Shown here piece after piece: positions 1 to 64,000 of a DNA stretch of 64,000 bases. A model generated the notes under the pieces. It was given only the letters and a program-made list of their open reading frames with translations, did no database searches and was not told where the DNA came from. The stretch comes from an uncultured archaeon. GTDB taxonomy: Archaea; Asgardarchaeota; Lokiarchaeia; Sigyniarchaeales; SOKP01. Location of the stretch: assembly GCA_964447495.1 (NCBI GenBank), contig CAYUTF010000005.1, positions 2,240 to 66,239 on the forward strand. Reading direction: 5' to 3'. Positions within the stretch are counted from its first letter, which is position 1; the number at the start of each line of letters is the position of its first letter. Both the position numbers and the translations under genes were made by a program.

Positions 1-146
1 TTCGTTCTTAAATTTAATGCCCATAACCAAAAGAATAATCCCCCTTCACTATAAATAACAAAAGCCACGGGTGTTAATAATCCAATTATAGCTAGAATAG
101 CACTACATATTGGTAAAATCCAGAGATATTTTTTAATTCCTACCAT
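1..146 (-). CDS. Hypothetical small membrane protein, 5' part only (runs off window start)
   Basis: ATG at 146-144 on the minus strand opens MVGIKKYLWILPICSAILAIIGLLTPVAFVIYSEGGLFFWLWALNLRT..., which is hydrophobic and open to position 1. Not in the ORF track because it is truncated. Confidence 0.3.
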   Translation of the reverse strand, partial: MVGIKKYLWILPICSAILAIIGLLTPVAFVIYSEGGLFFWLWALNLRT

Positions 147-222
147 TTTTTACAACCCTCAAGATAAAGATATATCAATAAGGAAAATAAAATTAATTAT
201 TTTAAATTATACTTTTCCTATT

Positions 223-1524
223 TCAAAATATTTTGGGTGGATCAGTTCTTAAATCCTTGATTTTTCCCTGTAATATTGGATCATTCGTTTCTTTTAACCA
301 TCTAAATAATTTGACTTTAAGCGTTTCTTTAATTGACTTATATTCAGAATTAGAGCAAAGATTATTCATTTCCGTAGGATCAGATATAAGATGATACAAT
401 TCTTCATCGGGACGAGGTTTCTTGATTAACTCCGTCATATATTTTCCTGTTTTGAAAGGGGCAGTAAATAAATCTATTTGATATAATGCTGGAAATTTTT
501 CAAAGTTCACAATATACTTATATTTCTCTGTTCTAATACTTCTCATGGGATCATAGAATTCATGAAAAGTTTTTTCAGTATAAATTTCTTTCCTAAAAGG
601 TTCAGCTTGGTTTCTAAGACACTTTAGAAAACTTTCCCCTTCAATATTTTTTGGGATCTTTGCTCCAATATAATCCAATATCGTAGGGAGCAGATCAATA
701 TTACTGATCATTTGACTAATTTCCTTTCCATTGCTAAAGAGATCCGAGTTAGGAAAAGACATTAAGAGTGAAGTTTTAATGCCAGGGTCGTAAAGCGTAC
801 ATTTAGCTCTTGGAAATGGTTCACCATGATCTGTTGTAAATATAAATAGAGTATTTTCCGCCAATCCGAAGGATTCTAAATGTTCCATTAATCTTCCTAT
901 TGTTTCATCAACTATGTGAATAGCACCATAATAGTCTGCGAAGTCTTCATGTATCATATCATTATCAGGTAAGTAAGGTGGCACCTTAACATTAACTGGG
1001 TCAACTGGATCACCCCATCCTCCAAATGGTCGATGTACTTCCCATGATCCGATACATGCATAAAAAGGTTTTTTAATATTTTTATGTTCTGACAAAAAGT
1101 CGCGATATTTCCTTTTCATTCGATTACAGGAATAGTTAATTACATGCCCTCTTTTACTCATCGTATCATATCCGAGTGTTTGGGCGTCCATCGACTCATG
1201 CTGTAATCCAAGTAAATGTGTTGTATATCCATTTTCTTTTAAATACATCGGAAGGGTTTTATTTGTTTCGGGTAAAGTCCAACCTCGATCCACTAAACCC
1301 ATTAATCCATTTTGATGAGGATAAAGAGATGTTTGTATGCTTCCCCGACTGGGACTGCATTGTGGAGCTGTACAAAAATAATTGTTAAATTTTATCCCAT
1401 CTCGAGCTACATTATCTAAATTTGGAGTTTTCAATGAATTTGGGGTTTGTTTTGAATCATAGCACCCAATAAATTGCCCTTGATCATGAGTGATAAACAA
1501 AATGATATTTGGTTTTTCCTTCAT
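223..1524 (-). CDS. Cys-type sulfatase (arylsulfatase family)
   Basis: N-terminal IILFITHDQG metal-binding start and a formylglycine motif C-S-P-S-R (CTAPQCSPSRGS). The size of 433 aa is typical. Confidence 0.85.
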   Translation of the reverse strand: MKEKPNIILFITHDQGQFIGCYDSKQTPNSLKTPNLDNVARDGIKFNNYFCTAPQCSPSRGSIQTSLYPHQNGLMGLVDRGWTLPETNKTLPMYLKENGYTTHLLGLQHESMDAQTLGYDTMSKRGHVINYSCNRMKRKYRDFLSEHKNIKKPFYACIGSWEVHRPFGGWGDPVDPVNVKVPPYLPDNDMIHEDFADYYGAIHIVDETIGRLMEHLESFGLAENTLFIFTTDHGEPFPRAKCTLYDPGIKTSLLMSFPNSDLFSNGKEISQMISNIDLLPTILDYIGAKIPKNIEGESFLKCLRNQAEPFRKEIYTEKTFHEFYDPMRSIRTEKYKYIVNFEKFPALYQIDLFTAPFKTGKYMTELIKKPRPDEELYHLISDPTEMNNLCSNSEYKSIKETLKVKLFRWLKETNDPILQGKIKDLRTDPPKIF

Positions 1525-1585
1525 AATATCAATTTTATTTTTTTGAGTATTTTAAAAAAGTAATAAAAAAAAGGATAAATAATTA

Positions 1586-2983
1586 TTATGCAGATAATTT
1601 CGCACGTTTCTCTTCATGTAGTTTATTTACGTCTTCTTTTAACTTCTCAAACTTTTTCTTAGTTATAGGAAAAAGTAGCATCATTACAATTCCGAAAGCC
1701 AGTGCTATTACTGGGAAAGTAAACATTAGCATTCTTAATCCAATTACGGTATCAGGGCCTGCTGTTTCTGGAGTAAAAACTCTCCATCCTACACTTTCAA
1801 ATACTGAATTTATTGTAAGAAAGATGAAGATTGTTGAGAGTCTTATAACTAAAGCATTTACACCATAAAAGCTTCCTTCTCTTCGAACACCTGTTTTAAG
1901 TTCATCTTCATCAGCGATAGCGGAAACTAAAGGATCTCTGAAAAATAAGGATCCTGATAAGCCAAGACCTACAAAAAAGAATGCTACCAAGCCAGATGTA
2001 AAATCAGATATCCAAATAAATGGAATTAATACAAGAATAAATGCTATCATCGATAAAATAAAGCCTATTCTCAATCCAAGTTTTAGAGTTACAAAACGCC
2101 ACAGAAAAATAAATATTATAGCTGATACAAAAGCTAGCCCAAGCAGCACTGATTGAAGCAATGCATCTGGAGTGTTGAGTACAAATTTCCCAAAGAGTGG
2201 CACAATAGTAGGAAGCATCCCGAATACATACCAATTAGCTAAAGCAGTTAATGCATAACAAATAAAAGCCTTATTTTTAAAAGTTATTTTTATAGACTTA
2301 AGAAATGATGGAGTAGTCGCCTTATCAATAACAAATTCAGCCTTTTCCTTAATACCCCATTTAATGAAGATAATAGCACCGATAGCCATAACAATTGCCA
2401 TAAAAATTCCAGTACCTATATAATTAGGTGCAAATTGGGAAAGGGTATAATCAGGTATGAAGAAACTAGGCACTATAAAAGCAAAAATGAGACCAATAAC
2501 AGAAAATATCTGTCTTACATTGTTTACTTTTGATCTTAATTCTAATGATTGGAACATCTCTGGAAAAAGTGAAGTTTGGTTGATACTGTATAAAGTATAA
2601 ATTGTGTCAAATAGAATTATAATTATTAAGAAATAAAAGAAGGTAATTATAGGAGATGTAGTAATTGGTGTCCATAGAAGAATTGTTATAACACAGAGTG
2701 GTATAAAGCTTATGATTATATACGGACGTCGTTTTCCCCATTTTGTATTTGTCCTATCTGAAATTATGCCCCACATAGGATCATTTAGGGCATTCCAAAC
2801 ACTCCAAATAATAAAGGCAATGGTAATCCAATCAGTTGGTAGACCGATAACAGAATAGTAAAATGTAAATATCAAGAATGTAAAAAATTGATAAGATAAG
2901 ACATCAGAAAATAGCCCTGAGCTATAAGCTAAGGTATGTTTTAAAGAAAACTGTTCTCTTTCTACATCAGACATAAATGTCAC
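1586..2983 (-). CDS. GPH-family (glycoside-pentoside-hexuronide) sugar:cation symporter, MFS superfamily
   Basis: About 12 predicted TM segments and a loop DRTNTKWGKRRPYI characteristic of MelB/GusB-type carriers. It lies 61 nt downstream of the sulfatase on the same strand. Confidence 0.8.
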   Translation of the reverse strand: MTFMSDVEREQFSLKHTLAYSSGLFSDVLSYQFFTFLIFTFYYSVIGLPTDWITIAFIIWSVWNALNDPMWGIISDRTNTKWGKRRPYIIISFIPLCVITILLWTPITTSPIITFFYFLIIIILFDTIYTLYSINQTSLFPEMFQSLELRSKVNNVRQIFSVIGLIFAFIVPSFFIPDYTLSQFAPNYIGTGIFMAIVMAIGAIIFIKWGIKEKAEFVIDKATTPSFLKSIKITFKNKAFICYALTALANWYVFGMLPTIVPLFGKFVLNTPDALLQSVLLGLAFVSAIIFIFLWRFVTLKLGLRIGFILSMIAFILVLIPFIWISDFTSGLVAFFFVGLGLSGSLFFRDPLVSAIADEDELKTGVRREGSFYGVNALVIRLSTIFIFLTINSVFESVGWRVFTPETAGPDTVIGLRMLMFTFPVIALAFGIVMMLLFPITKKKFEKLKEDVNKLHEEKRAKLSA

Positions 2984-3226
2984 TTTAAAATATTTATTTT
3001 AAATGTTGTTTTTATATTGATTTACTAATATTTAATAGTTTCTGATTTAGTAATAGAGTAGAATAATTGAAACTGATAAACTATACCACTATTAAAAGAC
3101 TTTGAGATATAGTAAAACCCATTTTTACAGATAGAAAACCGTCATATTAAATTTATACGGTTTCCTATTCCAAATTTAAAAAGATAATGTCTTTCCGTAA
3201 TTAAACTATTTGCTATTGTTTAACTA

Positions 3227-4453
3227 TTACATTACTTTTTTAAACAAATCTAAATATTTCTCAACATGTTTGGGTAAAAGAAATTCTTTTTTTACTTTAT
3301 CATGTCCTTTTCTACCCATTTCCTTAGCTTTTTTGGGATTCTTTAATAAATATAGAATTTTTTCAGCAGTTTCATCAACATTATTAACAAGAAAACCATT
3401 TATGCCATTCTCAATTTGAAGTTTGATTCCTCCAACGTTGCCCCCAATAACTGGAATTTTTTTCCAAAGTGCTTCAGTAACAGTAAGTCCAAAACCTTCT
3501 TTTATTGATTTCTGCAAAATTATATCCGAAACACGCTGAAAGGCATTTACTTCTAAATTACCTATACCATCAAGATTACTTAAGACATGAACATAAGGAT
3601 CATTTCCAATATAATCTCTAATTTTTTGTAACCATCTATTCCCTTCGGGATCGTCATGGGCTAAGCTGCCCACAAGAGCGAGTTGTATGGGTGTCTTCTC
3701 TTTAACGATTTTATAAGCATCAATTACCCCAAGAGGATCTTTCCATGGATCAAATCGAGAAACTTGAGTTATTAAAGGGCGATCTAATGGAATATACTTT
3801 TTTACTATATTTTTAGATTCTTCAATCGATAATTCCTCATTTTTTTTAGAAAAAGGATCAATAGATGGGGTGATTTGATAGATAAAATTCTTGAGACTAT
3901 CTTTGGCATATTCTAATTTTGTAAAAATTAAAGCATCGTAAAAAGCCAAATAAGGAGAGATTAATTCCCAAGCTTGAGGATTTCGATCCGAAGTATCAAT
4001 ATGACAGCGCCAGATCCACTTACCATGCTTACTTTCAGCAAAGTTAATTAGTGGGCTTGGTTGAGGATCATGAATTATATTGAAATCAGCATCAGGATGA
4101 ACTTGTTCATATGTAGATTTAGCTTGTTCAATGAATAATTTGACCTCCTCCTCGGTAAACTGAATACTTTTATCACCTTGCAATGCGTTATGCATTTTTT
4201 TTGAGATTTCGAAAAAAGCATCAGGAGCGGTAAAAGTTTTCCATTCTGTATTAATTCCTAATTCATTCATAAGTGGGACCATATTTTGTAAAATCTCTGC
4301 TACTCCACCACCAAATTTAGTAGAATTTACATGTAAAACAGACATATTACTGAACTCTTTAGAAAGTTTTAACAGTTTTTTTATTGAATTTTCTCCTAAT
4401 AATTTTCTATAGGCCTCTAACAAACTCTTTTTATCGTTTTCCATTAACTTCAC
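3227..4453 (-). CDS. GT4-type glycosyltransferase, trehalose glycosyltransferring synthase (TreT)-like
   Basis: N-terminal VNSTKFGGGVAEILQNMVP and a C-terminal GT-B region (EGFGLTVTEALWKKIPVIGGNVGGI). It is about 410 aa and divergent from a sugar ABC transporter, as in Thermococcales treT loci. Confidence 0.6.
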   Translation of the reverse strand: MKLMENDKKSLLEAYRKLLGENSIKKLLKLSKEFSNMSVLHVNSTKFGGGVAEILQNMVPLMNELGINTEWKTFTAPDAFFEISKKMHNALQGDKSIQFTEEEVKLFIEQAKSTYEQVHPDADFNIIHDPQPSPLINFAESKHGKWIWRCHIDTSDRNPQAWELISPYLAFYDALIFTKLEYAKDSLKNFIYQITPSIDPFSKKNEELSIEESKNIVKKYIPLDRPLITQVSRFDPWKDPLGVIDAYKIVKEKTPIQLALVGSLAHDDPEGNRWLQKIRDYIGNDPYVHVLSNLDGIGNLEVNAFQRVSDIILQKSIKEGFGLTVTEALWKKIPVIGGNVGGIKLQIENGINGFLVNNVDETAEKILYLLKNPKKAKEMGRKGHDKVKKEFLLPKHVEKYLDLFKKVM

Positions 4454-4622
4454 TATTTTAATATTTATTATATCCTAAGAAGATTATTTGTATTAAATTT
4501 ATTTTCCTTATATTTTTAATAGCACAGAAAAATCATTGAATCAAATTTAAAGATTTTGAAGAATAAATATTTATTAGTAGTGATATTTAAAAATAAGTCA
4601 ATAATTTTGTAATATATAAAAA

Positions 4623-5261
4623 TTGATAATCTCTATTAGTCTATTAATTATGGAATTTAAGGGACTTATTGAAGAATATAAAACCTATAATAAACAAAGA
4701 ATTAAAAAGTTAATATTATATAGCATTATAGGTTTTTATTTGTTATTTTTATACTTATATAACATCCATCGACAATATGGGTTAAGTATTCAATTAAGTT
4801 GGTTAAATGGAATTATTTCAGCTTTAATAACTACCCTAATTTATCTATTTCTATTCAATTTTTTAGGGTTTCTTCTAAAAACAGAACATACAAAACAGAA
4901 TCTAAAAATTAATTTATTTATTGTATTAATTGGAGTTGTTATGTTGTTATTTGCAGGTATTATTGGAATAAATAATGAGAATATTATGTCTCTTTTAATC
5001 ACCGTTCCGAGTGTTTTTTTAGCTTTTTTTATGCCATTGATCTTAAGCATTATAGGTTATCTTGGAATTATTATTGTTCTTCTGGGGAAAAGATATGGAA
5101 ATTATATAATACTTCTTGCTGGAGGAATTGCAATTATTGGAATGTTTATAACAATCTTTAGCAATTCAATTATTACAATACCATTGGTTCTTACATTTAT
5201 ATTTATTGATCCGTTTCTCATAATCATTGGTGGCGTCCTCGGACTTATTTTTAAAGCGTAA
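4623..5261 (+). CDS. Hypothetical polytopic membrane protein
   Basis: 212 aa, almost entirely hydrophobic helices. No recognisable motif. Confidence 0.4.
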   Translation: MIISISLLIMEFKGLIEEYKTYNKQRIKKLILYSIIGFYLLFLYLYNIHRQYGLSIQLSWLNGIISALITTLIYLFLFNFLGFLLKTEHTKQNLKINLFIVLIGVVMLLFAGIIGINNENIMSLLITVPSVFLAFFMPLILSIIGYLGIIIVLLGKRYGNYIILLAGGIAIIGMFITIFSNSIITIPLVLTFIFIDPFLIIIGGVLGLIFKA

Positions 5262-5459
5262 TTCTTTTATGTTTGTGAAGTGTGAGAATGTGAGAGCTTA
5301 ATTATAAATATACTCAAATTGAGTTATGAAGATTCATTTACTATAACAAAATAATTATAAAGGATATATTTATAAGCAATTTTTTCTCAAATTTTAAATA
5401 ACTTAAATTAAACAAGAAAATTTTGAAATTAAACTTTAAAATGAAGTGATATGTAATAA

Positions 5460-6920
5460 ATGAGAAGAATTACAAATAAAAAATCCGTAATTTTGTTAAT
5501 TGGACTATTGACATTATTTCCACTTGCATTTTTTGTATTTCCAGCCAGCGCAGTATCACAACCTAAAACTTCTGCTCCTTTAATTCTTAATATTGTAGTA
5601 ACAACAGAACAACAACCAGGGGTAACTGGTGTTATTCCTGACTTTTTAGCATCAGATTTGGGCTCAGGAGTAGATGGTGTTAACGTTCTTGCTTCTGGTA
5701 CAACTTCTGATGATCAGCTTGTGTATGTTTCAACTCGCTTAGCTGCTCAATCGTCCGATCTCGATGTTATAGGCATGGATGTAATATGGACAGCTCAATT
5801 TGTGGATAATGGTTGGCTCGAGAATTTGTCTCCGCTTTTATTATCGAATGAAATGGATGATTATGTTGGCGGGATGGTAGATTCCGCTACATATAAGGGT
5901 TCTGTTTGGGCATTCCCATACTTCCTTGATATGGGCGTTTTATATTATCGAACAGATTTATTGAATGATACATTTGGACCTGGTGGATGGACCACTGCTG
6001 ATTTTGATACATGGGCTGAACTAAATGCCACTGCGAATGCAGTACTTCAATATGAGAATGATCCTAATTTATTTGGATATATTGCTCAACTTTCAGCCTA
6101 TGAAGGAGGTACTGTCAACTTTCAAGAGTGGATCGGAAGTAACGGGGTAACAGATATTTTTAATCCAGATGGTACTCCTAATGTTACTCAACAAGCAATG
6201 ATCGATGCATTATCTTTTCTGAAAGCGTTAATTCCACCTAAACCACCAGCATCACAAGATTTAATAAACTCACCCTATATCATTCCAAGAGTTGCTCTGA
6301 CTTATAATGAAGGAACCTCACATGCAGCTTGGTTGGCGGGTCATGCTTTATTTATTAGAAATTGGCCTTATATGTACTCATTAACTCTTGCTTCACCATA
6401 TAATGCGTCTTTTGGAATAACTGCCATACCAACTTTCCATGGTACCCCTGATGAGAAGTCTTCTTGCGTTGGTGGGCAAATCCTTGGTATTTCTACATAT
6501 AGTAATCATAAAGAGGCAGCTCTTAATCTCACACGTTTCTTAAGTTCTAATCATTCACAATACTATGCTTTAGATACATTAGGACACTTTCCAGCATTGA
6601 AAGAAACTTATAGTTCTTTACCACCTGATAAAGCATATGTATATGACTTCTATTTAGCTTCAGATAGCACCCTTGCTAGACCTAAAAACGCACAATATTC
6701 TACTATAAGTGGGAAAATTAATGAAAATTTCGTTAGCATAATCAGTTGTGATGTAACTGCCACAGTGGGACTACAGAATTTGCAAAGTGATATTGAAGAT
6801 ATTTTAGCACCAGTTCCAGAAGTTGCAATCCCTGGGTTTCAGATTGGTTTACTTCTAATTGCAATGATGTCAACGATTTCGATAGTCATTGTAATAAAAC
6901 GGAAAAAAATTAAACAATAA
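5460..6920 (+). CDS. Extracellular sugar-binding protein of an ABC transporter (family 1 SBP) with a C-terminal PGF-type membrane anchor
   Basis: N-terminal signal/TM segment and an SBP-like body (WTAQFVDNGWLENL, WAFPYFLDMGVLYYRTDLL). The C-terminus is PGFQIGLLLIAMMSTISIVIVIKRKKIKQ. It is followed by permease and ATPase genes. Confidence 0.75.
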   Translation: MRRITNKKSVILLIGLLTLFPLAFFVFPASAVSQPKTSAPLILNIVVTTEQQPGVTGVIPDFLASDLGSGVDGVNVLASGTTSDDQLVYVSTRLAAQSSDLDVIGMDVIWTAQFVDNGWLENLSPLLLSNEMDDYVGGMVDSATYKGSVWAFPYFLDMGVLYYRTDLLNDTFGPGGWTTADFDTWAELNATANAVLQYENDPNLFGYIAQLSAYEGGTVNFQEWIGSNGVTDIFNPDGTPNVTQQAMIDALSFLKALIPPKPPASQDLINSPYIIPRVALTYNEGTSHAAWLAGHALFIRNWPYMYSLTLASPYNASFGITAIPTFHGTPDEKSSCVGGQILGISTYSNHKEAALNLTRFLSSNHSQYYALDTLGHFPALKETYSSLPPDKAYVYDFYLASDSTLARPKNAQYSTISGKINENFVSIISCDVTATVGLQNLQSDIEDILAPVPEVAIPGFQIGLLLIAMMSTISIVIVIKRKKIKQ

Positions 6921-6985
6921 TTTTAAATAAAACCAAATTCTCTTTTTTTTTTAATAATTTTTAAAATTTTAAATTATGATTAAAT

Positions 6986-9016
6986 ATGTCAACAACATCA
7001 CTTACTGAAAAGTTAGAGGTTGTATTACCTAAAAGTAAAAAGAATAAACCCCCATCTGATAGTAAATTCATTATTGCTATAGTATCTCCCGCGTTATTAT
7101 TATTTGCTATAGCTATTTTACTACCTATTGCAGTAGGGATAATTATTAGTTTGCGAGATAGTCAAGGCTCAAATTTCTTCGGAAATCAATTCGTTTTAAC
7201 TCAGTATTATAACCTTTTATTTTTTGGAAAGGATGCGAGCCAAACTTTTTATCAATATACCTATCAAACTTTGTTTTTTTCAATTGTTTCTGTTTCAATT
7301 GAATTCGTATTAGGTATAGGATTTGCACTGATATTAAATAAAAAATTTAAAGGAAGGGGTATAGCTCGTGCAACATTATTAATCCCTTGGGCAATACCTA
7401 CAGTAGCATCTGCCACAATCTTTCGTTATAAAATCTTTGCTCCTTTAGAAGATTATGGATTGATTAACAGCTTCTTAGCCTTACTAAACATGAACCCAGT
7501 GCAATTTTTTGGATCTTATGGTGTAGCTGAGACAATATTTACGATTCCAATACTTTTCCCCTTCAGTCCATTCATGGGAGAAATAGAAATTTCTACAACA
7601 ATGTTCACGGCAATTGTAATAGATGTCTGGAAGACGACTCCCTTTATAACATTATTAATTTTAGCGGCTCTTCAGATTGTATCAAGAGATTTATACAAAG
7701 CTGGAGATGTAGCAGGTGCATCTGGATTGCAAAAATTCAGATATATTACATGGCCTTTAATTAAGCCTGGTATAGGAATAGCCTTAGTTTTTCGAATGAT
7801 GCAGGCTTTGAGGGTATATGATGCGATAGTTATATTTCAAGATCCAAGGGTAGCATCTATGACAGTTCAAGCCTACAATGTATATACTAATTCTAAATAT
7901 GGTTTAGCTTCTGCTATTGCAGTATTACTATTTGCCTTAATAATAATGTTTGCTGTTATTATATTTTATTTTACTCGAAGAAGAGAAAAAGGTGAAACTA
8001 AAGGTAATAAAGCAGAAGTTAGTAAAGTTTATGAAAAGTCAGATGATTTGCTTGGTACTGAAGAATATTTAGAAGAAATAGGATTTCAAGAATCAAGAAT
8101 TGAAGCTCCTTCAGAAAGGAAAATTATGTGGTACATAAGAAAGAGAAAATTAAAATCAATAATTTTTTATATAGCAGTTGGGTTTATGTGCTTGTTTTGT
8201 GCATTTCCTTTTGGGTGGGTTGTTTTACATTCATTCAGAGATCCATTCACTTATCCTACTTCTTTTGAAATAATTCCTAAAATATTTTCTATCGAAGCAT
8301 ATGTGCTATTATTTCAAACTTCTCAATTTACAGGTGTTTCTTTTGGTATAGCATTGTTAAATAGTTTAATATTAGCAGGACTTACAGTACTTTTAACAAT
8401 TACCACTGGATCATTAATCGCTTATGCTATAGCAAAATTTGATTTTCCTGGAAAATCTACATTGAATTCCTTCATTTTTTCAATGAATAGTTTACCACCA
8501 TTAATTATAATAATACCTTATTTTATACAAACAGCATTTCTATCAGCATTAATCCCATTCATTCAATTCCAAGACAACATTTTTGCATTAGTACTGCCAT
8601 ACTCTGCTTTCAATTTGCCACTAGCCGTTTTTGTTTTAGTTGCTTTTTTTAACGAGATTCCAGAAGAATTAAGAAAAGCAGCTAAGGTAGACGGAGCTTC
8701 AAATTTCCAAATTTTCAGAAAAATCTTCTTACCTTTAACTGTTCCTGGAATTTTTACTTGTGGGATTTTAGTTTTTATTTCTTCTTGGAATGAATTGTTA
8801 TTTGCACGCATTTTCATCACTACTGATATCAATCAAACGGTTCCTCAGGCAATAGTAAGGTTTGTTTTTAATGATTTATCTCAAACAGCACTTTGGGATA
8901 CTACTGTTACCTTAATGGCTGCAACGTCGTTGGCTACAGTTCCTTTAATTATATTCGTATTAATATTTCAGAAAAAAATAGTGAGTGGATTAACTATGGG
9001 TGCAGTGAAAGGTTAA
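6986..9016 (+). CDS. Fused ABC sugar permease (MalF/UgpA-like plus MalG/UgpE-like halves in one polypeptide)
   Basis: Two complete permease modules, each with its own EAA loop (KAGDVAGASGLQKFRYITWPLIKPG and KAAKVDGASNFQIFRKIFLPLTVPG), joined by a charged linker (about aa 330-380). Confidence 0.8.
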   Translation: MSTTSLTEKLEVVLPKSKKNKPPSDSKFIIAIVSPALLLFAIAILLPIAVGIIISLRDSQGSNFFGNQFVLTQYYNLLFFGKDASQTFYQYTYQTLFFSIVSVSIEFVLGIGFALILNKKFKGRGIARATLLIPWAIPTVASATIFRYKIFAPLEDYGLINSFLALLNMNPVQFFGSYGVAETIFTIPILFPFSPFMGEIEISTTMFTAIVIDVWKTTPFITLLILAALQIVSRDLYKAGDVAGASGLQKFRYITWPLIKPGIGIALVFRMMQALRVYDAIVIFQDPRVASMTVQAYNVYTNSKYGLASAIAVLLFALIIMFAVIIFYFTRRREKGETKGNKAEVSKVYEKSDDLLGTEEYLEEIGFQESRIEAPSERKIMWYIRKRKLKSIIFYIAVGFMCLFCAFPFGWVVLHSFRDPFTYPTSFEIIPKIFSIEAYVLLFQTSQFTGVSFGIALLNSLILAGLTVLLTITTGSLIAYAIAKFDFPGKSTLNSFIFSMNSLPPLIIIIPYFIQTAFLSALIPFIQFQDNIFALVLPYSAFNLPLAVFVLVAFFNEIPEELRKAAKVDGASNFQIFRKIFLPLTVPGIFTCGILVFISSWNELLFARIFITTDINQTVPQAIVRFVFNDLSQTALWDTTVTLMAATSLATVPLIIFVLIFQKKIVSGLTMGAVKG

Positions 9017-9043
9017 GTTGTACGTTTAAAGAGGTAAAGAAAA

Positions 9044-10132
9044 ATGGTTGTAATTAGATTAAAAAATGTGAATAAACAATTTGGCGAAGATGTAGTTGTT
9101 CTAAAGGATATAAATTTAGAGATACTTGATAAAGAATTCCTTGTTCTTGTTGGTCCATCTGGGTGCGGTAAATCAACATGCCTAAACTTAATAGCAGGTT
9201 TAGAATATGTAACTTCAGGAAAGATCTATTTTGATAATGCTGACGTTACTTATCTACCTCCAAAAGAACGTAAAATTGCTATGGTATTTCAGAGCTATGC
9301 GTTATATCCACATATGAATGTGAGAGAAAATATGGGCTTTTCTTTAAAACTTTCAAAAATGGATAAGAAAGAAATTAATAAAAGAGTTGAGGCTGCAGCG
9401 GAATTGTTGGGAATAAAACAATTATTGACTCGCAAACCTAGTGAATTAAGTGGAGGTCAACGGCAGAGAGTAGCTTTAGGAAGATCTATTGTTCGTAATC
9501 CGACAGTATTTCTCTTTGATGAACCATTGAGTAATTTAGATGCGAAGTTACGTATACAAATGAGAGGTGAGATAATTAAATTGCATAGAAAACTCAGGAT
9601 TACACAGGTATATGTAACGCACGACCAAGTAGAAGCTATGTCTATGGCAGATCGTATAGCTATTTTATTTAATGGCCAATTTCAGCAGATAGGACCTCCT
9701 AAAGAAGTATATAATAAACCTGCAAATAAGTTTGTTGCAGGATTTATTGGATCACCAGCTATGAATTTCTGGGATGCACAAGTTAATGGTACTAAGGTTG
9801 TTTTTGGGAAACAAGAATATCCTCTTCCTCAAGATATAGTAGAAAAACTTAAAAGTAAAGGAGCAGACAATATAGTTCTTGGAATCCGGCCTGAACATAT
9901 AACTATTACCCCTAAAGTCCGCGATGAATCATATAAAGTTCATCTAACTGTAGTGGAGTTTCTTGGTGCTGAGACTATAGTCACATTTGAGTTTTCTGAT
10001 GGAATAAATGGTATGGTGGCTGTGTCTGGTTTTTATCCCGCAAAAATGGGTGATAATGCTTACATTTCACTTCCTTCTGAAAAAATACATATATTTGACA
10101 GGGAGACTGAAATAAATCTTATTTTATCATAA
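9044..10132 (+). CDS. ABC transporter ATP-binding protein, MalK/UgpC family
   Basis: Walker A GPSGCGKST, signature LSGGQRQRVALGR, Walker B FLFDEPLSNLD, and a C-terminal MalK-type regulatory/TOBE-like domain. Confidence 0.9.
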   Translation: MVVIRLKNVNKQFGEDVVVLKDINLEILDKEFLVLVGPSGCGKSTCLNLIAGLEYVTSGKIYFDNADVTYLPPKERKIAMVFQSYALYPHMNVRENMGFSLKLSKMDKKEINKRVEAAAELLGIKQLLTRKPSELSGGQRQRVALGRSIVRNPTVFLFDEPLSNLDAKLRIQMRGEIIKLHRKLRITQVYVTHDQVEAMSMADRIAILFNGQFQQIGPPKEVYNKPANKFVAGFIGSPAMNFWDAQVNGTKVVFGKQEYPLPQDIVEKLKSKGADNIVLGIRPEHITITPKVRDESYKVHLTVVEFLGAETIVTFEFSDGINGMVAVSGFYPAKMGDNAYISLPSEKIHIFDRETEINLILS

Positions 10133-10158
10133 AATTAAACAGATTAAAAGGAAATAGC

Positions 10159-10620
10159 ATGACTATTGCTGGCTTATATCAAAGAGCGAAAGAGAAAAGT
10201 ACTTTGGCGGGAGTAATAATTACATATTTGATAGCGTTCATTTCATTTGTGATTTTTCCTTCTGGGATAATATATTCTGGAGATATTCAAATGATTATCG
10301 GTTGCATAATAGGCACAAGATTTACTCTTAGAAATAATCATTCACATAGGCATTATATAACATATGGAATTTTTGTAGGTTTAATAGGAGCAAGTTTAAC
10401 TTGTATTTCATATACTACTCTTGTTTTTATAGTTTTATTGGAAAGTTTTTTCAATTCATTCGCAATATTAGTCATATTTGAACTTTATTTCATTGAAGCT
10501 ATAATAGTTGGATTAACTGTCGGATTAATAATTGGAGGATATTATAATCATAAATACAAATCAATAACTAAAACATCAATTGAAGATGATCCTTTTTATC
10601 AAAGTCTATACGAGAAATAA
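10159..10620 (+). CDS. Hypothetical membrane protein
   Basis: 153 aa with four hydrophobic segments. It begins 26 nt after the ABC ATPase. Confidence 0.4.
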   Translation: MTIAGLYQRAKEKSTLAGVIITYLIAFISFVIFPSGIIYSGDIQMIIGCIIGTRFTLRNNHSHRHYITYGIFVGLIGASLTCISYTTLVFIVLLESFFNSFAILVIFELYFIEAIIVGLTVGLIIGGYYNHKYKSITKTSIEDDPFYQSLYEK

Positions 10621-10679
10621 CAAACTTAGATAATAAAATATTAAAAAAAGAATTTATTTTAATATTTACAACTAAAATC

Positions 10680-10703
10680 TTCGTGAAACCATCCTTTCAC
10701 GAA
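10680..10703. promoter_or_regulatory. Perfect 9-bp inverted repeat TTCGTGAAA-N6-TTTCACGAA
   Basis: Read directly: ttcgtgaaa (10680-10688), ccatcc, tttcacgaa (10695-10703). It is in the spacer between the 10159..10620 and 10882..12288 genes. A second repeat, TATACCT-N13-AGGTATA, lies at 10710-10736. Confidence 0.3.
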
Positions 10704-10881
10704 TGAACATATACCTTAGAGTAATATCGAGGTATAAATTGGGATATTATAATTTACAGATTTGTCAAGATCAGTAATTCAACTTAACTTAGATAAATTT
10801 AAAAAATTCTAGACTATTATTTTAAAAAATTTGATTAACTTATTTTGTTAATTTTGAATTTACGTATGTTGGTTATTAAGA

Positions 10882-12288
10882 ATGAGTGAAAAAACACCTA
10901 AAGAAAAGTTTTTAATCGATGATGAGAGTATAGAAGAAGAGATAATTACTCAGGAAGAACAAGAAGAGGAAGATGAGATAAAGCTTTCAGAAGAAGATAT
11001 CCAAGAACGTATAAAGAAAAGCAAAGAAATAAAAGAAAACAAAAAAAAAGAAAAAGCAAAACAAGAAGAATTTGCTGAATCCTTTAAAAATGAGTTAGAA
11101 CAGAAAATCGTTAAAATATTAAAAAAGGGGAAAGTAGAATCTAAATATTCGCTAACCCATCTTTTGATTAAAGAGGGAATCCAAAATTACAACTTCAGAA
11201 TAAATCTTATTGAAAATAAACTAACTCCTGAAATTCCATATATTGGGAATGTGTTAAAACAATTAAGATTCGCCCATAAAATATTCTTCGCAGTAAATAA
11301 TGGAGCCCATGTATATTATACTGATATAAAACAAAAACTTCTTAAAGTAAAGGAGCAAGATATTGAGTTTGACTGGAAATCTTATAATATTCCCAAGGGA
11401 AATAATGAAATCTATTTAATTCTAAAAGTGCCGGGAAAGAATGTTAATACGCACCATCTCCTCTCTAGCTGTTATCCCGAAGCGTCTTTATCTAATTTTT
11501 ATTTAAAAGTAGACAAGAAATACGAGACTACATTCGGGTTTACGATATACAGCAACTTAAGCGGTTATTTTGATGATGATAAACTAATCTTGGTATGTAG
11601 AACGAGTGATGAAAATCGAGCAAAAACCTTGTTTAAAATAATTCAAATTGGAAGAAAAATAATAATAGAGCTATTAAAACTTAATTTAAGATATTCTGAA
11701 GCATTGACAATAATTAATCAGAAAAATTCTTTATTTATTCCAGTCTTGCCAGTGTTTAGAGCCATCGAACGTGAGGCATTTTATTCCTCTAAATTCACCA
11801 ATGCAATAAGGTCTATTTATGATTTTCCCAAAGAATTTGATAAAAAAATTATCTATGGTAAATATTCAGCTATTTCAAAGGAAGACGACGATAAAGATTT
11901 TGACATCAAAGATTTCTATGACTTTTTTTATAAGACATGTCAATTTCAAACTAAATCATTTATATCGAATGCAATTTTAAAAGACTGGATAATTAATCCG
12001 AATAAGTCATTAAATTATATCGAAAAAGATGATGAATTAAAACATTTAATCGATGAGTATTTACAGGAGATTGATATTGATAGGATTATTCAAGAAAAAG
12101 TAGAAAATTCCATGGAAAAAGGAGAATTTATTAAAGATATCACCACTAATCTATTATTAACCTTGTTAGGGCTCTCTATAATTGCTGACTGGGCACCATT
12201 TCAATGGGGACTTATCGTAGTTTTCATAATCATAAACGTATATTACTTCTATATTAAAACAAGAAAAAAGAAGAAGATAATTTATTAA
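10882..12288 (+). CDS. Hypothetical protein with an acidic/lysine-rich N-terminus and a C-terminal TM anchor
   Basis: The N-terminal roughly 70 aa are E/K low complexity. The middle region is unknown. The C-terminus is LLLTLLGLSIIADWAPFQWGLIVVFIIINVYYFYIKTRKKKK. Confidence 0.4.
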   Translation: MSEKTPKEKFLIDDESIEEEIITQEEQEEEDEIKLSEEDIQERIKKSKEIKENKKKEKAKQEEFAESFKNELEQKIVKILKKGKVESKYSLTHLLIKEGIQNYNFRINLIENKLTPEIPYIGNVLKQLRFAHKIFFAVNNGAHVYYTDIKQKLLKVKEQDIEFDWKSYNIPKGNNEIYLILKVPGKNVNTHHLLSSCYPEASLSNFYLKVDKKYETTFGFTIYSNLSGYFDDDKLILVCRTSDENRAKTLFKIIQIGRKIIIELLKLNLRYSEALTIINQKNSLFIPVLPVFRAIEREAFYSSKFTNAIRSIYDFPKEFDKKIIYGKYSAISKEDDDKDFDIKDFYDFFYKTCQFQTKSFISNAILKDWIINPNKSLNYIEKDDELKHLIDEYLQEIDIDRIIQEKVENSMEKGEFIKDITTNLLLTLLGLSIIADWAPFQWGLIVVFIIINVYYFYIKTRKKKKIIY

Positions 12289-12336
12289 TTTTCACTATAA
12301 TATTCTTATTTTCAAATTCCTTTTTTTTATTAAAAC

Positions 12337-13545
12337 TTGAATGAATTTAAAATGACTAATTTAAATAGTTTTGAAGTTAAAAACTCAAAATTAATCCAAG
12401 TCATAATTTATCTCTTATTTTGGCTAGGTCCACTTACCGGAAACGTTATATTGGTGTTATTTAGGACCCTCTCTATAGAGTTTAGTGTTTCTCCTGACGC
12501 AATTTTAATTGCAATTCCTTCATTCATGTTTCCATTCGCATTTGTACAACTATTCTCCGGAGCAATCTCTGATGTCAAAGGACGTGGATCTATTATATTA
12601 TTAGGGCTGTTAATATTTGGATTAGGTATGATCGTTGCTGTATGTTCTTTTTCATTAGCTTCTTATGCAATCGCAAATATTTTGGGAGGAATAGGATTTG
12701 GTTTTGTGAATCCTGTGCTGGTTGCGTTATTGACAGACATGACTCCTAAACCAAATATTCCAAAGAAGTTAGGCTTTTTAGTTGCTGTTGCTAATCTAGG
12801 GGTTGGGTTAGGACCGATCATCGCAGGTCAAGTTGTATTACTCAATTGGAGATATCTATATATCCTCTTTATAGTTATAACAACTATAGGTTTTGGATTT
12901 ATATATTTTCTAAAGCAGCCTGTGACTGAAAAGAGACATGGGAAAAATTTCTCTTCATTTTTTCATCAATTATGCCATGAATTATGTAGAATTGTAGTTA
13001 TTTTGATGATTTTTTCTGCTATTCTGGCAACTCAGACTTATCTCGCAGTTATTACTTGGACTTCAAGAGCATTCTCTGGTTTTGTTCCTGAAAACCTTTC
13101 TGGTATTATTATTGGATTTGCGGGAATATTCGGAGCGATTTCTAGCGTAGTAATCGGATTTTTAATAAAAAAATATGGAGTATTGAGTGCAATTCTTTTG
13201 GGAATTTTATCTTTATTCGTTGCGTTAATCTTATTGTTATCTTTAGGGGATATTACTAAAAATGAAGCCTTATTATTTGTTTCAATAGCGTTTATGCTAT
13301 TGGGGACATCAGGTGGAAGCTTAATCTCCACCGTAATGTATTATAGCCAAATATTATCACAAGAGAGTCGAGGAACATTAGCAGGATTGGTAACATTTGG
13401 CCAGTTCATAGGAACAGCGCTTATACCTATAACTTATGATTATCTTTTTCATTCGGGAGGTATACAAGCTGTTTATTATTCAGTTATGATAATCTCAATA
13501 CTATTTGTTGGAGTTTTAGGTTTATTATATAAATTAACACGATAA
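12337..13545 (+). CDS. MFS transporter
   Basis: About 12 TM helices and an MFS loop motif GAISDVKGRG between TM2 and TM3. Confidence 0.75.
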   Translation: MNEFKMTNLNSFEVKNSKLIQVIIYLLFWLGPLTGNVILVLFRTLSIEFSVSPDAILIAIPSFMFPFAFVQLFSGAISDVKGRGSIILLGLLIFGLGMIVAVCSFSLASYAIANILGGIGFGFVNPVLVALLTDMTPKPNIPKKLGFLVAVANLGVGLGPIIAGQVVLLNWRYLYILFIVITTIGFGFIYFLKQPVTEKRHGKNFSSFFHQLCHELCRIVVILMIFSAILATQTYLAVITWTSRAFSGFVPENLSGIIIGFAGIFGAISSVVIGFLIKKYGVLSAILLGILSLFVALILLLSLGDITKNEALLFVSIAFMLLGTSGGSLISTVMYYSQILSQESRGTLAGLVTFGQFIGTALIPITYDYLFHSGGIQAVYYSVMIISILFVGVLGLLYKLTR

Positions 13546-13565
13546 ATGTATCTTGTTTTCTTTTA

Positions 13566-14006
13566 TTATTTAGGATTAAATGGGCCAAGTTCTTTAATGT
13601 GATTTGTAAATTCAGTTATTATTTCTGCAAAACGTTTTCCTTCAGAAGCACTAACCCATTCTAATCGAATTCTCTTAGGATCTATTCCAAGTTGTTTAAT
13701 TATAATATTATGCAATCTGTTAAATCTTTCTTGTGCATACTCATTCCCAGAAATGTAATGACAATCGCCAATATGGCACCCACTTATTAAAACACCATCT
13801 GCCCCATCATTCAAAGCTTTCAATACAAAAGATGGGTCGACTCTACCCGAACACATTACTCGAATTATGCGAATATTAGGAGGATATTGAAATCGTGAAA
13901 CCCCGGCTAAATCTGCTCCTGCATAGGAACACCAATTACAGCAAAATACCAAAATTTGGGGCTCAAATTTAGTTGCTTTTGATTTTCCTTTTGTTTTTGA
14001 CATCAA
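13566..14006 (-). CDS. mvhD: MvhD-like (methyl-viologen-reducing hydrogenase delta subunit family) [2Fe-2S] protein, all-Cys form
   Basis: [15 protein letters not shown] ... [10 protein letters not shown] ... [11 protein letters not shown] are MvhD hallmarks. The likely true start is ATG 14003-14001, overlapping the hdrA TGA stop (TGATG) and preceded by GGAGGGTGA. Confidence 0.85.
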
Positions 14007-17000
14007 TCACCCTCCATAGGTGTTTTAACTAATAAATAAGAATCGATCATGGCTCCGATCTGGTTGAAATCGTAATGCTTTACAGAAATAGCGTTTATAG
14101 GGCAAGTTGCGGCACAAGTTCCGCACCCCTTGCATAGAGCAGAGTTAATATGAGATTTTGTGATTATAATAGTGATTTCTTCGAACTCCTTAGTTGCATC
14201 TATAAGATCTATTGCATTATATGCACATACATCTTTACATTTTCCACAGCCAATACACTTTTCAGAGTCAACTTCAGCTACAAGTCCAGAAGTCTTAATC
14301 TCACCCGCACTTAAGAATCGGCTTGCTCTCCCTGCAGCTCCGTTTGCTTGAGAAATAGAATCTTGAATATTTTTTGGCCATTGGGCACATCCGCATAAAA
14401 AGATGCCATCCGTGGCAAAATCAAGAGGTCTTAATTTCACATGAGCTTCAAGGAAGAATCCAGTTCTATCTAATGGAACTTTAAGCATTTTAGCTAATTC
14501 TTCAAGATTATCCGCAGGGATCATCGGGGTCGATAATATGATAAGGTCAGTTTCAAAATCAATGTCTTCTTGTAAATTAGTATCAAAGACATTTACTTTG
14601 AATTTTTCTTGTGATTTTCCTTGTGAAATTTTTGAGATTTCAGGGGGTTTATCTAAACTATAGCGCAGAAAAATCGCATCCTTTCTTCGTTCACGATAAT
14701 AATCTTCAAATTCCTTTTTGGCCATTTGAAGATCGCGATAAAGAATAAGAATTTCAAGATCGGGCTTTAACTCCTTTAGTATACCTATATTTTTAATGGA
14801 TACAGCACAACACACATTTGAACAATACGTAATACCTTCTTTTTGACGCGCATTTACACATAAGATAGTAGTAACCCTTTTGATTTTTTCAAGCCACGTG
14901 ATATCTCCGCTTTTCAAGCGTTCTTCTAATTCTAATTGGGTAATCACATTCTTATTTTTTCGATCATATTGAAATAATCCATCTGGTTTGTATTCATTTG
15001 CTCCTGTAGCGACAATAATGGTCCCAACTTTCAATTCTTTGCTCTTCTTCTTAGAATTTTTAATCGTAATGTCATAGTTGCCTATGTATCCTTTAATATT
15101 TTCAATTGTGGTTGAGAGATGAATCTCGATGTTTTTATGGTTTTTTACCTTATCTATAATCTCATTAAGATAATTTGATGCATCTTCTTGGATGGGATAT
15201 AAAATATTAAGATTGTTAAGATTTCCTCCCAAAATTTTCTCTTTTTCGATTAAATATATTTTAAATCCTTGATCTGCGATATTTAACGCAGCGGTCATTC
15301 CCGAGACACCCCCTCCTATAATAAAAGCACTCTGAATCATTTTTAAGGTCTCTTCTTTTTGCGGTCTAATGAGTTTCGCTTTAGAAACTGCCATTCGTAT
15401 AAGATCTTTTGCTTTCTCAGTTGCCGCCTCAAGTTCGTTCATATGCACCCAAGAACATTGATCGCGTATATTAACCATCTCGAACAAATACTTGTTCAAT
15501 CCCGCTTCCAGACAAGTTTCTTGAAAAAGGCTTTCATGGGTTCGTGGAGTACAAGAAGCTACAATAAATCGATTTAAATCCATTTCTTGGATAACCTCCT
15601 TGATTCGTTCTTGCGAATCACTAGAACAAGAATAAAGATTTGCTTCACAATGAACTACATTTGGTAGTTCCTTTATGTATTCTACAACTTCGGGGACATT
15701 AACATATTTCCCTATATTAATACCACAATGGCATACCAATACTCCGATTCGTGGCTCATCAGTAAGTTCTACTTTCTTTTCGGGTACTTTTATTTCTTTT
15801 TCCTTAGTCTCGGTAAACTTTTCCTCGTTTAAAAGGGAAGCAACTTTAGCAGCCACACCACTCGCGTCTGCAACTGTTTCCGGGATGTCCATTGGACCTT
15901 GACAGAATCCACAAAGGAAAACACCTTCTTTAGAGGATTCTGATTTTGAAAAATAAGATTTTTCTTTAAAAAAATTATAATCATCTAATTTAATGTTAAG
16001 AATATTAGCCAGCTCTTTGGTGCCATTCGAAGGAATAAGAGGAGAAGCCAGAACAACTAAATTTGCTCGAAAATCGGCAAATCCTCCATTTTTCAAGTCT
16101 TCATAATGGATGATCAAATCATTGGTCTCGGGATCTTCTTCTATCGTACTGATTTTGGTCTGAAAGTAAGTCACTCCATATTCGTCTTGAGCACGTTGGG
16201 TAAATTCATAGAAATTTTTACCATAAGCCCGAATATCGTGACGAAAAACAAAGCATTGAGTACTTTCAGAATGTTCTGAAGTAATAATCGCTTCTTTTGC
16301 CGTGTACATACAACAAACACTAGAACAATAAGGAACCCCTTCATGCAAATCTCGGGATCCAGCACATTGAATAAAAGCAATTTTTCCAGGCTCTTCGTGG
16401 TCACTTGGTCGAAGAACATGCCCTCCAAAGGGTCCAGAAGCGCATAAAATCCGCTCATATTCTAACGCACTCACAACATTTGGAAAATGGTATCCCCATC
16501 GAGCAGATAATTCTTCTGCTTTTACATCGAATCCTGTCGCAACCACAACTGCTCCAACTTGTAGTTTAATATCTTTTGGCTCTTGTTCATAATCTATAGC
16601 TTCTGCTTTGCAGACTTTCTCACATACTCCACACACGCCTTTAGTTATTTTTAAACATAATTCGGGATCAATTAAATAAACCGGAGGGACGGCTTGAGGA
16701 AATGGAATATAGATAGACTTTCTCTTGCCCAAATTCATATCAAAAAGATTTGGAACCTCGATTTTTGGACATTTTGACGCACAATCTCCGCATCCTTTAC
16801 ATTTTGTCTCATCAATATACCTAGGTTTCTTCGTGACAGTTACATTGAAGTCTCCTCCCTTTCCCTCTAATTTTTTAACTTCGCTATAGGTTAATAATTC
16901 AATATTGGGGTTTCGAAAGACCTCGACCATTTTTGGAGCGAGGATACATAAAGAGCAATCGTTTGTTGGAAAGGTTTTATCAAGCTGAGCCATCCTTCCC

Positions 17001-17113
17001 CCAATAGAAGGTGTTCTCTCTACAAGATATACTTTAAATCCTAATTCCGTTAAATCAAGAGATGTTTGAATTCCAGCTATCCCACCACCAATCACCAGAA
17101 CTGAACCTTGCAT
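14003..17113 (-). CDS. hdrA: HdrA-like flavoprotein with duplicated HdrA modules (1036 aa), all-Cys form
   Basis: Two FAD folds ([10 protein letters not shown] and [10 protein letters not shown]), the [11 protein letters not shown] motif, inserted and C-terminal 2x[4Fe-4S] ferredoxin motifs ([44 protein letters not shown]), and an internal HdrA N-domain (VCHCGINIG...[10 protein letters not shown]). Confidence 0.85.
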
Positions 17114-17117
17114 TCTT

Positions 17118-18359
17118 TTATGCCTCCTTCTTTTTTATTTTTACAAAATTCATAATAAATTCTGTAAAATCTAATATATCTAAATGAGCAATGTCCTCAT
17201 AATCGTTTTGAAGACATCTGAAATGCATAATGCACTTTGGACAGCTAGTCACCATCATCTGACCCGCTTCTTTTGCTTCTAATAATCGTTTATATCTTAA
17301 CGCTTTGGATCGTTCATTACATCCAATCCAACTCCCAATCCCACAACATAAGGAGTCTTCCTTATGATGGACCATTTCCTTGAATTGAGGCCCAGATTTA
17401 TTCAAATGGTAAAAGATTTCCCGTACTTTTTCCATCATATTATTCTCTTTAGGAAGAAATCTACTCATTCGGCAAGGATCGTGAAATGAATAATTAATAT
17501 CTTCCTTAATATCCTTACTAGGTTCAAATTCGATAATACCATCTTTCCACTTTTCATATATATATTCAATAATGTGTTTTACTTCGAATCTTTCTCCAAA
17601 ATCCTTAAAATATTTGGGATAATCTATTTTGAACGTACGATAGCCTTCAGAACAGGTAGTAATAATGGTTTTTGCTCCTGCTCGTTCGAAATTTCGTATA
17701 TTTTTCTCTGCAAGTCTAAGAAAGGCTTCGAGGTTGCCATGACCCCAATATAAATCATGACCACAGCAATATTCATCCTTAAGAACAACAATCGGTTCGG
17801 ATTCAGTCTTGTTTAATAATTTAACCGTATTGATCGCAATAGGGTCAAGATCATCAAATTCAAATTTAAAATATGGAAGACAACCTACATGATAGAGAAC
17901 TTCTCCTTGTTCTGCTATCTTGCATCCTTTTGGAATCCAGTCAAGATTTCTTTCTGGTTGCACTTGAGGTTTACTCATCAGTTCTGAAATCGATAAATAG
18001 ATGCCCTTATGAGCAGTATAGTTGTCAGGATCGAATTCATAAGCTTGAACCATTTTATGGCGCGCCACTCGAACGATATTCGCGAAGTTTATATCTTCGG
18101 GGCACTTCTGAAGGCAGCTATTACACATTAGACAATCCCATAGCACTCCTGATTGAAGGACTTGATCCTCAAACCCTTCTAAAATTCTCTGAATAATACG
18201 ACTTGGGGTGAATTTTTGTACTTTGCTTAGCTGGCAGACCCCAGAACATCGAGCACATTGATAGCATTGCTTCAGTAATGATCTCAATGAAAGAGTAGTT
18301 GAATCCTCTACCAATTTTTTATTCAATTTTAAGTCTGGTTCTTTTTTAACCTCAGTCAT
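17118..18359 (-). CDS. HdrD-like Fe-S/CCG-domain protein (fused HdrC-type ferredoxin plus HdrB-type CCG domains)
   Basis: CYQCARCSGVCQ and CLMCNSCLQKCP cluster motifs, followed by two CCG motifs (YCCGHDLY, LCCGIGSW) and DPCRMSRF / TSCPKC. Confidence 0.75.
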   Translation of the reverse strand: MTEVKKEPDLKLNKKLVEDSTTLSLRSLLKQCYQCARCSGVCQLSKVQKFTPSRIIQRILEGFEDQVLQSGVLWDCLMCNSCLQKCPEDINFANIVRVARHKMVQAYEFDPDNYTAHKGIYLSISELMSKPQVQPERNLDWIPKGCKIAEQGEVLYHVGCLPYFKFEFDDLDPIAINTVKLLNKTESEPIVVLKDEYCCGHDLYWGHGNLEAFLRLAEKNIRNFERAGAKTIITTCSEGYRTFKIDYPKYFKDFGERFEVKHIIEYIYEKWKDGIIEFEPSKDIKEDINYSFHDPCRMSRFLPKENNMMEKVREIFYHLNKSGPQFKEMVHHKEDSLCCGIGSWIGCNERSKALRYKRLLEAKEAGQMMVTSCPKCIMHFRCLQNDYEDIAHLDILDFTEFIMNFVKIKKKEA

Positions 18360-18364
18360 GATGA

Positions 18365-19495
18365 TTAACCTTCGATTGTTTTCATAAATTTTTCCCTTCT
18401 GTTATGTTTATTTTGAGAAAAAGCAGCAATGAGTTCCTTCATTTTTTGTTTCCGATCTTCATTAAGATCTAATTTTTTAATTATCCCGCTATTTAATGCC
18501 TTTTCAAATATCTCCTTTCCCTTTTTAGTTCTTGGAATAACAGTAGTATATTTCTCTATTGAGCCGAGCCCTCCAAAAGAAATATCTGAATAAATGTTTG
18601 TAAAGTCTGCGCATGCATTACAGGCGGGACGCATATAGGGTGCTAAATGATTAAAAGGAACATGAATTACCCTGTTCCCTACATTTGGATCCTTTAAGGT
18701 GAAAATTACGTCTTCTTTAATATTTATCTTAATAATATCTCTAAAATTTATGTTAAAATCCTTTTCAAACTTTTTAATTTGGGATTTTTCAAAGAAAAAA
18801 TTTTCATAACAAAATAGACCTAAACATACCTCTATATTTTGCGATGGTGTGACTCCTAAATCTTTCATACACGCAATTGTATAGAGTTGACACGGTGTTC
18901 CTACCACCGCCAGCTTTTTAAATTTATAATGATTCAACTCAGGAATGGAATGAGTATAAGTGCTAAACTTTTGAATTTCATCTAATTGGGGAGTAATATC
19001 TAACTTTGCTCCTGAAGCTTTTAGTAGATCAGATTTACAATCTGCAAAAGTCGCTTCCCTTGAAAATGGAGCTTCGGTTTTCGATACTACCGCACCCTCA
19101 ACCATCTTATTTTTGATTAAAAAGTAAAGGATTGAGTTCACCACACCTCCATCAGTGCCGTACTCTAGGAATTCCTTATCAGTGGCTTGACAAGAATAAA
19201 TATCATCATAGTTTCCTAAAGGCATGGAAGAAAAATCAGTAAATCCATAAGTTTTATTCAGCTGGTCATCTAATATATGAGTTTGAGGACAAATATAATA
19301 ACAGATACCACACTCTAAGCACTTATCTTTATTAATATACACTGGTGGCTTATATTCGTCTTTAAAACCGATAACATCAAATTCTGCTGAACTACAAAAG
19401 CTCACACAGCCTCCACATTCTTGACATATTCCCTTTTCGTGTACCTCTTTTATGAGATCTTCAAAAGTTTTTGTACTCATGATAGATTTATTCAC
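18365..19495 (-). CDS. FrhB/FdhB-family flavin/Fe-S protein (F420-hydrogenase beta-like), paralog 2
   Basis: N-terminal CQECGGCVSFC / CLECGICYYICP, then GTDGGVVNSILYFL, VGTPCQLYT and CNACADFTNIYSDISFGGLG family motifs. It overlaps the upstream frhB-like gene by 8 nt. Confidence 0.75.
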   Translation of the reverse strand: MNKSIMSTKTFEDLIKEVHEKGICQECGGCVSFCSSAEFDVIGFKDEYKPPVYINKDKCLECGICYYICPQTHILDDQLNKTYGFTDFSSMPLGNYDDIYSCQATDKEFLEYGTDGGVVNSILYFLIKNKMVEGAVVSKTEAPFSREATFADCKSDLLKASGAKLDITPQLDEIQKFSTYTHSIPELNHYKFKKLAVVGTPCQLYTIACMKDLGVTPSQNIEVCLGLFCYENFFFEKSQIKKFEKDFNINFRDIIKINIKEDVIFTLKDPNVGNRVIHVPFNHLAPYMRPACNACADFTNIYSDISFGGLGSIEKYTTVIPRTKKGKEIFEKALNSGIIKKLDLNEDRKQKMKELIAAFSQNKHNRREKFMKTIEG

Positions 19496-20996
19496 TTAGA
19501 TTTCTTATTTTATCATAGGGACTCTTACAATTATTTCGTTTAGTACCCCCAATTTTTTCCACTAAAAATAACCCAGGCTTGACTTCTTTGAGGCTTTTAG
19601 ATTCAATATCTCCATTTTTCACTAACTCATTATAGATAGTGTCCGCCTCTTTGGTCCGCGTAATTACTGAAGACCACCCATCTTGAGACCCAATGGAGCC
19701 TACTGAAAAGTCTGCATAATCGGATGTTAAATCCTCACAATAATGGCAACTGTCCCGAGCATATTTCTTTACCTCTTTGAGTGGAACATCTAATTGCTCT
19801 CCAGATTTTAATCGAATGATAAACTTTCCACCTCCAATATTCATCTTAGTCAATTCATTAATATCCTTGTCGAATTGTTCCTTAGCTAGTTGAATGATTC
19901 CCTCATATGGAAATGATTCCATACAGAAGAGCCCTATCTTGTATTTAATATTTTTAAAGAACGGAAGTCCGCTCGGAAAAAGAGTACCTTTCTCTAAAGC
20001 CTTCATCATACAAGGAACCCCTACAAAAGCAATTTTTTCATACTTTTTTGCCTGATCGATGATCGACAAGGACGGAGAATTCGCATATTTCGTGCCCGCC
20101 GTCTTATAGAGTTCCTTCACATTCTCAATAATTACCGGTTCTGGTTTCCATAGTTGATCTGAATGTTGTACTGCAATTACTGCATCAACAAGGTTTTTTT
20201 TCAATAAATATTCGGCGATGGTAGTAACGATCCCTCCATCTTGACGTACTTTTATGATCTCGTCATTCTTTGTGCTTCCCGAATAGGTGCCAATATACCC
20301 TCCAATTTTATCTGACCAATTCAAATTTTTATCTAACTTCTTAATCGCTTCATTCATTTGGTCTATAGAAAAGGAACGAGGGCAGACTGTAAAGCATAAC
20401 CCACACTTCATGCATACATTATCGTCGATTTTAAGCGTATTCGCATCAACCTCGATCGCATTTACAGGACATATGGCAGCACACCAACCGCATTGACAGC
20501 ACGCACCAGCATCATATACGATGGAAACGGGTTCAAAATAGTGTTCAATAAAAGCGGGTTCAAGTTCTTTAACTTGATATCGATAAAAATACTCTTTTAC
20601 CTCGACTTCCTTCTCTTCTCCTTTAATTTTTTTAGTGACCTTTTTGATTTTTACTTCAACAAGTTCCTTTACATATCCCTGCTCTTTTAAGTATATCACA
20701 TCTCGGATAACATTTTCTGGGGGAAATTCCTTGATAACATCCATAATCTCTTCTAAAAATAAGGGTTCTTTGCCTCTTAAATACTCTAAGACGATTTTAC
20801 GCTCCGTTTCAGCATCAACCATAGCATCCAAAATTGCATAGTATTCTTGTTCCCCATATTTTCCTGCTTCAAGAATTTCGTCCTTAGCTTCATAGAAAGC
20901 GCGGATCTGAAAGTTCTTTGACGCTTCATAGGTGGCATCCATCAATTCTTTGGGAGACACCCCTTCAAATAACTTACTATTTACTATTTGAACCAT
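19488..20996 (-). CDS. FrhB/FdhB-family protein with an N-terminal extension of about 150 aa, paralog 1
   Basis: CCQCGWCAAICPVNAI / CMKCGLCFTVCP, VRQDGGIVTTIAEYLL, VGVPCMMKAL, and CHYCEDLTSDYADFSVGSIG. The N-terminal extension has no recognised motif. Confidence 0.75.
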   Translation of the reverse strand: MVQIVNSKLFEGVSPKELMDATYEASKNFQIRAFYEAKDEILEAGKYGEQEYYAILDAMVDAETERKIVLEYLRGKEPLFLEEIMDVIKEFPPENVIRDVIYLKEQGYVKELVEVKIKKVTKKIKGEEKEVEVKEYFYRYQVKELEPAFIEHYFEPVSIVYDAGACCQCGWCAAICPVNAIEVDANTLKIDDNVCMKCGLCFTVCPRSFSIDQMNEAIKKLDKNLNWSDKIGGYIGTYSGSTKNDEIIKVRQDGGIVTTIAEYLLKKNLVDAVIAVQHSDQLWKPEPVIIENVKELYKTAGTKYANSPSLSIIDQAKKYEKIAFVGVPCMMKALEKGTLFPSGLPFFKNIKYKIGLFCMESFPYEGIIQLAKEQFDKDINELTKMNIGGGKFIIRLKSGEQLDVPLKEVKKYARDSCHYCEDLTSDYADFSVGSIGSQDGWSSVITRTKEADTIYNELVKNGDIESKSLKEVKPGLFLVEKIGGTKRNNCKSPYDKIRNLSE

Positions 20997-21130
20997 TGAG
21001 TCTTCATTTTAAATTTTTTTCTTAAAAAATCTAATTTTTACTACTATTTTCCAACTAGCTCCCTCCTGAGCAAGGAGTGTTATCTTATAACCAAAATTTT
21101 CTTATAAGAATCATTCAATGGGAGCTGATA
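20997..21130 (-). promoter_or_regulatory. Candidate SECIS-bearing 3' region of the hdrA-vhuD selenoprotein pair
   Basis: Minus-strand RNA ...CAGCUCCCAUUGAAUGAUUCUUAUAAGAAAAUUUUGGUUAUAAGAUAACACUCCUUGCUCAGGAGGGAGCUAGUUGG... Complementary pairs read directly: AGCUCCC/GGGAGCU, UCUUAUAA/UUAUAAGA (A-rich 11-nt loop, AUGA one nt upstream), and CUCCU/AGGAG. Not folded computationally. Confidence 0.3.
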
Positions 21131-21557
21131 CTAATTCTTTGTTACCTTCTGTCAAATTAATCGGATTGGGACCAATTCTACTAATCTTTTCATACGCATC
21201 TTCAACACTTTTTACTAATTTTTCTGCTTCTGCACTACTACACCAATACATATTCGCTCGTTGATTACCAAAACCTCGTTTTTCAAGTATCCTGTTAGCA
21301 AGATCTATATGTTTTTGAGCTGTGAAATTACCGGCTTTAAATTGACACTCATTAGGTCTTCATCCTACAACCATTACTCCATCTGCACCTGTTTTAATCG
21401 CAAATAAAATATGCTTTACATCAACTCTCCCTGTGCATTTTACTTTGATTATTTTCACATCAGGAGTATATTTAAACCGCGAGACTCCTGCTAAATCTGC
21501 GGCACCATAACCTCATTTTAAGCATGCAAACATGATAATCTTATATTTATGTTCCAT
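21111..21557 (-). CDS. vhuD: VhuD/MvhD-like selenoprotein with two in-frame TGA (Sec) codons
   Basis: Absent from the ORF track. ATG 21557-21555, preceded by GGAGG (21570-21566), overlaps the hdrA stop (AATGGAACATAA). The translation is [46 protein letters not shown]...GADGVMVVG-U-RPNECQF... TGAs at 21515-21513 and 21362-21360 align to Cys in [15 protein letters not shown] and [12 protein letters not shown] of the paralog at 13566..14006. Confidence 0.75.
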
Positions 21558-23499
21558 TTTCTGCGCCTCCTTGTATAATTGCTTCAATTTCAGCATATAA
21601 TTGATAATCCCTATAATACTTTATATCAATTGCTTGAGTTGGACAACAAGATGCACATATACCACATCCGTCGCAATTAATGTCATCAACAACCGCTTTA
21701 TTATCTTTAATAGTTATGGCTCCTTTAGGACATTCCTTTTCACATCGCCCACATGAAATACATAAATCAGGGTTAATTTCAGCAATTATCAATTCAAGAT
21801 CAATTTCACCTGAGGATGTTAGCTCAACTACTTTACTAGCAGCAGCTCTCGCTTGAGATACTGAATAAGCAATATCTTTTGGTCCCTGTGCAAATCCTGC
21901 GATAAATATCCCTTTTGTTTTCGTTTCTTGCGGCATTAATCCAAAATGCGATTCTGTCAAAAAACCATTTTTATCGACATCTAAATTTAGTACTTTGGCA
22001 ATTTGCTGAGTTCCGCGAGAAGGGAGTGCTGCAGTTGATAAGACCACTAAATCTGCATCAATTTTAATAATTTCATCAGTTAGAGAAGAATAAACCCTTA
22101 TTTCAACATTTTTGGTATCAGGGTTTTCTGTAATGCCACCAACTTTTCCACGAATCATCCGAATATCTGAATCTTTTGCCCGTTGGTAATATTCTTCGAA
22201 TCCTTTTTCATTGGTTCTAATGTCAATATAACAGATCGTTATATTAGCGTCGAGTATTTCCTCTTTAAGTAATTTTGCATTTTTGAGAGCCAGCATACAA
22301 CATACTCCGCTACAATAAGTCCTTTCGGTGTCACGGCTGCCAACACATTGGATAAATACAATCTCTTTTGGTTTTTTTAAATCAGATATTCGAGCGATGT
22401 GACCTTCTAATGGACCGTTCGGTGCTAACATTCTCTCAAGTTGGGCTTGATTTATAACATTATCATACTCACCATATCCATACTCACCCATAGGCTCATA
22501 TATGTCCCACCCTGTAGCAATTATTATAGACCCTACTTTAAAATTTACCTCTTCTGGCACTTGGCTAAAATCTATGGCATTTAGCTCACAAACATCAACA
22601 CAACTGAAGCATTCAACACAAGTATCTCTATGAATATCATATAAAAAAGGTACCGCTTGACCAAATGCTATATCAATTGTTTTCCGAACCCCAAGATGTT
22701 CGTCAAAATAATTGGTTATGAACACTGGGCAGACCTCCGAACATGCTCCACACCCATTACAATCATTATTAATGAATCGGGGCATCTTTTCTACCGTGAT
22801 TTCATAATTTCCGACATATCCCTTAACGTTTCTAACAAAACTATAGCTCAATAGTTCTATATTTTCATGACGGTTAACTTCTAACATCTTAGGACCACAT
22901 ATTCAGATGCTACAGTCATCTGTTGGAAATGTTCTGTCCAATTGAGCCATTCTTCCACCAATTGTAGTATTTTTATCAACTAAATATACCTTAATTCCCT
23001 GATTCGCTAAGTCTAAGGCAGCATTCATCCCTGCAATACCTCCACCAACAATTAAACATGCTTTTTCTATTGGAACTGTTCTTATAGGTATTATCTCTAA
23101 AGTTTTAGCTCTTTCTATACCGCTTTTGACTAAAATTTTTGCTTTTTCTGTTGCTTCCTCTTTATCAGCGGTACACCAACTGCAATGTTCTCTTACATTA
23201 ACCATCTGGAAGTAATAGGGGCTTAAATCCGTTTTTGAAATTGAAGCCCGATATATGGGTTCATGTGTCCTTGGAGTTCACGCAGACGCAACTACTCTCG
23301 TTAATTTCTTTTCTTGAATATCTTGGATTATTTCATTTTGTCCACTTTCAGTGCAAAGGAATGCATTAGTTTTGGCAACCACTACGTCATCAAAAGTTTT
23401 AGCAAATTCAACAAGTTCATTACAATCAACTTTACTTCGAATATTTATGCCTCATTGACACGCGTAAAAACCAATCCGATGCTGGGTAGTTTTTTCCAT
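21547..23499 (-). CDS. hdrA: Heterodisulfide reductase subunit A (HdrA) selenoprotein with three in-frame TGA (Sec) codons
   Basis: Track ORFs 21547..22887 and 22903..23205 plus untracked 23206..23499 form one 651-codon frame (ATG 23499-23497, TAA 21549-21547). TGAs fall at 23454-23452 (codon 16), 23280-23278 (codon 74) and 22905-22903 (codon 199). They align to Cys of the 14003..17113 paralog: YACQ-U-GINI vs LVCH-C-GINI; VASA-U-TPRTHE vs [10 protein letters not shown]; DDCSI-U-ICGPKM vs [12 protein letters not shown]. Confidence 0.85.
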
Positions 23500-23952
23500 C
23501 TTTTTGAGTTTTCTCACCTCATTTTTTACATTAATGTCTAAATATCCGAATCTATAAAAGTTTTTCACCTTTAGATCAATTTCTTTAATATAACTATTTT
23601 TATAGTTCGAATATATGAATGTTTTAAATTTCTATATTAATCATTTACATTTTAATGATATTTATACTTATTAATTTATTTATTATACCTTATCCGTTAT
23701 TCTTTAAATGTTATTTTACAGAATGGAAAATTTTGCAATATATTGATTAACTCCAGATTGAAAAGTAACATTTATTTAAAGCAATTCATCATGACAAAAA
23801 TCAATGTTTAATCCTAAAAATAAGAGATCTTATAATTTATATCAATGAGATTTTAAAAGTTGAAAATCTAAATATAAATAGCTATAAATTAGTGAGAATT
23901 TTTTTTTTTATTTCTTGTATTTAATATCAGTAATTAGATTCTTAGAAATCAT

Positions 23953-24987
23953 ATGATAAGAAAAGTCCTTATAAAGTATATTATCATTCTTATTGTGTTA
24001 TGTTTGCCTCTATTTGGATTGGTTGGACTAATAATTAGTAGAAATATTATTACTCCAAATGATACATTTTTTGTAATCAGTAAGGGTGAAACTCCAGATA
24101 TTAACATCATTAGTTGGAGGTTGAGAGTGGAGGGTCAGGTTAATAATAGTTTACTCCTTGATTATTCTAGTTTAATATCACAACCATCAACAGAGGTTGT
24201 TGCTACTCTACAGTGTGTAGAAGGGCCGTCTGGAACCGCATTATGGAAAGGAATATTAATTAGAGAATTATTGGATTTAGCAGAAGTAAAAGGAAATGTG
24301 GTTGATGTGGTTTTTTATGCTGCAGATGGTTATTCGTCATCTCTCACTATTGAAGAAATAAATAATGATGATGTTCTATTAGCATATGAAATGAATGGCG
24401 AACCTTTACCAGCAGAACAAGGTTATCCCCTTAGAGTTGTTGCTCCTAACCATTTAGGATATAAATGGGTGAAATGGGTTGTAAGAGTAGAGGTAGTCGA
24501 TTATGATTATATAGGTTTTTGGGAGAGCCGAGGATGGAATGATGATGCATACAGTACTCCTTTTTCAAATTGGATTATACATGCTTTATTGCTGGCAATC
24601 TCTTTCATTTTTGGAGGATTTGCTGTAATATCGGGATTAAAAAGATCTCCAATTACAAATTATTTTCGCGATCTTCCCAAATTCTTCAATGTAAAGTTTC
24701 ATATAACGGTTTCTATAATGTATTTCCTAATATCTATAGGTACATTCTCTTATTGGATTATATCAACGATTTTAAACCGAGGAGCGGTATTTTTCACCAT
24801 CCATGGGTTATTAGCCTTACTCTCTATTATATTGTTAATACCAGGCGTAATTACAGGCATAAAAAAGAAAAAGAAAAGAAACCCGAATAAAAAGACATGG
24901 CATTATAAATGGACCATGAATTCTATTTATGTATTTTTATCTACTATTATTTTAGGCTTCTTATTGGCATTTACTGGGTTATTTTGA
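23953..24987 (+). CDS. Molybdopterin-dependent oxidoreductase (MsrP/YedY, sulfite-oxidase family) fused to a C-terminal multi-TM domain
   Basis: Moco-domain motifs WRLRVEGQV, ATLQCVEGPSGTALWKGI, EMNGEPLPAEQGYPLRVVAPNHLGYKWVKWV. These are followed by about 4 TM helices carrying several His residues (IIHALL, KFHITV, TIHGLL). Confidence 0.75.
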   Translation: MIRKVLIKYIIILIVLCLPLFGLVGLIISRNIITPNDTFFVISKGETPDINIISWRLRVEGQVNNSLLLDYSSLISQPSTEVVATLQCVEGPSGTALWKGILIRELLDLAEVKGNVVDVVFYAADGYSSSLTIEEINNDDVLLAYEMNGEPLPAEQGYPLRVVAPNHLGYKWVKWVVRVEVVDYDYIGFWESRGWNDDAYSTPFSNWIIHALLLAISFIFGGFAVISGLKRSPITNYFRDLPKFFNVKFHITVSIMYFLISIGTFSYWIISTILNRGAVFFTIHGLLALLSIILLIPGVITGIKKKKKRNPNKKTWHYKWTMNSIYVFLSTIILGFLLAFTGLF

Positions 24988-25002
24988 TTATATTAAAAAA
25001 TT

Positions 25003-25704
25003 TTATTTAGGTTTTAACTCTTCTTTATTAAAAACAATAAGGGAGAGAGGTATAATCCAAGCGAGGATCGAAAATAATAACATCCATTCCCATAATGGAT
25101 TACTAACCATAAGGAAAATGATAATAGTAGTTAGAGGGCCCAATATACCATATAAACCAAGCAATTTTGGAATATTTGTATTAAAAAGTATGATTACCCA
25201 CCCCATGAAAAATGCTCCTAAAGTAAAGCCGCCAAAAGCTAAGCTTGATGTAATGGTATGAAGATTATAATAATTACGATTTTCACTAAAAATGCCAACC
25301 CCAATATAGCCTACACTTCCAATTAAATTGAAAAGGAACGCGGAACTCACTAATCGATATCTCATACGAGAAAAGTGAATCTGAGGCCCTTTTCTCTTTG
25401 GTAAAGGAGCTAAAAGATTTTCCATATAAAATGTAAATGGAATTGTAAATGTCCCTGCCACAATACAAGCAATATCATACAAATATGGAGCAGGTGTATG
25501 AGGACTACCTCCCAGATCGCTAATCCAATTTGTCAGAATCGAATAACCGTCAGGATCTGATAGTGCAGCTACAATAATACCGATAATTATTAGAGGTATA
25601 TAGATAATAATGACCGTTGAAGTAAAGATTCTTACCATCCTATAATTAATGATATTATTGAATATTTTCTCTCTTAAATTATTAATTTTTACTCTGAGTC
25701 TCAA
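25003..25704 (-). CDS. Hypothetical polytopic membrane protein (DUF998-like)
   Basis: 233 aa with about 6 TM helices. The motif WISDLGGSPHTPAPYLYD resembles DUF998-type proteins. Assignment is from memory only. Confidence 0.4.
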   Translation of the reverse strand: MRLRVKINNLREKIFNNIINYRMVRIFTSTVIIIYIPLIIIGIIVAALSDPDGYSILTNWISDLGGSPHTPAPYLYDIACIVAGTFTIPFTFYMENLLAPLPKRKGPQIHFSRMRYRLVSSAFLFNLIGSVGYIGVGIFSENRNYYNLHTITSSLAFGGFTLGAFFMGWVIILFNTNIPKLLGLYGILGPLTTIIIFLMVSNPLWEWMLLFSILAWIIPLSLIVFNKEELKPK

Positions 25705-25794
25705 ACTAATCTGTTTTTAATAGAAATTAGATTATATCAATATTAGTCTTTATAGTATAAAAAATATCTTAATCCATAAACAAATTACTTCATA

Positions 25795-27705
25795 TTATTC
25801 TATTTCTCCAAGAAAAAGCTCTATAATAACAGACCATTTTTGGTTAGTATACTCGTCTTTAACATATTCAAGTAGTTCTTTACCTTTATTAAAATTAGTT
25901 AATGCCAAATCTTGATTTCCCACTGTATGGTAACATATTCCCAGTTTGATGTATGTTTGATAGATATACCATTCATTTTGCCCTAAAACAAGAACTTTTA
26001 AGAATTTTTTAATAGCTCCTGAATAATCTTCAAAATACATCAAAATTTCTCCATAACTATCGAAATTAAATGCATTTTCTGGCTCAATTTCGATTAAATT
26101 TTCAATGATTTTAATGGCATCCTCTTTTTTATCTATACATTTAAGCCAATGTGCCTTATAGTTCTTAAGTTGATTATTTTCAGGAAATCTCCTAACTAAA
26201 TCTTCAATTATCTCTAACCCCGCTTCTAGATTCTTCATTTTCTTTAATATGGATGCCTTTTTCATCTGTAGATCGATTTCTTTATCGGGGAATATGTCCA
26301 AAATCTCTTCTAATAAACTCAATACCAAATTATATTGATTAAAATAAATTAGAGTACTTAGTTTCATATTATATAAATCATAATTCAAAGGCTCTGATTC
26401 AAGAGCTCTATCGATCTCATCGATTTTTTCCTCATATTGATCTCGGAGTTCGTGGGGAGCTTCTTGTTCAAAAACTTCTGCAATATTCTGCCATATAATC
26501 TGTTCTATCTTATCATATGAATCTTTTATTTCTTTTTCACTTTCTATCTTATATGTAAGATATTGTATATAGCTTGGAAGTAATTCTCGTAGCGCTTCTT
26601 CAAAATCATTATGAATTATTGTTCCGCAAGATTCATCTATTATTGCTTGTACGACCTCATCAATAATGTTTTTAGCTATATGATCCTTTTTAAATGATTG
26701 TAATTCATTTATGTAGGTAAAATTAGCAATGTGCTCTTGGGTTATAATCCTCAACATTTTTTCTAACTTTTCACCTGTCTGAAGATAATAAACCTTTCCA
26801 GAAGGGCTTTTTAACTCAAAAAATCGAACAGGATAAATCTTTCCCTCACAGATTTCCGTTAGATAATAATCCAAAGTAGTTAGCTTAATTTTATAAAGTT
26901 TTGAAAATTCTTCTCGGGATATATGTTCAAGATATCGATTAGGATTATTCATTGCGAAATAGAGTAATATCTTATGAAAACTTTCTTCATTTTTCAACAA
27001 GGGTTTTACTTTATCGTAACTAAATTCCAACAACATTTTAAGAAACTGTATTTGAATTTGTTTATCGTCGATACGGTATTTATTGAAAAAAGCTAGTATA
27101 TTATCCGTCATCTCCCGCATTCGCTTAGTTTCTTCATCTAAGATTGTCTGTCGGTCTAAATCGTAGTTCTCCAGCATTTTAGAATATTCATTTTTTCCTG
27201 AAGGGGTAATTATATATTTAGTGTCTTGTTTTATTATAAATCCTTTTTTAATTAAATTATTCAGACTTTTTGATAAAGATGATTGATTAATAGAGAGTGG
27301 AATTTGAAAGAAATCGCTTCTTTTGCAATATTGATTGTTATACACCATCCAAAGTATCCAATGATCATAATTACGTCCACTTTTTAATATCACTCGTGGA
27401 GGATAATTTAGCGTTCGAACCTTCTTTTTTGCACTAGAAAGGTCGTTATATTTCTTCTTGCCCTCTGGAGTGATCTTGTATAACCCTCTTGAAATTTTAT
27501 TGACGTAATCTAAAGTTATTAACCTTTTTAAATGTCTTGATAATGTTCCTCCAGGGATTTTAATTGGATTTTCATTAAAATCAGCCCATGAGCAACTCTC
27601 ATTGTTGTTCAACATCCATAAAATAAGATGATCATAATCCGGACTTTTTTCACTCGAAGGATCATAAATATTTGTTGGAGGATAATTTATATTTTCTGTT
27701 GACAT
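25795..27705 (-). CDS. Putative regulator: two tandem winged-helix domains plus C-terminal TPR repeats
   Basis: Internal duplication DYDHLILWMLNNNESCSWADF...LSRHLKRLITLDYV...ITPEGKKKY versus NYDHWILWMVYNNQYCKRSDF...LSKSLNNLIKKGFI...ITPSGKNEY. The C-terminal third has TPR-like helices. Confidence 0.55.
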   Translation of the reverse strand: MSTENINYPPTNIYDPSSEKSPDYDHLILWMLNNNESCSWADFNENPIKIPGGTLSRHLKRLITLDYVNKISRGLYKITPEGKKKYNDLSSAKKKVRTLNYPPRVILKSGRNYDHWILWMVYNNQYCKRSDFFQIPLSINQSSLSKSLNNLIKKGFIIKQDTKYIITPSGKNEYSKMLENYDLDRQTILDEETKRMREMTDNILAFFNKYRIDDKQIQIQFLKMLLEFSYDKVKPLLKNEESFHKILLYFAMNNPNRYLEHISREEFSKLYKIKLTTLDYYLTEICEGKIYPVRFFELKSPSGKVYYLQTGEKLEKMLRIITQEHIANFTYINELQSFKKDHIAKNIIDEVVQAIIDESCGTIIHNDFEEALRELLPSYIQYLTYKIESEKEIKDSYDKIEQIIWQNIAEVFEQEAPHELRDQYEEKIDEIDRALESEPLNYDLYNMKLSTLIYFNQYNLVLSLLEEILDIFPDKEIDLQMKKASILKKMKNLEAGLEIIEDLVRRFPENNQLKNYKAHWLKCIDKKEDAIKIIENLIEIEPENAFNFDSYGEILMYFEDYSGAIKKFLKVLVLGQNEWYIYQTYIKLGICYHTVGNQDLALTNFNKGKELLEYVKDEYTNQKWSVIIELFLGEIE

Positions 27706-27787
27706 AACATCACAAAATTGAGATCTATTAAATTATATATCAATTAATGCTTTATTTATAGTTTCTGTTGGAATTTTCACATAGTTA

Positions 27788-27831
27788 TGGAACTTTTATG
27801 AAACTATTAGAGCTATAATCATATATGTAAG
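27788..27831. repeat. Intergenic direct repeat, copy 1
   Basis: tggaacttttatgaaactattagagctataatcatatatgtaag. About 80% identical by hand alignment to copy 2, which lies exactly 170 nt downstream. Confidence 0.6.
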
Positions 27832-27957
27832 GTTATAACACATTCTAAGTAATCATTACTTCCTTTTTTTTTAATCTAAATTTAGTTGTAAATAAAATCA
27901 CAGTTCACTATTTTTCTCCATATTACTACATTTTTACTTAAAAATCTCATCACCTAC

Positions 27958-28001
27958 TGAAACTTTCATGAAATTATTGAAACTCTAATCATATAAGTAA
28001 G
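27958..28001. repeat. Intergenic direct repeat, copy 2
   Basis: tgaaactttcatgaaattattgaaactctaatcatataagtaag. It lies about 70 nt upstream of the surface-protein start. Confidence 0.6.
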
Positions 28002-28069
28002 AAAACTTGAATTCTTACTAAAGCATCTTCATGATGATGCCTAAAAACAATCTATAATGAAAAAATGAG

Positions 28070-31000
28070 TTGAAAATGTATAAATATACAAAAAATAAAA
28101 AATTGAAATCGAAAAGAATTCTATTAATTATATCAGTACTATTCATTCTCCCCATAGTTATCAATTTTCTTGAAATGGATTTAGGATTTTACAATTATGT
28201 AGATGATAATATGGAGAATCTTGATAATGATTATCTTAGAAATTCTAATGTTTATAGTAGAGACTTTTCTGGAGATGGATGGGACATATTTATTTCTGGA
28301 GATTACGCATATATTGCTGATGGAAGCTTATACGGAGGATTGGTGGTGATTGATATCTCTGATCCTACTAACCCAGGTTCTCCGATATATGAGGCCACGG
28401 ATGGAAATGCTTTTGGAATTTATGTAAGTGGGGACTATGCTTATATGGGTGTTGGAAGTGTTGGATTGGCTGTGATCGATATCTCTAACCCTACTAACCC
28501 AGGATCTCCGATATATAAACCTATGGATGATTTCGCTAATGGACTTTATGTGAGTGGGGATTATGCATATGTCGCAGATGGAAGTGCTGGATTGGCAGTG
28601 ATCGATATATCAAATCCCACTAATCCAGGACTGCCTGTACATGAACCTACGAGTGATTATGCCTATGACGTTTATATACGTGGGGATTATGCTTATGTCG
28701 CAGATGGAAGTGCTGGATTGGCAGTGATCGACATATCAAATCCTACTAATCCGGGAACAGCAGTACTTGAAAATACTAGTGGATATTCGATGGCGGTTTA
28801 CGTGGAAGGAGATTATGCTTATGTGGCGGATTCAGGGAGTGGATTAGCAATCATTGATATTTCAGATCCTACTAATCCAGGAACACCAGTTTATGCTAGT
28901 ACGGATGGATCTGCCTATAGTGTTTATGTAGATGGGGATTATGCTTATGTGGCAGATAATCATAAAGGATTAGCAGTCATTGATATTTCAGATCCAATAA
29001 ATCCAAGTAAAATTGCTCAAGGATCTCTAGATAAAAATGTATATTCAATATGCATAGATGGAAATTATGCTTTCTTGGCTGGTAGTTATAAGTTTTACAC
29101 GATCGAGATTTCAGAACTTATTACGCCTCTAGAACTATGGTGGAATCAAGATACATCAGGCAATTCGCAAGGAGTATTTGTAAGTGGAGATTATGCCTAT
29201 GTTGCCGACGGAGCTAATGGATTAGCAATCTTTGATATTTCAGATCCTACTACTCTAGGATCATCTGCGTATAGCAATACTGCAGGAGATGCGGAAGATG
29301 TAGTGGTGAGTGGAGACTATGCATATGTTGCGGATGGTGGTGGTGGATTAGCGGTGATCGATGTTTCTGATCCTACTACTCCCGGAACCTCTATTCGTAG
29401 GGATACAACAGGCGATTCAAGAGGTATATTTGTGAGTGGAGATTACGCCTATATTGCTGATGGAGGGAGTGGATTAGCAATTATCGATATTTCTAATCCA
29501 ACCAGTCCAGGCGCTCCCGTTTACAAGGATGATGGTTATTTAACCAAATCTGTGTATATAGAAGGTGATTATGCTTATCTTTCTGCTGGAAGTGGAATAT
29601 TAACCATTGATATTTCTGATCCTACAACCCCGGGAGCATCAGTTTATTTATCTCTCGGAGGAGATGCTAGAGATATATATGTAAGGGGAGATTATGCCTA
29701 TCTTGTAATTTACAGTGATATAGTTACAGTTGATATTTCGGATCCCACTAATCCCACGTTGTTAGATAAAGAGCAGATATATCATACTGTTCCTGAAGGT
29801 ATATTTGTAAGCGGAGAATATGCGTATACCGCAGAAGATTATGGAAGTATGGGAGGGTATATAAAAATCTGGGATATTTCTGATCCTTCCCATATTTCAA
29901 TGGAAGATTCACTATACATTGGAGATACATATGGAGGAGATGGAGCGTTTGAATCATTCGTGACTGGAAACTATATTTATGTTGCAGACTCTGGTTCAGG
30001 ATTACTTGTGTGTGAGGTTCGTGAAAGGGTTGACACAAAAGACCCCGTAATTACACAATCCCCTAGTGATAAAATCATCGAAGCAGGTTATACAGGCGAA
30101 ACATTGTCTTGGAGAGCAACAGATACCAATCCAAATACATATACTATTGAACTTGAAGGAGTTGGTACTGTTGCCGGTCCAACAGCTTGGTTAAGTGGAT
30201 CCTTGGTAACTTATAATATCCCGGATGGATTATCGGTAGGAGAATATGATTACACTATTACTTTTACTGATGATCATGGATTTTATGCTGCAGATACAGT
30301 AAAAGTAACTGTTCAAGATACGGAAAAACCTGTGTTTACAGAATTTCCATCAGATCTTAAAATTTTAGAAGGCTATACTGGAATTAGTTTTTCTTGGAAT
30401 GCAACCGATGCCAATCCTGATACTTATATCATTGAACTGGGAGGAACAGGTATCGTTGCCGGTCCAACTTCTTGGTCAAGTGGGGTTGCCATTACATATA
30501 ATGTTCCCGATGGATTATCATTAGGGTATTATTTCTATAGAATCAACATTACCGATGAATATGATCATTTTTCCACAGCTACAGTGAAATTAACGGTTTA
30601 CGAACCAGATGATCCCATTATTACGGATAGTCCAATCGATCTTGTAGTTGGACCTGTTTATACAGGATTGAATTTTTCATGGACGGCTACGGAAGCCAAT
30701 CCTGACACTTATACTATCGAACTCCAAGGAGCTGGAATTATTACTCTTCCAACATCTTGGTCAAGTGGAGTTGCCGTTACGTATGATATTCCTGACGGAA
30801 TGAAAATAGGGGAACATTTCTTTACAATCAACTTTACGGATGAATTTGATAACTATGCCACAGACACTGTAAAGCTTACTATTCAAGACAATGCCCCTCA
30901 AATCACAAATGCTCCAGAGGATATGGTTATAATGACTGGTTATACTGATGTAGAAATTTCCTGGACAGCAACCGATGAAGAAGATCCAAACACATATACT

Positions 31001-31570
31001 ATTGAACTTGCGGGTAGTGGAATTGTTGTTGGTCCAACATCGTGGTCAAGTGGAGTAGCGGTTACATACGATATTCCTGATGGACTATCTTTAGGAGATC
31101 ATTTCTATACGATCAACTTTACGGATGAAACAAGTAATTTTGTCACTGATCAGGTAAAAATTACAGTACAAGAAGATAGCATTGATCCTGTAATTACTTT
31201 TGCTCCAGAAGATTATGGCTGTTTTACTGGATATACAGATGTGTGTTTCTTTTGGATTGCAACGGATGCTCATCCAGCTACATTTACTGTAGAACATCAA
31301 GATCATGGCATCGTAGCAGGACCAACTCCTTGGACGAGTGGAAATAATGTGAGTTATACCATTCCAGAAGGGCTATCAGTGGGAGAACACTTTTTTACCA
31401 TTAATTTTACTGATGTTGCTGGAAATTTTGCCACGGATACAGTAAAAATCACAATTATTGAGGAAACACCTGTAGAACCTCCTCCAGCAATTCCTTTCGG
31501 AAGTTCATTTTTGGTTTTCATGACAATTTCCATTATTGGAGTAGTAGTGTTCCAGAAAAGGAAAAAATAA
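28070..31570 (+). CDS. Large surface protein: N-terminal TM/signal, about 14 LVIVD beta-propeller repeats, six Ig-like (HYR-like) domains, C-terminal TM anchor
   Basis: Reiterated [26 protein letters not shown] units (LVIVD repeat). These are followed by six modules of about 94 aa (DPVIT..P.D....GYTG..(L/F)SW.ATD.NP.TYTIEL.G.G.VAGPT.W.SG...TY.IPDGLS.G.H.(Y/F)TI.FTD). The C-terminus is [26 protein letters not shown]. Confidence 0.8.
   Translation: [1166 protein letters not shown]
28247..30025 (+). repeat. In-frame tandem coding repeats (LVIVD units, about 126-nt period)
   Basis: For example, 28556-28630 and 28682-28756 differ at only 4 of 75 nt. Confidence 0.8.
30040..31470 (+). repeat. In-frame tandem coding repeats (six Ig-like modules of about 280 nt)
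   Basis: The periodicity is visible in the translated protein, and each module ends in VK(V/L/I)T(V/I). Confidence 0.7.
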
Positions 31571-31576
31571 CCATTA

Positions 31577-31615
31577 TTTTTTTTATTTTATTCTTCTTTT
31601 TTTTTTTTGTTTTTA
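31577..31615 (+). terminator. Oligo-T tract, likely archaeal transcription terminator
   Basis: ttttttttattttattcttcttttttttttttgttttt lies immediately after the surface-protein stop codon. Confidence 0.4.
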
Positions 31616-31807
31616 CAAAACATAATTTATAAATATTCAAAAAATTAATTTTGAAGAAAAGATTCCTACATTTTGTTTGTGAAATGATTCAAATAAAGAA
31701 GAAATTTATCCATGAGATTTAATGAGGGGATATAGATCATTCTGAATGAACTTGATGAAGTAAAAAAATTAATAGAAGAGGAGAAATTCCAAAAGGCTAA
31801 CGATTTA

Positions 31808-33676
31808 TTGGATAAATTGGAGGAAAAAACTGATCTCAAAAAATCAGAATTAGGCTCCTTATTTTTCTATAAAGCTGTAGCATTAGTAAGGAGGGGAAAT
31901 TATCCAGAGACATTGAAATATGCTAAAAAAGCATATCATGTTGTTCCTAAAGAAGCGTTAAGTCCTCGAATGGTTGAAATTTTAGCGATGATGGGTCTTG
32001 CTTCTTGTTGGATAGGAAATTTTGAAATAGGATATCAATATCTAGATGAAGCTGAGCAGAAATTAAATAACCTAATTGATATTTCAGAAAAAAGACGGAT
32101 TCTTCTGGAAACAATGATATATGCTGATAGGAATTGTGGTTATATGCAACAAGGAAAAAGCGATCTATTCTATGAATCCGCAATGAAGCTTTCAAGTCTA
32201 AGTGAACAGATTAACGACAAATATGTATTGGCTCAAATCTATTATCAATTAGGATCGCTTTATACCTTTATTAGAATTGATATAAAGTTAGCTATAAAAT
32301 ATTCTTTCAAATGTCAACCTCTCGCAGAAGAGTTGGGAAATAATACTTTTATTGCTCTCAATTTAGTAACTATTGGTGCGATTTATGTTATAACAGGTGA
32401 TTTAGAAAAAGCGTTATTTTATCACAAGGAAGCATTGAAAAAAGCTGATATTATCATGATCAAAATGTCTATTTTTAATAATATTTCAATGATATATAGT
32501 CAAAAAGGAGATTTAGATAAAGCTTTAGAATCGCTTGAAAAAGCTTTTGAATTAGCCAATAAAGTTAAAGCCCCATATATTTTGAGCACCACATTGGCAA
32601 GTATGATCGAAGTATTAGTTTTAACAGGCAAAAACGAAAGAGCAAGAGAGCATTTAATTACATTGAAAGAGATTGCTAAAAATGAGAAAAGTCAATTTAC
32701 GGAATTACTTGCCCATTACTGTGAAGGATTTATCTTAAAAACAAAGAGTCGAATTCAAGATCGTGCTAAAGCACAAAATATCTTCGAAGAAATAGTACAG
32801 CAAAACGTGATTTCTGGAGAATTGACAATGAAAGCTCTTATAAATCTGTGTGATTTATTAGTAGAGGAATTTCGCTTTACTTCTGAATTGGAAATATTAG
32901 ATGATCTGAGTATATTACTTGAAAAATTAATAACTATTGCAAAAAGTCTAAATTCTTTTTGGATTTTAACTGAAACTTATCTATTACAAGCAAAATTTGC
33001 TTTATTAAAAGGAGATTTGAAGAGTGCTAGGAAAAAATTAACTGAGGCTCAAGATCTCGCCGAGAAAAATAATCTTAAATTATTAGTTGGTAAAATATCA
33101 TATGAGCATGATAAAATATTACGAAATTTGAAGATGTGGGAATCACTTATAGAAAAAGATGTTCCTTTAAATGAGCGAATCGAGTTAGCTGAATTAACCG
33201 TACATATTGAAAATATGCTTCTTAATCGGAAGGTTTCTCTTGAAATTTCTGAAGAAGACCCCGTAATAATCTTAATCATTACAGAAGGAGGCACACCCAT
33301 ATTTTCACATTCATTTATTAAAGAAAAAACATTTGAAACCCAAATTATTGGTGGATTTCTAACAACAATAGATTACTTTATTAAAGAGACTTTTTCTCAA
33401 GGATTAGATCGAGCAGTTTTCGGAAATTATACACTCTTAATGAAATACATTCAACCTTTTTACATAACCTATATCTTTAGTGGTAATTCTTATTATGCCC
33501 TTCAAAGAATTAATTATTTTACTGAAAATTTGAAAAATAAAGATATAATATGGGAAAAATTAATAGTTAATTGTGAAAAGGGTAAAACTATTCGCCTTAA
33601 TGATATTCCTTTACTGGAAACATTGATAAGTAATACTTTTATATACAAAAATGTAGAATTAAATCAACTAATATAA
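31808..33676 (+). CDS. TPR-repeat protein with a C-terminal roadblock/longin-like alpha-beta domain
   Basis: TPR-like helices run through about aa 1-450. The C-terminal segment PVIILIITEGGTPIFSHSF...QIIGGFLTTIDYFIKETF...AVFGNYTLLMKYIQPFYITYIFSG..YYALQRINYFTENL has a strand-helix-strand-strand-helix pattern. The frame is open from 31736 with no canonical start before TTG 31808. Confidence 0.5.
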   Translation: MDKLEEKTDLKKSELGSLFFYKAVALVRRGNYPETLKYAKKAYHVVPKEALSPRMVEILAMMGLASCWIGNFEIGYQYLDEAEQKLNNLIDISEKRRILLETMIYADRNCGYMQQGKSDLFYESAMKLSSLSEQINDKYVLAQIYYQLGSLYTFIRIDIKLAIKYSFKCQPLAEELGNNTFIALNLVTIGAIYVITGDLEKALFYHKEALKKADIIMIKMSIFNNISMIYSQKGDLDKALESLEKAFELANKVKAPYILSTTLASMIEVLVLTGKNERAREHLITLKEIAKNEKSQFTELLAHYCEGFILKTKSRIQDRAKAQNIFEEIVQQNVISGELTMKALINLCDLLVEEFRFTSELEILDDLSILLEKLITIAKSLNSFWILTETYLLQAKFALLKGDLKSARKKLTEAQDLAEKNNLKLLVGKISYEHDKILRNLKMWESLIEKDVPLNERIELAELTVHIENMLLNRKVSLEISEEDPVIILIITEGGTPIFSHSFIKEKTFETQIIGGFLTTIDYFIKETFSQGLDRAVFGNYTLLMKYIQPFYITYIFSGNSYYALQRINYFTENLKNKDIIWEKLIVNCEKGKTIRLNDIPLLETLISNTFIYKNVELNQLI

Positions 33677-33779
33677 ATTCTATTACTTTTATTCTTTTTA
33701 TAGCATTAAATGTTTAAATTAATAGAGATATAATTCTAAATTATTGAGAGTTAATCTCTTTTGACTAATACTAAGAATT

Positions 33780-34316
33780 ATGAGTAAAGGAGAATATCAA
33801 TTCAAAATTTCAGTAGTAGGAGATGGAGCGGTAGGCAAAACTTCTCTTATTAAAATGTTTACAAAAGGAATATTTGAAAAAGATTATATCAAAACTATTG
33901 GCGCGCAATTTTCACGATTTGAAAAAGTAATAGAGAATGATAGCGTAAATCTAGTCTTCTGGGATATCGCTGGTCAAGAAGATTTTGATTTTCTTCAGCC
34001 ACTATTTTATAAAGAGAGTAAAGCTTCTATTGTAGTCTATAGTCTTGAAGATAATGATTTAGGTAGAGAGAGTTTTAATCATATAAAGAACTGGGTTCAA
34101 AATCTAAGAAAATATTGCGGAGAAATCCCCCTGATTTTATTTGCTAATAAGGTAGATTTAATAGAGGAAAATGAATTAAATTTACTGGATATAAAGAACA
34201 TAGCTGAAAAACATAATTTTTTTAGCTTTTCCTTGACTTCTGCGAAAACAGGCCAGGGAGTTAATGAAGCATTTAATCTAATCATCCATGAATTATATAA
34301 TAAGTATAGAGAGTAA
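33780..34316 (+). CDS. Rab/Ras-like small GTPase
   Basis: G1 GDGAVGKTS, switch I YIKTIGAQF, G3 WDIAGQE, G4 NKVDL, G5 TSAKTG. There is no C-terminal prenylation Cys. Confidence 0.9.
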   Translation: MSKGEYQFKISVVGDGAVGKTSLIKMFTKGIFEKDYIKTIGAQFSRFEKVIENDSVNLVFWDIAGQEDFDFLQPLFYKESKASIVVYSLEDNDLGRESFNHIKNWVQNLRKYCGEIPLILFANKVDLIEENELNLLDIKNIAEKHNFFSFSLTSAKTGQGVNEAFNLIIHELYNKYRE

Positions 34317-34547
34317 TTAAAAATCTGAGAACTTAAAATGGTTTGTGTTATTTTTGTAAATTATTATTTCTGTATCGAAGATTGTGGCATATATCCTTAA
34401 TATCAAAGGTTAAAGATGCTAAAATCATTATATTTAAACGTATTTTTTGTAAGTTAAGGAAAGATTTTTATGGTGAGATGATCTAAAATCTTAATAATTA
34501 TAAATATTTAAATACATTTTTCCGTTATTAGCCTCTTCTTTCTTACA

Positions 34548-36143
34548 ATGACGAATCCTAACTTCCCTCCCGAAGAGATATTCGAAAACAGAGCTGAATT
34601 TGGTTTATACAATTCAATAAGGATGCTAACCAAGATTATTGAGTCATCAGATGATAGTAATAAAAGAAAAAGTGCGATAAAGTATTTAGGATTAGTAAGT
34701 AAAGAAGCACCAGCATATAAAGAAGAGTGTTTTGATAGTATAGAAAACATTTTAATCTCGGAAGAGAATATTGAAATTAAATGCGAAGCGGCTAAGGCTT
34801 TAGGAAAATTAAAACTGAAAAAGGCTTTAAAACCTTTACTATGGATTTTTGATAAATCCGTAGATAACAACGATTTAAGGCTTTCAATATTAAAAGCGAT
34901 CTATAAAATTACATTTGAAGATGCTGAAATTGAACTCTTCATAAAAGAATTAGATTCTTCTCATATTGAAATTAAGGAATATGTGAAAAATCAGTTACTT
35001 ATCCTCAATCCTGAAGTATTGGTAAAAAAATTAATTAATTCTTTACCTAATAAAAATCTTTCAAATAAAAATAAAGCGGAGATAATAAAGTTAATTGCTT
35101 TTGAAATTTCGAGTATAAATTCATCCTTTGAGGGTTCAAGTTTCATAGAAGTAAAGTATCCCGAAATTCTCTCAGAATTAATAAACCAAAAAGAAGTATT
35201 GCTGACAGAAATAACTCAAATATTGAAGACAGATGATAAAAGTCTACTTGAATCATCAATTTCGATTCTTAGTATACTTAAGGATAATATTAAAGAAGAT
35301 ATTATTAAGTTACTCCTTACAGATAATTTCATCATAAAAAAAAATGCAATTACAATTTGTGGTAAACTTCAATTAATTGAGGCTGCAGACTTAATAGTTC
35401 AAAACTTGGATAATCTCTATAATGAGGTAAGCATAGCTTCAATCGAGGCATTAGGAGAGATTGGTGATCTTACAACTGTACCTGATTTACTTGATATTCT
35501 AAATGTTGAAGATATCAGTTTTGAATATTCTGATATTGATATGAAATTCCAAATTATGGATGCTGTAAAAAAAATTTATTTAAAGCATGATCAAATATCC
35601 TATAAGGACTTATATCAATCTTTAGAAAAGGAAAATGACACTATCAGGGCGAGCATCGCATTTATTTTAGGAGAGATAGGAAGAGAAGAATTTATACAAC
35701 CATTAATACGACTATTGAAGATTAAAAACGTAGATGTTAGAAAAAATATAATAATAGCTCTAGGAAAAATAGGACATATCGATGCTTTAGATAATTTAAT
35801 TGATATTATTAATGATGATAGTGCATATTGGCTTATTAAAAAAGTAACTACTGATGCTATATATAATATCTTTCAACAAAATTCGTATAAGATTGATAAA
35901 AATACTAAACAATTGAAATCGGAATTAAATAAAAAAATAGCTATTATTATTGAGCATTTAAGAGAATCAGAGAAGGAAAATTACAAAGTTAAATTAGGTT
36001 TAATAAAATTCTTAGAAACTTTCGGAGATACAAAAGCTTTAGATGCTTTATTGAGAAGAGTTAATGATTTTCATAGAGTAGTTAGAATTTATGCTTCTAA
36101 TGCGATTAAAAAAATCGAGGAAAGATTGGAATTAGGCAATTAA
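34548..36143 (+). CDS. HEAT-repeat (PBS-lyase HEAT-like) protein
   Basis: Recurring units such as EAAKALGKLKLKKALKPLL, SIEALGEIGDLTTVPDLLDIL, IAFILGEIGREEFIQPLIRLL, and IIALGKIGHIDALDNLI. Confidence 0.7.
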   Translation: MTNPNFPPEEIFENRAEFGLYNSIRMLTKIIESSDDSNKRKSAIKYLGLVSKEAPAYKEECFDSIENILISEENIEIKCEAAKALGKLKLKKALKPLLWIFDKSVDNNDLRLSILKAIYKITFEDAEIELFIKELDSSHIEIKEYVKNQLLILNPEVLVKKLINSLPNKNLSNKNKAEIIKLIAFEISSINSSFEGSSFIEVKYPEILSELINQKEVLLTEITQILKTDDKSLLESSISILSILKDNIKEDIIKLLLTDNFIIKKNAITICGKLQLIEAADLIVQNLDNLYNEVSIASIEALGEIGDLTTVPDLLDILNVEDISFEYSDIDMKFQIMDAVKKIYLKHDQISYKDLYQSLEKENDTIRASIAFILGEIGREEFIQPLIRLLKIKNVDVRKNIIIALGKIGHIDALDNLIDIINDDSAYWLIKKVTTDAIYNIFQQNSYKIDKNTKQLKSELNKKIAIIIEHLRESEKENYKVKLGLIKFLETFGDTKALDALLRRVNDFHRVVRIYASNAIKKIEERLELGN

Positions 36144-36310
36144 GTTTCAATTTCATAATTGTTCTTTCACTAGTTATTTAAAGTAAATGAAATGGTTTAA
36201 AAAACTAAATAAGCATTTAATAAATTTTTTTATTTGCTAGCAATTACATTACCATAAGATTTTGATCACAAATGTAGTTTCAATTTTGAATAGTATATGA
36301 GAAAATAGAA

Positions 36311-37807
36311 ATGACTGAAAACCAACCAAAAGAAAAGCAAGAATCCTCTCAATATGAATATTCATTTAATTATATTCAGAAGAAGTTAGAAGGGAAGAAA
36401 GATAGTCTCGGTATGCTCATGAAGGAGATCATCCGAACGGGGATATGTACTGAATGTGGCACATGTGCTGCGGTCTGTCCTGTCTTAGAATGGGATCATG
36501 AGCTAGGAGAACCTAAACTGGTAGGAAAGTGTACGGGATGTGGAATATGTTATAATCAATGTCCACGAACTATAACAGATCCGATACAACTCATGGGAGA
36601 CTTCAAAACAGGTTATGTATCGAACACAAATATTCCCGAAGTCATTGGAGGTCAAGATGGGGGCACTGTGACTTCATTGTTATGCTATTTATTCGATGAA
36701 CATTTAATAGATGCAGCAATCGTTACAATGAAAGATCCTGAAAATCCATGGAACCCAGTTGCACAGATCATAACAACAAAAGAAGATGCTATTAAATCAT
36801 CAGGTTCGATTTATTCACATTCCCAAACTGTTGAGGCTCTTATGGATGCGATTAGACAGGATTACAGGTCGATTGCTTTTGTAGGAACTCCCTGTAATAT
36901 TGATGCCGTTGATAAAATGATGAGTTCTCCTGCAGGAATGCTAAAATACTTCATGAGAGCACATGTATTAAAGTTAGGGCTTTTTTGCATGGATTCATTT
37001 GCACCTGAAGCATTATATTCATTTTTTGATAAAGAAGGAGTTGATCTTAAGCAAGTAAAAAAAATGGATATTAATAAAGGTAAATTTCATTTATACTACG
37101 ATCCGGATAAAGAACCTGTTAAATCATATACCATTAAACAATTAGATAAATTTAAGTCATCGAGTTGTAATTTTTGCACCGATTTAACCGCTGAAAATTC
37201 GGATATCTCTGTTGGATCAGTAGGAAGCGGGCCAAATAAGAATACAGTATTTGCTAGAACCGGGATTGGGGCTGAAATTATTGAGGATGCCGCGAAAAAA
37301 GGATACCTAAAAATTGAACCTTTTAATGCTATAAACCTTAATGCTGTATTATTTTTAGCCAAGCTTAAAAAAGTTTCTCAATATAATATACAGAAACGTA
37401 AAGTATTCATCGTTAAAGATACTATTGAAGAAGAACCACGTATTAAAACAAAACCAGAGGCTGAGAAGTCGAAAACAACGCCAGAATTAGGAGCAAGGAA
37501 ATTTTTACGAGTTACAAAGGATATTAACGAGGAAGAGAATGTTTTAAATATATCTATAACGAATTCTGTTGGCTATGTTTTAGAGAAATTAAAAATAAGA
37601 ATAGTAACCGTAGAAGATTTATTTGAAAGTCGACCATGGATCACGACAATAAAAGAATTATTTCCATACGAAACCATTGAAATTGGATACCCTTTAGAAG
37701 AAAAAGAAGGGAAGATTATTTATGGGAATGTTTTAGTTGAAGCCTCCACAGATGATTTTGGAAAAATATTCTCAAAAACTTTTAAATTAGTACCTAAAGA
37801 AGTATAA
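36311..37807 (+). CDS. FrhB/FdhB-family protein, paralog 3, with a unique C-terminal extension of about 140 aa
   Basis: CTECGTCAAVCP / CTGCGICYNQCP, GGQDGGTVTSLLCYLF, VGTPCNIDAV, CNFCTDLTAENSDISVGSVG. A K/E-rich linker follows, then an unrecognised beta-rich tail. Confidence 0.7.
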   Translation: MTENQPKEKQESSQYEYSFNYIQKKLEGKKDSLGMLMKEIIRTGICTECGTCAAVCPVLEWDHELGEPKLVGKCTGCGICYNQCPRTITDPIQLMGDFKTGYVSNTNIPEVIGGQDGGTVTSLLCYLFDEHLIDAAIVTMKDPENPWNPVAQIITTKEDAIKSSGSIYSHSQTVEALMDAIRQDYRSIAFVGTPCNIDAVDKMMSSPAGMLKYFMRAHVLKLGLFCMDSFAPEALYSFFDKEGVDLKQVKKMDINKGKFHLYYDPDKEPVKSYTIKQLDKFKSSSCNFCTDLTAENSDISVGSVGSGPNKNTVFARTGIGAEIIEDAAKKGYLKIEPFNAINLNAVLFLAKLKKVSQYNIQKRKVFIVKDTIEEEPRIKTKPEAEKSKTTPELGARKFLRVTKDINEEENVLNISITNSVGYVLEKLKIRIVTVEDLFESRPWITTIKELFPYETIEIGYPLEEKEGKIIYGNVLVEASTDDFGKIFSKTFKLVPKEV

Positions 37808-37918
37808 ATCTCAAAAATTTTTAATAAAGTTAAATGAAATAAAATATTATAAAATTATAATAATAGAATGAGAAATTAAAAAAAGAGACATTTTAATCAT
37901 GAAAGAAATAAATAAGAG

Positions 37919-38839
37919 GTGCTCCCGTACTTGAAAATTGCATTGATAGGGCTTTCAGGTTGTGGTAAAACAAGCCTCTACTCTGTTGCTTTTGCGGAAA
38001 AAAGTCCAGAAGACACCAAAAAGTTTAGTCCAACAATTTTATATGAAACTCGAAGGCATCCCTTTTTAGGATTACAAGTTGGCATATTTGACTTTGGAGG
38101 GCAAGAACAATATAGAAAAGAGTATATGGAAAAGCCAGAAGTGTTTAGAGGTACTGATATCTTAATTCCTATTGTGGATTTACATGATCCTAAATCTTTT
38201 AAGCAAGCAAAGGAGTATTTTGAAGGGTTATTAAATATTTATCGAAAAAATAATGAAAAGCCGAAAATCTTTCTATTCTTGCATAAATATGACGTTGAGA
38301 ATTATCAAAAAGAACTTCTCGATACAAACGTTAAAATGGCTAAGGAAGCTTTATTAGATTTGTTCAAGGATTATGAGTTTGATTACAAGTTAACGAGTAT
38401 TTATTTACAAGATGAATTAGCTAAAATTTTCAGGGATATTTTAATATCTTCCTATTCAGAGCTAAAAACTCATGTTGAGAAAGCAGAGAAGCAGTTAGAA
38501 GAAATTAAAGCAAAAATTATTATTTCTGATGTATCGGGAAATGTCATAGTACATAATGTTCAAGGCGTGAGTAGTGGATTAACATTAAGGGGAGATTTAA
38601 GAGACTTTATCAATGCTTGCAATACAGTCCGAGAAAATCTTTTTATGTCAGATTCTGCTGAGTTTAAAGGGAGAAATGATGATGGAAAAGAGATTGAACT
38701 CTACATCTTCAAGTATATCATTTCTGTTCTTGTAATGAAATCTGGGGAGATTGAACGTGAATCTCAAGATAAACTTAATATGTTATTGAATGACATGAAA
38801 TTATTTGCTGATTTAATAATTTCAGCCCACACTGAGTAG
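37919..38839 (+). CDS. Rag/Gtr1-like GTPase with a C-terminal roadblock domain
   Basis: G1 GLSGCGKTS, G3 DFGGQEQY, and an atypical G4 HKYD (compare HKMD of Rag GTPases). TSIYLQDELAKIFRDIL resembles the Rag TSIWDETLYKAW segment. The C-terminal roughly 120 aa show an alpha-beta roadblock pattern. Confidence 0.7.
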   Translation: MLPYLKIALIGLSGCGKTSLYSVAFAEKSPEDTKKFSPTILYETRRHPFLGLQVGIFDFGGQEQYRKEYMEKPEVFRGTDILIPIVDLHDPKSFKQAKEYFEGLLNIYRKNNEKPKIFLFLHKYDVENYQKELLDTNVKMAKEALLDLFKDYEFDYKLTSIYLQDELAKIFRDILISSYSELKTHVEKAEKQLEEIKAKIIISDVSGNVIVHNVQGVSSGLTLRGDLRDFINACNTVRENLFMSDSAEFKGRNDDGKEIELYIFKYIISVLVMKSGEIERESQDKLNMLLNDMKLFADLIISAHTE

Positions 38840-38891
38840 AATCAACCTCAATTAATTTTTATATCTTTTCTATTTATTGAATTCAGTGTAT

Positions 38892-39533
38892 TTAGGTATA
38901 GAATATTCTATAAAGTTCGTCATAAAGTCTTGCAAGCTTAGAAATTACATCGGGATTATTTTGTTGTAAATAATATGAGAGATAACTTGATAAACCTTGT
39001 GGATTTTTAATCCATTCTAAAAAAGCCTCAACTTCTGCTTTTATTAAAGGATCGATATTAATCTCGCCTACTTTTGATAACCCATTATAACTTTTAGCTA
39101 AATTCTCCGCTTCTTCAGTATCGACATCCGTTTCAATAAATGTAGATTTTGATCCTTTTGATATCATAGCAGCAGCCCTTGCTACAGCAGGATAAGCTAA
39201 ATGAAACCATCCTTTCGCTTTAGGACTGATTTGAGCAATCATGTATTTATCTCCATCGGGTGTAGCTGCCCCAATAAGATGCCCCTTATTATGCCGATTG
39301 GTTGCAATGAATCGTTCTGGTGCCATTTGAACAATCGAATAGCGTATACTTGCTACTGTAACTGATTGAGCAGAATTACTTGTCCAAGATGCTAATAGAT
39401 TTTTTATATCGCTTTTAATATTCCAATTCTTTGTTGAATATAGCATTTTTCCATTGTTTGCAATAATTGCTATAGATTTTGCATCTTTATAATGATGCTG
39501 TAATTTGCTGACCACATTTTTAAAATCTGCCAT
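38892..39533 (-). CDS. Profilin-like protein with a C-terminal extension of about 80 aa
   Basis: The profilin-type pattern SIAIIANNGKMLYSTKNWNIKSDIKNL ... VASIRYSIVQMAPERFIATNRHNKGHLIGAATPDGDKYMIAQ parallels eukaryotic AAIIGHDGSVWAQS ... [24 protein letters not shown]. The first roughly 130 aa match profilin length. Confidence 0.55.
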   Translation of the reverse strand: MADFKNVVSKLQHHYKDAKSIAIIANNGKMLYSTKNWNIKSDIKNLLASWTSNSAQSVTVASIRYSIVQMAPERFIATNRHNKGHLIGAATPDGDKYMIAQISPKAKGWFHLAYPAVARAAAMISKGSKSTFIETDVDTEEAENLAKSYNGLSKVGEINIDPLIKAEVEAFLEWIKNPQGLSSYLSYYLQQNNPDVISKLARLYDELYRIFYT

Positions 39534-39556
39534 CTGATTTCCTTTTTACTTTATTA

Positions 39557-40912
39557 TTATTTACTTATATCTATCCAATTATCGATTTTTTCTAAAAATT
39601 CATATTTTTCTTTGGCACTCAATCCTTTATTAAGTTGAGCACGTTGATATATATTTGCTAATTTACTCATTTCCCATAAGAAGTTAATATGGAATACTAT
39701 AGATTTTATATAATCACGTCCTATTTCCAATGCTTTTCCAATTGAGCGTACATCGTAATCCGCTTCTACAATTTTTTTCAAAGTCGATAAAGTATCAACT
39801 ATATTTGTCATAGGAATCTGTGGAAGGGGTTTTATCTTCACAGTTGGACGCTCTATAAATCTGGGTTCAAAATAATCTCGTTTTAATTCTTCTTCTGCCA
39901 TATCTGGCTCTACATGCTGTGGCTGATATAATTTGTCTTTAATGATCGATACAGAATCTTCTAACTCTTTTTGGGATTGTCGTTTAAACTGATTGGGCCA
40001 ATTTACAATACTATCGATGTATTTTTCTGCAGCTCTTAAAATCGACACTTTTTTTCCGTTTTTATTGGTATTGTTTACTTGATAAATTGGCAAATTTGGT
40101 ATCTTTATTTTTAACCATATATTAGCTTGATCAATTAATGAATACAGGTGCATCGGATCAAATTCAATCGTAGAATATACATCCTTCAGTATGTTTAAGT
40201 TCTCATTAATTGACTGGATTTCTGAATCGGTGAAATGATCAATAAGAAATCTATAAAGTCTCAATGAGATTGAATTGATTCCTGCAGTTGGTTCTATATA
40301 TTTCATTTTTAAATTAGATTCCATTCCATCGGAAATTAATATAGTATTGAAATAATCCCAATGAGCGCTTAAAATCATATGATCGGTTTTTCTAAGTTGA
40401 TACGACGTAGGATCACGGATTTTCTCCATAAAATCTAAGAGAATGTCCTTATAGGGAATAAAAAGATTTCTCACTAAGGTCCCTTCAATAAAGGTCTTTT
40501 TATTTGGTGATTTAAAAGACAAATCAATTGGTAGTTTAATCACATCTTCAGCAATAATCACATCGGAATCATTTTGTAATGTAAGATTTCTTGATGTTGC
40601 TAAACGATCGTATACAAAATCAGAGAGCATTAATCCCGTTAACAATCTACTATCTGTTATATATCTCCCAGATTGAACTTCGAATTTTGTATAATAATAT
40701 CCTAAACCCATAAGATAATATATTATTCCTTTTGGAGTGTGAACTCGTCGTTCCATCCCACCAAAAAAGATTACTAAATCCTGAGAAATTTTTACAACAT
40801 CATGATGAACATAAGTACCCAATGTGGGATATCCTAGAAGCTTACCCCAACTAGGGATTACCAGAAAGATGTTATTTTTAATTAAATCTCCTTTTATAAT
40901 TGCTTTTGACAT
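39557..40912 (-). CDS. Hypothetical protein, apparently co-operonic with the profilin-like gene
   Basis: 451 aa with no recognised motif. Its stop is 23 nt upstream of the profilin-like start on the same strand. Confidence 0.4.
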   Translation of the reverse strand: MSKAIIKGDLIKNNIFLVIPSWGKLLGYPTLGTYVHHDVVKISQDLVIFFGGMERRVHTPKGIIYYLMGLGYYYTKFEVQSGRYITDSRLLTGLMLSDFVYDRLATSRNLTLQNDSDVIIAEDVIKLPIDLSFKSPNKKTFIEGTLVRNLFIPYKDILLDFMEKIRDPTSYQLRKTDHMILSAHWDYFNTILISDGMESNLKMKYIEPTAGINSISLRLYRFLIDHFTDSEIQSINENLNILKDVYSTIEFDPMHLYSLIDQANIWLKIKIPNLPIYQVNNTNKNGKKVSILRAAEKYIDSIVNWPNQFKRQSQKELEDSVSIIKDKLYQPQHVEPDMAEEELKRDYFEPRFIERPTVKIKPLPQIPMTNIVDTLSTLKKIVEADYDVRSIGKALEIGRDYIKSIVFHINFLWEMSKLANIYQRAQLNKGLSAKEKYEFLEKIDNWIDISK

Positions 40913-41213
40913 TGGTGTATGACTTTGATTATCCCTTTAGTAATAGGATGTTAATTATTAATATATAGTTTTTCGAAATGGATAAAGCAATTTATACAGA
41001 AAAGAAGAAAAAAATGATATTTATACTTATAGTTCTTCTATTTTAAAAAAATTACTATAATTTTGTTCTTCTAATATTAATTTGATACCAAGATATCAAA
41101 AATACATATAAGTCCTGAATTGTATAATTTTTAGAATAGATGATGCGTTATATTTCTTAATTTTTTACTTTTCATATGAATGAGATAGTATAAATTAATT
41201 CATTTATGATTTA

Positions 41214-42008
41214 CTAACTTAGATTTTTAGGTTTCTTCATATAATAATATTTAAATAGTGTTCTAAATCCTAGTTTTTGGTATAATCTGAGCGCTGGAAT
41301 ATTATCTTTCTCAACTTGAAGCCATATTTTTTTAATTTGATTCATAGAGGATAAATATTCGATAATTTCTTTTATCATCGTTGATGCTATAGCTCTTTTA
41401 CGATACTTAGGCTTAATTAATATATCAGCTAAATATAAATATTGTCTTGGCTCTAAAACAGCCATAAGTATTCCGATAATCTCATCGTTATTTTTCGCAG
41501 TTATGAATCTTTTTTTCGGTATGATTATTTTATTAGTTAATCTTTGAATTACTTTCTGTTCTTCCTTAGATCGAGAAGAGAACTCTGCTAAAAAATTTGA
41601 AAACTCTAGAGAGCGTTCTTTATCAATATTATAACTAAATTCATAATTATAATCCCCAAATATTAGATTTTGAGCCTTGACAACCATGGTATTTGTGAAG
41701 TCGAATGGAGTATAGTTTCTTTCGATAAGTTTGTCCTTTAAATAAGATGGTTTGAAACAATCTGGTAAATAAAAAGTAGGCGTAATGATATGTCTCTCAT
41801 ATGCATTTTCAACCATATCTATATCTATATCTATTGTTTCCATTGTTCCAGTATAATTTAAGGGAATTACGGAGTTTGCACGCCAAGTCACACCATCATT
41901 AAATCGTAAAATCCACCCATTCAAGAAGAAATAATTATTAGCGGGCCAAGAATTCATAAATATTTCTTGAACTTTTCTAACCTCATCAATGTGTTTCATA
42001 TTTATCAC
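41214..42008 (-). CDS. GNAT-family N-acetyltransferase
   Basis: Acetyl-CoA binding core IKPKYRKRAIASTMIKEIIEYL ... LQVEKDNIPALRLYQKLGF. Confidence 0.75.
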   Translation of the reverse strand: MINMKHIDEVRKVQEIFMNSWPANNYFFLNGWILRFNDGVTWRANSVIPLNYTGTMETIDIDIDMVENAYERHIITPTFYLPDCFKPSYLKDKLIERNYTPFDFTNTMVVKAQNLIFGDYNYEFSYNIDKERSLEFSNFLAEFSSRSKEEQKVIQRLTNKIIIPKKRFITAKNNDEIIGILMAVLEPRQYLYLADILIKPKYRKRAIASTMIKEIIEYLSSMNQIKKIWLQVEKDNIPALRLYQKLGFRTLFKYYYMKKPKNLS

Positions 42009-42186
42009 AAGAATAAAGTAGCTTAAATAATTAAAATTTCATATCCTTAATTATAATATTTAACTTTTTTTAATCTAAGTTTGTACGTCATATAAGTAAT
42101 AAATCAATGAGAATCTCGTAAGAATTTAAGTAAATAATTAATTGAATTGTTAAAGAGTATATTTTAGATAATTTAGGCTTATTTGT

Positions 42187-42342
42187 ATGAAAAAACTTGC
42201 AGAAAAATTAGGAAAACTTGATATTGAACTTTCAAAATGGACAAGAAAAATATTGTATGAACATATTGTGGAGATTAGTGACCAGCTAAATACACAATTT
42301 AATCCTAAAAGTCATCAATTTAAGCAAACCGTAGAAGTATAA
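42187..42342 (+). CDS. Possible small ORF (51 aa)
   Basis: The ATG-to-TAA frame MKKLAEKLGKLDIELSKWTRKILYEHIVEISDQLNTQFNPKSHQFKQTVEV lies in an otherwise empty 690-nt spacer. It is below the ORF-track cutoff. Confidence 0.2.
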   Translation: MKKLAEKLGKLDIELSKWTRKILYEHIVEISDQLNTQFNPKSHQFKQTVEV

Positions 42343-42696
42343 GCTTTTCTTATTTCATCCTATCCTATTTTTTGTAGTATTAACTTGGATCTTCTAATCC
42401 AGATTTTCTTTCTTCCATTGTTTTAGATATAAATAAAAAATTCTATAGGAGAAACCAATTGAACTGAAAGAATCTTTTAAATACCGAGTAATCTTCTTTT
42501 GGTTGGTTCGAAACTTAATCAACTTTAAAATTAGGTATAAAAACTCGTTAATTAATCATTATAATATCATAATAACATAACTTTTATCTCAGAAAACTCT
42601 AAAATCATTAAAGGGAATACTAATTTTTAAGAGGTTTACATAATTCTTTTTCTTAATAATTTTAAGAACCTCGTAAGTTATTTCGAATTTGGGACA

Positions 42697-42900
42697 GTGA
42701 TCATGAAAAAGATTTGTAAATGGTACTATTGTTGTCCTATTAAGTATTTTGTTGATAGTGGCAAATTAGATAAAAAGTGGGTTGAAGATTTTTGTTTAAT
42801 TGACAATCATGAGTGCGTTCGATTTCAATTAGAAGAAAAAGGTATTTACCATGAAGATAATATGCTTCCTGATGGAAGTATAAAAGATGATCTTGAATAA
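42697..42900 (+). CDS. Small Cys-rich protein (67 aa)
   Basis: CKWYYCCPIKYF...KKWVEDFC...HECVRF, which resembles a small conserved anaerobe family recalled from memory. Confidence 0.4.
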   Translation: MIMKKICKWYYCCPIKYFVDSGKLDKKWVEDFCLIDNHECVRFQLEEKGIYHEDNMLPDGSIKDDLE

Positions 42901-42929
42901 TATGGTATTATTCCTATATTTATAAGATC

Positions 42930-44354
42930 TTACTTTTTATGATATTCAATTGTCACTGTGTCTAACTTCTTTACTGCGGATTTTTTCTTATTCCATAATT
43001 GTTGGGCTTTCTCAACCCATTCGATAAAATTATCAGTATTGTCAGGATAATGTTCATAGTGTTTTTTAATTTTTCCCGCTAAGCCATTTGCGCTTATTAA
43101 ATTCTTAATATGCTTGAAAGACAATTTTCGTTTAATTATTCCCCATAATAATTTTCCAATAAATTTAAGGAGTTCTCCTAACGTCATCTCTTCTTCATAT
43201 TCTTTATTAGGCTCTGGAATCTCATCATCTTCGCCTGTTTTATAGATTAATCCTTTTTTAATGAAATAACCCCATTCTTTTTCATTGAAATTGAGAATCC
43301 CAGAGAGTTGGGTAAATAACATCGCAAATTTAGCACCTTGGTCTTTGAAATATCTTGCATTAATATCCCATAATAAATCTCTCGATATATACCCTGGAGT
43401 CTGAAGAGCTTTATCAATGACTTCAGTAGCGATCATACATAACATCCAAGTGGCGGTGACTCCATGTCCAGAAAAGGGATAAGTTATAGCTGCGGCATCA
43501 CCAATACAGAGAAATCCATCTGCCACTAATGAGTAAGGTGGTCTTCTGTATGGTGTAAATCCTTGCTCTTCCTTAGTTACTTCATATGAGGGTAATTCAA
43601 TTCTATTTAAGAAATCTTCACGAGCTAAACGGGCATTTTCATAAGAACCTGGTTGACCAACACCCAAAATTGCCCCTTCTTTCTCATAAGAAGGACCAAA
43701 CCATAGTAACCACCAATTATACCCCGTATCTGATATTGGATGAGGCTTTTCAAGTTCAGACCATTTAATATACTGTAAAAGAACATGCATTACATCATTT
43801 GGACCTAATTTAAAAGTTTCCATACCATAATCTTGAGGCAATGAAGTTCTAATTACTGCAGAGGTACCTGAAGCATCAACTATGATTCGCGCATTATATT
43901 TTAGTTCTTCTCTATTTTTTTCAACAATTATTCCAACAATTTTCTTATTTTCAAAAACTAACTCCTTAAATTTAGTTGAAAATTCAATTATTACTCCATC
44001 CTTTTCTAAAATAGTATACATTTTATTTAGGAAGGGCGTTAATCTTACTATGGTTTGAAATGCTCTGATTTTTAGTTCTGTTTTTAAATCAGGAGTCACA
44101 ACTGTCGATTGATCTCTTATTTCAATACAGTCTGGATCGCCAGGTTTAAAAGAAGGTAATCCCGCTTTTTTTATCCTATCTGATTCAAAATGTATCACAT
44201 CTAACCTCTTTCCCACATTTTCTCTCTTATCTTGTTCAATGATTAGAACAGAGTGCCCTAATTTTGCAATACTCCATCCTAAATAAGTCCCTGCTGTACC
44301 TGCTCCAACAATTAAAACATTATATTCATATTTTCTACTCATTTTACTATTCAC
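42930..44354 (-). CDS. FAD-dependent oxidoreductase (geranylgeranyl reductase-like family)
   Basis: N-terminal dinucleotide fold VLIVGAGTAGTYLG...LIIEQ and a later GDAA motif (CIGDAAAITYPFSGHG). Confidence 0.65.
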   Translation of the reverse strand: MNSKMSRKYEYNVLIVGAGTAGTYLGWSIAKLGHSVLIIEQDKRENVGKRLDVIHFESDRIKKAGLPSFKPGDPDCIEIRDQSTVVTPDLKTELKIRAFQTIVRLTPFLNKMYTILEKDGVIIEFSTKFKELVFENKKIVGIIVEKNREELKYNARIIVDASGTSAVIRTSLPQDYGMETFKLGPNDVMHVLLQYIKWSELEKPHPISDTGYNWWLLWFGPSYEKEGAILGVGQPGSYENARLAREDFLNRIELPSYEVTKEEQGFTPYRRPPYSLVADGFLCIGDAAAITYPFSGHGVTATWMLCMIATEVIDKALQTPGYISRDLLWDINARYFKDQGAKFAMLFTQLSGILNFNEKEWGYFIKKGLIYKTGEDDEIPEPNKEYEEEMTLGELLKFIGKLLWGIIKRKLSFKHIKNLISANGLAGKIKKHYEHYPDNTDNFIEWVEKAQQLWNKKKSAVKKLDTVTIEYHKK

Positions 44355-44854
44355 CTTAATTACTTACAAGTAAAAATCTTCTGATCTTAAATATGTAAAA
44401 TTATAGTATATCTTATATTTTATGTACTAGTATGTGTAAAAAAGTATGTTTTTGATAAACTTTAAAATAGAGTAATAACGTTAGTGATTTGAATTTACAT
44501 TAAAAACGTTTTGATGTAATATGGATGACCGAAAATCTGAAAATAAATCGGAAATATGGTTAAAATATTGCGAAGACTGCATCAAATCGAAATTAGAAAG
44601 TAATGGAGACTCTGTTTCTAACCCTAATCCTAATCGCTTGAAAAAGAATTCCTCACCACTTTAACGGTTAAATGCATTTAAATATCTCTTTTCTTCTTTT
44701 TTAGACAGAATATAAAATAATTAAATATGTCGGAATTGTTTACTTCTACTTCTAATCACCCCTCTCCCTCTCCCTCTCCTTGCAAAATTCTTAAAGGGCA
44801 AATTTTTTTTAACCCCATTTCATATTATCAAATAACATTTATCGTGAGTATATA

Positions 44855-46039
44855 TTGATTATGAATTCAAAAAAACGGGTTAAAGCAGCAATTTACTTCA
44901 ATACTCCCGATAGAGTTCCCATCTTTAATAAGATAAGTGGTGATGTATTCCCATTACTGATCAGTTATTCAAAAAATTGGAAACCTGGTTGGAATGAAGG
45001 TGAAGAAGATTTATTTCCCCATATAAGAGGTATATCTAATTGGAATCGCCCTAATTGGGTAATTAAAAACCCTGAATATGAAGGAAGTAATTGGAAAAGA
45101 ATACCTCATGAGGAAATTGATGAATGGGGATGTATATGGAACATGAAAGGAAATGATCAGAATATGGGACATCCCGGGCGTCCTTCCCTTCTCGATTGGA
45201 ACGATTTTGATGATTATTTTGATAGATATACTCCAGATGCAAGTGATAAAACAAGATATGAGTTCGCTCTTGATCAATTAAATAATCTTCATGATGAAAA
45301 ATATAAAACTCTACATTTAAATTGTAATGGTCCATCACAAGTGATATCCAATGTAAGAGGTTTCGATAGATATTTAATAGATCACAGAAAACATCCAAAT
45401 GAGTTACAAAAAGCCTTAAAAAAGGTTGCAGATTATCATGTTGAAGTTATGAAATATGCTAAGAAATATGGAATTAATGCTGATGGATTTTGGATTGTTG
45501 ATGATTTAGGTGAACAAACTGGTCCTTATTTTGGGCAGAAATTGTTTGAAAAGATTCATGAAGAATCATATCGAATTATTATTGATAACGCTCACGATAT
45601 GGGTTTAGAAGTACATCAACATTGTTGTGGGAAGATCGATCCTTTACTTGATTCATTAATAAAATGGGGATTAGATGCAATCGAATTAGACAGTCCGCGA
45701 ATGAGCGGGTATCCTGATTTAAGAAAATATCGGGGAAAAATAATGTTCTGGGGTTGTGTAAACATTCAATCAACATATACTTTAGGAACACCTGAGGAAG
45801 TTGAAAGAGAAGTATGGCATATGATTCGAAATTTAGGGACAAAGTATGGAGGCTATGGAGCATACTTTTACGATACTCCAAAGGATTTAAATGTTCCCCG
45901 AAAGAACATTAAAGCATTTCAAAAAGGTTTAGATCATTTTGGAGTATACTCGGAAATTCCAGCTCATTGGTGGAATTATCCAACACCAGAGATTTGGAAG
46001 GATGATGTGGTACCCCTTTTACCACCAAATCATTTATGA
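44855..46039 (+). CDS. Uroporphyrinogen decarboxylase (URO-D)-like / methyltransferase-like family protein
   Basis: N-terminal KKRVKAAIYFNTPDRVPIF and a TIM-barrel-sized body, typical of URO-D/MtaA-like proteins. The true start may be ATG 44861. Confidence 0.45.
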   Translation: MIMNSKKRVKAAIYFNTPDRVPIFNKISGDVFPLLISYSKNWKPGWNEGEEDLFPHIRGISNWNRPNWVIKNPEYEGSNWKRIPHEEIDEWGCIWNMKGNDQNMGHPGRPSLLDWNDFDDYFDRYTPDASDKTRYEFALDQLNNLHDEKYKTLHLNCNGPSQVISNVRGFDRYLIDHRKHPNELQKALKKVADYHVEVMKYAKKYGINADGFWIVDDLGEQTGPYFGQKLFEKIHEESYRIIIDNAHDMGLEVHQHCCGKIDPLLDSLIKWGLDAIELDSPRMSGYPDLRKYRGKIMFWGCVNIQSTYTLGTPEEVEREVWHMIRNLGTKYGGYGAYFYDTPKDLNVPRKNIKAFQKGLDHFGVYSEIPAHWWNYPTPEIWKDDVVPLLPPNHL

Positions 46040-46942
46040 TAATTTATAATTCATTGGAATAAAAACGGGAAAAATATAAGCATCAATTACCTTAGAATAA
46101 TATTTTATTGTATCTCCTACCACCCACATAATCGTTGCTTTTTTTATATGATTTTGTTGCATATCCCATAAGCACCACTTTAAGAGTTCTGCGCCAATTC
46201 CTTTTCCACGCAAATTTTTCAATACTCCTGTGGGACCAAAAGAACCAGGGAATAATTGACTATGTGTTGCCCATCCTATTATCTTATTCTGTTTGTCTTT
46301 TGCTATGAAAGTAGTTGGTGGATTTAGTTTATAAGAGAGTTCGACTTCTTTTGCCCAAGTTCTTTCTGGTAAGAATTCTTCCACAAACTTAAATAATTTT
46401 TGAAAATCCTCTTGTTTAACCCTTTCAAAATGATATCCTCCATTTTCTAATTTAGGAATTAGGCTTAAATCTTCAAGATTAACCGTAAGATTTTGTCTCA
46501 TTTTAGAAGTACGAAATCTATTTTTTTTCAAAAAGAAATATAAACTTGTATGTCGTAAATCAACACCAGGTTGCCAATAATTAGGGACAGAATCACCATA
46601 AGAAATCCTATTTGCGCCTTTAGAATGGGCTCTTTTTATTAATTCATTTAACATGCGGGTTCCAATACATTGTCTCTGAAACTTTTTGTCTACTAGACAT
46701 GCTTTTAAGTAACAAATTCTTTTAACTGCATTTAAACGTATAATTGCGATAAACGCAGCGATAATTAAGTTTTTTTCTTTACTTCTTAAAATTAAGGTTA
46801 AATCAGGGTCAAAATCTTTATCCTCTAATGTTCCCTTTTTAAAATAATGGGAGGGAATTAAGGATACAATCTGATTTCTTTTAAATAAGGCATAAACATC
46901 TTCAATATTTTCCGCATTTAAGGATTTATAACTCATATTCAT
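46034..46942 (-). CDS. Tandem GNAT acetyltransferase-domain protein
   Basis: Two GNAT cores: VDKKFQRQCIGTRMLNELIKRAHSKG and LKNLRGKGIGAELLKWCLWDM. Confidence 0.7.
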   Translation of the reverse strand: MNMSYKSLNAENIEDVYALFKRNQIVSLIPSHYFKKGTLEDKDFDPDLTLILRSKEKNLIIAAFIAIIRLNAVKRICYLKACLVDKKFQRQCIGTRMLNELIKRAHSKGANRISYGDSVPNYWQPGVDLRHTSLYFFLKKNRFRTSKMRQNLTVNLEDLSLIPKLENGGYHFERVKQEDFQKLFKFVEEFLPERTWAKEVELSYKLNPPTTFIAKDKQNKIIGWATHSQLFPGSFGPTGVLKNLRGKGIGAELLKWCLWDMQQNHIKKATIMWVVGDTIKYYSKVIDAYIFPVFIPMNYKLS

Positions 46943-46958
46943 TGCTTTGGGCTTTTAA

Positions 46959-47672
46959 TCATAATAATTTTATTACATCCTTTAATGAGCCTTTATAATC
47001 AGGTTCGGGCATACTTGAGCTAAAATCTGTATTCGAACTTTCTACCAAGAAAGTTGGACAGCCTATTTTAGCAGCAATCATATCTTTCGCCTCATCACCA
47101 ACCATCAAGCAATTATTAGCGGGAATCCCCATAAATTGTACTATATCTTTATAATATAACAAATTGGGTTTATTGGCTCGGGAATTTTCAATGTGCGTTA
47201 TTAATTTAAAATCAAAGTTACCAACTCCCGCCCAATCTAATCGCTGCTTAATAGCTGTTAAAGGAAGAACGGGAGTAGTGGCAATTACAGCTTCAAGATT
47301 ACTCTCAAATACTTTTTGAACAACAGAAAAAGCACTTTCTTTTTTTACGGTATATTGTTTAAGTTTTACAAATTCATTTTCATAAAATTTATCAAAATAG
47401 GGTTGTATTTCTTCACGAGTGTAGCCTTCTAACGGAAAAAAAACTTCAGCAAATACAGAATCATTAGTTTTATTTCCATCATTATGATTTACTGCTTCAG
47501 ATGCTTTCAGGAGTTTTGAGATTACTTTCCGTTGTGGAACTAAATGGGAAATACTTTCTGATAACATTCTTAAATAATTAGGAATAAATTGTTTTAAATC
47601 TACGTCTATTAAAGTTCCATCTAAATCAAACAATACTGCTTTTATATTATGTTTTTGTCCCACTTTCTTCAA
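46959..47672 (-). CDS. HAD-superfamily hydrolase
   Basis: Motif I VLFDLDGTLID and motif IV MVGDEAKDMIAAKIGC. Confidence 0.8.
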   Translation of the reverse strand: MKKVGQKHNIKAVLFDLDGTLIDVDLKQFIPNYLRMLSESISHLVPQRKVISKLLKASEAVNHNDGNKTNDSVFAEVFFPLEGYTREEIQPYFDKFYENEFVKLKQYTVKKESAFSVVQKVFESNLEAVIATTPVLPLTAIKQRLDWAGVGNFDFKLITHIENSRANKPNLLYYKDIVQFMGIPANNCLMVGDEAKDMIAAKIGCPTFLVESSNTDFSSSMPEPDYKGSLKDVIKLL

Positions 47673-47925
47673 TTAGCAATAGAATTATATTAATGATAAA
47701 AAGTTATAATTAAAATTATAATTTTCGAATAATTCACATAGCTAATGTTAAACACGAAACTTTATCAAAGGATCAAAGTTTTATCCTTACTTGAATTAAT
47801 TAAATTATTTTTACTCAAGAGAATGCAATATAATCTTTAATGGTAATCTAAATTAATAATAAAAAATATTTATTAAAGTCTATATTAAATATAATTATAA
47901 ATATCTCTCAAGCGATTTGTAAATT

Positions 47926-49131
47926 ATGAAATTAGAACTTAGCGATTTAAACAATGGGTTAGTTTATATCGGAGACAAACTCAATGTGAGAACAAAGTTT
48001 CACTTTGAAAAGGAAACCCCAATATTATGGTCTGGTATTAAACTACTTGCTCACTCCCCTTGCTTTAAAGAAATACAAATCGCAAAAAATGAGATTTTCT
48101 CTAAAGGCACTTTTGAAGCGGGGGATTATTATCGCGATCGTGCCTTATTAGTAACTAATAATGCTGTACCTACAATAAAGAGCCGTAATCTAAATTATGA
48201 AATTAAACTTACGCTTCGGCAACCACATCCACTTAATCCTAGTGAAGATGATCTTATAATAAATAAAGCTCATGATATTACTATCAAAACTAAAGAAATG
48301 GGTATTCTAAATAAAAAGCCAAACCCTATTTCATTCTCAATGTCGGGATTAAATTTAATGATATCCAAAGATATTTTCAAACCGGGAGAAACGATGAAAA
48401 TAAATTTTTCTTCAGAAGAAATTAGACATATCGAAGTGCGATTATTACAGGAAGCAAATATTATTTGTTATTGTGAAGCTTACGGTCAAAATTGTAGGAA
48501 AGTAGAAATATTACCCCCTGCAATCGCAGGAGATGCAAAGACCTCTGATATAGACAAGGGCTATTTATTATTAAAAATTCCTGAAATCGCTGAACCAACT
48601 CATAACTATTTATGGGAACCTACAGAAAAAGAGCATTGGGGATTTAATTTTGGAGATTATTCTAAGTGGTTTCTATTAGTATTAGCGAAACCTATAGTTG
48701 GACGAGAAATAATTAAATTTGAAGTTCCTATTATGATTTCAGCATCACCAATCGAGAAAGAAAAAGGAGATATCGATCTATTTGCAAAAGCTACAGGAAG
48801 TGCACCGTCGTTATTTGAAGGTGTTTCATCCAAATTTCAAAATATTTACAAAATAATATCGATTGATTCGGATATTGAAAAGTATAGAATACACATTAAA
48901 AATATATCAAAGCATAAACTCGAAGGGGTTACCGTTAAACTGATAGGATTACAAGAAGCATTATTCGAAACAGCACCAGCATTAACTGGGTTTAAAGAGT
49001 GGGATGTTAATGAAGAAAAAGAGGTTGAATACCTTACAAAACAAAACATTACTACGCTAATTTCTCTATTTGAGGATAACTCACAGAGATCTATACGAAT
49101 TCAATCACCTCTCTCTTCGGATTTCTTTTAA
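47926..49131 (+). CDS. Hypothetical protein, possible arrestin/Spo0M-like double beta-sandwich
   Basis: Two similar halves: VYIGDKLNVRTKFHFEKETPILWSGIKLLAHS...FEAGDYY...VPTIKSRNLNYEIKL and IFKPGETMKINFSSEEIRHIEVRLLQEANI. A third beta-rich region follows. Confidence 0.35.
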   Translation: MKLELSDLNNGLVYIGDKLNVRTKFHFEKETPILWSGIKLLAHSPCFKEIQIAKNEIFSKGTFEAGDYYRDRALLVTNNAVPTIKSRNLNYEIKLTLRQPHPLNPSEDDLIINKAHDITIKTKEMGILNKKPNPISFSMSGLNLMISKDIFKPGETMKINFSSEEIRHIEVRLLQEANIICYCEAYGQNCRKVEILPPAIAGDAKTSDIDKGYLLLKIPEIAEPTHNYLWEPTEKEHWGFNFGDYSKWFLLVLAKPIVGREIIKFEVPIMISASPIEKEKGDIDLFAKATGSAPSLFEGVSSKFQNIYKIISIDSDIEKYRIHIKNISKHKLEGVTVKLIGLQEALFETAPALTGFKEWDVNEEKEVEYLTKQNITTLISLFEDNSQRSIRIQSPLSSDFF

Positions 49132-49184
49132 TTATCATCTGTTGATTAATTTCAACTTTAAAAACTTTAGATGAAGCGAATAAA

Positions 49185-49991
49185 ATGAATAAATCTGAAA
49201 TGCTCAAGTTTTTCTTTGATGATCCAAAGTCTAAAGGAATCGAGAAACAATTAGATAATAATAGACTTCAATATTTTTATTTTAAAGACGATTTAAGTAT
49301 ACATACGGAAAAAAAGGAAGTATTGAATGGATGCTTATTAAAAGGACAATGTGAATTAAAATTTGAAAATTTCACTTTTAAGCTTGATCAATTTGATCTA
49401 TTTTTTTTACCTCCTGAAAAGGAGATATCAATTCACTTAGATTCTAAAATTAAGCATCAAAATAAAATATGTCTTTATTATAGTCGAATTAAAGATACTG
49501 TGGAGGCAAAATTCGAGATACAACAATTTTCTTTGGATAAATTTATTCCAAGAGGAGAATTTAGCTCAGAAACAAAAATGGCTACATATCGTACAGTTTG
49601 GACTGCATTTAAAAACGGCTACTTTATGTCTGGATTTACAAATATACCTAAAAAGGCTCTAAAGCAAGGTGTAGTAACCAGTGTTAATATAGAATCTCCA
49701 TCTGATGAGGATAAGGAAATTTTTCCACATATACATCCTGATTTTCCAGAAGTCTATATCTTTTGTATTGATGATGATAATTATGCGGTTACCCAATATT
49801 TAATAGATGATGCGGGAAAATCGGTCTGTCAAGATATACCCGATGGAGGAGGTGTATTTTTTCCCGGATATCTTGGGCATTTAAATTTTGCAAAACCATT
49901 TGGTAAAAATATTAAATATTGTATGTATCTATGGTTTATATCAACGCAAGGAGAAACTCACACTGTAAATCCTATAACGCTTAGAGTGTAA
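49185..49991 (+). CDS. Cupin-fold protein (IolB/KduI-like?)
   Basis: FPHIHPDFPEVYIFCIDD ... GGGVFFPGYLGH resembles a cupin metal site. The assignment is weak. Confidence 0.3.
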   Translation: MNKSEMLKFFFDDPKSKGIEKQLDNNRLQYFYFKDDLSIHTEKKEVLNGCLLKGQCELKFENFTFKLDQFDLFFLPPEKEISIHLDSKIKHQNKICLYYSRIKDTVEAKFEIQQFSLDKFIPRGEFSSETKMATYRTVWTAFKNGYFMSGFTNIPKKALKQGVVTSVNIESPSDEDKEIFPHIHPDFPEVYIFCIDDDNYAVTQYLIDDAGKSVCQDIPDGGGVFFPGYLGHLNFAKPFGKNIKYCMYLWFISTQGETHTVNPITLRV

Positions 49992-50135
49992 AAAGAGACA
50001 CTATTAATAATTTACAATAATTATATAATTTTGCTTGCCTGATTCGAATCTCGATGAATTAGTATATAATATTATATCGAAAACTATTTCTAAAGTAAAC
50101 AATTTCAATAAATAAGCTAAACATTAATACCCTCA

Positions 50136-51626
50136 TTGATAATTTTGTCGAATATGAATATAATTCACACCTTTTTATATCCTAAATCAGTTGCTGTAAT
50201 AGGTGCTTCGAAAAATCCCTTAAAAGGAGGGAATCGAATTGTAAATAATCTTGTGAACAATAAATTTAATGGTAAGGTTTACCCAGTAAATCCAAATGCC
50301 AGTGGAGAGATTTATGGATTGGAATTCAAAACCTCGGTGTTAGATATCGATGATGATGTTGATCTTGCTATTTTTTACGTTCCAAATCGCATGATTCCTA
50401 ATTTATTGAAAGAGTGTATTACAAAAGGCATAAAAGGAGCCATCATTGAGGCGTCTGGATTTGAAGAAGTTGGTGAATTAGGTCTTCAACTTAGAGATGA
50501 AATTCTGGAAATAACTGATAATTTCAACAAGATTAAAATAGTTGGTCCGAATTGCATGGGATTGACTAGAATAGATCATAACAGTAATTCTGAAAATAAG
50601 GGAGGTTTTTTCAGTAGTTTTGGTGTCTTTTCATATTACAATACAGGAAATATTGCAGTAATAAGTCAATCTGGGATGCTTAATGGAGGTTATTTAATGC
50701 ATATCTTCGCTAAATATCCTAAAATAGGTTTCAGATACTCTATTTCAATTGGAAATAAAATGGATCTAGGAGAAAATGAATTCTTAGAGTATTTAATTGA
50801 CGATCCTAAGATAAATGTAATTGCTATTTATTTAGAATCTTTTAAAGACCCTAGAAAGTTCCTTGAATTATGTAAAAAAGTAAAAATCAGGCATGATAAG
50901 ACTATAATTCTTGTCAAAGGCGGAGTTTCGAAACTAGGACAAAAAGCCGCACACAGTCATACTGGAACTCTTGCTGAAAATTCTAGGTTAATTAATGCTG
51001 TTATTAAACAGGCAGGTATTATTCAGGCAAATAGTTTTCATGAATTATTTCAATATGCTCAAACTTTTTCAATGATATATGCAACTAAGAAAAGTTTTCC
51101 AATCAAGGGGAATGCAGCGATGGTTGCCGGTTCGGGAGGAGCAGGTACTATAACAGCAGATTTAACCAATAAACATGGGTTAGATTTTCCAATGTTAAGT
51201 AAAGAAACATATGATATACTGTTGAGTGTTTTTCCCGAATGGATGCCCCCAAATAGGTTTTCATTAGTTGATATTTGGCCTGCTATGGAAAAAGCGATGA
51301 TGAATGACGTAAATCCACAGGTTGTAACTGCTAAGGTTTATAAAGCATTAGTAGCTGATAGTGATATTGAAGGGGTGTTCAATATGTTATTTTGCTCACC
51401 GCTATATCGTCAATTTAATAATTTAGAAAATATCATAGACGAGCTAAGATATAACCCTAAACCTTTCTTTTTTTGGTTAATAGGCGATAAAAAAGAAGTA
51501 GAAAAAACATCGCGCTTTTTAAGTGAACATGATATCCCAGATTTTCCAAGTTTGGAAGATATGGTTAAAAATTTTGAAATTTTGGTACAAGAAGCAAGAA
51601 ATAAGGATAATACAAAGGGTAAATAG
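50136..51626 (+). CDS. ADP-forming acyl-CoA synthetase alpha-type subunit (CoA-binding plus CoA-ligase domains)
   Basis: FLYPKSVAVIGASKNPLKGGNRIV...KVYPVNPN...DLAIFYVPNRMIPNLLKECITKGIKGAIIEASGF and GPNCMGL. Confidence 0.75.
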   Translation: MIILSNMNIIHTFLYPKSVAVIGASKNPLKGGNRIVNNLVNNKFNGKVYPVNPNASGEIYGLEFKTSVLDIDDDVDLAIFYVPNRMIPNLLKECITKGIKGAIIEASGFEEVGELGLQLRDEILEITDNFNKIKIVGPNCMGLTRIDHNSNSENKGGFFSSFGVFSYYNTGNIAVISQSGMLNGGYLMHIFAKYPKIGFRYSISIGNKMDLGENEFLEYLIDDPKINVIAIYLESFKDPRKFLELCKKVKIRHDKTIILVKGGVSKLGQKAAHSHTGTLAENSRLINAVIKQAGIIQANSFHELFQYAQTFSMIYATKKSFPIKGNAAMVAGSGGAGTITADLTNKHGLDFPMLSKETYDILLSVFPEWMPPNRFSLVDIWPAMEKAMMNDVNPQVVTAKVYKALVADSDIEGVFNMLFCSPLYRQFNNLENIIDELRYNPKPFFFWLIGDKKEVEKTSRFLSEHDIPDFPSLEDMVKNFEILVQEARNKDNTKGK

Positions 51627-51653
51627 CTCTGTATAATACTTTGATTTCTTAAT

Positions 51654-52361
51654 TTAAAGAGAATAGCATACATTTTCTGTACTATTATTCTCTATTTTTA
51701 ATATTTCCTTCTTTAGAAATAAACTTCTAAAAAATTCTACATTATTTATCATTGGAGGTAAGGGGGGCAAATTTACTCCTCCAGATTTTAAATAGTATAA
51801 CCTTGGAATCAACCCAATGAGATCTCTATATGAAGTCACCATTTTCATGATTTTATGCCAAGACTGCCCCGCTTTAAAATTAACATCATTAGTTAATTCA
51901 AAATACACAATATCTAAATTTAGAAATAAGAAGACTTCTTTTTTTACATCATAAATCTTCTGAAGACGAGTTATAATATTCTTTTTTAATGAATCATATT
52001 CTAATCCAATTTGATGGTTTATCACTTCAAGGATTTTTGCTAAAACCAAAGCTGCTGTATCGTTATGAATAACCCAATTTATAGGCACTAATGAGAGTTT
52101 GGGGAATAATCTTGAAATAACCTCAATACTTATACTCCTCACCAGAGAGCTCTCATCAGATAGCATGCAATTTTCAAGAATTTTGAAAATATATGCTCCT
52201 TTTAATTCTAATTTACCTATAATCTCAATGCATTTGGTTCGTATATGGATATTATCACTTTTTTCTAATAATGAAATTAGAATATCAGTAGCAGCTTTTT
52301 GATTTAAATTGTCTTTTAATACTTCATAATACACTTTTTCGGGGGTATATTTCTCTTCCAT
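51654..52361 (-). CDS. Hypothetical HEAT-like repeat protein
   Basis: The N-terminal half has HEAT-like units (IRTKCIEIIGKLELKGAYIFKILENCMLSDESSLVRSISIEVISRLF). It lies 133 nt downstream of the MglA-like GTPase on the same strand. Confidence 0.4.
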   Translation of the reverse strand: MEEKYTPEKVYYEVLKDNLNQKAATDILISLLEKSDNIHIRTKCIEIIGKLELKGAYIFKILENCMLSDESSLVRSISIEVISRLFPKLSLVPINWVIHNDTAALVLAKILEVINHQIGLEYDSLKKNIITRLQKIYDVKKEVFLFLNLDIVYFELTNDVNFKAGQSWHKIMKMVTSYRDLIGLIPRLYYLKSGGVNLPPLPPMINNVEFFRSLFLKKEILKIENNSTENVCYSL

Positions 52362-52494
52362 ATTTAATGATCAAATACTATAAACGTAATTAAATTGTAT
52401 ATTGTTTTGTTTATTGATGATAAAGAATCTAAGATAGCCATTTAATCTTATCCATAAAAGAATAGAAAAAAAATGAAAGAAATATGTAAAAAAG

Positions 52495-53154
52495 TCAATG
52501 AATTGCTGAAACTAATTGGTTCTTGTATAGTTGCTTAAATACTAAACTCAAAATCTCTTCGAATGAATCTAAGATTCCCTCTCCGTTAAGAGCAATGGTG
52601 TTTTTGATATTAATATTCTTGTATTTATAATAATTAATTTGATCCAGGAATACTTTTGGATTGTATTTACCTTGTACGTCCTGTTTGTTAAATGCGATAA
52701 TTTTTGGGATATCTTCAAATTTGTCTTCATAAAAAGAGCATAATTCATTCCAAGAGGTTAAAGTTCGGTTGAAGGCCTTTTTTTGAGAATCTGCGACAAA
52801 GATTATCCCATCAATTGCTCTTAGGGTAATTGGGCGGGTCACAATATAGAAGTCCTGACCTGTGGTGCTGTAAATATGAATTTTTAATAACCATAGTTCA
52901 TTTTGAAAAGAAATACTACCATAATCAAAAAATAAAGTACGACGTACTGAACTTTCTATTGATTCTAGTTTATTTTCCATTCCAAAATGCTTAAAAAGGG
53001 ATTTAATAGAAGTTGTTTTCCCTGATAAAGCAGGACCGTAATAGACTATTTTAATCTGTATATATTTTTCTAACCAATCAATAATCATAATCAAATAATA
53101 TCTATTTGTTATAATTCTAAAAATAGGTTTATAAAAGACTATTTTTTCAGTCAA
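52495..53154 (-). CDS. MglA-like small GTPase
   Basis: KIVYYGPALSGKTTSIKSL (MglA: KIVYYGPGLCGKTT), RTLFFDY, YSTTGQDFY, DGIIFVADSQ, FNKQDV. The true start is probably an internal Met (MIIDWLEKY...). Confidence 0.8.
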   Translation of the reverse strand: MTEKIVFYKPIFRIITNRYYLIMIIDWLEKYIQIKIVYYGPALSGKTTSIKSLFKHFGMENKLESIESSVRRTLFFDYGSISFQNELWLLKIHIYSTTGQDFYIVTRPITLRAIDGIIFVADSQKKAFNRTLTSWNELCSFYEDKFEDIPKIIAFNKQDVQGKYNPKVFLDQINYYKYKNINIKNTIALNGEGILDSFEEILSLVFKQLYKNQLVSAIH

Positions 53155-53188
53155 TGATAATTATACTCAATAGCATAATAAAGCTTGA

Positions 53189-53338
53189 TTAATCGTCTAT
53201 ATCACTCCCAAACCATAATTTTTTTCCTTTTTTTACCCAATTATCAATTCCAACCTTTTTAATAGCTTTTAAATTTTCTCTACACGAATCACCGCAATAT
53301 AACCCACAATATCCCAGAAATTCTTTTTTAGTTTTCAT
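53189..53338 (-). CDS. Possible small Cys-rich ORF (49 aa)
   Basis: MKTKKEFLGYCGLYCGDSCRENLKAIKKVGIDNWVKKGKKLWFGSDIDD. The GxCGxxCxxC start resembles DUF3795-type proteins but is much shorter. It is below the ORF-track cutoff. Confidence 0.25.
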   Translation of the reverse strand: MKTKKEFLGYCGLYCGDSCRENLKAIKKVGIDNWVKKGKKLWFGSDIDD

Positions 53339-53430
53339 TGTATTTCAAGGTTTAAAAAAAGTCATTATGATTTATATGAATATTGATACTATATGGTTTA
53401 AGACGTGAGTCTGAAAAATAAGATATACAT

Positions 53431-53808
53431 TTAGAGTAAAATTTTGTTATTGTCGACTTTACATGATAATAGAGAGCGTAAAACTAAAATTTCGATCTCT
53501 TTTTTAAGTGTAGCCTCATCAATTTCTAAAGATTCTTCTTCGCTCAATAATTTAAGTAATTCTTCATAGCTGATTTCTTTCTTCTCATTTGAAATGTAAA
53601 AGATTGATTTTAATATCAATTGCTGATTATATAAAGAACGGACATTTGAATCCAGCTGATATAACTTATGAGTTAAATTGTAATTATAACTACTTTCCTT
53701 TTCAATGACTTTTAATTTATCCAATATCATCATTGCTCTTTTATAATGTTCTTTTAGCATTAATTCTTGTACTTCATTTAGCTGGTTGATAAATTCTTGG
53801 GAGTTCAT
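53431..53808 (-). CDS. Hypothetical helical protein with a PCI-like winged-helix C-terminus
   Basis: The C-terminal ISYEELLKLLSEEESLEIDEATLKKEIEILVLRSLLSCKVDNNKIL resembles the WH end of PCI domains. This is pattern level only. Confidence 0.3.
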   Translation of the reverse strand: MNSQEFINQLNEVQELMLKEHYKRAMMILDKLKVIEKESSYNYNLTHKLYQLDSNVRSLYNQQLILKSIFYISNEKKEISYEELLKLLSEEESLEIDEATLKKEIEILVLRSLLSCKVDNNKILL

Positions 53809-54027
53809 TCTGATAATTGTTATTTTTGTTTGAAAATGTATGCATTAAACAATTTTAACTTATTAAGTGAAATATTTCATTCGTTTTTAATTTATTAGTC
53901 TTTAAGGTTTATATGTTCCAATAAATAATGGCTTCCAAAAAGTATTTCATAAAATATTAAGAAACGCTTTAAATAGGAGATTTTATTTATATTAATAAGA
54001 ATAAAATACTTAAAAAGAGGATTTCAA

Positions 54028-54255
54028 ATGGATAAAGAAAAAGTAAAACAAGTTATTGAAAAAATTCGACCACAATTGCAAATGGATGGCGGAGACATTG
54101 AGCTCATAAGCGTTGAGGATGATGGGACTGTACGGGTAAGACTAATGGGCCATTGTGTTGGTTGTATGCATGCACAGCAGACATTAACATATGGTGTTGA
54201 AAAAGCTTTAAAACAGTTTGTTCCTGAAATAAAGCAAGTAGTAAATGTAGCCTAA
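54028..54255 (+). CDS. NifU-like (Nfu C-terminal domain) Fe-S cluster carrier
   Basis: IRPQLQMDGGDIELISVEDDGTVRVRLMGHCVGCMHAQQTL, with the CxxC motif. Confidence 0.85.
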   Translation: MDKEKVKQVIEKIRPQLQMDGGDIELISVEDDGTVRVRLMGHCVGCMHAQQTLTYGVEKALKQFVPEIKQVVNVA

Positions 54256-54470
54256 CTCTATTTTAATTCATTTTTTTTAGCTTTTCATAAATCTAGTTAA
54301 TTTATTTATTTGTTCCAATTATTTATATTCATATTTTAAGTATGTTTACTAAAGTAATTTATTTTCTATTCCTGTGTAAAATTAGAGTATATAAGATATT
54401 TTAATATTCTTTAATAAGTGATTTAAAATATATTAGATCGTATGTGAACTTAATTTAATGTGAGTCATAA

Positions 54471-55469
54471 ATGGAAGAAAAGGAGTTTCGGAATTATTTA
54501 AAAGAAAAAAATGTTGATGAAAATATAATATCTAATTATATTAAAAAACTTCAAAATTATGAAAATTTTCTCAAGAAAGAAGGTAAAACTCTCGAAACTG
54601 TTAACCCAGATGAATTAATAGGATATTCAGACAATCTAGCTTCTACAGATAAAGAATCTGTTCTGGATTTTCTCCGGGCAATCATCAATTATGCTAACTA
54701 TTCGAAGAATTATGATTTTATCGTTAAAGTCATAGATATTTCTGAATCTTTTAACGCAATGGATACTCTATATACACGAATAGCTGAAGTTCACGGTGAA
54801 AATATAAGAAATGATATTTTCAAGGATTTGAATATTCCTGCATTAGGAGTTGATCCCGAAAAGAAACCCGCATTTACAAAAACAATCATGAAACGCGTGG
54901 AAGAAAAATTAGGTGAGGAAGAGTCAATTAATCTTCTTTCACCATGTCTCCACGGAAGACCTCCAGATGATATAGAAGGTGATAAAAAGAAACTCAAAGA
55001 ACTAGGTATTGATGCATTTTTAGAAATGAAACATCAAAAGCTTATTGAAAGGCTTGAAAAGATTCGAGATGAGGGAACGTTAGAATTTGCTCAATACGTA
55101 GATGATAATGTAATAGATTTTGTAAAAAACGATCAAATGTTTGGTGAGGGTATTAGAGAAGGAAATATCATATATGTCAAGAAGTTGCCATACCAAACTA
55201 AAGGATTTCTTAATGCAAAAGAAGAAAACATCAAACGTTTTTACATTTGTTATTGTCCTTGGGTTCGTGGAGCAATGAAAAATAAGTCCGAAGATGAAAG
55301 TTTGCGAAATTTCTGCTATTGCAGTGCTGGTTGGTATAAATTGTATTGGGATCAAATTCTTGAACATCCAATTAAGGCTGAACCTGTAAATACTGCGCTT
55401 GATGGGGCATTAGAGTGCAAAATTGCTTTATATATACCTGAAGAAGCCTTAAGGGCTTATATAAAATAA
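54471..55469 (+). CDS. Hypothetical protein with a Cys-rich C-terminal domain
   Basis: 332 aa with a C-terminal FYICYCPWVRG ... FCYCSAGWYKLYW. No confident family. Confidence 0.4.
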   Translation: MEEKEFRNYLKEKNVDENIISNYIKKLQNYENFLKKEGKTLETVNPDELIGYSDNLASTDKESVLDFLRAIINYANYSKNYDFIVKVIDISESFNAMDTLYTRIAEVHGENIRNDIFKDLNIPALGVDPEKKPAFTKTIMKRVEEKLGEEESINLLSPCLHGRPPDDIEGDKKKLKELGIDAFLEMKHQKLIERLEKIRDEGTLEFAQYVDDNVIDFVKNDQMFGEGIREGNIIYVKKLPYQTKGFLNAKEENIKRFYICYCPWVRGAMKNKSEDESLRNFCYCSAGWYKLYWDQILEHPIKAEPVNTALDGALECKIALYIPEEALRAYIK

Positions 55470-55493
55470 AAAAAAGACTAAATTGAATGCGTT

Positions 55494-56330
55494 TTAAGGA
55501 AGTCCTGCTTTAGGAATCTCAACTTCTACATATTCTATACGACCTTGGTTTCTAGCATGTGTTGAGGTTGCTATAAATAAAGTGGTATTATTAATGCCTC
55601 CTAAGATGCAAGCATAAGCATCATTTTCTAGTTTCACTTTGTGTGTTATTTTTCCTCCTTCTAATACTCGAACACATCTATGTCTTCCTGGAGCAGCAAC
55701 CCATATTCCTCCCTCCTCATCAAGAGATATACCATCTGGTGCTAAAGATCTTAAATTTGCCCATACTCGTCGATTAGTAAGAGTTCCATCTTCATTTATA
55801 TCAAAAGCAGTAAGCCTTGCAGCAAAAGTTTCACTAATTATAAGTGTCTTATCATCAGAAGTTATTACAATGCCATTTGGAAAAGCCATATCCTCTGCAA
55901 CAATTTGAAAATTACCATTTGGGAACACCAAAATTAATTCTGCAGGCACAAATGTTGCATTATTAAAATAATCAAAGCCAAAATTGCCTATATATGCTCT
56001 GCCTTTTTTATCCACGGTCATATCATTTAAGTAAAATGTCGCGTGCTTACTTAAATCTGTCACTTCTTTTACTCCATCGGAATCAAGTCTTAACAACTTA
56101 CGATCTTCCATAGAAACAATTAGCAATTTACCATCAGGTAACCATCCTAACCCCGATACCCGATTCGGTCTTTCGAGGATTAAATCTACATTTCCATTCA
56201 AATCAACCGTAAATACCTTATGATCTTCCATATCGGAAAACCACAACTTATCTTCATGCCATCTTGTACCCTCTGGGAATTTTAAGCCATCCAGAAGAAT
56301 TTTAGTTGTTAGTATTGAAGTTTTACTCAT
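55494..56330 (-). CDS. SMP-30/gluconolactonase/LRE-like six-bladed beta-propeller protein
   Basis: FPEGTRWHEDKLWFSD, FPNGIVITSDDKTLIISET, APDGISLDEEGGIWVA. Confidence 0.8.
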   Translation of the reverse strand: MSKTSILTTKILLDGLKFPEGTRWHEDKLWFSDMEDHKVFTVDLNGNVDLILERPNRVSGLGWLPDGKLLIVSMEDRKLLRLDSDGVKEVTDLSKHATFYLNDMTVDKKGRAYIGNFGFDYFNNATFVPAELILVFPNGNFQIVAEDMAFPNGIVITSDDKTLIISETFAARLTAFDINEDGTLTNRRVWANLRSLAPDGISLDEEGGIWVAAPGRHRCVRVLEGGKITHKVKLENDAYACILGGINNTTLFIATSTHARNQGRIEYVEVEIPKAGLP

Positions 56331-56510
56331 ATATTAGTATGAGATGTATTGATATTTATAAATATAATTTTAAAGCGAGAATAAATGAAATTATATATCT
56401 TATAATTATAAGATTGATGTCAATTCTTCTTCTTAATCATTTTCAAAAAGTTAATTATCTTACGTTAATTAATAACAAATTAATAACCTAATGAAATTTA
56501 AATAAAAATT

Positions 56511-57767
56511 ATGACAGAAAGCAAAAAAAATATCGATGAGAACGATAAAACTTCTGAAGAACAAGGACAAAAAGCAAAGCGTTCAAGAAGAAAATCTGAA
56601 AAAACACGCGGACAAACCTTACAAGAAGCTTTAGGAATTGATGCTCAAGAGATTCAAGATGTTGAAGAGAAATTATTTATTGCCCGATTTATCGATTATT
56701 TTTCTGAAGATCCATTAGATTTTATCTATAAAGACAAAAATACAGAGCAATACTTAAAAAAAGTTAATGAAAAAGTTGCTCAATTAGACAAGGGAAATGA
56801 AGAAGATAAGTTATTAAAGATGAGTTTTGATGATAAACACATCATAGAAACCATCTACAATTTGAAAGGCAAAGCAGAAGCTCTAGCTCAAAGTAAAGGA
56901 ATTAAAGGTTCTGCAGATAAGCGTTTAAGATGGTTAAGTTTAGCAATAACAATACCCATGCTAGCTTTAGTTTTCGTTCTCTCATTATTGAGTATTGACA
57001 TTATCTTTTTGTTTCCAATCTTATGTGTGTTTTGTATAGTACCTCAATTTCTTAGAAGTTATGTGCTAAAAAAGTGGTTTACCTTCAAAGAAGAAAGTAA
57101 GGATGAAATTTACGCTCAAAATCGTGAAGACATAATGGTACTCAAAAGTTTTGTTGGAGAATTACTCAACAATATTAGAGCGAAACTTCTCCAATCAAAG
57201 GTTCCATTAAAGTTAATTAAGTTTGTACTTCATAGTAGGGATTATGAAAATTTGAAATTGTTAAATCAGAGACCTACAAAAGGGTTAACTCAATATTTTT
57301 ATTCTTTTGAATATCCTGAGGGTATGGAACCTTTTTCAATTCCAGAGAGTCTTAAACAATACGATACCCCTATTTTTGAAAAAAAAGAGAAAGATAAACC
57401 AGAAAAGAATTTTGTAATACTAACAGAAATGAAAGGTAAAGATGGGATAATTGAAAGTTTTGTCCCTAGTCTAAGAGAGCATTTAGCTGAGAAGATTAAT
57501 CAGATGCTAAATGAATCTGAATTTTCAAAATCCCCTAAAGAATTCAAAGATATAATTCCTAATTACTCTGAAAATATGGCTATTTTTTGTGTTTGTGGGG
57601 AGATTGTGGAAGTTTCAGACGTTCAAGTGAGTAATTGGAAAGATAAGTTTGAATTTTATTTATTTGAAGGAAAAGAATGTAAATGTGGAGAGACTATATA
57701 TGCTCTTTCATTAATGGATGACTCCACTGACGTTCCAGAAGAGTTAAAAGATATTTTCTTTAGTTAA
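56511..57767 (+). CDS. Hypothetical membrane protein with a K/E-rich N-terminus and a C-terminal zinc-ribbon-like motif
   Basis: Two adjacent TM helices (about aa 145-190) and a C-terminal FCVCGEIVEV...CKCGETIY. Confidence 0.4.
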   Translation: MTESKKNIDENDKTSEEQGQKAKRSRRKSEKTRGQTLQEALGIDAQEIQDVEEKLFIARFIDYFSEDPLDFIYKDKNTEQYLKKVNEKVAQLDKGNEEDKLLKMSFDDKHIIETIYNLKGKAEALAQSKGIKGSADKRLRWLSLAITIPMLALVFVLSLLSIDIIFLFPILCVFCIVPQFLRSYVLKKWFTFKEESKDEIYAQNREDIMVLKSFVGELLNNIRAKLLQSKVPLKLIKFVLHSRDYENLKLLNQRPTKGLTQYFYSFEYPEGMEPFSIPESLKQYDTPIFEKKEKDKPEKNFVILTEMKGKDGIIESFVPSLREHLAEKINQMLNESEFSKSPKEFKDIIPNYSENMAIFCVCGEIVEVSDVQVSNWKDKFEFYLFEGKECKCGETIYALSLMDDSTDVPEELKDIFFS

Positions 57768-57771
57768 ATAT

Positions 57772-59124
57772 TTATTTTCTTTTTTTAATTTTTGAATAAT
57801 AATCATGTAATAATCGAAACCCTCGAACAGCTCTTTCAACTTCATTTTCAAATACAGGAATCTTCAATTCAGAAGCAGACTTTATTACACGCTTAGCACC
57901 CTCACGTTCTGCTTGTATCAATATTGTTATAATCGGTTTTGAAGGATATTTTTCTTTTAATGGTTTGAAAATATCGAAATCAAATTCAATTTCAATAAAA
58001 AATTCAAGAGCTAAAATTAACCCATCCACATTATCATCTCTTAAAAGTGTTTCTGCAGACGTATTGTAAATTCCGCAAATCTTAATACCTATAAACTTTT
58101 CAGGGGGCCAATAATCAACAGGATTGCCATATGCACAAGTACTCCCCCCAATTTTATCTATAATTATATCTCTCGAGCTATTATTTGGTTTAGCTAAACT
58201 CAAATTTTGCTTTCTCATTTCTTTTACTATTAAATGAATTGCTCCAGAACTTGGACCAATTATTCCTAATCTCACTCCTTTGGGCTCTGGACACCAGAGA
58301 AAAATCTTAGCTATTTCAAAGAGTTCAATATAATTTGAAAGAGGTATTCCACCTGCTTGAATTACTGCCTTTTCGCTCTCATCATCCTTTCCCACATAAA
58401 AAAATAACACAGGTTTGAAAGGGGAAATTTTTTTTATAGCTTCAATTAATTCAGGTGTTATCTCTCTTAAGAAAAGTGAAATTACTTTTGTAGTATCATC
58501 TTTTAAAAAAAACTCCAGAATATCAGCTTCATTAATATGATACCCTTTCCCTAAGTGTATTACCTTAGAAATTGGCAACTTTTGTGATGGAGTCCACCAA
58601 CCTAATGCTCCAGCTAAACCACCCGATTGTGCAATAAAACTTATTCCTTCTTTGATATTTTTATTTTCACGCATTATATGTTGTCTGACAGGAATAATGG
58701 AAGTCGTGAAATTATCGATAAAATTAATTATACCCAACATTGACGGTCCAAGATAAGTGATATCATATTTCTCACAAATTTCATTAAGTTTTGAATGTAC
58801 AAGGTTGACATTAGTTCCCGGCTTTAATTCGGTTTGAATTGCTATATACTTAACCCCTTTTTGTCCTAATTGCTCAACAATTTGTATGATATCTTTTCCT
58901 AATACTATTACGGCTAATTCGGGTATTTCTGGTAAATCCTCAAACGAGTGATATGATTTCACCCCCAATATTTCACCTGCATTAGGGTTTAAAATATATA
59001 ATCTTCCTTGATAAAATATCTCTAACAAATTTTTAAGAACCGTATAACTAAATGATAATGCTTTTCGAGATACTCCAATGATTAACACACTTTTTGGATT
59101 AAAGAAGGGTTCGAGATTTTTCAA
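57772..59124 (-). CDS. ADP-forming acyl-CoA synthetase alpha-type subunit paralog
   Basis: FFNPKSVLIIGVSRK...LYILNPN...ELAVIVLGKD...GVKYIAIQT...GPSMLGI. Confidence 0.7.
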   Translation of the reverse strand: MKNLEPFFNPKSVLIIGVSRKALSFSYTVLKNLLEIFYQGRLYILNPNAGEILGVKSYHSFEDLPEIPELAVIVLGKDIIQIVEQLGQKGVKYIAIQTELKPGTNVNLVHSKLNEICEKYDITYLGPSMLGIINFIDNFTTSIIPVRQHIMRENKNIKEGISFIAQSGGLAGALGWWTPSQKLPISKVIHLGKGYHINEADILEFFLKDDTTKVISLFLREITPELIEAIKKISPFKPVLFFYVGKDDESEKAVIQAGGIPLSNYIELFEIAKIFLWCPEPKGVRLGIIGPSSGAIHLIVKEMRKQNLSLAKPNNSSRDIIIDKIGGSTCAYGNPVDYWPPEKFIGIKICGIYNTSAETLLRDDNVDGLILALEFFIEIEFDFDIFKPLKEKYPSKPIITILIQAEREGAKRVIKSASELKIPVFENEVERAVRGFRLLHDYYSKIKKRK

Positions 59125-59219
59125 CGAATTTCATCAAATTGGAAATAAATGACTTATAATAATTATATATGAAAAACCTATAATTAAAAAGTTAAGTTAA
59201 AAAATTAAAAAACAAATGA

Positions 59220-60227
59220 TCATTTTCTATTTAAGGTGTATGCCTCTAATACAAATTCAACTGCTCTTTTTCCATCCTCAAAATTAGGATGCTCATGTTT
59301 ATTTTCAATAATACAATTAATGAAATGTTCAATAAGTTTATCTTGATAATTATTAGAACGCTTTTTTTGCGAGATAGCTTTCTTAATTATTTTGTTAGCT
59401 TTTAACACTTTTGGTTGGCAAGTTAGTGGCTTTTTTGAATGAAAATCTATTCGTAAATTTCCTTCAGTCCCATAAATTTCCATTATTTCCAATGGGTAAT
59501 TACACCATGACACAGAAATCATTCCAAGAATATTATTGTGAAACCTAAGTAAAACATTACAATTATCCTCATATTCCATATTTATACATGAGGTATTAGT
59601 GTTAATTCCATCAATATTTTTATAATCTCCAATTAAATATCGCAATATATCTATACAATGTACGCCTAAATCTAATAAAACACCCCCTCCTGCCATCTTC
59701 GAATCAAAAAACCATTTTTCATCAGATAATGCATTCCACGACTTATAGGGGCCATAATGACTAAAATAATACTTGATAAATATTAATTTTCCAAGAAGTT
59801 CATTATCTACTATTTCTTTGAGTAATGGGAAAATAGGATTATAACGTTTTTGAAAGGAGGTAAAAAAAATAATATCTTTTGCTTTAAGAGCACGTTCTAC
59901 TTCTTCTAATTCCTTATAGGCAGTGCAAATTGGTTTTTCACACAAAATATGGATATTATTATCGAGAGCTTCTAAAACCATTGGAGCATGCAAATAATTT
60001 GGTGTGCAAATACTCACGGCATCTATATCTTCCTTTCTTAACATATCCTTCCAATTATTATCTCCAAAATAAGCTTTTCCGATTGAGAATTTCTCAGCAG
60101 TCTTTTTTGAATGATTTTTAGTCCTTGAGGATATAGCTATTACCTTACATTTAGGATTTTTCATATATCCGGCTAAATGTATTTGCCCAAACCCTCCGGC
60201 TCCGATTAATGCTACTTTTACTTTCAT
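59220..60227 (-). CDS. Gfo/Idh/MocA-family NAD(P)-dependent oxidoreductase
   Basis: MKVKVALIGAGGFGQIHLAGY, AVSICTPNYLHAPM, EKP motif (LCEKPI). Confidence 0.85.
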   Translation of the reverse strand: MKVKVALIGAGGFGQIHLAGYMKNPKCKVIAISSRTKNHSKKTAEKFSIGKAYFGDNNWKDMLRKEDIDAVSICTPNYLHAPMVLEALDNNIHILCEKPICTAYKELEEVERALKAKDIIFFTSFQKRYNPIFPLLKEIVDNELLGKLIFIKYYFSHYGPYKSWNALSDEKWFFDSKMAGGGVLLDLGVHCIDILRYLIGDYKNIDGINTNTSCINMEYEDNCNVLLRFHNNILGMISVSWCNYPLEIMEIYGTEGNLRIDFHSKKPLTCQPKVLKANKIIKKAISQKKRSNNYQDKLIEHFINCIIENKHEHPNFEDGKRAVEFVLEAYTLNRK

Positions 60228-60321
60228 AGTAATTAATAATGAAATTGTTATTATAATATGTAATTATGAAAATGAAAGAAGAATAAAGAGAAAAGAGCTT
60301 ATTACTTTTTTAATGAGCAGT

Positions 60322-60948
60322 TTAAGCAGATATTACTTCATATATCGGGACTGATAACCGCTTCTTATCATCATAAAACATCAATCCAGATTTTTTTAGA
60401 AGCTCTTTAGATTTGTACTTAATTATTACTATAGAACAAGAGCAAGGCACTTTCATGGAAGCAATTCTTAACCGATCTCGTGCTAACGCTAAATTCTTTA
60501 TATTAATGCCAATATCGCATAAAATAGCACCAGCCCGAACTCGTGCACATACACCTGTGGAACGACCAAAGGAATTACGCATACCAGATTGTACTCTATC
60601 AGCCCCCGCGAAAGCTAACATACGATTTTCTCTATACTTTTGAAATGGTTTAGATCTCATACGAAAACGATAACCTAACCGCCCCAGTTTCTTTTGTAAG
60701 GCACCATTTACGGTAATACGGATCGCTTCCAACGCATTTGAAGAGACTTGAACTTGTTTATCCATTTTTAAACCGACCACAAGATCCCAATCTTCCCAGG
60801 CGATTTCTTTCGCGCCACCCCAGTATCTTTGGATTTTTGATTGCGCTCCACCACGCGCATACTCTCTTCTGTGGTTTCTACTGCGTTTATGCTGAAAGGG
60901 TCGCCTATTCCAGCTACTATAACAATGCCAAGGTCGTCTATGAGCCAT
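60322..60948 (-). CDS. rpl10e: Ribosomal protein uL16 (L10e)
   Basis: MAHRRPWHCY..., SSNALEAIRITVN, and MLAFAGADRVQSGMRNSFGRSTGVCARVRAGAIL match the L10e/RPL10 core (AGADRLQTGMRGAFGKP). The local GC content is visibly higher than in neighbouring genes. Confidence 0.85.
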   Translation of the reverse strand: MAHRRPWHCYSSWNRRPFQHKRSRNHRREYARGGAQSKIQRYWGGAKEIAWEDWDLVVGLKMDKQVQVSSNALEAIRITVNGALQKKLGRLGYRFRMRSKPFQKYRENRMLAFAGADRVQSGMRNSFGRSTGVCARVRAGAILCDIGINIKNLALARDRLRIASMKVPCSCSIVIIKYKSKELLKKSGLMFYDDKKRLSVPIYEVISA

Positions 60949-61198
60949 TCTTATTCACTTATTCTATTATTTTGCTATTACATTTAATATAATTGTAATT
61001 TTAGTTAGACTTTTTAAGAGGAAAAAAAGAATAACCTAAATTTATAGAGTGGGAAATGAAGTATTTTTAATAAATTTTACCACAGATAATAGATCCACCA
61101 CTTCATTAGATAATTTTATTGAGTGAAAAATTTTATGTTCCTTATTTTTCAGAAAAGGTGTGTTCCAACCTTCATTTGCTATTTTTTGCAGACCGGAT

Positions 61199-61221
61199 GC
61201 ATCCCGGACTGAACCCTATTG
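61199..61221. other. Isolated GC-rich hairpin in an AT-rich spacer
   Basis: cagaccggatgcatcccggactg: CAG/CTG plus CCGG/CCGG arms around a central ATGCAT-containing loop. It lies between the C_GCAxxG_C_C gene end and the uL16 start. Confidence 0.3.
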
Positions 61222-61286
61222 AATTAATAAGTATTTCCATTTAGAGCTCTCTTCATTTTTCTTCACTTAATTGATTAAATAATAAG

Positions 61287-61720
61287 CTAGAGTAATTCTT
61301 CCAATATTTCTGCCGCATTTTTTACATACTGCGAACATTTTGTCTCAAAATAATTATTCAGATCGTAATGTTCTTTACCCTCGTGTGTATTTATATCACA
61401 TCCTAGCAATTCTCTACATATCAAGGAGCCATTTTTTTCTTTAAATTTTTTAGAAAATTCATTAACTAATTGAATGTTTGTTCTTTGGTATCATTTTTAT
61501 TTTTTAATCCCATGCCGAATTTTAAGCCTAGTACCATATAAGCTCCGGTTACTGCTCCACAGGTCCTTCCACTATGTCCCATACCTCCTCCAAATCCAGT
61601 AGCTATTTTTAGAGCAGTATCTTGATCTAACCCGTATTTACTAGCATAGGTACCGAATATTGATTGAGCACAATTATATTCTCCTCTGATGTGGGATATA
61701 GCTTCTTCCACCTTAGACAT
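61287..61720 (-). pseudogene. C_GCAxxG_C_C family protein gene interrupted by a frameshift
   Basis: The track ORF 61466..61720 (YNCAQSIFGTYASKYG...GRTCGAVTGAYMVLG) stops at TAG. The family's C-terminal half (IQLVNEFSKKFKEKNGSLICRELLGCD...ETKCSQYVKNAAEILEELL, stop 61289-61287) continues in the -1 frame. The shift must fall within taccaaagaacaaacattcaattag. Confidence 0.6.
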
Positions 61721-61975
61721 ATTTATTCACCAATTCATTATGAGTAAATTAAATTAAAATCAATAAATAGTATAAAATTTAATCATTTATGAACTGAGTG
61801 AAACTGTCCGAAATAAAAAAATAAAGGGTAAAGCTCAGTAGTTTTTTAATATATGCTTCGAAACCATTTAATGTATTAATTATTATAAGAAATAAAAATA
61901 AAAGAATTTGAAATTTAAAAATAACATAGATAAGGATAGGTATATTGATTATATTAAATTTACTTCAATGATTTC

Positions 61976-63124
61976 TTGCTTAAATTTATGTTAGATAATA
62001 ATACGACATTTTCACAGAAAACGGAATTATTGTGTAAGGGATTATACTTAGATAAAAATTTAAGAGATTTTTATAAACAACAGGGTATCAATATAGATTT
62101 TGGGCGCAAAGGAGGCGCGGGACCGTTAGGGGGGCGTTATTTTCTATTTGAAAATAATACATTAGTGAATGTGGCATTATGGGATGATAAAAGAAAGACT
62201 GATCTAGTACTCAGTGAAAAAAAGAATGATTTTTTTCAAGTGATCAATAATCAGAATAATGAATATTTTTGTAATTTAAAATTAGTTGAGGAACCTCAAT
62301 ATTATAATCCTGAATTTGTCACTTCTGATGGAATTGAAATGAAAAAAATAGCATTAGTTCATGGTGTTGATTGTTTAGCAAGCACAATTTATCAAAAATG
62401 CAAATATTGGGCGTGTGGAGAAGCATGTGCCTTTTGTGGGATTGAACTTAGTTTAGCTCAAAATAGTACCATATTGGAAAAAATTCCGCAACAAATGTTA
62501 GAAGTAATTAGCGCTGCAAAAAAGGAGGGAAGATGTGCTCACATGACATTGACTAGTGGTACTGAAGAGAGTGATGATAAAGGTGCCAAAAGATATATTG
62601 AGTTATTAATGGCTATCAAAAAGGTATATCCTACTCTTCCTCTTCATGTGCAAATTGAACCGTTAGAAGATTTAGAGTACTTATATATGTTAAAAAGTGC
62701 GGGTGCTGACACTATCGGGATTCATATTGAAACTTTAAATGAAAAGGTGAGAAAAATAATCACGCCTGGTAAATATCATATCCCTTATTCTACTTTTGAG
62801 AAAAATTGGAAAGAGTCTGTTGAAATTTTCGGTAAAGATCAGGTCGAAACCTTTATACTTACTGGTTTCGGGGAACCTCATCAGGATTTAATGGCTAAGT
62901 TGGAAAAATTAATTGCTATAGGTGTCATACCATTTATAACCCCTGTGAGATCAATTCCTGGATTAAAAGATTTACCTCCAACAGACACAACTGCCCTTCA
63001 CAAACTTTATTTAAAAACCGCTAAATTCATGAAGGTATATGGAGTCAATCCTTTAAAGAATAAAGCAGGTTGTGTGCGGTGTGGTGGTTGCTCTGCTATA
63101 AATGAGGCTTACTTAGTAGTTTGA
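61976..63124 (+). CDS. Radical SAM protein with an N-terminal domain of about 140 aa
   Basis: A CX3CX2C motif within CKYWACGEACAFCG, a TIM-barrel-sized core, and a C-terminal CVRCGGC. Confidence 0.7.
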   Translation: MLKFMLDNNTTFSQKTELLCKGLYLDKNLRDFYKQQGINIDFGRKGGAGPLGGRYFLFENNTLVNVALWDDKRKTDLVLSEKKNDFFQVINNQNNEYFCNLKLVEEPQYYNPEFVTSDGIEMKKIALVHGVDCLASTIYQKCKYWACGEACAFCGIELSLAQNSTILEKIPQQMLEVISAAKKEGRCAHMTLTSGTEESDDKGAKRYIELLMAIKKVYPTLPLHVQIEPLEDLEYLYMLKSAGADTIGIHIETLNEKVRKIITPGKYHIPYSTFEKNWKESVEIFGKDQVETFILTGFGEPHQDLMAKLEKLIAIGVIPFITPVRSIPGLKDLPPTDTTALHKLYLKTAKFMKVYGVNPLKNKAGCVRCGGCSAINEAYLVV

Positions 63125-63180
63125 ACAAAAAATTCATTAAATTAGAAATTTTATTTTAGTAAATTACTTTATATATATAG

Positions 63181-64000
63181 ATGGATCGACCAAATATTCT
63201 TTTTATACTCACCGATCAACAAAGATTTGATACGTGTGGTTGTTATGGGCAGAAACTGGATGTTACTCCAAATCTTGATCAGTTAGCTAAGGAAGGAATT
63301 TGTTTTAAACACGCTTTTACTAATCAACCAGTTTGTGGTCCAGCAAGATCTATCCTTCAAACTGGAAAATATGCAACAGAAACAGGTTGCTATAGGAATG
63401 GGATTGCTTTACCGAAAAGTGATCAGAACATAGCAAATTCATTGTCAAATCATGGTTATGAAGTAGCATATATCGGAAAATGGCATCTTGCTAGTACTAT
63501 CGGTAGATCTAAAGAGATTAGATTAAAAAAAATGAACAATATAACCACTGCTATACCAAATGAACTTAGAGGGGGATATAAAGATTATTGGCTTGCTTCC
63601 GATCTACTTGAATATACTTCTCATGCATATGAAGGGCACTTATTTGATAAAAATGGTGAAAAGCAAGATTTTAAAGGTTATAGAGTAGATTGCTTAACTA
63701 ATTTTGCGTTACTATATTTAGATTCTTTAAAAATGGAAAAGCCTTTTTTCCTGTTTTTATCTTATCTAGAGCCACATCAGCAAAATGATCATAATGCTAT
63801 TGAGGGACCAATAGGTAGTAATCAAGAGTTTAGACCGTATGAAATTCCTGGTGATTTAAAAGCAGTAGATGGAGATTGGCAACAGTTTTTTCCCGATTAT
63901 CTTGGATGTTGTAATTCTATTGATAAGAATCTTGGAAGATTAATCAAAAAGTTGAAAGAATTAGGAATATATGATAATACTACAATTATTTTTACTAGTG
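63181..64000 (+). CDS. Cys-type sulfatase, N-terminal part (runs off window end)
   Basis: Hand translation: MDRPNILFILTDQQRFDTCGCYG...FTNQPVCGPARSILQTGKY (C-x-P-x-R motif). The frame is open to position 64000. It is absent from the ORF track because it is truncated. Confidence 0.8.
   Translation, partial: MDRPNILFILTDQQRFDTCGCYGQKLDVTPNLDQLAKEGICFKHAFTNQPVCGPARSILQTGKYATETGCYRNGIALPKSDQNIANSLSNHGYEVAYIGKWHLASTIGRSKEIRLKKMNNITTAIPNELRGGYKDYWLASDLLEYTSHAYEGHLFDKNGEKQDFKGYRVDCLTNFALLYLDSLKMEKPFFLFLSYLEPHQQNDHNAIEGPIGSNQEFRPYEIPGDLKAVDGDWQQFFPDYLGCCNSIDKNLGRLIKKLKELGIYDNTTIIFTS

Follow-up and report, generated by a model that had tools for sequence, protein, structure and literature searches.

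What a Rag-like GTPase might do in an archaeon, and with what it might associate, is the question raised by this locus. In eukaryotes, Rag GTPases make up the amino-acid arm of TORC1 signalling, and archaea are not known to have TOR or TORC1. We analysed a stretch of Lokiarchaeia DNA of 64 kb, referred to here as the window, in which the original prediction had proposed a Rag/Gtr1-type GTPase that might form homodimers or pair with a nearby TPR protein. It is highly likely that the gene encodes a Gtr1/RagA-like small GTPase of Lokiarchaeia (Promethearchaeota) that combines a G domain with a roadblock domain, and the protein probably works as a self-associating switch. The gene is a genuine and strongly conserved member of a class of proteins known before from Asgard archaea, rather than a new kind of system, and the reading of Asgard Rag-like proteins as a sign of pre-eukaryotic machinery has also been published (PMC10933270; bioRxiv 10.1101/2020.10.19.343400; PDB 8yl2, 8zla). 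What is new here is the high conservation of the orthogroup, which carries Arf/SAR1-like labels in public records, together with its adjacency to an upstream FrhB-like gene.

The gene, its start and its conservation

The features that define the gene are as follows.

37919..38839, + strand: mechanical ORF, 306 aa from GTG
37931..38839, + strand: Rag-like GTPase gene, likely CDS of 302 aa plus stop with a TTG start (ortholog lengths, N-termini, start-codon census)
37916..37921, + strand: Shine-Dalgarno-like GAGGTG, 9 nt 5' of the TTG (direct reading of the sequence)
37826..37842, + strand: A/T-rich intergenic motif AAAGTTAAATGAAATAA, whose exact match occurs once in the window

The ORF named in the original prediction was borne out, and the strand opposite 37919..38839 is full of stops, while the start likely moves 12 nt downstream. 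The TTG at 37931 is probably the real start of the gene; we set it there rather than at 37919 because of the lengths and N-termini of the orthologs, the start-codon census, and the spacing of GAGGTG. Orthologs are mostly 302 aa long with an N-terminus of MKI(A/S)L, the codon aligned with 37931 is ATG, TTG or GTG in 51 of 79 orthologous loci, and GGTG or GGAG is found at the equivalent place upstream of orthologs. Of the 79 upstream regions examined at orthologous loci, 48 carry a relaxed form of the A/T-rich motif, approximately 56 nt 5' of the start. This motif would be the probable promoter (BRE/TATA region), and the Rag-like gene appears to be transcribed from a promoter of its own.

Members of the orthogroup share 80-94% identity in at least 80 species-level Lokiarchaeia genomes, with one locus each. 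The 80 orthologous loci counted throughout are the best genome loci, and MK-D1 is absent among them. Strong purifying selection acts on both the G domain and the C-terminal domain of the orthogroup, and one copy per genome is found at the conserved locus. Being conserved, present once per genome, intact in its motifs and confidently modelled, the protein offers a well-defined candidate for experiments.

The G domain and its family placement

Residues below are those of the 302-aa protein counted from the TTG at 37931.

37931..38446, + strand: G domain, residues 1-172 (Pfam PF04670, PDB phmmer, alignment to reference GTPases, NJ tree)
37949..37975, + strand: G1 GLSGCGKTS, residues 7-15
38030..38035, + strand: G2 PT, P34-T35
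38090..38104, + strand: G3 DFGGQ, residues 54-58
38282..38293, + strand: G4 HKYD, residues 118-121
38393..38404, + strand: G5 TSIY, residues 155-158

Sequence comparisons establish the identity of the G domain, with matches far stronger than chance would give, and Pfam, the PDB search, the motifs, the NJ tree and the structure all agree on the Rag/Gtr1 type that had been proposed for it. The best Pfam match is Gtr1_RagA (PF04670) at 84.1 bits (E=1.3e-23, cut-off 22), which spans residues 6-202 and thus extends into α1 and β1 of the C-terminal domain. Scores for other families are 42.8 bits for Arf, 42.1 for Ras and 32 for SRPRB, with Arf and SRPRB passing their thresholds. A phmmer search of the PDB gave 59-66 bits for Gtr1/RagA, compared to 33 for Arl3, 28-31 for RagC and 26 for Arf1. 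The top sequence matches were Gtr1 (E=2.6e-17), LokiRagO (8yl2) and RagA, with E-values from 1e-17 to 1e-15; Arl3 (3e-7) and RagC (6e-7) matched more weakly, and MglA was not matched in this search. When compared directly with MglA of M. xanthus, the G domain scored 0.7 bits, i.e., no relation at the level of sequence.

All catalytic motifs are intact, namely the P-loop, the switch I Thr, the Gln of DxxGQ, HKxD, and TSIY. HMMER alignments located the HKYD motif and the TS(I)(W/Y) segment where they had originally been placed: HKYD aligns with HKMD of RagA/Gtr1 and HKVD of RagC, and TSIY aligns with TSIW of RagA and TSIY of RagC. In an alignment of reference GTPases, the sequences of which were checked end to end against the PDB, HKxD and TSI[YWF] are common to all Rag and Rag-like sequences and missing in Arf, Sar, Rab and MglA, whose G4 is NKxD. 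The Rags and the G domain studied here also have in common a 3-residue insertion in switch II relative to Arf.

The phylogenetic check called for by the original prediction placed the gene outside the Arf/Sar and MglA families. In this distance-based NJ tree of G domains (200 bootstraps, with support that is moderate), Rag and Asgard Rag-like sequences form a clade with 70% bootstrap support, with Arf/Arl/Sar, Rab-like proteins and the outgroup MglA lying outside it. The orthogroup itself is recovered at 99.5%. Eukaryotic RagA/Gtr1 and RagC/Gtr2 make a clade of their own (73.5%), and the protein is therefore not orthologous to RagA/B or RagC/D. Rather, the orthogroup forms its own lineage among Asgard paralogs whose branching the tree does not resolve, and it is sister to neither of the two eukaryotic groups.

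Public records would have this gene be a member of the Arf/Sar family, under names such as “ADP-ribosylation factor-like protein” and “GTPase SAR1 family protein”. The Pfam scores of Arf and SRPRB above their thresholds agree with these labels, as does a switch I “PT” like that of Arf, but we consider membership of that family very improbable. The Gtr1_RagA score is twice that of Arf, G4 and G5 read HKYD and TSIY rather than NKxD and CAT/SAL, and the tree position is outside the Arf/Arl/Sar clade. Because the protein begins at beta1, it has no N-terminal amphipathic helix, and it carries an extra C-terminal domain of 130 aa, predicted to be a roadblock, whereas Arf/Arl/Sar proteins are single-domain. 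Asgard “Arf-like” proteins have also been found to fall beside Rag, and such “Arfl” proteins are kept out of Arf (PMC11914678). For annotation, the gain is a corrected family name in addition to the corrected start codon.

The C-terminal domain and possible self-association

The remainder of the protein is taken up by a second domain.

38447..38836, + strand: roadblock domain, residues 173-302 (AF2 model, Foldseek full-length alignments)

The original prediction had described a roadblock-like C-terminus of about 120 aa, and the AF2 fold and Foldseek confirm a predicted roadblock fold for the C-terminal ~130 aa. In the AF2 model (pLDDT 90.1, pTM 0.84), residues 176-301 have the topology α-β-β-α-β-β-β-α, with DSSP assigning α1 to 176-191, β1 to 195-200, β2 to 204-208, α2 to 221-238, β3 to 243-248, β4 to 254-260, β5 to 264-270 and α3 to 276-301. 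Full-length Rag/Gtr chains account for every one of the best 35 Foldseek matches in the PDB, which are as strong as E=5e-18 and include crystal structures of two Lokiarchaeota Rag-like GTPases. Full-length alignments to Rag/Gtr chains cover 300-313 columns at a TMq of 0.60-0.69, compared to 0.43-0.49 for matches to the G domain only. The full-length TMq of up to 0.69 exceeds what could come from the G domain by itself.

Sequence and profile searches with this domain were all negative. The isolated domain had no Pfam match at E<=10, Robl_LC7 included, a BLAST analysis of the domain across 150 diverse relatives returned nothing beyond the orthogroup, and no significant similarity to the CRDs of eukaryotic Rags or to the C-terminal domains of Asgard paralogs emerged from hhalign (P 0.007-0.09). 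The roadblock call thus comes from one AF2 model and Foldseek. Entropy is similar in the two domains (0.51 in the C-terminal domain and 0.44 in the G domain), and within the C-terminal domain conservation is highest from β2 through α2.

We suggest that the protein would act as a GTP/GDP switch in which effector binding would depend on the G domain's nucleotide state. The roadblock domain would drive self-association, most likely into a homodimer or a higher homo-oligomer as in the crystallised LokiRagO, and may also provide a platform for partners. Homodimerisation is plausible. Other arrangements would draw in further genes, of which the following lie in the window.

31808..33676, same strand as the Rag-like gene, 4 kb upstream: TPR protein with a longin-type tail
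52495..53154: MglA-like GTPase gene (E=2.2e-25)

Instead of self-associating, the protein might form an obligate heterodimer in the eukaryotic manner, with a second, unlinked Rag-like paralog elsewhere in the genome. Rag-like paralogs are many, with 332 clusters (50% identity) scoring E<=1e-10, and those examined nearly all look Asgard; a related MAG with the locus-tag prefix GF311 holds an ortholog (P0085) as well as a paralog of 415 aa (P0285). Asgard GTPase-roadblock Rag-like proteins have been predicted with AF2 to form both homo- and heterodimers via their roadblock domains, and an operonic Rag-like pair of MK-D1 (“Ca. Prometheoarchaeum syntrophicum”) is predicted to heterodimerise (Tran et al. 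2024, PMC10933270). We nevertheless find this arrangement unlikely. The original observation that a single Rag-like gene is visible holds for the 64-kb window, as phmmer on all six-frame ORFs found no second one, and none stands beside the ortholog in any locus with genes listed. The C-terminal domain also has no detectable similarity to those of the paralogs by BLAST or hhalign, and LokiRagO is homo-oligomeric. A fused MglA/MglB-type module, in which the roadblock would be a built-in GAP or regulator acting in cis or across the dimer rather than a Rag-style dimerisation or scaffold domain, is less probable still. In prokaryotes, the roadblock-fold protein MglB serves as the GAP of a small GTPase, and the conserved β2-α2 stretch could face the G domain. 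Against such a module, the G domain has the 0.7-bit score to MglA given above, a true MglA-like GTPase is encoded elsewhere in the window, and the full-length model superposes on Rag chains, domain arrangement included, with a TM of up to 0.69.

The other option that had been raised is that the roadblock domain pairs with the C-terminus of the TPR protein, on the view that this tail is roadblock-like. The tail does fall among the small alpha/beta platform domains that make up the roadblock/longin superfamily, and it is encoded 4 kb upstream on the same strand, but it is predicted to be of longin type. Since sequence searches were empty, with no matches to Pfam or PDB sequences, this classification is a structure prediction: the AF2 model is of moderate confidence (pLDDT 77, pTM 0.75) and has the topology β-β-α-β-β-β-α-α. 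Its best Foldseek match is AP2 sigma2 (1.2e-4), and AP2 sigma2, zeta-COP and sedlin superpose with a TM of 0.59-0.62 over ~148 columns, with VAMP7 and Sec22b among further matches; the roadblock proteins MP1/p14 align over ~109 columns only, with a TM of 0.42. The TPR gene occurs in just 5 of 80 orthologous loci with no fixed position, being absent, for example, from L001 and L003, and only 104 nt separate it from a downstream gene for a Rab-like GTPase, the product of which is more likely the natural partner. With a longin-type tail and no synteny with the Rag-like gene elsewhere, this pairing is unsupported, and we give it hardly any weight. Homo-oligomerisation through the roadblock domain is the reading that we prefer.

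Neighbouring genes and related systems

The following conserved genes lie upstream of the Rag-like gene.

36311..37807, + strand: FrhB/FdhB-family iron-sulfur protein, 498 aa (Pfam, NCBIfam)
34548..36143, + strand: PBS-lyase-type HEAT-repeat protein, 531 aa (Pfam HEAT_2; PDB matches only to alphaRep/HEAT)

The FrhB-like protein carries a 2x[4Fe-4S] domain at its N-terminus, an FrhB core, and a C-terminal extension rich in beta structure. In 74 of 80 orthologous loci its gene immediately precedes the Rag-like gene in the same orientation, the median gap being 80 nt, and it is still upstream in a 62%-identical ortholog locus (L084), though other neighbours differ there. Neither the paralog P0129 nor the degenerate relative P0122 showed this adjacency when we checked them. 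The FrhB-like and Rag-like genes seem to have separate promoters. From gene order, the FrhB-like protein and the GTPase may be functionally linked, and one could speculate about a tie between the switch and redox or energy metabolism. A specific coupling of the Lokiarchaeia-wide orthogroup to this F420/ferredoxin-type protein, by which a Rag-type switch reads or controls the redox or energy state, is a long shot. If true, it would represent a prokaryotic forerunner of Rag-based nutrient sensing, homo-oligomeric and without Ragulator or TOR, and the redox neighbour gives a concrete, testable lead to function.

The HEAT-repeat gene lies at most 6 kb upstream in 41 of the 53 loci with enough DNA. 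A Rap_GAP match within its product (Pfam E=0.0078) was rejected as spurious, as the PDB search gave only HEAT/alphaRep proteins. Elsewhere in the window, the 125-aa ORF at 53431..53808 was considered as a roadblock/MglB partner and set aside, having no supporting Pfam match and a sequence that looks mostly helical.

Among known systems, eukaryotic RagA/B and Gtr1 provide the best sequence and structure matches, with RagC/D and Gtr2 more distant. They share the same build, with the roadblock domain placed C-terminal to the G domain, the HKxD G4, the TSI[WY] G5, the switch II insertion, and the absence of a lipid-modification motif. The eukaryotic Rags differ in that G-domain identity is ~30-35% and the C-terminal domain is unlike theirs in sequence. 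Also in contrast to them, no paired paralog was detected in the window, and Pfam detected no stand-alone roadblock, LAMTOR-like or Ragulator/EGO-type gene there. In bacterial MglA-MglB, a roadblock-fold domain likewise cooperates with a small GTPase of prokaryotes, but these are two separate proteins, and the GTPase belongs to another family.

Closer to home are the Rag-like GTPase-roadblock proteins of MK-D1, which belong to the same class, have the switch II insert, and carry the database label Arf (PMC10933270). Two further Lokiarchaeota proteins have been crystallised, and our literature search found no paper on these LokiRagO and LokiRagM structures. LokiRagM (PDB 8zla, 9m28) has a Rag-like G domain (phmmer E=1.2e-12), but it is 385 aa long and superposes poorly over the whole chain (TM 0.45, rmsd >14 Å). 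By its title this second crystallised protein is “monomeric”, an observation that counts against self-association. LokiRagO (PDB 8yl2), titled a homo tetrameric RagA-like small GTPase from Asgard Lokiarchaeota with GTP, is a different paralog, being 21-23% identical over the structural alignment and grouping in the tree with P0222 rather than with the orthogroup studied here. It nonetheless comes from the same phylum, shares the same architecture, and has the highest TM-score in the PDB (0.67-0.69; phmmer E=4.2e-17).

A Rag-type GTPase gene conserved in Lokiarchaeia

The open reading frame at 37919..38839 (+), in a window of ~31% G+C, encodes 306 aa counted from a GTG (ORF list and translation), and its complementary frame is stop-rich. 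The Rag-like gene most likely occupies 37931..38839 (302 aa) rather than starting at GTG 37919, because a 302-aa product beginning MKI(A/S)L is the majority form among orthologs, an ATG, TTG, or GTG stands at that position in 51 of 79 orthologous loci, and the corresponding TTG at 37931 has a GAGGTG 9 nt before it; the GTG itself falls within this ribosome-binding-site-like motif. All five G motifs are present (GLSGCGKTS, PT, DFGGQ, HKYD, and TSIY), and translation and alignment confirm the HKYD motif and the TS(I)(W/Y) segment that had been read from the sequence.

The Pfam family Gtr1_RagA matched residues 6-202 (306-aa numbering) at 84.1 bits (E=1.3e-23, cut-off 22), compared with 42.8 bits for Arf, 42.1 for Ras, and 32 for SRPRB. 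The best sequence matches in the PDB were to S. pombe Gtr1 (2.6e-17), 8yl2 (4.2e-17), human RagA (4e-16), and S. cerevisiae Gtr1 (4e-15), with far weaker ones to Arl3 (3e-7), RagC/D (~1e-6), Arf1 (5e-5), and Gtr2 (6e-5). When 50 G domains were aligned with MAFFT, HKxD and TSI[YWF] proved common to eukaryotic Rags and Asgard Rag-like proteins, whereas Arf, Sar, MglA, and Rab have NKxD and other G5 motifs; relative to Arf, switch II carries a 3-residue insertion that is also found in Rags. The reference sequences (RagA, RagC, Gtr1, Gtr2, MglA, Sar1, ARL3, and ARF1) were verified end to end against the PDB (>2.1 bits per residue over full length). In a tree built by neighbour joining from Kimura distances (200 bootstraps), all Asgard Rag-like proteins grouped with RagA/Gtr1 and RagC/Gtr2 at 70% support, and Arf/Arl/Sar, MglA, and the Rab-like and MglA-like proteins of the window lay outside this group. 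The original prediction of a Rag-type G domain is thus upheld by the best Pfam and PDB scores, the motifs, and the tree, which does not place the protein within Arf/Sar or MglA. Eukaryotic Rags formed one group (73.5%), and the protein with its close orthologs (the orthogroup) formed another (99.5%), with no supported placement among Asgard paralogs; it is not an ortholog of RagA/B nor of RagC/D.

We searched 1.84 billion cluster representatives exhaustively with HMMER, which gave 1052 matches at E≤1e-3 and only 7 at E≤1e-30. Here the orthogroup comprised fragments and representatives of 62% and 59% identity, and a sharp gap separated it from paralogs of ~30-38% identity that matched in the G domain only. 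More than 120 database clusters had 82-94% identity, and all those named came from Lokiarchaeia/Promethearchaeota metagenome-assembled genomes. With one genome per GTDB species we found 100 relatives, the best 80 of which had 80-94% identity with one locus per assembly. Public records name these proteins “ADP-ribosylation factor-like protein”, “GTPase SAR1 family protein”, or “hypothetical protein”. Across 124 orthologs, mean column entropy was 0.44 in the G domain and 0.51 in the C-terminal domain, and residues 202-238 (beta2, loop, and alpha2) were near-invariant; both domains are under strong constraint. A relative with 59% identity, P0122 (locus L086), has degenerate motifs (DLENQ for DFGGQ, and HKND) and could represent a pseudo-GTPase branch of the orthogroup.

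The C-terminal domain

The C-terminal domain is an orphan at the sequence level. Its isolated 125 aa had no Pfam match at E≤10, BLAST found matches within the orthogroup only, and profile-profile comparison gave no significant similarity to the C-terminal roadblock domains (CRDs) of eukaryotic Rags or to the C-terminal domains of other Asgard Rag-like proteins. An AlphaFold2 model from a 40-sequence alignment (mean pLDDT 90.1, pTM 0.84) arranged residues 176-301 (302-aa numbering) as α-β-β-α-β-β-β-α, which is roadblock topology and not another fold. When this model was compared with the PDB using Foldseek, ranks 1-35 were all full-length Rag/Gtr chains (E down to 5e-18, 300-313 aligned columns), with query-normalised TM-scores of 0.60-0.69. 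These exceed both the ceiling of 0.57 attainable from the G domain alone (172/302 residues) and the 0.43-0.49 of G-domain-only matches (Arl1 and RagC/D nucleotide-binding domains, for example), and the C-terminal domain was therefore superposed too. This single predicted model supports the earlier proposal that the GTPase has its own roadblock domain. An intact, conserved Rag-type G domain is fused to a conserved predicted roadblock domain, and the main interpretation of a Rag/Gtr-type GTPase of this architecture is supported.

Gene neighbourhood and the TPR protein

Features of the window
31808..33676 (+), TPR gene
33780..34316 (+), Rab-like GTPase, matching Rab23, Rab21, and Rab5 at 1e-31 to 1e-27
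34548..36143 (+), PBS-lyase-type HEAT-repeat protein, upstream of the FrhB-like and Rag-like genes
36311..37807 (+), FrhB/FdhB-family iron-sulfur protein
37826..37842 (+), conserved A/T intergenic motif AAAGTTAAATGAAATAA, upstream of the Rag-like gene
52495..53154 (-), MglA-like GTPase (2.2e-25 to M. xanthus MglA; Pfam label Arf/Roc)

In 74 of 80 orthologous loci, an FrhB/FdhB-like gene immediately precedes the Rag-like gene in the same orientation, and among the 63 with enough upstream DNA it is present in 60 (median gap 80 nt). It is retained 96 nt upstream of the 62%-identical ortholog (L084), where the other neighbours (Snf7, acyl-CoA dehydrogenase, and MoeA) all differ from those of the window, and is absent beside the paralog P0129 and beside P0122. 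The two genes form a conserved pair without a known rationale, and this neighbour alone provides a conserved clue to the biological role of the Rag-like gene; any connection of the GTPase with redox or energy state is speculation, and quite improbable. The exact AAAGTTAAATGAAATAA motif occurs once in the window, ~90 nt before the TTG start, and 48 of the 79 orthologous upstream regions hold a relaxed form (median ~56 nt before the start). The motif is probably part of the Rag-like gene's own archaeal promoter, and adjacency to the FrhB-like gene therefore need not mean co-transcription.

The C-terminal extension of the FrhB-like protein (~residues 400-498) is beta-rich and unusual. Two more FrhB-family paralogs lie in a cluster of heterodisulfide-reductase and MvhD-type genes at 13566..23205 (-), together with FlpD/MvhD, a 1036-aa HdrA-like flavoprotein, a CCG-domain HdrB/C-like protein, and a polyferredoxin; a 100-aa ORF there (22903..23205, -) appears to be an N-terminal FAD-binding fragment that has become detached. 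In 41 of 53 loci the HEAT-repeat gene lies ≤6 kb before the Rag-like gene; residues 433-522 of its product match Pfam Rap_GAP weakly (E=0.0078), probably spuriously. Immediately downstream and convergent are ORFs of 213 aa (38892..39533, -) and 451 aa (39557..40912, -), neither with a Pfam match; only 11-13 of the 80 orthologous loci contain them.

Pfam scans of window ORFs ≥90 aa found no stand-alone roadblock or longin gene, and these scans and a further search found no second Rag-like gene, so that the Rag-like gene is, as first noted, the only one visible in the window. Near the MglA-like gene is a conserved 125-aa ORF of unassigned family (53431..53808, -) with no roadblock (MglB) signature, and the pair recurs in the syntenic loci L001 and L003. 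The original prediction had also offered the TPR protein as a partner through a roadblock-like tail, which the analysis does not support. This tail (residues 471-622) had no Pfam or PDB sequence match, and its AF2 model (33-sequence alignment, pLDDT 77, pTM 0.75) has the order β-β-α-β-β-β-α-α. Its best and longest Foldseek matches included AP2 sigma2 (1.2e-4, TM 0.59-0.62, ~148 columns), with zeta-COP, sedlin, VAMP7, and Sec22b also among the best, against TM 0.42 over only ~109 columns for the roadblock proteins MP1/p14; the tail is predicted to be a longin-type domain. The TPR gene occurs in 5 and the Rab-like gene in 4 of 80 orthologous loci, without fixed position, and the TPR gene ends 104 nt before the Rab-like gene. 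Because of this longin-type tail, the lack of synteny, and the Rab-like gene immediately downstream, pairing with the Rag-like protein is unlikely, and a TPR-longin/Rab-like pair of GTPase and regulator may be the simpler reading. The TPR/Rab-like block and an LVIVD-repeat gene (28070..31570) are absent from the syntenic loci L001 and L003, and the block looks like a variable insertion.

Self-association and known Rag-like GTPases

MglB, LC7, LAMTOR2/3, and Rag CRDs all dimerise via alpha2 and beta3. Lokiarchaeota Rag-like GTPases have already been crystallised, as the titles of PDB entries among the Foldseek matches indicate: 8yl2 is a [quoted passage not shown], while 8zla and 9m28 are a “monomeric Rag-like small GTPase (LokiRagM)”. 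Our literature searches found no publication on these structures. Because known roadblock proteins dimerise and LokiRagO offers a homo-oligomeric precedent, we suggest that the C-terminal domain could mediate self-association and serve as a platform, with the G domain switching effector binding. We give a homo-oligomer roughly even odds. A heterodimer with an unlinked paralog is a less probable arrangement, although at least one related MAG encodes both an ortholog and a paralog, and a monomer or some other arrangement takes up the remaining probability.

The window protein is a paralog distinct from both crystallised proteins; it shares 21-23% identity with LokiRagO in structural alignment, and LokiRagO groups instead with the database relative P0222 in the neighbour-joining tree. 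Liu et al. (bioRxiv 10.1101/2020.10.19.343400) count RagA-like GTPases among the eukaryotic signature proteins that are abundant in Asgard archaea, and Asgard “Arf-like” proteins have been placed near Rag and outside Arf (PMC11914678). In a survey of MK-D1, Tran et al. 2024 reported Rag-like GTPases with a fused roadblock domain, longin domain, or both, frequently annotated as Arf, with a switch II insert in the GTPase-roadblock architectures and AF2-predicted homo- and heterodimers via the roadblock domains (PMC10933270). The class of Asgard Rag-like GTPase-roadblock proteins is thus already published, and the window protein is a further member of it.

Follow-up and report, generated by a model that had tools for sequence, protein, structure and literature searches.

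In eukaryotes, profilin is recruited by FH1, VASP, and CAP, and the face formed by its N- and C-terminal helices is the site of proline-rich ligand binding. Asgard archaea have a dynamic lokiactin cytoskeleton whose known regulators are profilins and gelsolins only, with no nucleation, elongation, or targeting factor known (bioRxiv 10.1101/2025.11.30.690169). The extensions published for Asgard profilins are at the N terminus, and the Loki and Odin profilins are reported as nonbinders of poly-proline (PMC8410842). GelX proteins (Thor 1DGelX, KXH72031.1; L. ossiferum B35_GelX, UYP44381.1) consist of a gelsolin domain and an uncharacterized domain X, described as a predicted coiled coil, and Thor 1DGelX has actin-severing and actin-nucleating activity (PMC7444086). 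Profilins belong to the same core fold superfamily as Roadblock/LC7/MglB and Ragulator-Rag proteins, and in these archaea the profilin, roadblock, and longin folds are known to serve as adaptable platforms for interactions (PMC10933270).

The locus described here lies in a 64,000-nt stretch of DNA from an uncultured Lokiarchaeia archaeon (the window, meaning the whole stretch that was analyzed). It pairs a gene for a C-terminally extended profilin paralogue of 213 amino acids with a gene for a 451-amino-acid protein, the latter a candidate for the missing archaeal actin-regulating partner. Neither a profilin with a C-terminal extension nor the 451-residue partner was found described in the literature, with a mention in a BioEssays 2023 paper on AlphaFold and Asgard profilins being possible. 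A profilin paralogue genetically linked to one uncharacterized protein throughout an archaeal class provides a concrete, cloneable candidate. If the pair binds each other and actin, tethered-profilin regulation would have existed in archaea, and an Asgard-wide orphan protein family would gain a function. Should the profilin domain no longer bind actin, the locus would instead clearly illustrate the re-use of profilin/roadblock/longin folds in Asgard evolution.

Organization and conservation of the gene pair

On the minus strand, the gene for the 451-residue protein is followed after 23 nt by the gene for the 213-residue protein (Table 1), and the coordinates, shared strand, and gap given in the initial annotation agree with the open reading frame list. 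The surroundings are ordinary chromosomal genes, including a Rag/Gtr1-like GTPase gene that is convergent with the pair. PADLOC defense-system models matched neither protein at E<=0.1, and an anti-phage defense or toxin-antitoxin pair was rejected on the basis of this empty search and the chromosomal surroundings.

Table 1. Features of the gene pair and its flanks, in window coordinates
Feature	Position	Strand	Basis
Rag/Gtr1-like GTPase gene	37919..38839	+	Pfam (Gtr1/RagA family, E 1.3e-23)
213-residue protein gene	38892..39533	-	ORF list
Three-helix C-terminal tail, residues 161-213 of the 213-residue protein, DPLIKAEVEAFLEWIKNPQGLSSYLSYYLQQNNPDVISKLARLYDELYRIFYT	38895..39053	-	Translation and conservation
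Variable, probably disordered linker, residues 128-160 of the 213-residue protein	39054..39152	-	Alignment and pLDDT
Profilin domain, residues 1-127 of the 213-residue protein	39153..39533	-	PDB sequence matches and Foldseek
Intergenic spacer, 23 nt, purine-rich AAAGGAAA just 5' of the ATG of the second gene	39534..39556	-	Sequence
451-residue partner (putative scaffold) protein gene, Asgard-restricted family	39557..40912	-	ORF and homologue search
C-terminal four-helix domain, residues 371-450 of the 451-residue protein	39563..39802	-	AlphaFold and conservation
Linear motif, residues 346-367 of the 451-residue protein, DYFEPRFIERPTVKIKPLPQIP	39812..39877	-	Translation and conservation
N-terminal alpha/beta module, residues ~10-250 of the 451-residue protein	40163..40885	-	Conservation and AlphaFold
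AT-rich 301-nt region 5' of the 451-residue protein gene, presumed promoter region of the pair	40913..41213	-	Sequence

The dedicated partnership first proposed from the window alone has counterparts in related genomes. In all 48 orthologous loci with downstream room, the partner gene is followed by a profilin-like gene on the same strand. The median spacer is 20 nt; it lies between -14 and +80 nt in 46 loci and reaches 218 and 263 nt in two, and in several genomes the genes overlap, by 4 or 14 nt. These spacer lengths suggest that the two genes are co-transcribed as an operon. The linkage persists down to 45-48% identity of the orthologues, while other neighboring genes vary from genome to genome around the conserved pair.

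The pair is found in Lokiarchaeia-type genomes, and the partner-bearing genes of the 451-residue family fall essentially into a single clade (49 of 52 tips). No such profilin gene adjoins the paralogues flanked by Glu/Arg/Lys repeats, and in more distant full-length relatives a gene for a polytopic membrane protein or a glycosidase follows in place of a profilin gene. No conserved cytoskeletal neighbor was seen for the short-form relatives from Heimdall- and Hod-labelled metagenome-assembled genomes (MAGs), and a Rosetta-stone search returned no protein joining the 451-residue family to a profilin domain.

A profilin paralogue by sequence and predicted fold

Sequence matches and structure prediction agree that the first ~127 residues of the 213-residue protein are a real profilin paralogue. 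Searches of the PDB with phmmer matched the protein to Loki profilin-1 (5yed, E 2.5e-10), Loki profilin-2 (5zzb, 3.2e-10), Odin profilin (5zza, 2.4e-9), and Thor profilin (7pbh, 8.1e-9), and the corresponding values for a 44-sequence family profile were 4.7e-13, 9.8e-13, 5e-11, and 1.2e-9. Overall, this similarity is far above chance. Of the two profilin sequence blocks quoted in the initial annotation, both are present only approximately, and neither is an exact match: AIIANNGKMLYSTKNW has A in place of G and M in place of V/I, and the first residue of SIRYSIVQMAPERFIA is S, not the G of the pattern. The strand-region signature I(R/K)Y...E(R)..I(A/G)TN...GH is common to this protein and the actin-binding Asgard profilins, and the signature around ...NW... 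and I(K/R)Y..(I/V)...E.R.I(A/G)TN...GH is likewise shared with Asgard profilins.

The Pfam Profilin model (PF00235) gave no match to the 213-residue protein at E<=1, its gathering score not being reached, and 12 of the 44 family members matched it weakly, with a best E value of 1e-3. Nine of the 44 matched Pfam Robl_LC7 weakly (best E, 0.059), and one homologue carries the JGI name "regulator of Ras-like GTPase activity (Roadblock/LC7/MglB)."

The AlphaFold model of the domain (pLDDT 83-92) contains seven strands (residues 18-25, 30-33, 57-60, 63-70, 74-78, 85-90, and 96-102) and helices at 4-14, 40-51, and 109-125, with a three-strand insert C-terminal to the short, central 12-residue helix. 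This is the arrangement expected of a profilin, an antiparallel sheet against one face of which the N- and C-terminal helices pack. The best Foldseek matches were LokiProfilin2, OdinProfilin, and LokiProfilin1 (5zzb, 5zza, and 5yed), with E values of 1.1e-11 to 4.2e-11 and a TM score to target of 0.81-0.88 for Loki and Odin profilins, and several of the matched Asgard profilin structures are complexes with actin. Eukaryotic profilins followed at E ~1e-5, and MK-D1 roadblocks and MglB at 2e-4 to 5e-3. The predicted fold is thus that of a profilin, as first proposed. The plain Roadblock/LC7/MglB fold, which had been raised as the alternative, has five strands and a long central helix through which the proteins homodimerize. 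It was rejected because the model has seven strands and a central helix of 12 residues, after which three strands come, and because profilin is the better match (1.1e-11, versus 2.3e-4 for the best roadblock).

The 213-residue protein has the significant sequence similarity and predicted seven-stranded fold of known Asgard profilins but departs from them in several respects. It lacks the "Loki loop" insertion of the Loki profilins (gaps in the alignment to 5yed and 5zzb), its gene always stands behind the 451-residue protein gene in the putative operon, and the C-terminal helix of its profilin domain (KAKGW.H.AYPA..RAAAM) is family specific and nearly invariant among 44 homologues. Invariant, aromatic-rich positions lie on the N- and C-terminal helices of the domain (H14, Y15, W109, H111, and Y114).

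Beyond the profilin domain, the protein continues into a variable linker and then a tail of three helices that is conserved. This extra region, pointed out from the window alone, is real and conserved and comes to ~85 residues in the 44-homologue alignment. Residues 128-160 differ in length and sequence among the 44 homologues, with pLDDT <50 at 128-157. The tail is predicted to form helices at 162-176, 178-190, and 194-212 (AlphaFold pLDDT 57-76), a moderate confidence that fits a docking element in our analysis. Among the 44 homologues, tail residues W174, G180, L181, Y184, L189, L200, Y204, and Y208 are invariant, and the tail was found in 120 of the 120 homologues listed (lengths, 197-236 amino acids). 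It had no Pfam or PDB match.

The 451-residue partner family

The search for relatives of the 451-residue protein returned 305 homologues with 50-75% identity and lengths of 451-468 amino acids, every one named "hypothetical," and a set of 1.84 billion proteins contained just 133 cluster representatives of the family. Judged by these homologues, the protein is a member of an Asgard-restricted family. The statement in the initial annotation that it contains no recognizable motif held across Pfam (zero matches for the protein singly and for each of 42 family members), NCBIfam, PADLOC, a family-profile search of every PDB sequence (E<=10), and Foldseek of its AlphaFold model against PDB and BFVD, where no match was significant. 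Domains of known actin or profilin partners (FH2, EVH1/EVH2, WH2, CAP, capping protein, and gelsolin) likewise gave no sequence or fold match. CapZ chains were rejected as relatives, with a Foldseek probability of 0.02-0.05.

Three regions stand out in an alignment of 42 orthologues. The N-terminal module is the most conserved part of the protein, with motifs that include IPSWG..LGYPTLG, GLGYYY.KFE.Q.GRYITD.R.LTG, RNLFIPYKD, and TAG, and AlphaFold models it at a pLDDT of ~68-89, apart from residues 106-114, which form a disordered loop. This module alone recurs C-terminally in 340-510-residue proteins of Heimdall-, Hod-, Wukong-, and Odin-labelled MAGs. The C-terminal domain consists of four predicted helices (371-383, 388-405, 410-423, and 433-450; pLDDT 78-91) with invariant residues R399, I402, K403, H408, L412, W413, N420, N428, G430, S432, E435, and W446. 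A resemblance of this domain to the Vps28 C-terminal domain (2j9w; Foldseek E 1.9 over 80 residues) was nonsignificant and was rejected as too generic, because the domain is a small helical bundle.

Between these domains, the proline-containing segment remarked on earlier (RPTVKIKPLPQIP, residues 355-367) proved to lie inside a motif conserved across the family, with the consensus F-E-L-R-T-M-K ... K-x-L-P-x-x-P. None of the 42 homologues varies at K361, P364, or P367, and the motif sits in a disordered linker in which the flanking residues 321-352 have pLDDT <50. All paralogue clades retain the motif, including those without an adjacent profilin gene, and therefore KxLPxxP is not specific to the profilin partnership.

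A proposed profilin-scaffold complex

The reading we tentatively prefer, at a little under an even chance, is that sequence and models describe a co-transcribed two-subunit complex in which a specialized profilin is tethered to a scaffold and probably acts on lokiactin. The data themselves show the profilin homology and predicted fold, the strict linkage throughout the clade at operon-like spacing, and the conserved tail and proline motif; from these we infer physical complex formation, retained actin binding, and the contact surfaces. The scaffold would be the 451-residue subunit, with its ~250-residue alpha/beta module, a disordered linker carrying FELRTMK…KxLPxxP, and a four-helix domain, and the second subunit would be the specialized Asgard profilin paralogue with its core, floppy linker, and three-helix tail. 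The profilin could be held on the scaffold through its tail, docked onto a folded part of the scaffold, through the aromatic helix face described above, gripping the LPxxP motif, or through both; in the second case, FEPRFIERPTVKIKPLPQIP would be the candidate ligand peptide for the profilin core. Either arrangement would leave the beta-sheet face free for a lokiactin monomer, and the scaffold would concentrate or position profilin-actin. Several observations run counter to this mechanism: the scaffold has a single LPxxP and no poly-proline tract, and Loki and Odin profilins reportedly do not bind poly-proline (PMC8410842); KxLPxxP is also retained by paralogues with no profilin gene beside them; the scaffold resembles no known actin-binding fold; distant full-length relatives precede a membrane protein gene instead; and the gathering score of the Pfam Profilin model is not reached.

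In combining folded domains with a disordered proline-motif segment and a genetic tie to profilin, the 451-residue protein may be compared with formin FH1, Ena/VASP, and CAP/Srv2 proteins. Unlike them, it has one KxLPxxP in place of poly-proline tracts, and it lacks FH2, EVH1/EVH2, WH2, or CARP domains or similarity to their folds. The likeness would lie in the proposed function and would not make the protein a member of those families. A bolder version, in which the 451-residue family is an actin-assembly or -positioning factor with a new fold and its own profilin subunit, handing profilin-bound lokiactin to filaments, is speculative and quite improbable. Such a factor would be an independently evolved functional archaeal counterpart of formin/VASP-type machines, and paralogues bearing long Glu/Arg/Lys helices would serve as its spacer or cross-linker forms.

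Alternative functions for the pair

The conservation pattern can also be read as a complex that forms but in which the profilin fold has been re-purposed without an actin role, as a general interaction module or one that binds lipids, for example, for phosphoinositide binding or membrane-protein docking, the 451-residue protein then having a noncytoskeletal role. The hyperconserved surfaces are the family-specific ones, namely, the KAKGW.H.AYPA..RAAAM helix and the tail, a pattern suggestive of a new binding function. No actin-related fold or domain is seen in the partner family, related full-length members adjoin a polytopic membrane protein, other paralogues function without an adjacent profilin gene, and the profilin, roadblock, and longin folds are known as adaptable platforms (PMC10933270). 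However, the actin-contacting strand region retains the signature of actin-binding Loki and Odin profilins, and the nearest structural relatives are profilins solved bound to actin. With both sets of evidence considered, loss of the actin role is somewhat unlikely.

The convergent Gtr1/RagA-family gene raises another explanation, that the 213-residue protein is a roadblock/Ragulator-type subunit which, with the 451-residue protein, regulates or anchors this GTPase. A GTPase 82-95% identical to the one in the window is encoded beside the pair or within ~2.5 kb of it in 15 related loci, the core fold is common to profilin and roadblock, Foldseek does reach roadblocks and MglB, and the JGI name and weak Robl_LC7 matches point the same way. 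But the GTPase gene runs opposite to the pair and therefore is not co-transcribed with it, and it is missing near the pair in 33 of the 48 loci. The loci of this subset also share synteny for an FrhB-like gene that is unrelated, so that GTPase proximity looks like inherited local gene order. Profilins outscore roadblocks by 6 to 7 orders of magnitude in Foldseek E value, and the topology of the model is of the profilin type, with a profilin-specific three-strand insert at the place of the roadblock dimerizing helix half (PMC10933270). A Ragulator-type role is unlikely on this evidence. That the genes are functionally unrelated neighbors by descent only is very improbable: all loci come from one archaeal class, in which shared gene order is partly expected, and synteny in a subclade extends to the FrhB and Rag genes, but linkage in every one of the 48 loci while all other neighbors change, together with operon-like spacing and gene overlaps, argues against it.

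A gelsolin-like fusion in one relative

A weak but independent hint of an actin link, relevant to the preferred reading of a tethered profilin acting on lokiactin, comes from a gene fusion. One Hodarchaeota-labelled protein (P0310) carries an N-terminal gelsolin-like domain fused to the N-terminal module of the 451-residue family, recalling the GelX arrangement of an actin-binding domain joined to an uncharacterized region, a likeness drawn from the published description of domain X. This is a single case among 97 relatives and could be noise, because the set contains other one-off fusions (LRR, Alba, and methylmalonyl-CoA mutase). The gelsolin-like domain of P0310 matches 2DGel3 (7c2h) at E 1e-4, and Gelsolin is its top Pfam match at E 0.14.

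Linkage of the two genes

ORF scanning found both genes of the two-gene arrangement that the initial annotation had described (451 and 213 aa, same strand, 23-nt gap). In the window (G+C content, ~31%), the spacer between them reads TAATAATAAAGTAAAAAGGAAATCAG, with a purine-rich AAAGGAAA a few bases 5' of the ATG. An AT-rich region of 301 nt lies 5' of the 451-aa gene, and the 213-aa gene ends 52 nt from a 306-aa plus-strand gene that converges on it. A Logan assembly and an NCBI contig of 73.5 kb also encode the identical 213-aa protein, and all named homologs come from Promethearchaeota/Lokiarchaeia MAGs.

Linkage was surveyed using one genome per species, with 80 loci kept and searched with HMMs of both families. 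A profilin-like gene lay directly 3', on the same strand, in 48 of 48 loci of the subfamily found in the window (type a) where the contig extended downstream; in locus L025, also type a, the contig stops at the gene, which places it outside the 48. The median gap was 20 nt; 46 loci ranged from −14 to +80 nt, some of the gene pairs overlapping by 4 or 14 nt, and the remaining two stood at 218 and 263 nt. The two proteins have consecutive NCBI locus tags in six MAGs. The HMM search found no profilin-like gene downstream of any of 29 paralogs flanked by Glu/Arg/Lys repeats or of two 480-aa genes. In a neighbor-joining tree of 95 family members, the partner-bearing genes fell into a single clade and made up 49 of its 52 tips; the other three were L025 and both 480-aa genes. 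For three more distant full-length relatives the next gene was not profilin-like: in P0249 and P0257, from syntenic loci L089 and L090 and thus one observation, it encodes ~223 to 242 aa and lies 49 and 54 nt away, and in the third it encodes a glycosidase. No fused scaffold-profilin protein was present in the sets retrieved. Operon linkage of the pair is strict within one clade; an absence of conserved linkage, which would have refuted a dedicated partner gene, is therefore excluded by the 48 loci.

Coordinates of features (nucleotides of the window unless stated otherwise)
Feature	Position	Strand	Remarks
LVIVD-repeat protein, 1,166 aa	28070-31570	+	12 LVIVD repeats (Pfam E 9.7e-131), Ig-like domains
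TPR protein, 622 aa	31808-33676		just upstream of Ras/Rab-like GTPase
Ras/Rab-like small GTPase, 178 aa	33780-34316	+	Pfam Ras E 1.3e-41
HEAT-repeat protein, 531 aa	34548-36143	+	next after Ras/Rab-like GTPase
FrhB/FdhB-like protein	36311-37807	+	4Fe-4S motifs
Gtr1/RagA-family GTPase, 306 aa	37919-38839	+	Pfam Gtr1_RagA E 1.3e-23; convergent to profilin-like gene
213-aa ORF	38892-39533	-	ORF scan; 3' of 451-aa ORF, 23-nt spacer between
213-aa protein, linker	residues 128-160		length and sequence variable; pLDDT <50
213-aa protein, three-helix tail	residues 161-213		conserved; pLDDT 57-76
451-aa ORF	39557-40912	-	ORF scan
451-aa model, alpha/beta module	residues 37-97, 136-166		long strands; 31-residue helix
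451-aa model, disordered stretches	residues 275-295, 321-352		
451-aa model, C-terminal four-helix domain	residues 371-450		
Gene after distant relative	L089 5424-6152		polytopic membrane protein by sequence
Gene after distant relative	L090 5495-6166		YhhN-family Pfam match

A profilin paralog with a C-terminal tail

The profilin-like character assigned to the start of the 213-aa protein held in both a sequence test and a fold test. There was no significant match in Pfam, where the protein missed the Profilin gathering threshold in a comparison covering its own family. Against all PDB sequences, phmmer returned Asgard profilins only: Loki profilin-1 (5yed/5yee; E 2.5e-10), Loki profilin-2 (5zzb; 3.2e-10), Odin profilin (5zza; 2.4e-9), Thor profilin (7pbh; 8.1e-9), and Heimdall profilin (6yrr; 0.035). 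A 44-member family profile improved the Asgard profilin E values to 4.7e-13 to 1.2e-9. In the AlphaFold model (mean pLDDT, 74.6; 83 to 92 across residues 1 to 120), an N-terminal and a C-terminal helix (the latter at 109 to 125) accompany seven strands and a short central helix (40 to 51), after which comes a three-strand insert. Foldseek placed LokiProfilin2, OdinProfilin, and LokiProfilin1 first in the PDB (E 1.1e-11 to 4.2e-11; TM to target, 0.78 to 0.88) and eukaryotic profilins second (about 1.5e-5 to 1e-3). Among roadblock proteins, MK-D1 Roadblock2 scored best (2.3e-4), and MglB reached 2.5e-4 to about 5e-3. In profilin, half of the central roadblock helix is swapped for an actin-contacting three-strand motif (PMC10933270). 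The model agrees with this published profilin-type topology, and together with the Foldseek ranking it therefore argues against a plain roadblock/MglB protein.

The 213-aa protein is thus a profilin paralog with a tail. It shares the strand-region signature I(R/K)Y, E.R.I(A/G)TN, GH with Loki and Odin profilins, but differs from characterized Loki profilins in lacking the "Loki loop" insertion (gaps in the alignments) and in a C-terminal helix that is nearly invariant within its family (K105, A106, K107, W109, H111, A113, Y114, P115, A116, R119, A120, A122, and M123). The extra tail noted at the outset proved to be conserved: all 120 homologs among the matches listed are 197 to 236 aa long and therefore carry it, with W174, G180, L181, Y184, L189, L200, Y204, and Y208 invariant. 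Nothing in Pfam or the PDB matched the tail, including when the 44-member profile was used. In L017 (JAHQWH010000132.1), a 61-aa ORF at 7247-7432 (+) is a copy of the tail alone (IDPYFKAKVEGFLERIKNPQSLTTYMSNSLQQNDPYNISKLAELYNELYRLFYG), 1.2 kb 3' of the intact gene, from which two unrelated genes separate it; it looks like the remnant of an insertion that duplicated the gene's 3' end.

An orphan, Asgard-restricted partner family

The family of the 451-aa protein is an orphan one, restricted to Asgard archaea. The protein has 305 close homologs (50 to 75% identity), nearly all 451 to 468 aa and none named, and when 1.84 billion cluster representatives were searched exhaustively with a profile, just 133 proteins came back. 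Mean column identity among 42 orthologs is 69%, and conservation peaks at residues 15 to 160 (IPSWG..LGYPTLG, GLGYYY.KFE.Q.GRYITD.R.LTG, and RNLFIPYKD). The AlphaFold model (pLDDT, 73; pTM, 0.58) has three parts. The short proline-containing segment first noticed here is part of a family-wide motif that reads DYFEPRFIERPTVKIKPLPQIP in the window (residues 346 to 367) and lies in a predicted disordered linker. Its pattern, F-E-L-x-T-(M/L)-K…K-x-L-P-x-x-P, is retained across all paralog clades, with K361, P364, and P367 invariant among orthologs. The motif is not a poly-proline tract and formally matches the +xxPxxP pattern of SH3 class I ligands.

Besides type a (450 to 470 aa), the family includes 618- to 708-aa paralogs with the same core and Glu/Arg/Lys repeats such as EKERLEKERLEKE on both sides (type b), which often share a MAG with type a; a small 480-aa type (c); more distant full-length members (d); and proteins of 340 to 510 aa (e) with only the N-terminal module, after a small helical domain and charged coil, from MAGs labeled Heimdall-, Hod-, Wukong-, and Odinarchaeota. 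Long Glu/Arg/Lys runs at both ends (L067 3887-5815; P0261, 805 aa; P0242) resemble single-alpha-helix spacers. NCBI labels one such paralog "MAP7 domain-containing protein," a name that probably reflects composition alone. Divergently upstream of the Glu/Arg/Lys-flanked paralog, 8 of 19 paralog loci listed (L055, L057, L064, L067, L069, L073, L074, and L084; L067 2601-2978, −) encode a conserved 125-aa protein (MYRIEKIG..FYIKALGTFPPSVA.RFI..F...) without a Pfam match, which may be a separate conserved partner.

Possible working of the pair

Published Asgard profilin variants carry N-terminal extensions (PMC8410842), three profilin-like proteins are reported, without more detail, from L. ossiferum (PMC9834061), and a 2025 preprint lists as lokiactin associated only profilins, gelsolin-homology proteins, an Arf GTPase, and BAR-domain proteins (10.1101/2025.11.30.690169). 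The literature covered, which is incomplete, describes neither a C-terminally extended profilin nor the 451-aa family. The locus thus combines a tailed profilin with an operon partner of its own, drawn from an orphan family. This pairing holds up well, was not expected, lends itself to direct testing, and matters for lokiactin regulation through a candidate functional link to actin.

We tentatively propose that the two proteins would form a complex in which the 451-aa protein acts as a scaffold that positions or concentrates profilin-actin. Two contact modes are plausible, singly or together: the tail could dock onto the scaffold, its moderate monomer pLDDT suiting folding on binding, and the face that the terminal helices form on the profilin core, where H14, Y15, W109, H111, and Y114 are invariant, could bind K-x-L-P-x-x-P. 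In eukaryotic profilins, this face is the site for proline-rich ligands. Retained actin binding is plausible because the strand signature is shared with Loki and Odin profilins, which were crystallized on actin. The 509-aa, Hodarchaeota-labeled P0310 (MFX0090393.1; L088 6001-7530) joins a gelsolin-like domain, a charged coil, and a small helical domain to the family's N-terminal module. Its gelsolin-like domain matched Thor 2DGel3 (7c2h; E 1e-4), a 94-residue gelsolin-like domain protein (7c2f; 1.9e-3), and adseverin (6.5e-3) in the PDB, and its top Pfam match was Gelsolin (E 0.14). P0310 is alone in this among 97 relatives, and is an independent but weak hint in favor of the proposal, not to be over-read since LRR, Alba, and mutase fragment fusions also occur once each in the set.

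Against a scaffold for profilin-actin, the proline motif also occurs in paralogs without a profilin neighbor, the scaffold resembled no known actin-binding fold, and Loki and Odin profilins are reported not to bind poly-proline (PMC8410842). It is conceivable, if somewhat doubtful, that the complex forms with its profilin fold re-purposed away from actin. A role as roadblock-like regulator of the neighboring Rag/Gtr1-like GTPase is unlikely for the pair: the GTPase gene is nearby in 15 related loci, where it is 82 to 95% identical, but it is convergent to the pair and absent near it in most loci, and the subset with the GTPase nearby also shows synteny for an unrelated FrhB-like gene. That the two genes are neighbors by descent only is highly improbable; the genes around the pair vary from genome to genome.

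Other genes in the window

Across related MAGs, the Rag-like GTPase is far more conserved than its neighbors (82 to 95% versus 50 to 75% identity), and its gene is syntenic with that of the FrhB/FdhB-like protein, which has a ~150-aa C-terminal extension without a Pfam match. The 1,166-aa LVIVD-repeat protein is probably a surface protein. The C terminus of the HEAT-repeat protein (residues 433 to 522) has a weak Rap_GAP match (E 0.0078), and with the Ras/Rab-like GTPase it could form a GTPase/regulator pair.

Follow-up and report, generated by a model that had tools for sequence, protein, structure and literature searches.

MglA-type GTPases are typically coupled to MglB, a roadblock GTPase-activating protein (GAP). 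The stretch of DNA analyzed here (64,000 nucleotides; the window), from a Lokiarchaeia-like Asgard archaeon, encodes a bacterial-style MglA-like GTPase with no MglB gene beside it, which raises the question of whether one of its neighbors acts as its partner instead. Asgard archaea encode many small GTPases, and the partners and functions of these proteins are almost entirely unknown. An ORF check of the window placed the GTPase in a group of four ORFs, all on the minus strand. These ORFs and the genes that flank them are as follows.

47926..49991, plus strand: 401-aa gene (p401) and 268-aa gene, convergent with the GTPase gene (tblastn maps)
50136..51626, plus strand: CoA-binding/succinyl-CoA-ligase-like 496-aa gene (Pfam Succ_CoA_lig, E = 7e-44)
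51654..52361, minus strand: 235-aa HEAT-like protein (HEAT235)
52495..53088, minus strand: MglA-family GTPase, group-1-like ("MglA1"), 197 aa from the ATG at 53088
53189..53338, minus strand: 49-aa ORF, relic of a DUF3795 gene (alignment to the intact homologue in locus L018)
53431..53808, minus strand: 125-aa acidic protein (p125), known from its AF2 model and belonging to no Pfam or NCBIfam family
54028..54255, plus strand: NifU-like 75-aa gene, divergent from p125 and flanking the conserved block (Pfam NifU, E = 2.3e-27)

Rfam and tRNA scans of the 64-kb window gave no match.

The reading frame of the GTPase can be extended to an upstream TTG (52495 to 53154; 219 aa). The ATG at 53088 is almost certainly the true start, because a 100% identical database protein (P0001) and over 100 orthologues have a length of 197 aa and begin with MIID. 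In phmmer searches against the PDB, the GTPase matched the MglA proteins of Myxococcus xanthus and Thermus thermophilus (E = 2e-25 and 6.5e-24, respectively), whereas its best non-MglA matches were Rab/Arf proteins at an E value of 1.7e-4 or worse, some 20 orders of magnitude behind. In BLASTP, the GTPase is 31.6% identical to M. xanthus MglA across 193 columns, and the Pfam Arf, Roc, and Ras profiles match above their cutoffs. The motifs on which the sequence-only reading had based its MglA assignment are present, and both they and the PDB comparison bear that assignment out.

The motifs also indicate which kind of MglA this is. The P-loop spans G18 to T26. An intrinsic arginine finger, R50, adjoins the G2 residue T51, and the two align with R53-T54 of M. 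xanthus MglA. G3 reads S74-T-T-G77-Q78: the canonical Asp is absent, the catalytic Gln is present, and the Thr-Val-Pro signature is not kept. G4 is N134-K-Q-D137. An Arg finger just before the G2 Thr and an Asp-less G3 containing Gln define group-1 MglA in a survey of the family, in which the bacterial group-1 G3 motif is TVPGQ (PMC4316618). Across 26 orthologues, R50, T51, G77, Q78, and N134/K135/D137 never vary, as seen in an alignment of paired p125 and GTPase sequences from 26 loci (in which GTPase positions are offset by 165). By sequence match and motifs, the GTPase is a genuine member of the MglA family and is group-1-like (MglA1). Because the full MglA catalytic set is invariant across orthologues, it is also very likely an active nucleotide switch.

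Within about 6 kb of the GTPase, we found no roadblock gene in the window, and about 12 related loci likewise showed none (called neighbors, Pfam). The roadblock family PF03259 was absent among the called neighbors of those loci and from the roughly 40 window ORFs scanned with Pfam. A phmmer search with a single roadblock sequence, human DYNLRB1, against all window ORFs and those of related loci yielded no match, although this test is insensitive and counts only as weak negative evidence. None of the three neighbors of the GTPase is a roadblock or MglB protein, and the AF2 models give p125 and HEAT235 other folds: helices followed by a winged helix in p125 and an all-helical structure in HEAT235. 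We considered p125 as a divergent MglB and rejected it, given a confident model of three helices and then a winged helix, instead of the alpha-beta-beta-alpha-beta-beta-beta-alpha roadblock fold, and no Pfam match. Farther away in the window, the 213-aa ORF at 38892 to 39533 is an Asgard profilin; it too was rejected as a roadblock candidate.

The claim that no MglB adjoins the GTPase thus stands. The accompanying premise, that MglA genes are normally paired with MglB, is true as a description of the typical case, but uncoupled MglA proteins are already known. Wuichet and Sogaard-Andersen count 59 MglA homologues that are uncoupled, SofG and Bdellovibrio MglA among them (PMC4316618). Other reports already describe Asgard MglA1 and MglA2-5 groups as well as AF2-identified MglA-like GTPases of the MK-D1 genome. 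By analogy with MglA/MglB structures, the GTPase would hydrolyze GTP slowly on its own and would depend on a partner that donates no finger but moves the GTPase's own Arg and Gln into position. Since no such partner gene adjoins the GTPase, its candidate GAP is most likely a roadblock/longin protein encoded elsewhere in the Asgard genome; roadblock proteins are plentiful in Asgard genomes, according to a further report (PMC10933270).

Among the three neighbors, the 49-aa ORF with its CxxxCxxxC motif can be set aside. It is real as an ORF but is no conserved small gene. At the same position, locus L018 carries an intact 153-aa DUF3795 gene (PF12675, E = 5.4e-11; 43.3 bits against a cutoff of 22.6). 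The 49-aa ORF corresponds to residues 2 to 16 of the intact protein fused in frame to residues 120 to 153, with a single 103-residue gap in the global alignment. Because its sequence aligns to both ends of the intact homologue around that gap, the ORF is, on this alignment, a dead relic produced by a 103-codon in-frame deletion in a DUF3795 gene. The 49-aa ORF itself has no Pfam match, DUF3795 included. Locus L021 retains only the C-terminal part of the DUF3795 gene.

The 235-aa protein had been called HEAT-like, and this assignment is weak. The AF2 model is all-helical (mean pLDDT, 61.7), with helical hairpins at residues 1 to 145 (pLDDT of 60 to 90) and an unreliable C terminus, but the Pfam HEAT match falls just under its cutoff (E = 6.7e-5; 23.2 bits versus 23.5), and HEAT_2 scores 20.2 bits against a cutoff of 27.7. 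A homologue, P0201, is named "HEAT repeat domain-containing protein" at NCBI. Homologues of 235 to 237 aa with 39 to 56% identity occur in loci L015, L021, L022, L027, L045, and L103, always after the GTPase. A word-index search for HEAT235 returned five clusters, and the further homologues came from tblastn on related loci. In all seven known contexts, HEAT235 lies directly downstream of the GTPase on the same strand. As a GTPase neighbor, then, it keeps a fixed place where it is present, but about 90% of the orthologous loci lack it (present in 5 of 49 dereplicated GTPase loci, or ~10%), and in locus L012 it persists as a remnant. HEAT235 would best be seen as a dispensable accessory that is probably being lost in several lineages.

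The sequence-only reading had further suggested that HEAT proteins recur as partners of small GTPases, since the window contains a second HEAT/GTPase adjacency. That adjacency is indeed present at 33780 to 36143, where a Ras family GTPase (E = 1e-41) stands next to a HEAT_2 protein (E = 2e-35) with a weak Rap_GAP-like tail (E = 0.008). The recurring pairing is unsupported because the second pair comes from unrelated families: one GTPase is MglA-like and the other Ras/Rab-like (pairwise E = 5.4), and a pairwise comparison of the two HEAT proteins gave no significant similarity (E = 0.07). HEAT proteins as recurring, dedicated partners of small GTPases, with the 235-aa protein standing in for MglB, would fit the constant position of HEAT235 behind the GTPase and the existence of the second pair with its Rap_GAP-like tail. 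The subthreshold Pfam score, the low-confidence model, the decay in L012, and the lack of detectable kinship between the two pairs all count against it. We regard this explanation as very unlikely and as largely refuted, on the basis that HEAT235 is missing from most orthologous loci.

The remaining neighbor, p125, is a different matter. Its AF2 model is confident (pLDDT, 94.4; pTM, 0.85) and consists of a TPR-like helical hairpin (residues 3 to 38), a long helix (residues 43 to 73), and a C-terminal winged helix (residues 78 to 124). The long helix carries the invariant motif YNLTHKLYQLDSNxxSLYNQQ and presents an invariant polar face (Y43, H47, Q51, S54, N55, S58, and Q62); E104, E106, and R111 are invariant in the winged helix. 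No Pfam family, PCI included, and no NCBIfam family matches p125. A word search retrieved homologues in 79 clusters, every one from Asgard sources, and when 1.84 billion representatives were searched exhaustively with a profile, only 39 reached an E value of ≤1e-3. By sequence, p125 thus represents a small, strongly constrained, Asgard-only, and uncharacterized family. The strong surface-type conservation suggests a conserved macromolecular partner.

The top Foldseek matches of p125 are the cullin WHB domain (E = 0.02 to 0.04) and PCI modules of eIF3a/c, CSN, and Rpn proteins (E = 0.06 to 0.25). The best of these (E = 0.02 to 0.09) have query-normalized TM-scores (TMq) of 0.42 to 0.49, and none reaches an E value of ≤1e-3. 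In a profile search against the PDB, the N terminus matched only the Cdc27 TPR (E = 0.024). The architecture of p125, a winged helix after helical hairpins, is compatible with the proposed PCI-like C terminus, but the PCI fold match is not significant and no Pfam PCI domain is found. DNA-binding winged helix-turn-helix proteins (F93, BlaI, and LmrR) are also among the Foldseek matches (E = 0.16 to 0.22). Together with the winged-helix fold and the position of p125 as the first of a run of co-directional genes of varying content, these matches would suit a transcription regulator of the downstream co-directional genes, meaning the GTPase and the variable inserts. The best fold matches are nevertheless protein-binding winged helices, namely, cullin WHB and PCI. 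The family is acidic (median pI of 5.3), the winged helix even more so (pI of 4.7; 12 Asp/Glu versus 8 Lys/Arg), and its invariant glutamates fall in the putative recognition helix. We hold that p125 is hardly likely to be such a regulator.

To place the p125-GTPase adjacency in context, we mapped gene order across related loci. The block runs from NifU on the opposite strand to p125 and the GTPase on one strand and then to the optional HEAT-like gene; beyond it follow an optional 268-aa gene and the 401-aa gene, both convergent, and then HAD. The whole block appears to have been passed down vertically. In most relatives, the 401-aa and 268-aa genes directly abut the GTPase (tblastn maps). Only in the closest relatives does the 496-aa gene separate the GTPase side from the 268-aa gene, and its orthologues (80 to 83% identity) occur only in the related loci L012, L014, L018 to L021, and L103. 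The window copies of the 401-aa and 268-aa genes have no Pfam or PDB sequence match; a faint Arrestin_C match appears only on the L012 homologue of the 401-aa protein, and the 268-aa protein is assigned to no family.

Of 70 informative dereplicated loci, 63 carry the GTPase downstream of p125 and on the same strand, 44 of them directly; for p125, this upholds the conserved neighborhood that the sequence-only reading had made a condition of its proposal. In 19 of the 70 loci, 0.5 to 2.6 kb of unrelated membrane or kinase genes lies between the two, and in 7 there is no GTPase within at least 2.7 kb after p125. Starting from the GTPase side, p125 was upstream in 10 of 11 loci (a pattern scan of the genome collection with the GTPase found only 4 loci, as the peptide patterns were too specific). 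Other neighbors are retained to a similar degree. NifU is found no more than 600 bp upstream of p125 in 44 of 58 loci and anywhere in the locus in 50 of 58, and the 401-aa gene is downstream of the GTPase in 33 of 36. Expressed as adjacency rates, these values are 76 to 86% for p125-NifU, 92% for GTPase-p401, and 90% for p125-GTPase (63% direct). The linkage between p125 and the GTPase is no tighter than general synteny with NifU and the 401-aa gene.

These rates fit a situation in which no functional tie joins p125, the GTPase, HEAT235, and their flanking genes, with the partners of the GTPase encoded elsewhere, p125 having an independent role, and gene order preserved by the youth of the clade or by stable gene order in general. 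The frequent insertion of unrelated genes between p125 and the GTPase points the same way, as do the loci in which one occurs without the other: p125 stands alone in L100/L102 (a divergent lineage), L026, L028, L058, and L084, and the GTPase stands alone in L004. The intergenic gaps of 64 to 130 bp, without overlap, give no sign of translational coupling. On the other hand, the same-strand order of p125 and the GTPase survives the inserts, all of which are co-directional with both genes; the two families share the same narrow Asgard-only range; and the surface-type conservation of p125 implies a macromolecular partner of some kind. In a mirror-tree comparison, the partial correlation of p125 with the GTPase (0.45) also exceeds those between the GTPase and the controls p401, NifU, and HAD (0.08 to 0.19). 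This last result is suggestive but not discriminating because p125 tracks p401 at least as well as it tracks the GTPase (0.58 for p125-p401; the pairs are not independent). Overall, we assign mere synteny a substantial probability, about a third of the whole.

A functional link between p125 and the GTPase is possible but unproven. One form that it could take is regulation, with p125 acting as a nonroadblock GAP, GEF, or GDI-like protein that replaces MglB in this MglA lineage. RomX, a small helical partner of MglA, offers an analogy in logic. No MglB is found in the GTPase neighborhood, no gene other than p125 both runs in the direction of the GTPase and usually adjoins it directly, and p125 has the invariant polar helix face and winged-helix residues; the charges are complementary (p125 is acidic, and the GTPase has a pI of 8.75). 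Set against this are the looseness of the linkage, the wealth of roadblock proteins in Asgard genomes, and the fact that the GTPase keeps the Arg and Gln machinery that a roadblock dimer serves in known MglA proteins. We judge regulation by p125 to be distinctly improbable. For the role of a protein-protein adaptor or effector that binds the basic GTPase, p125 is the strongest candidate; it would act through its invariant helix-3 surface or its winged helix, and we put the likelihood of this role at somewhat below even.

As a joint account, we consider it moderately probable that the GTPase is an orphan switch of MglA1 type within a conserved block, with its GAP supplied in trans, p125 as candidate adaptor or effector, HEAT235 as an accessory, and the 49-aa ORF as a relic. 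It is unlikely, in our estimation, that p125 is a previously unrecognized nonroadblock MglA1 partner that forms, with the HEAT-like protein and the arrestin-like 401-aa protein, a Lokiarchaeial GTPase module of "eukaryote-flavored" parts (PCI/cullin-like winged helix, HEAT repeats, and arrestin-like folds). If p125 were a true partner, an MglA would be regulated or read out without a neighboring roadblock GAP, and the locus would offer a concrete two-protein pair that is testable in vitro. At present, the analysis is chiefly of corrective value: the GTPase group is already catalogued, the Cys ORF proves to be a gene relic and the HEAT gene an optional accessory, and the conserved p125-GTPase adjacency is not yet distinguishable from plain synteny. 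For the most part, the GTPase is unremarkable within a known group of GTPases.

Among known systems, DUF3795 (PF12675) proteins share with the 49-aa ORF an N-terminal CGLYCGxC start and a C-terminal tail, whereas most of the domain is gone with the 103 deleted internal residues. In p125, the order of elements is that of PCI-domain and cullin WHB modules, with TPR-like hairpins and then a winged helix, but real PCI proteins are much larger than its 125 aa, and there is no sign of partner subunits. MglB/Roadblock-LC7 GAPs are the partner class expected for an MglA with intrinsic Arg and Gln, and their alpha/beta fold is not seen in any of the three GTPase neighbors. The available passages of reports on orphan and Asgard MglA1 proteins describe neither a 125-aa winged-helix neighbor nor a HEAT-like accessory gene. 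The closest sequence matches of the GTPase are the group-1 MglA proteins of M. xanthus and T. thermophilus (PDB 6h17, 5ymx, and 3t12), with which it shares the P-loop, the Arg finger by the G2 Thr, the Asp-less G3 with Gln, and the NK(Q/R)D motif. The long G1-G2 segment of bacterial MglA is present as well, only a 2-residue gap apart, while G3 reads STTGQ instead of TVPGQ. The shared G1-G2 insertion is a hint of possible transfer from bacteria to archaea. Unlike its bacterial group-1 counterparts, the Asgard GTPase is archaeal, has no adjoining mglB, and has no known motility or polarity context. In lacking an adjacent MglB, it resembles M. xanthus SofG and Bdellovibrio MglA, which are likewise MglA-family switches.

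The four minus-strand ORFs described in the sequence-only reading were all present in the window, an AT-rich stretch (GC ~27 to 38% in 2-kb windows) of an Asgard metagenomic contig labelled Lokiarchaeota/Promethearchaeota. Rfam and tRNA scans of the whole window gave zero matches. The features of the locus are as follows:

47926-49131 (+): p401, 401-aa protein
51654-52361 (-): HEAT235, HEAT-like 235-aa protein
52495-53088 (-): MglA-like GTPase, 197 aa
53189-53338 (-): 49-aa Cys ORF
53431-53808 (-): p125, 125-aa protein
54028-54255 (+): NifU-like gene, 75 aa

The listed GTPase ORF has a TTG start at 53154; the conserved product comprises 197 aa from the ATG at 53088 (MIIDW...), matching >100 orthologues and P0001, a database protein 100% identical to the window GTPase. 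The nearest relatives are MAG proteins labelled Lokiarchaeota, Promethearchaeota, Hodarchaeota or Heimdallarchaeota. Its proposed likeness to MglA held up. Among all PDB sequences, the only strong matches were to MglA (M. xanthus, E = 2.2e-25; T. thermophilus, E = 6.5e-24), followed by Rab and Arf at 1e-4 or worse. Identity to M. xanthus MglA was 31.6% over 193 columns (BLASTP). R50-T51 aligned to the intrinsic arginine finger and G2 threonine of MglA (R53-T54), S74-T-T-G-Q78 to T78-V-P-G-Q82, and N134-K-Q-D to NKRD. P-loop residues including G18, G23, K24, T25 and T26 were invariant in an alignment of 26 orthologues, as were R50, T51, G77, Q78 and N134/K135/D137.

We gathered 104 loci by looking up homologues of the GTPase, p125 and HEAT235, by a genome scan, and by scanning metagenomes with the p125 profile, and mapped them by tblastn. 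The recurrent order was NifU on the opposite strand, p125 and the GTPase sharing one strand, a 268-aa gene (in some loci) and p401, both convergent, and HAD. Linkage was scored at the 70 p125 loci that were informative after dereplication:

GTPase on the same strand downstream of p125, gap <500 bp (typically 64-130 bp): 44/70 loci
GTPase on the same strand downstream of p125, 0.5-2.6 kb off: 19/70 loci
GTPase absent within at least 2.7 kb downstream of p125: 7/70 loci

From the GTPase side, p125 lay upstream in 10 of the 11 loci collected, the exception being L004. This locus (5177-7345, Lokiarchaeota MAG) carries a 64%-identical GTPase in another context without p125: an HAD hydrolase precedes it, and an uncharacterised 209-aa gene and CDC48 follow. 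This GTPase may be a paralogue, or a copy that was translocated. Control adjacencies were equally conserved (NifU within 600 bp of p125 in 44/58 loci; p401 after the GTPase in 33/36), and therefore the p125-GTPase adjacency cannot be separated from general synteny on these data alone. Mirror-tree partial correlations were 0.45 for p125-GTPase, 0.58 for p125-p401 and 0.08 to 0.19 for the GTPase with other genes. The co-variation of p125 and the GTPase is suggestive, but since the pairs lack independence its statistical weight is low. We regard p125, tentatively and with somewhat more doubt than confidence, as the most plausible locally encoded partner of the GTPase.

The p125-GTPase spacer is a hotspot of co-directional insertions (L024, L025, L036, L040, L042, L043, L054, L066, L067, L076, L078, L080, L082, L089 and L096). 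Inserts were of three types. The first pairs a zinc-ribbon/repeat membrane protein of 250-590 aa with a TM protein of 149 aa, the second joins a 96-aa TM protein and a HisKA/HATPase_c kinase, and the third is a polytopic membrane protein of ~520 aa. They are unrelated to GTPase regulation. In a divergent lineage (L100, 5001-10197; L102, 2296-7462), a divergent p125 homologue (28% identity) is followed directly by a homologue of the 268-aa gene, and no MglA-like gene is present. There, the homologue of p401 (arrestin-like) adjoins FrhB and a Rag/Gtr-like GTPase, both of which are found ~10-15 kb away in the window. A "faint" precomputed Arrestin_C match was seen in one p401 homologue only (L012, 10295-11497), and the window copy had no Pfam or PDB sequence match.

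No Pfam or NCBIfam family matched p125. A word-index search gave 79 clusters, all Asgard, and an exhaustive search of 1.84 billion representatives gave only 39 profile matches at E ≤ 1e-3, with many fragments among them. The block YNLTHKLYQLDSNxxSLYNQQ is near-invariant and E104, E106, L108, L110 and R111 are invariant, a pattern pointing to strong constraint on the family. The AlphaFold2 model (40 sequences; pLDDT 94.4, pTM 0.85) has helices at 3-18, 22-38 and 43-73, then a winged helix (strand 78-80, helices 81-92 and 98-110, beta hairpin 117-124). As modelled, the fold is not a roadblock, which rules out p125 as a hidden MglB. Foldseek against the PDB gave zero matches at E ≤ 1e-3; the top matches were cullin C-terminal WHB domains (E 0.02-0.04, query-normalised TM-score ~0.45-0.49), with PCI modules next (eIF3a/c, CSN, Rpn; E 0.06-0.25). 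The sole PDB sequence match in a profile search was Cdc27 TPR (residues 7-51, E = 0.024). The "PCI-like winged helix" of the sequence-only reading describes the architecture fairly, which resembles PCI and cullin WHB modules, but matches to PCI modules only at E 0.06-0.25 do not establish PCI family membership. The protein is acidic (family median pI 5.3, winged helix 4.7; GTPase 8.75), which argues against DNA binding and accords with protein-protein interaction. In the portions of the literature available, the family and its usual place beside the GTPase appear undescribed; the functional link is a candidate only.

The neighbourhood proposed around the GTPase was conserved in part: the GTPase lay 3' of p125 on its strand in 63/70 p125 loci, but HEAT235 occurred in only 5 of the 49 dereplicated GTPase loci whose downstream sequence was long enough, and the 49-aa ORF is the relic of a decaying insertion and not a conserved micro-protein. 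At the same intergenic position, L018 has an intact 153-aa DUF3795 gene (PF12675, E = 5.4e-11), whereas the window ORF corresponds to two end pieces only (residues 2-16 and 120-153, with a single 103-residue gap). L021 retains only the C-terminal piece, with stops before it, and most loci have nothing there. HEAT235 is a real gene, an optional accessory repeatedly lost. Its Pfam HEAT match was marginal (23.2 bits; cut-off 23.5), and its AlphaFold2 model (5 sequences) is helical throughout; the hairpins of residues 1-145 reach pLDDT 60-90, and the C-terminal third is unreliable (mean pLDDT 61.7). Intact homologues (235-237 aa, 39-56% identity) occur in L015, L021, L022, L027, L045 and L103, all six on the same strand downstream of the GTPase; L012 keeps a remnant of ~35 residues.

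A second HEAT/GTPase adjacency, read earlier as a recurring pairing, lies among three consecutive same-strand genes (31808-36143):

31808-33676 (+): TPR protein, 622 aa, upstream of the Ras/Rab-family GTPase
33780-34316 (+): Ras/Rab-family GTPase (Ras, E = 1e-41)
34548-36143 (+): HEAT_2/PBS-lyase repeat protein, 531 aa, weak Rap_GAP-like C-terminus (E = 0.008)

The latter two are a possible GTPase-GAP pair. HEAT235 and the 531-aa protein showed no significant likeness (E = 0.07) and the two GTPases were unrelated at the pairwise level (E = 5.4); the pairing therefore dissolves into two unrelated coincidences, both involving a type of repeat that is very common. A large redox gene cluster (13566-23205, -) includes an MvhD/FlpD-like subunit (PF02662, E = 1.6e-57), and its larger ORFs look like heterodisulfide-reductase or FAD-oxidoreductase candidates; it is unrelated to the GTPase locus.

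That no MglB is adjacent was borne out: in ~12 loci no neighbour had PF03259 among its precomputed Pfam labels, and none of the window ORFs scanned matched it. Two convergent genes bear on the search:

37919-38839 (+): Rag/Gtr-like GTPase (Gtr1_RagA, E = 1.3e-23)
38892-39533 (-): Asgard profilin homologue, 213 aa (Loki profilins 5yed/5zzb, E = 2.5e-10; Heimdall profilin 7pbh, E = 8e-9)

Given its Gtr1_RagA architecture, the C-terminal part of the former is plausibly the sole roadblock-type domain in the window. The 213-aa ORF, which has a C-terminal extension of ~90 aa, is a profilin and was ruled out as a roadblock protein. Since roadblock proteins are abundant in Asgard genomes (PMC10933270), a trans-acting MglB encoded elsewhere in the genome is the default expectation.

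The locus is best explained as an orphan MglA1-type switch embedded in a Lokiarchaeial block of conserved synteny. Earlier work has reported Asgard "MglA1" and "MglA2-5" groups and MglA-like GTPases in the MK-D1 genome, and 59 uncoupled (orphan) MglA homologues have been counted, among them SofG and Bdellovibrio MglA, which are characterised (PMC4316618). The GTPase is therefore of a known class, and the absence of an adjacent MglB has precedent. Wuichet and Sogaard-Andersen delimit group-1 MglA by an Arg beside the G2 Thr, which the window GTPase shares, and by an Asp-less G3 (PMC4316618); the G3 of the window GTPase (STTGQ) lacks the Asp and keeps the Gln, but departs from the Thr-Val-Pro of bacterial group 1. 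Those authors describe the G1-G2 insertion as a bacterial trait (PMC4316618). The Asgard GTPase aligns through this segment with a gap of only 2 residues.
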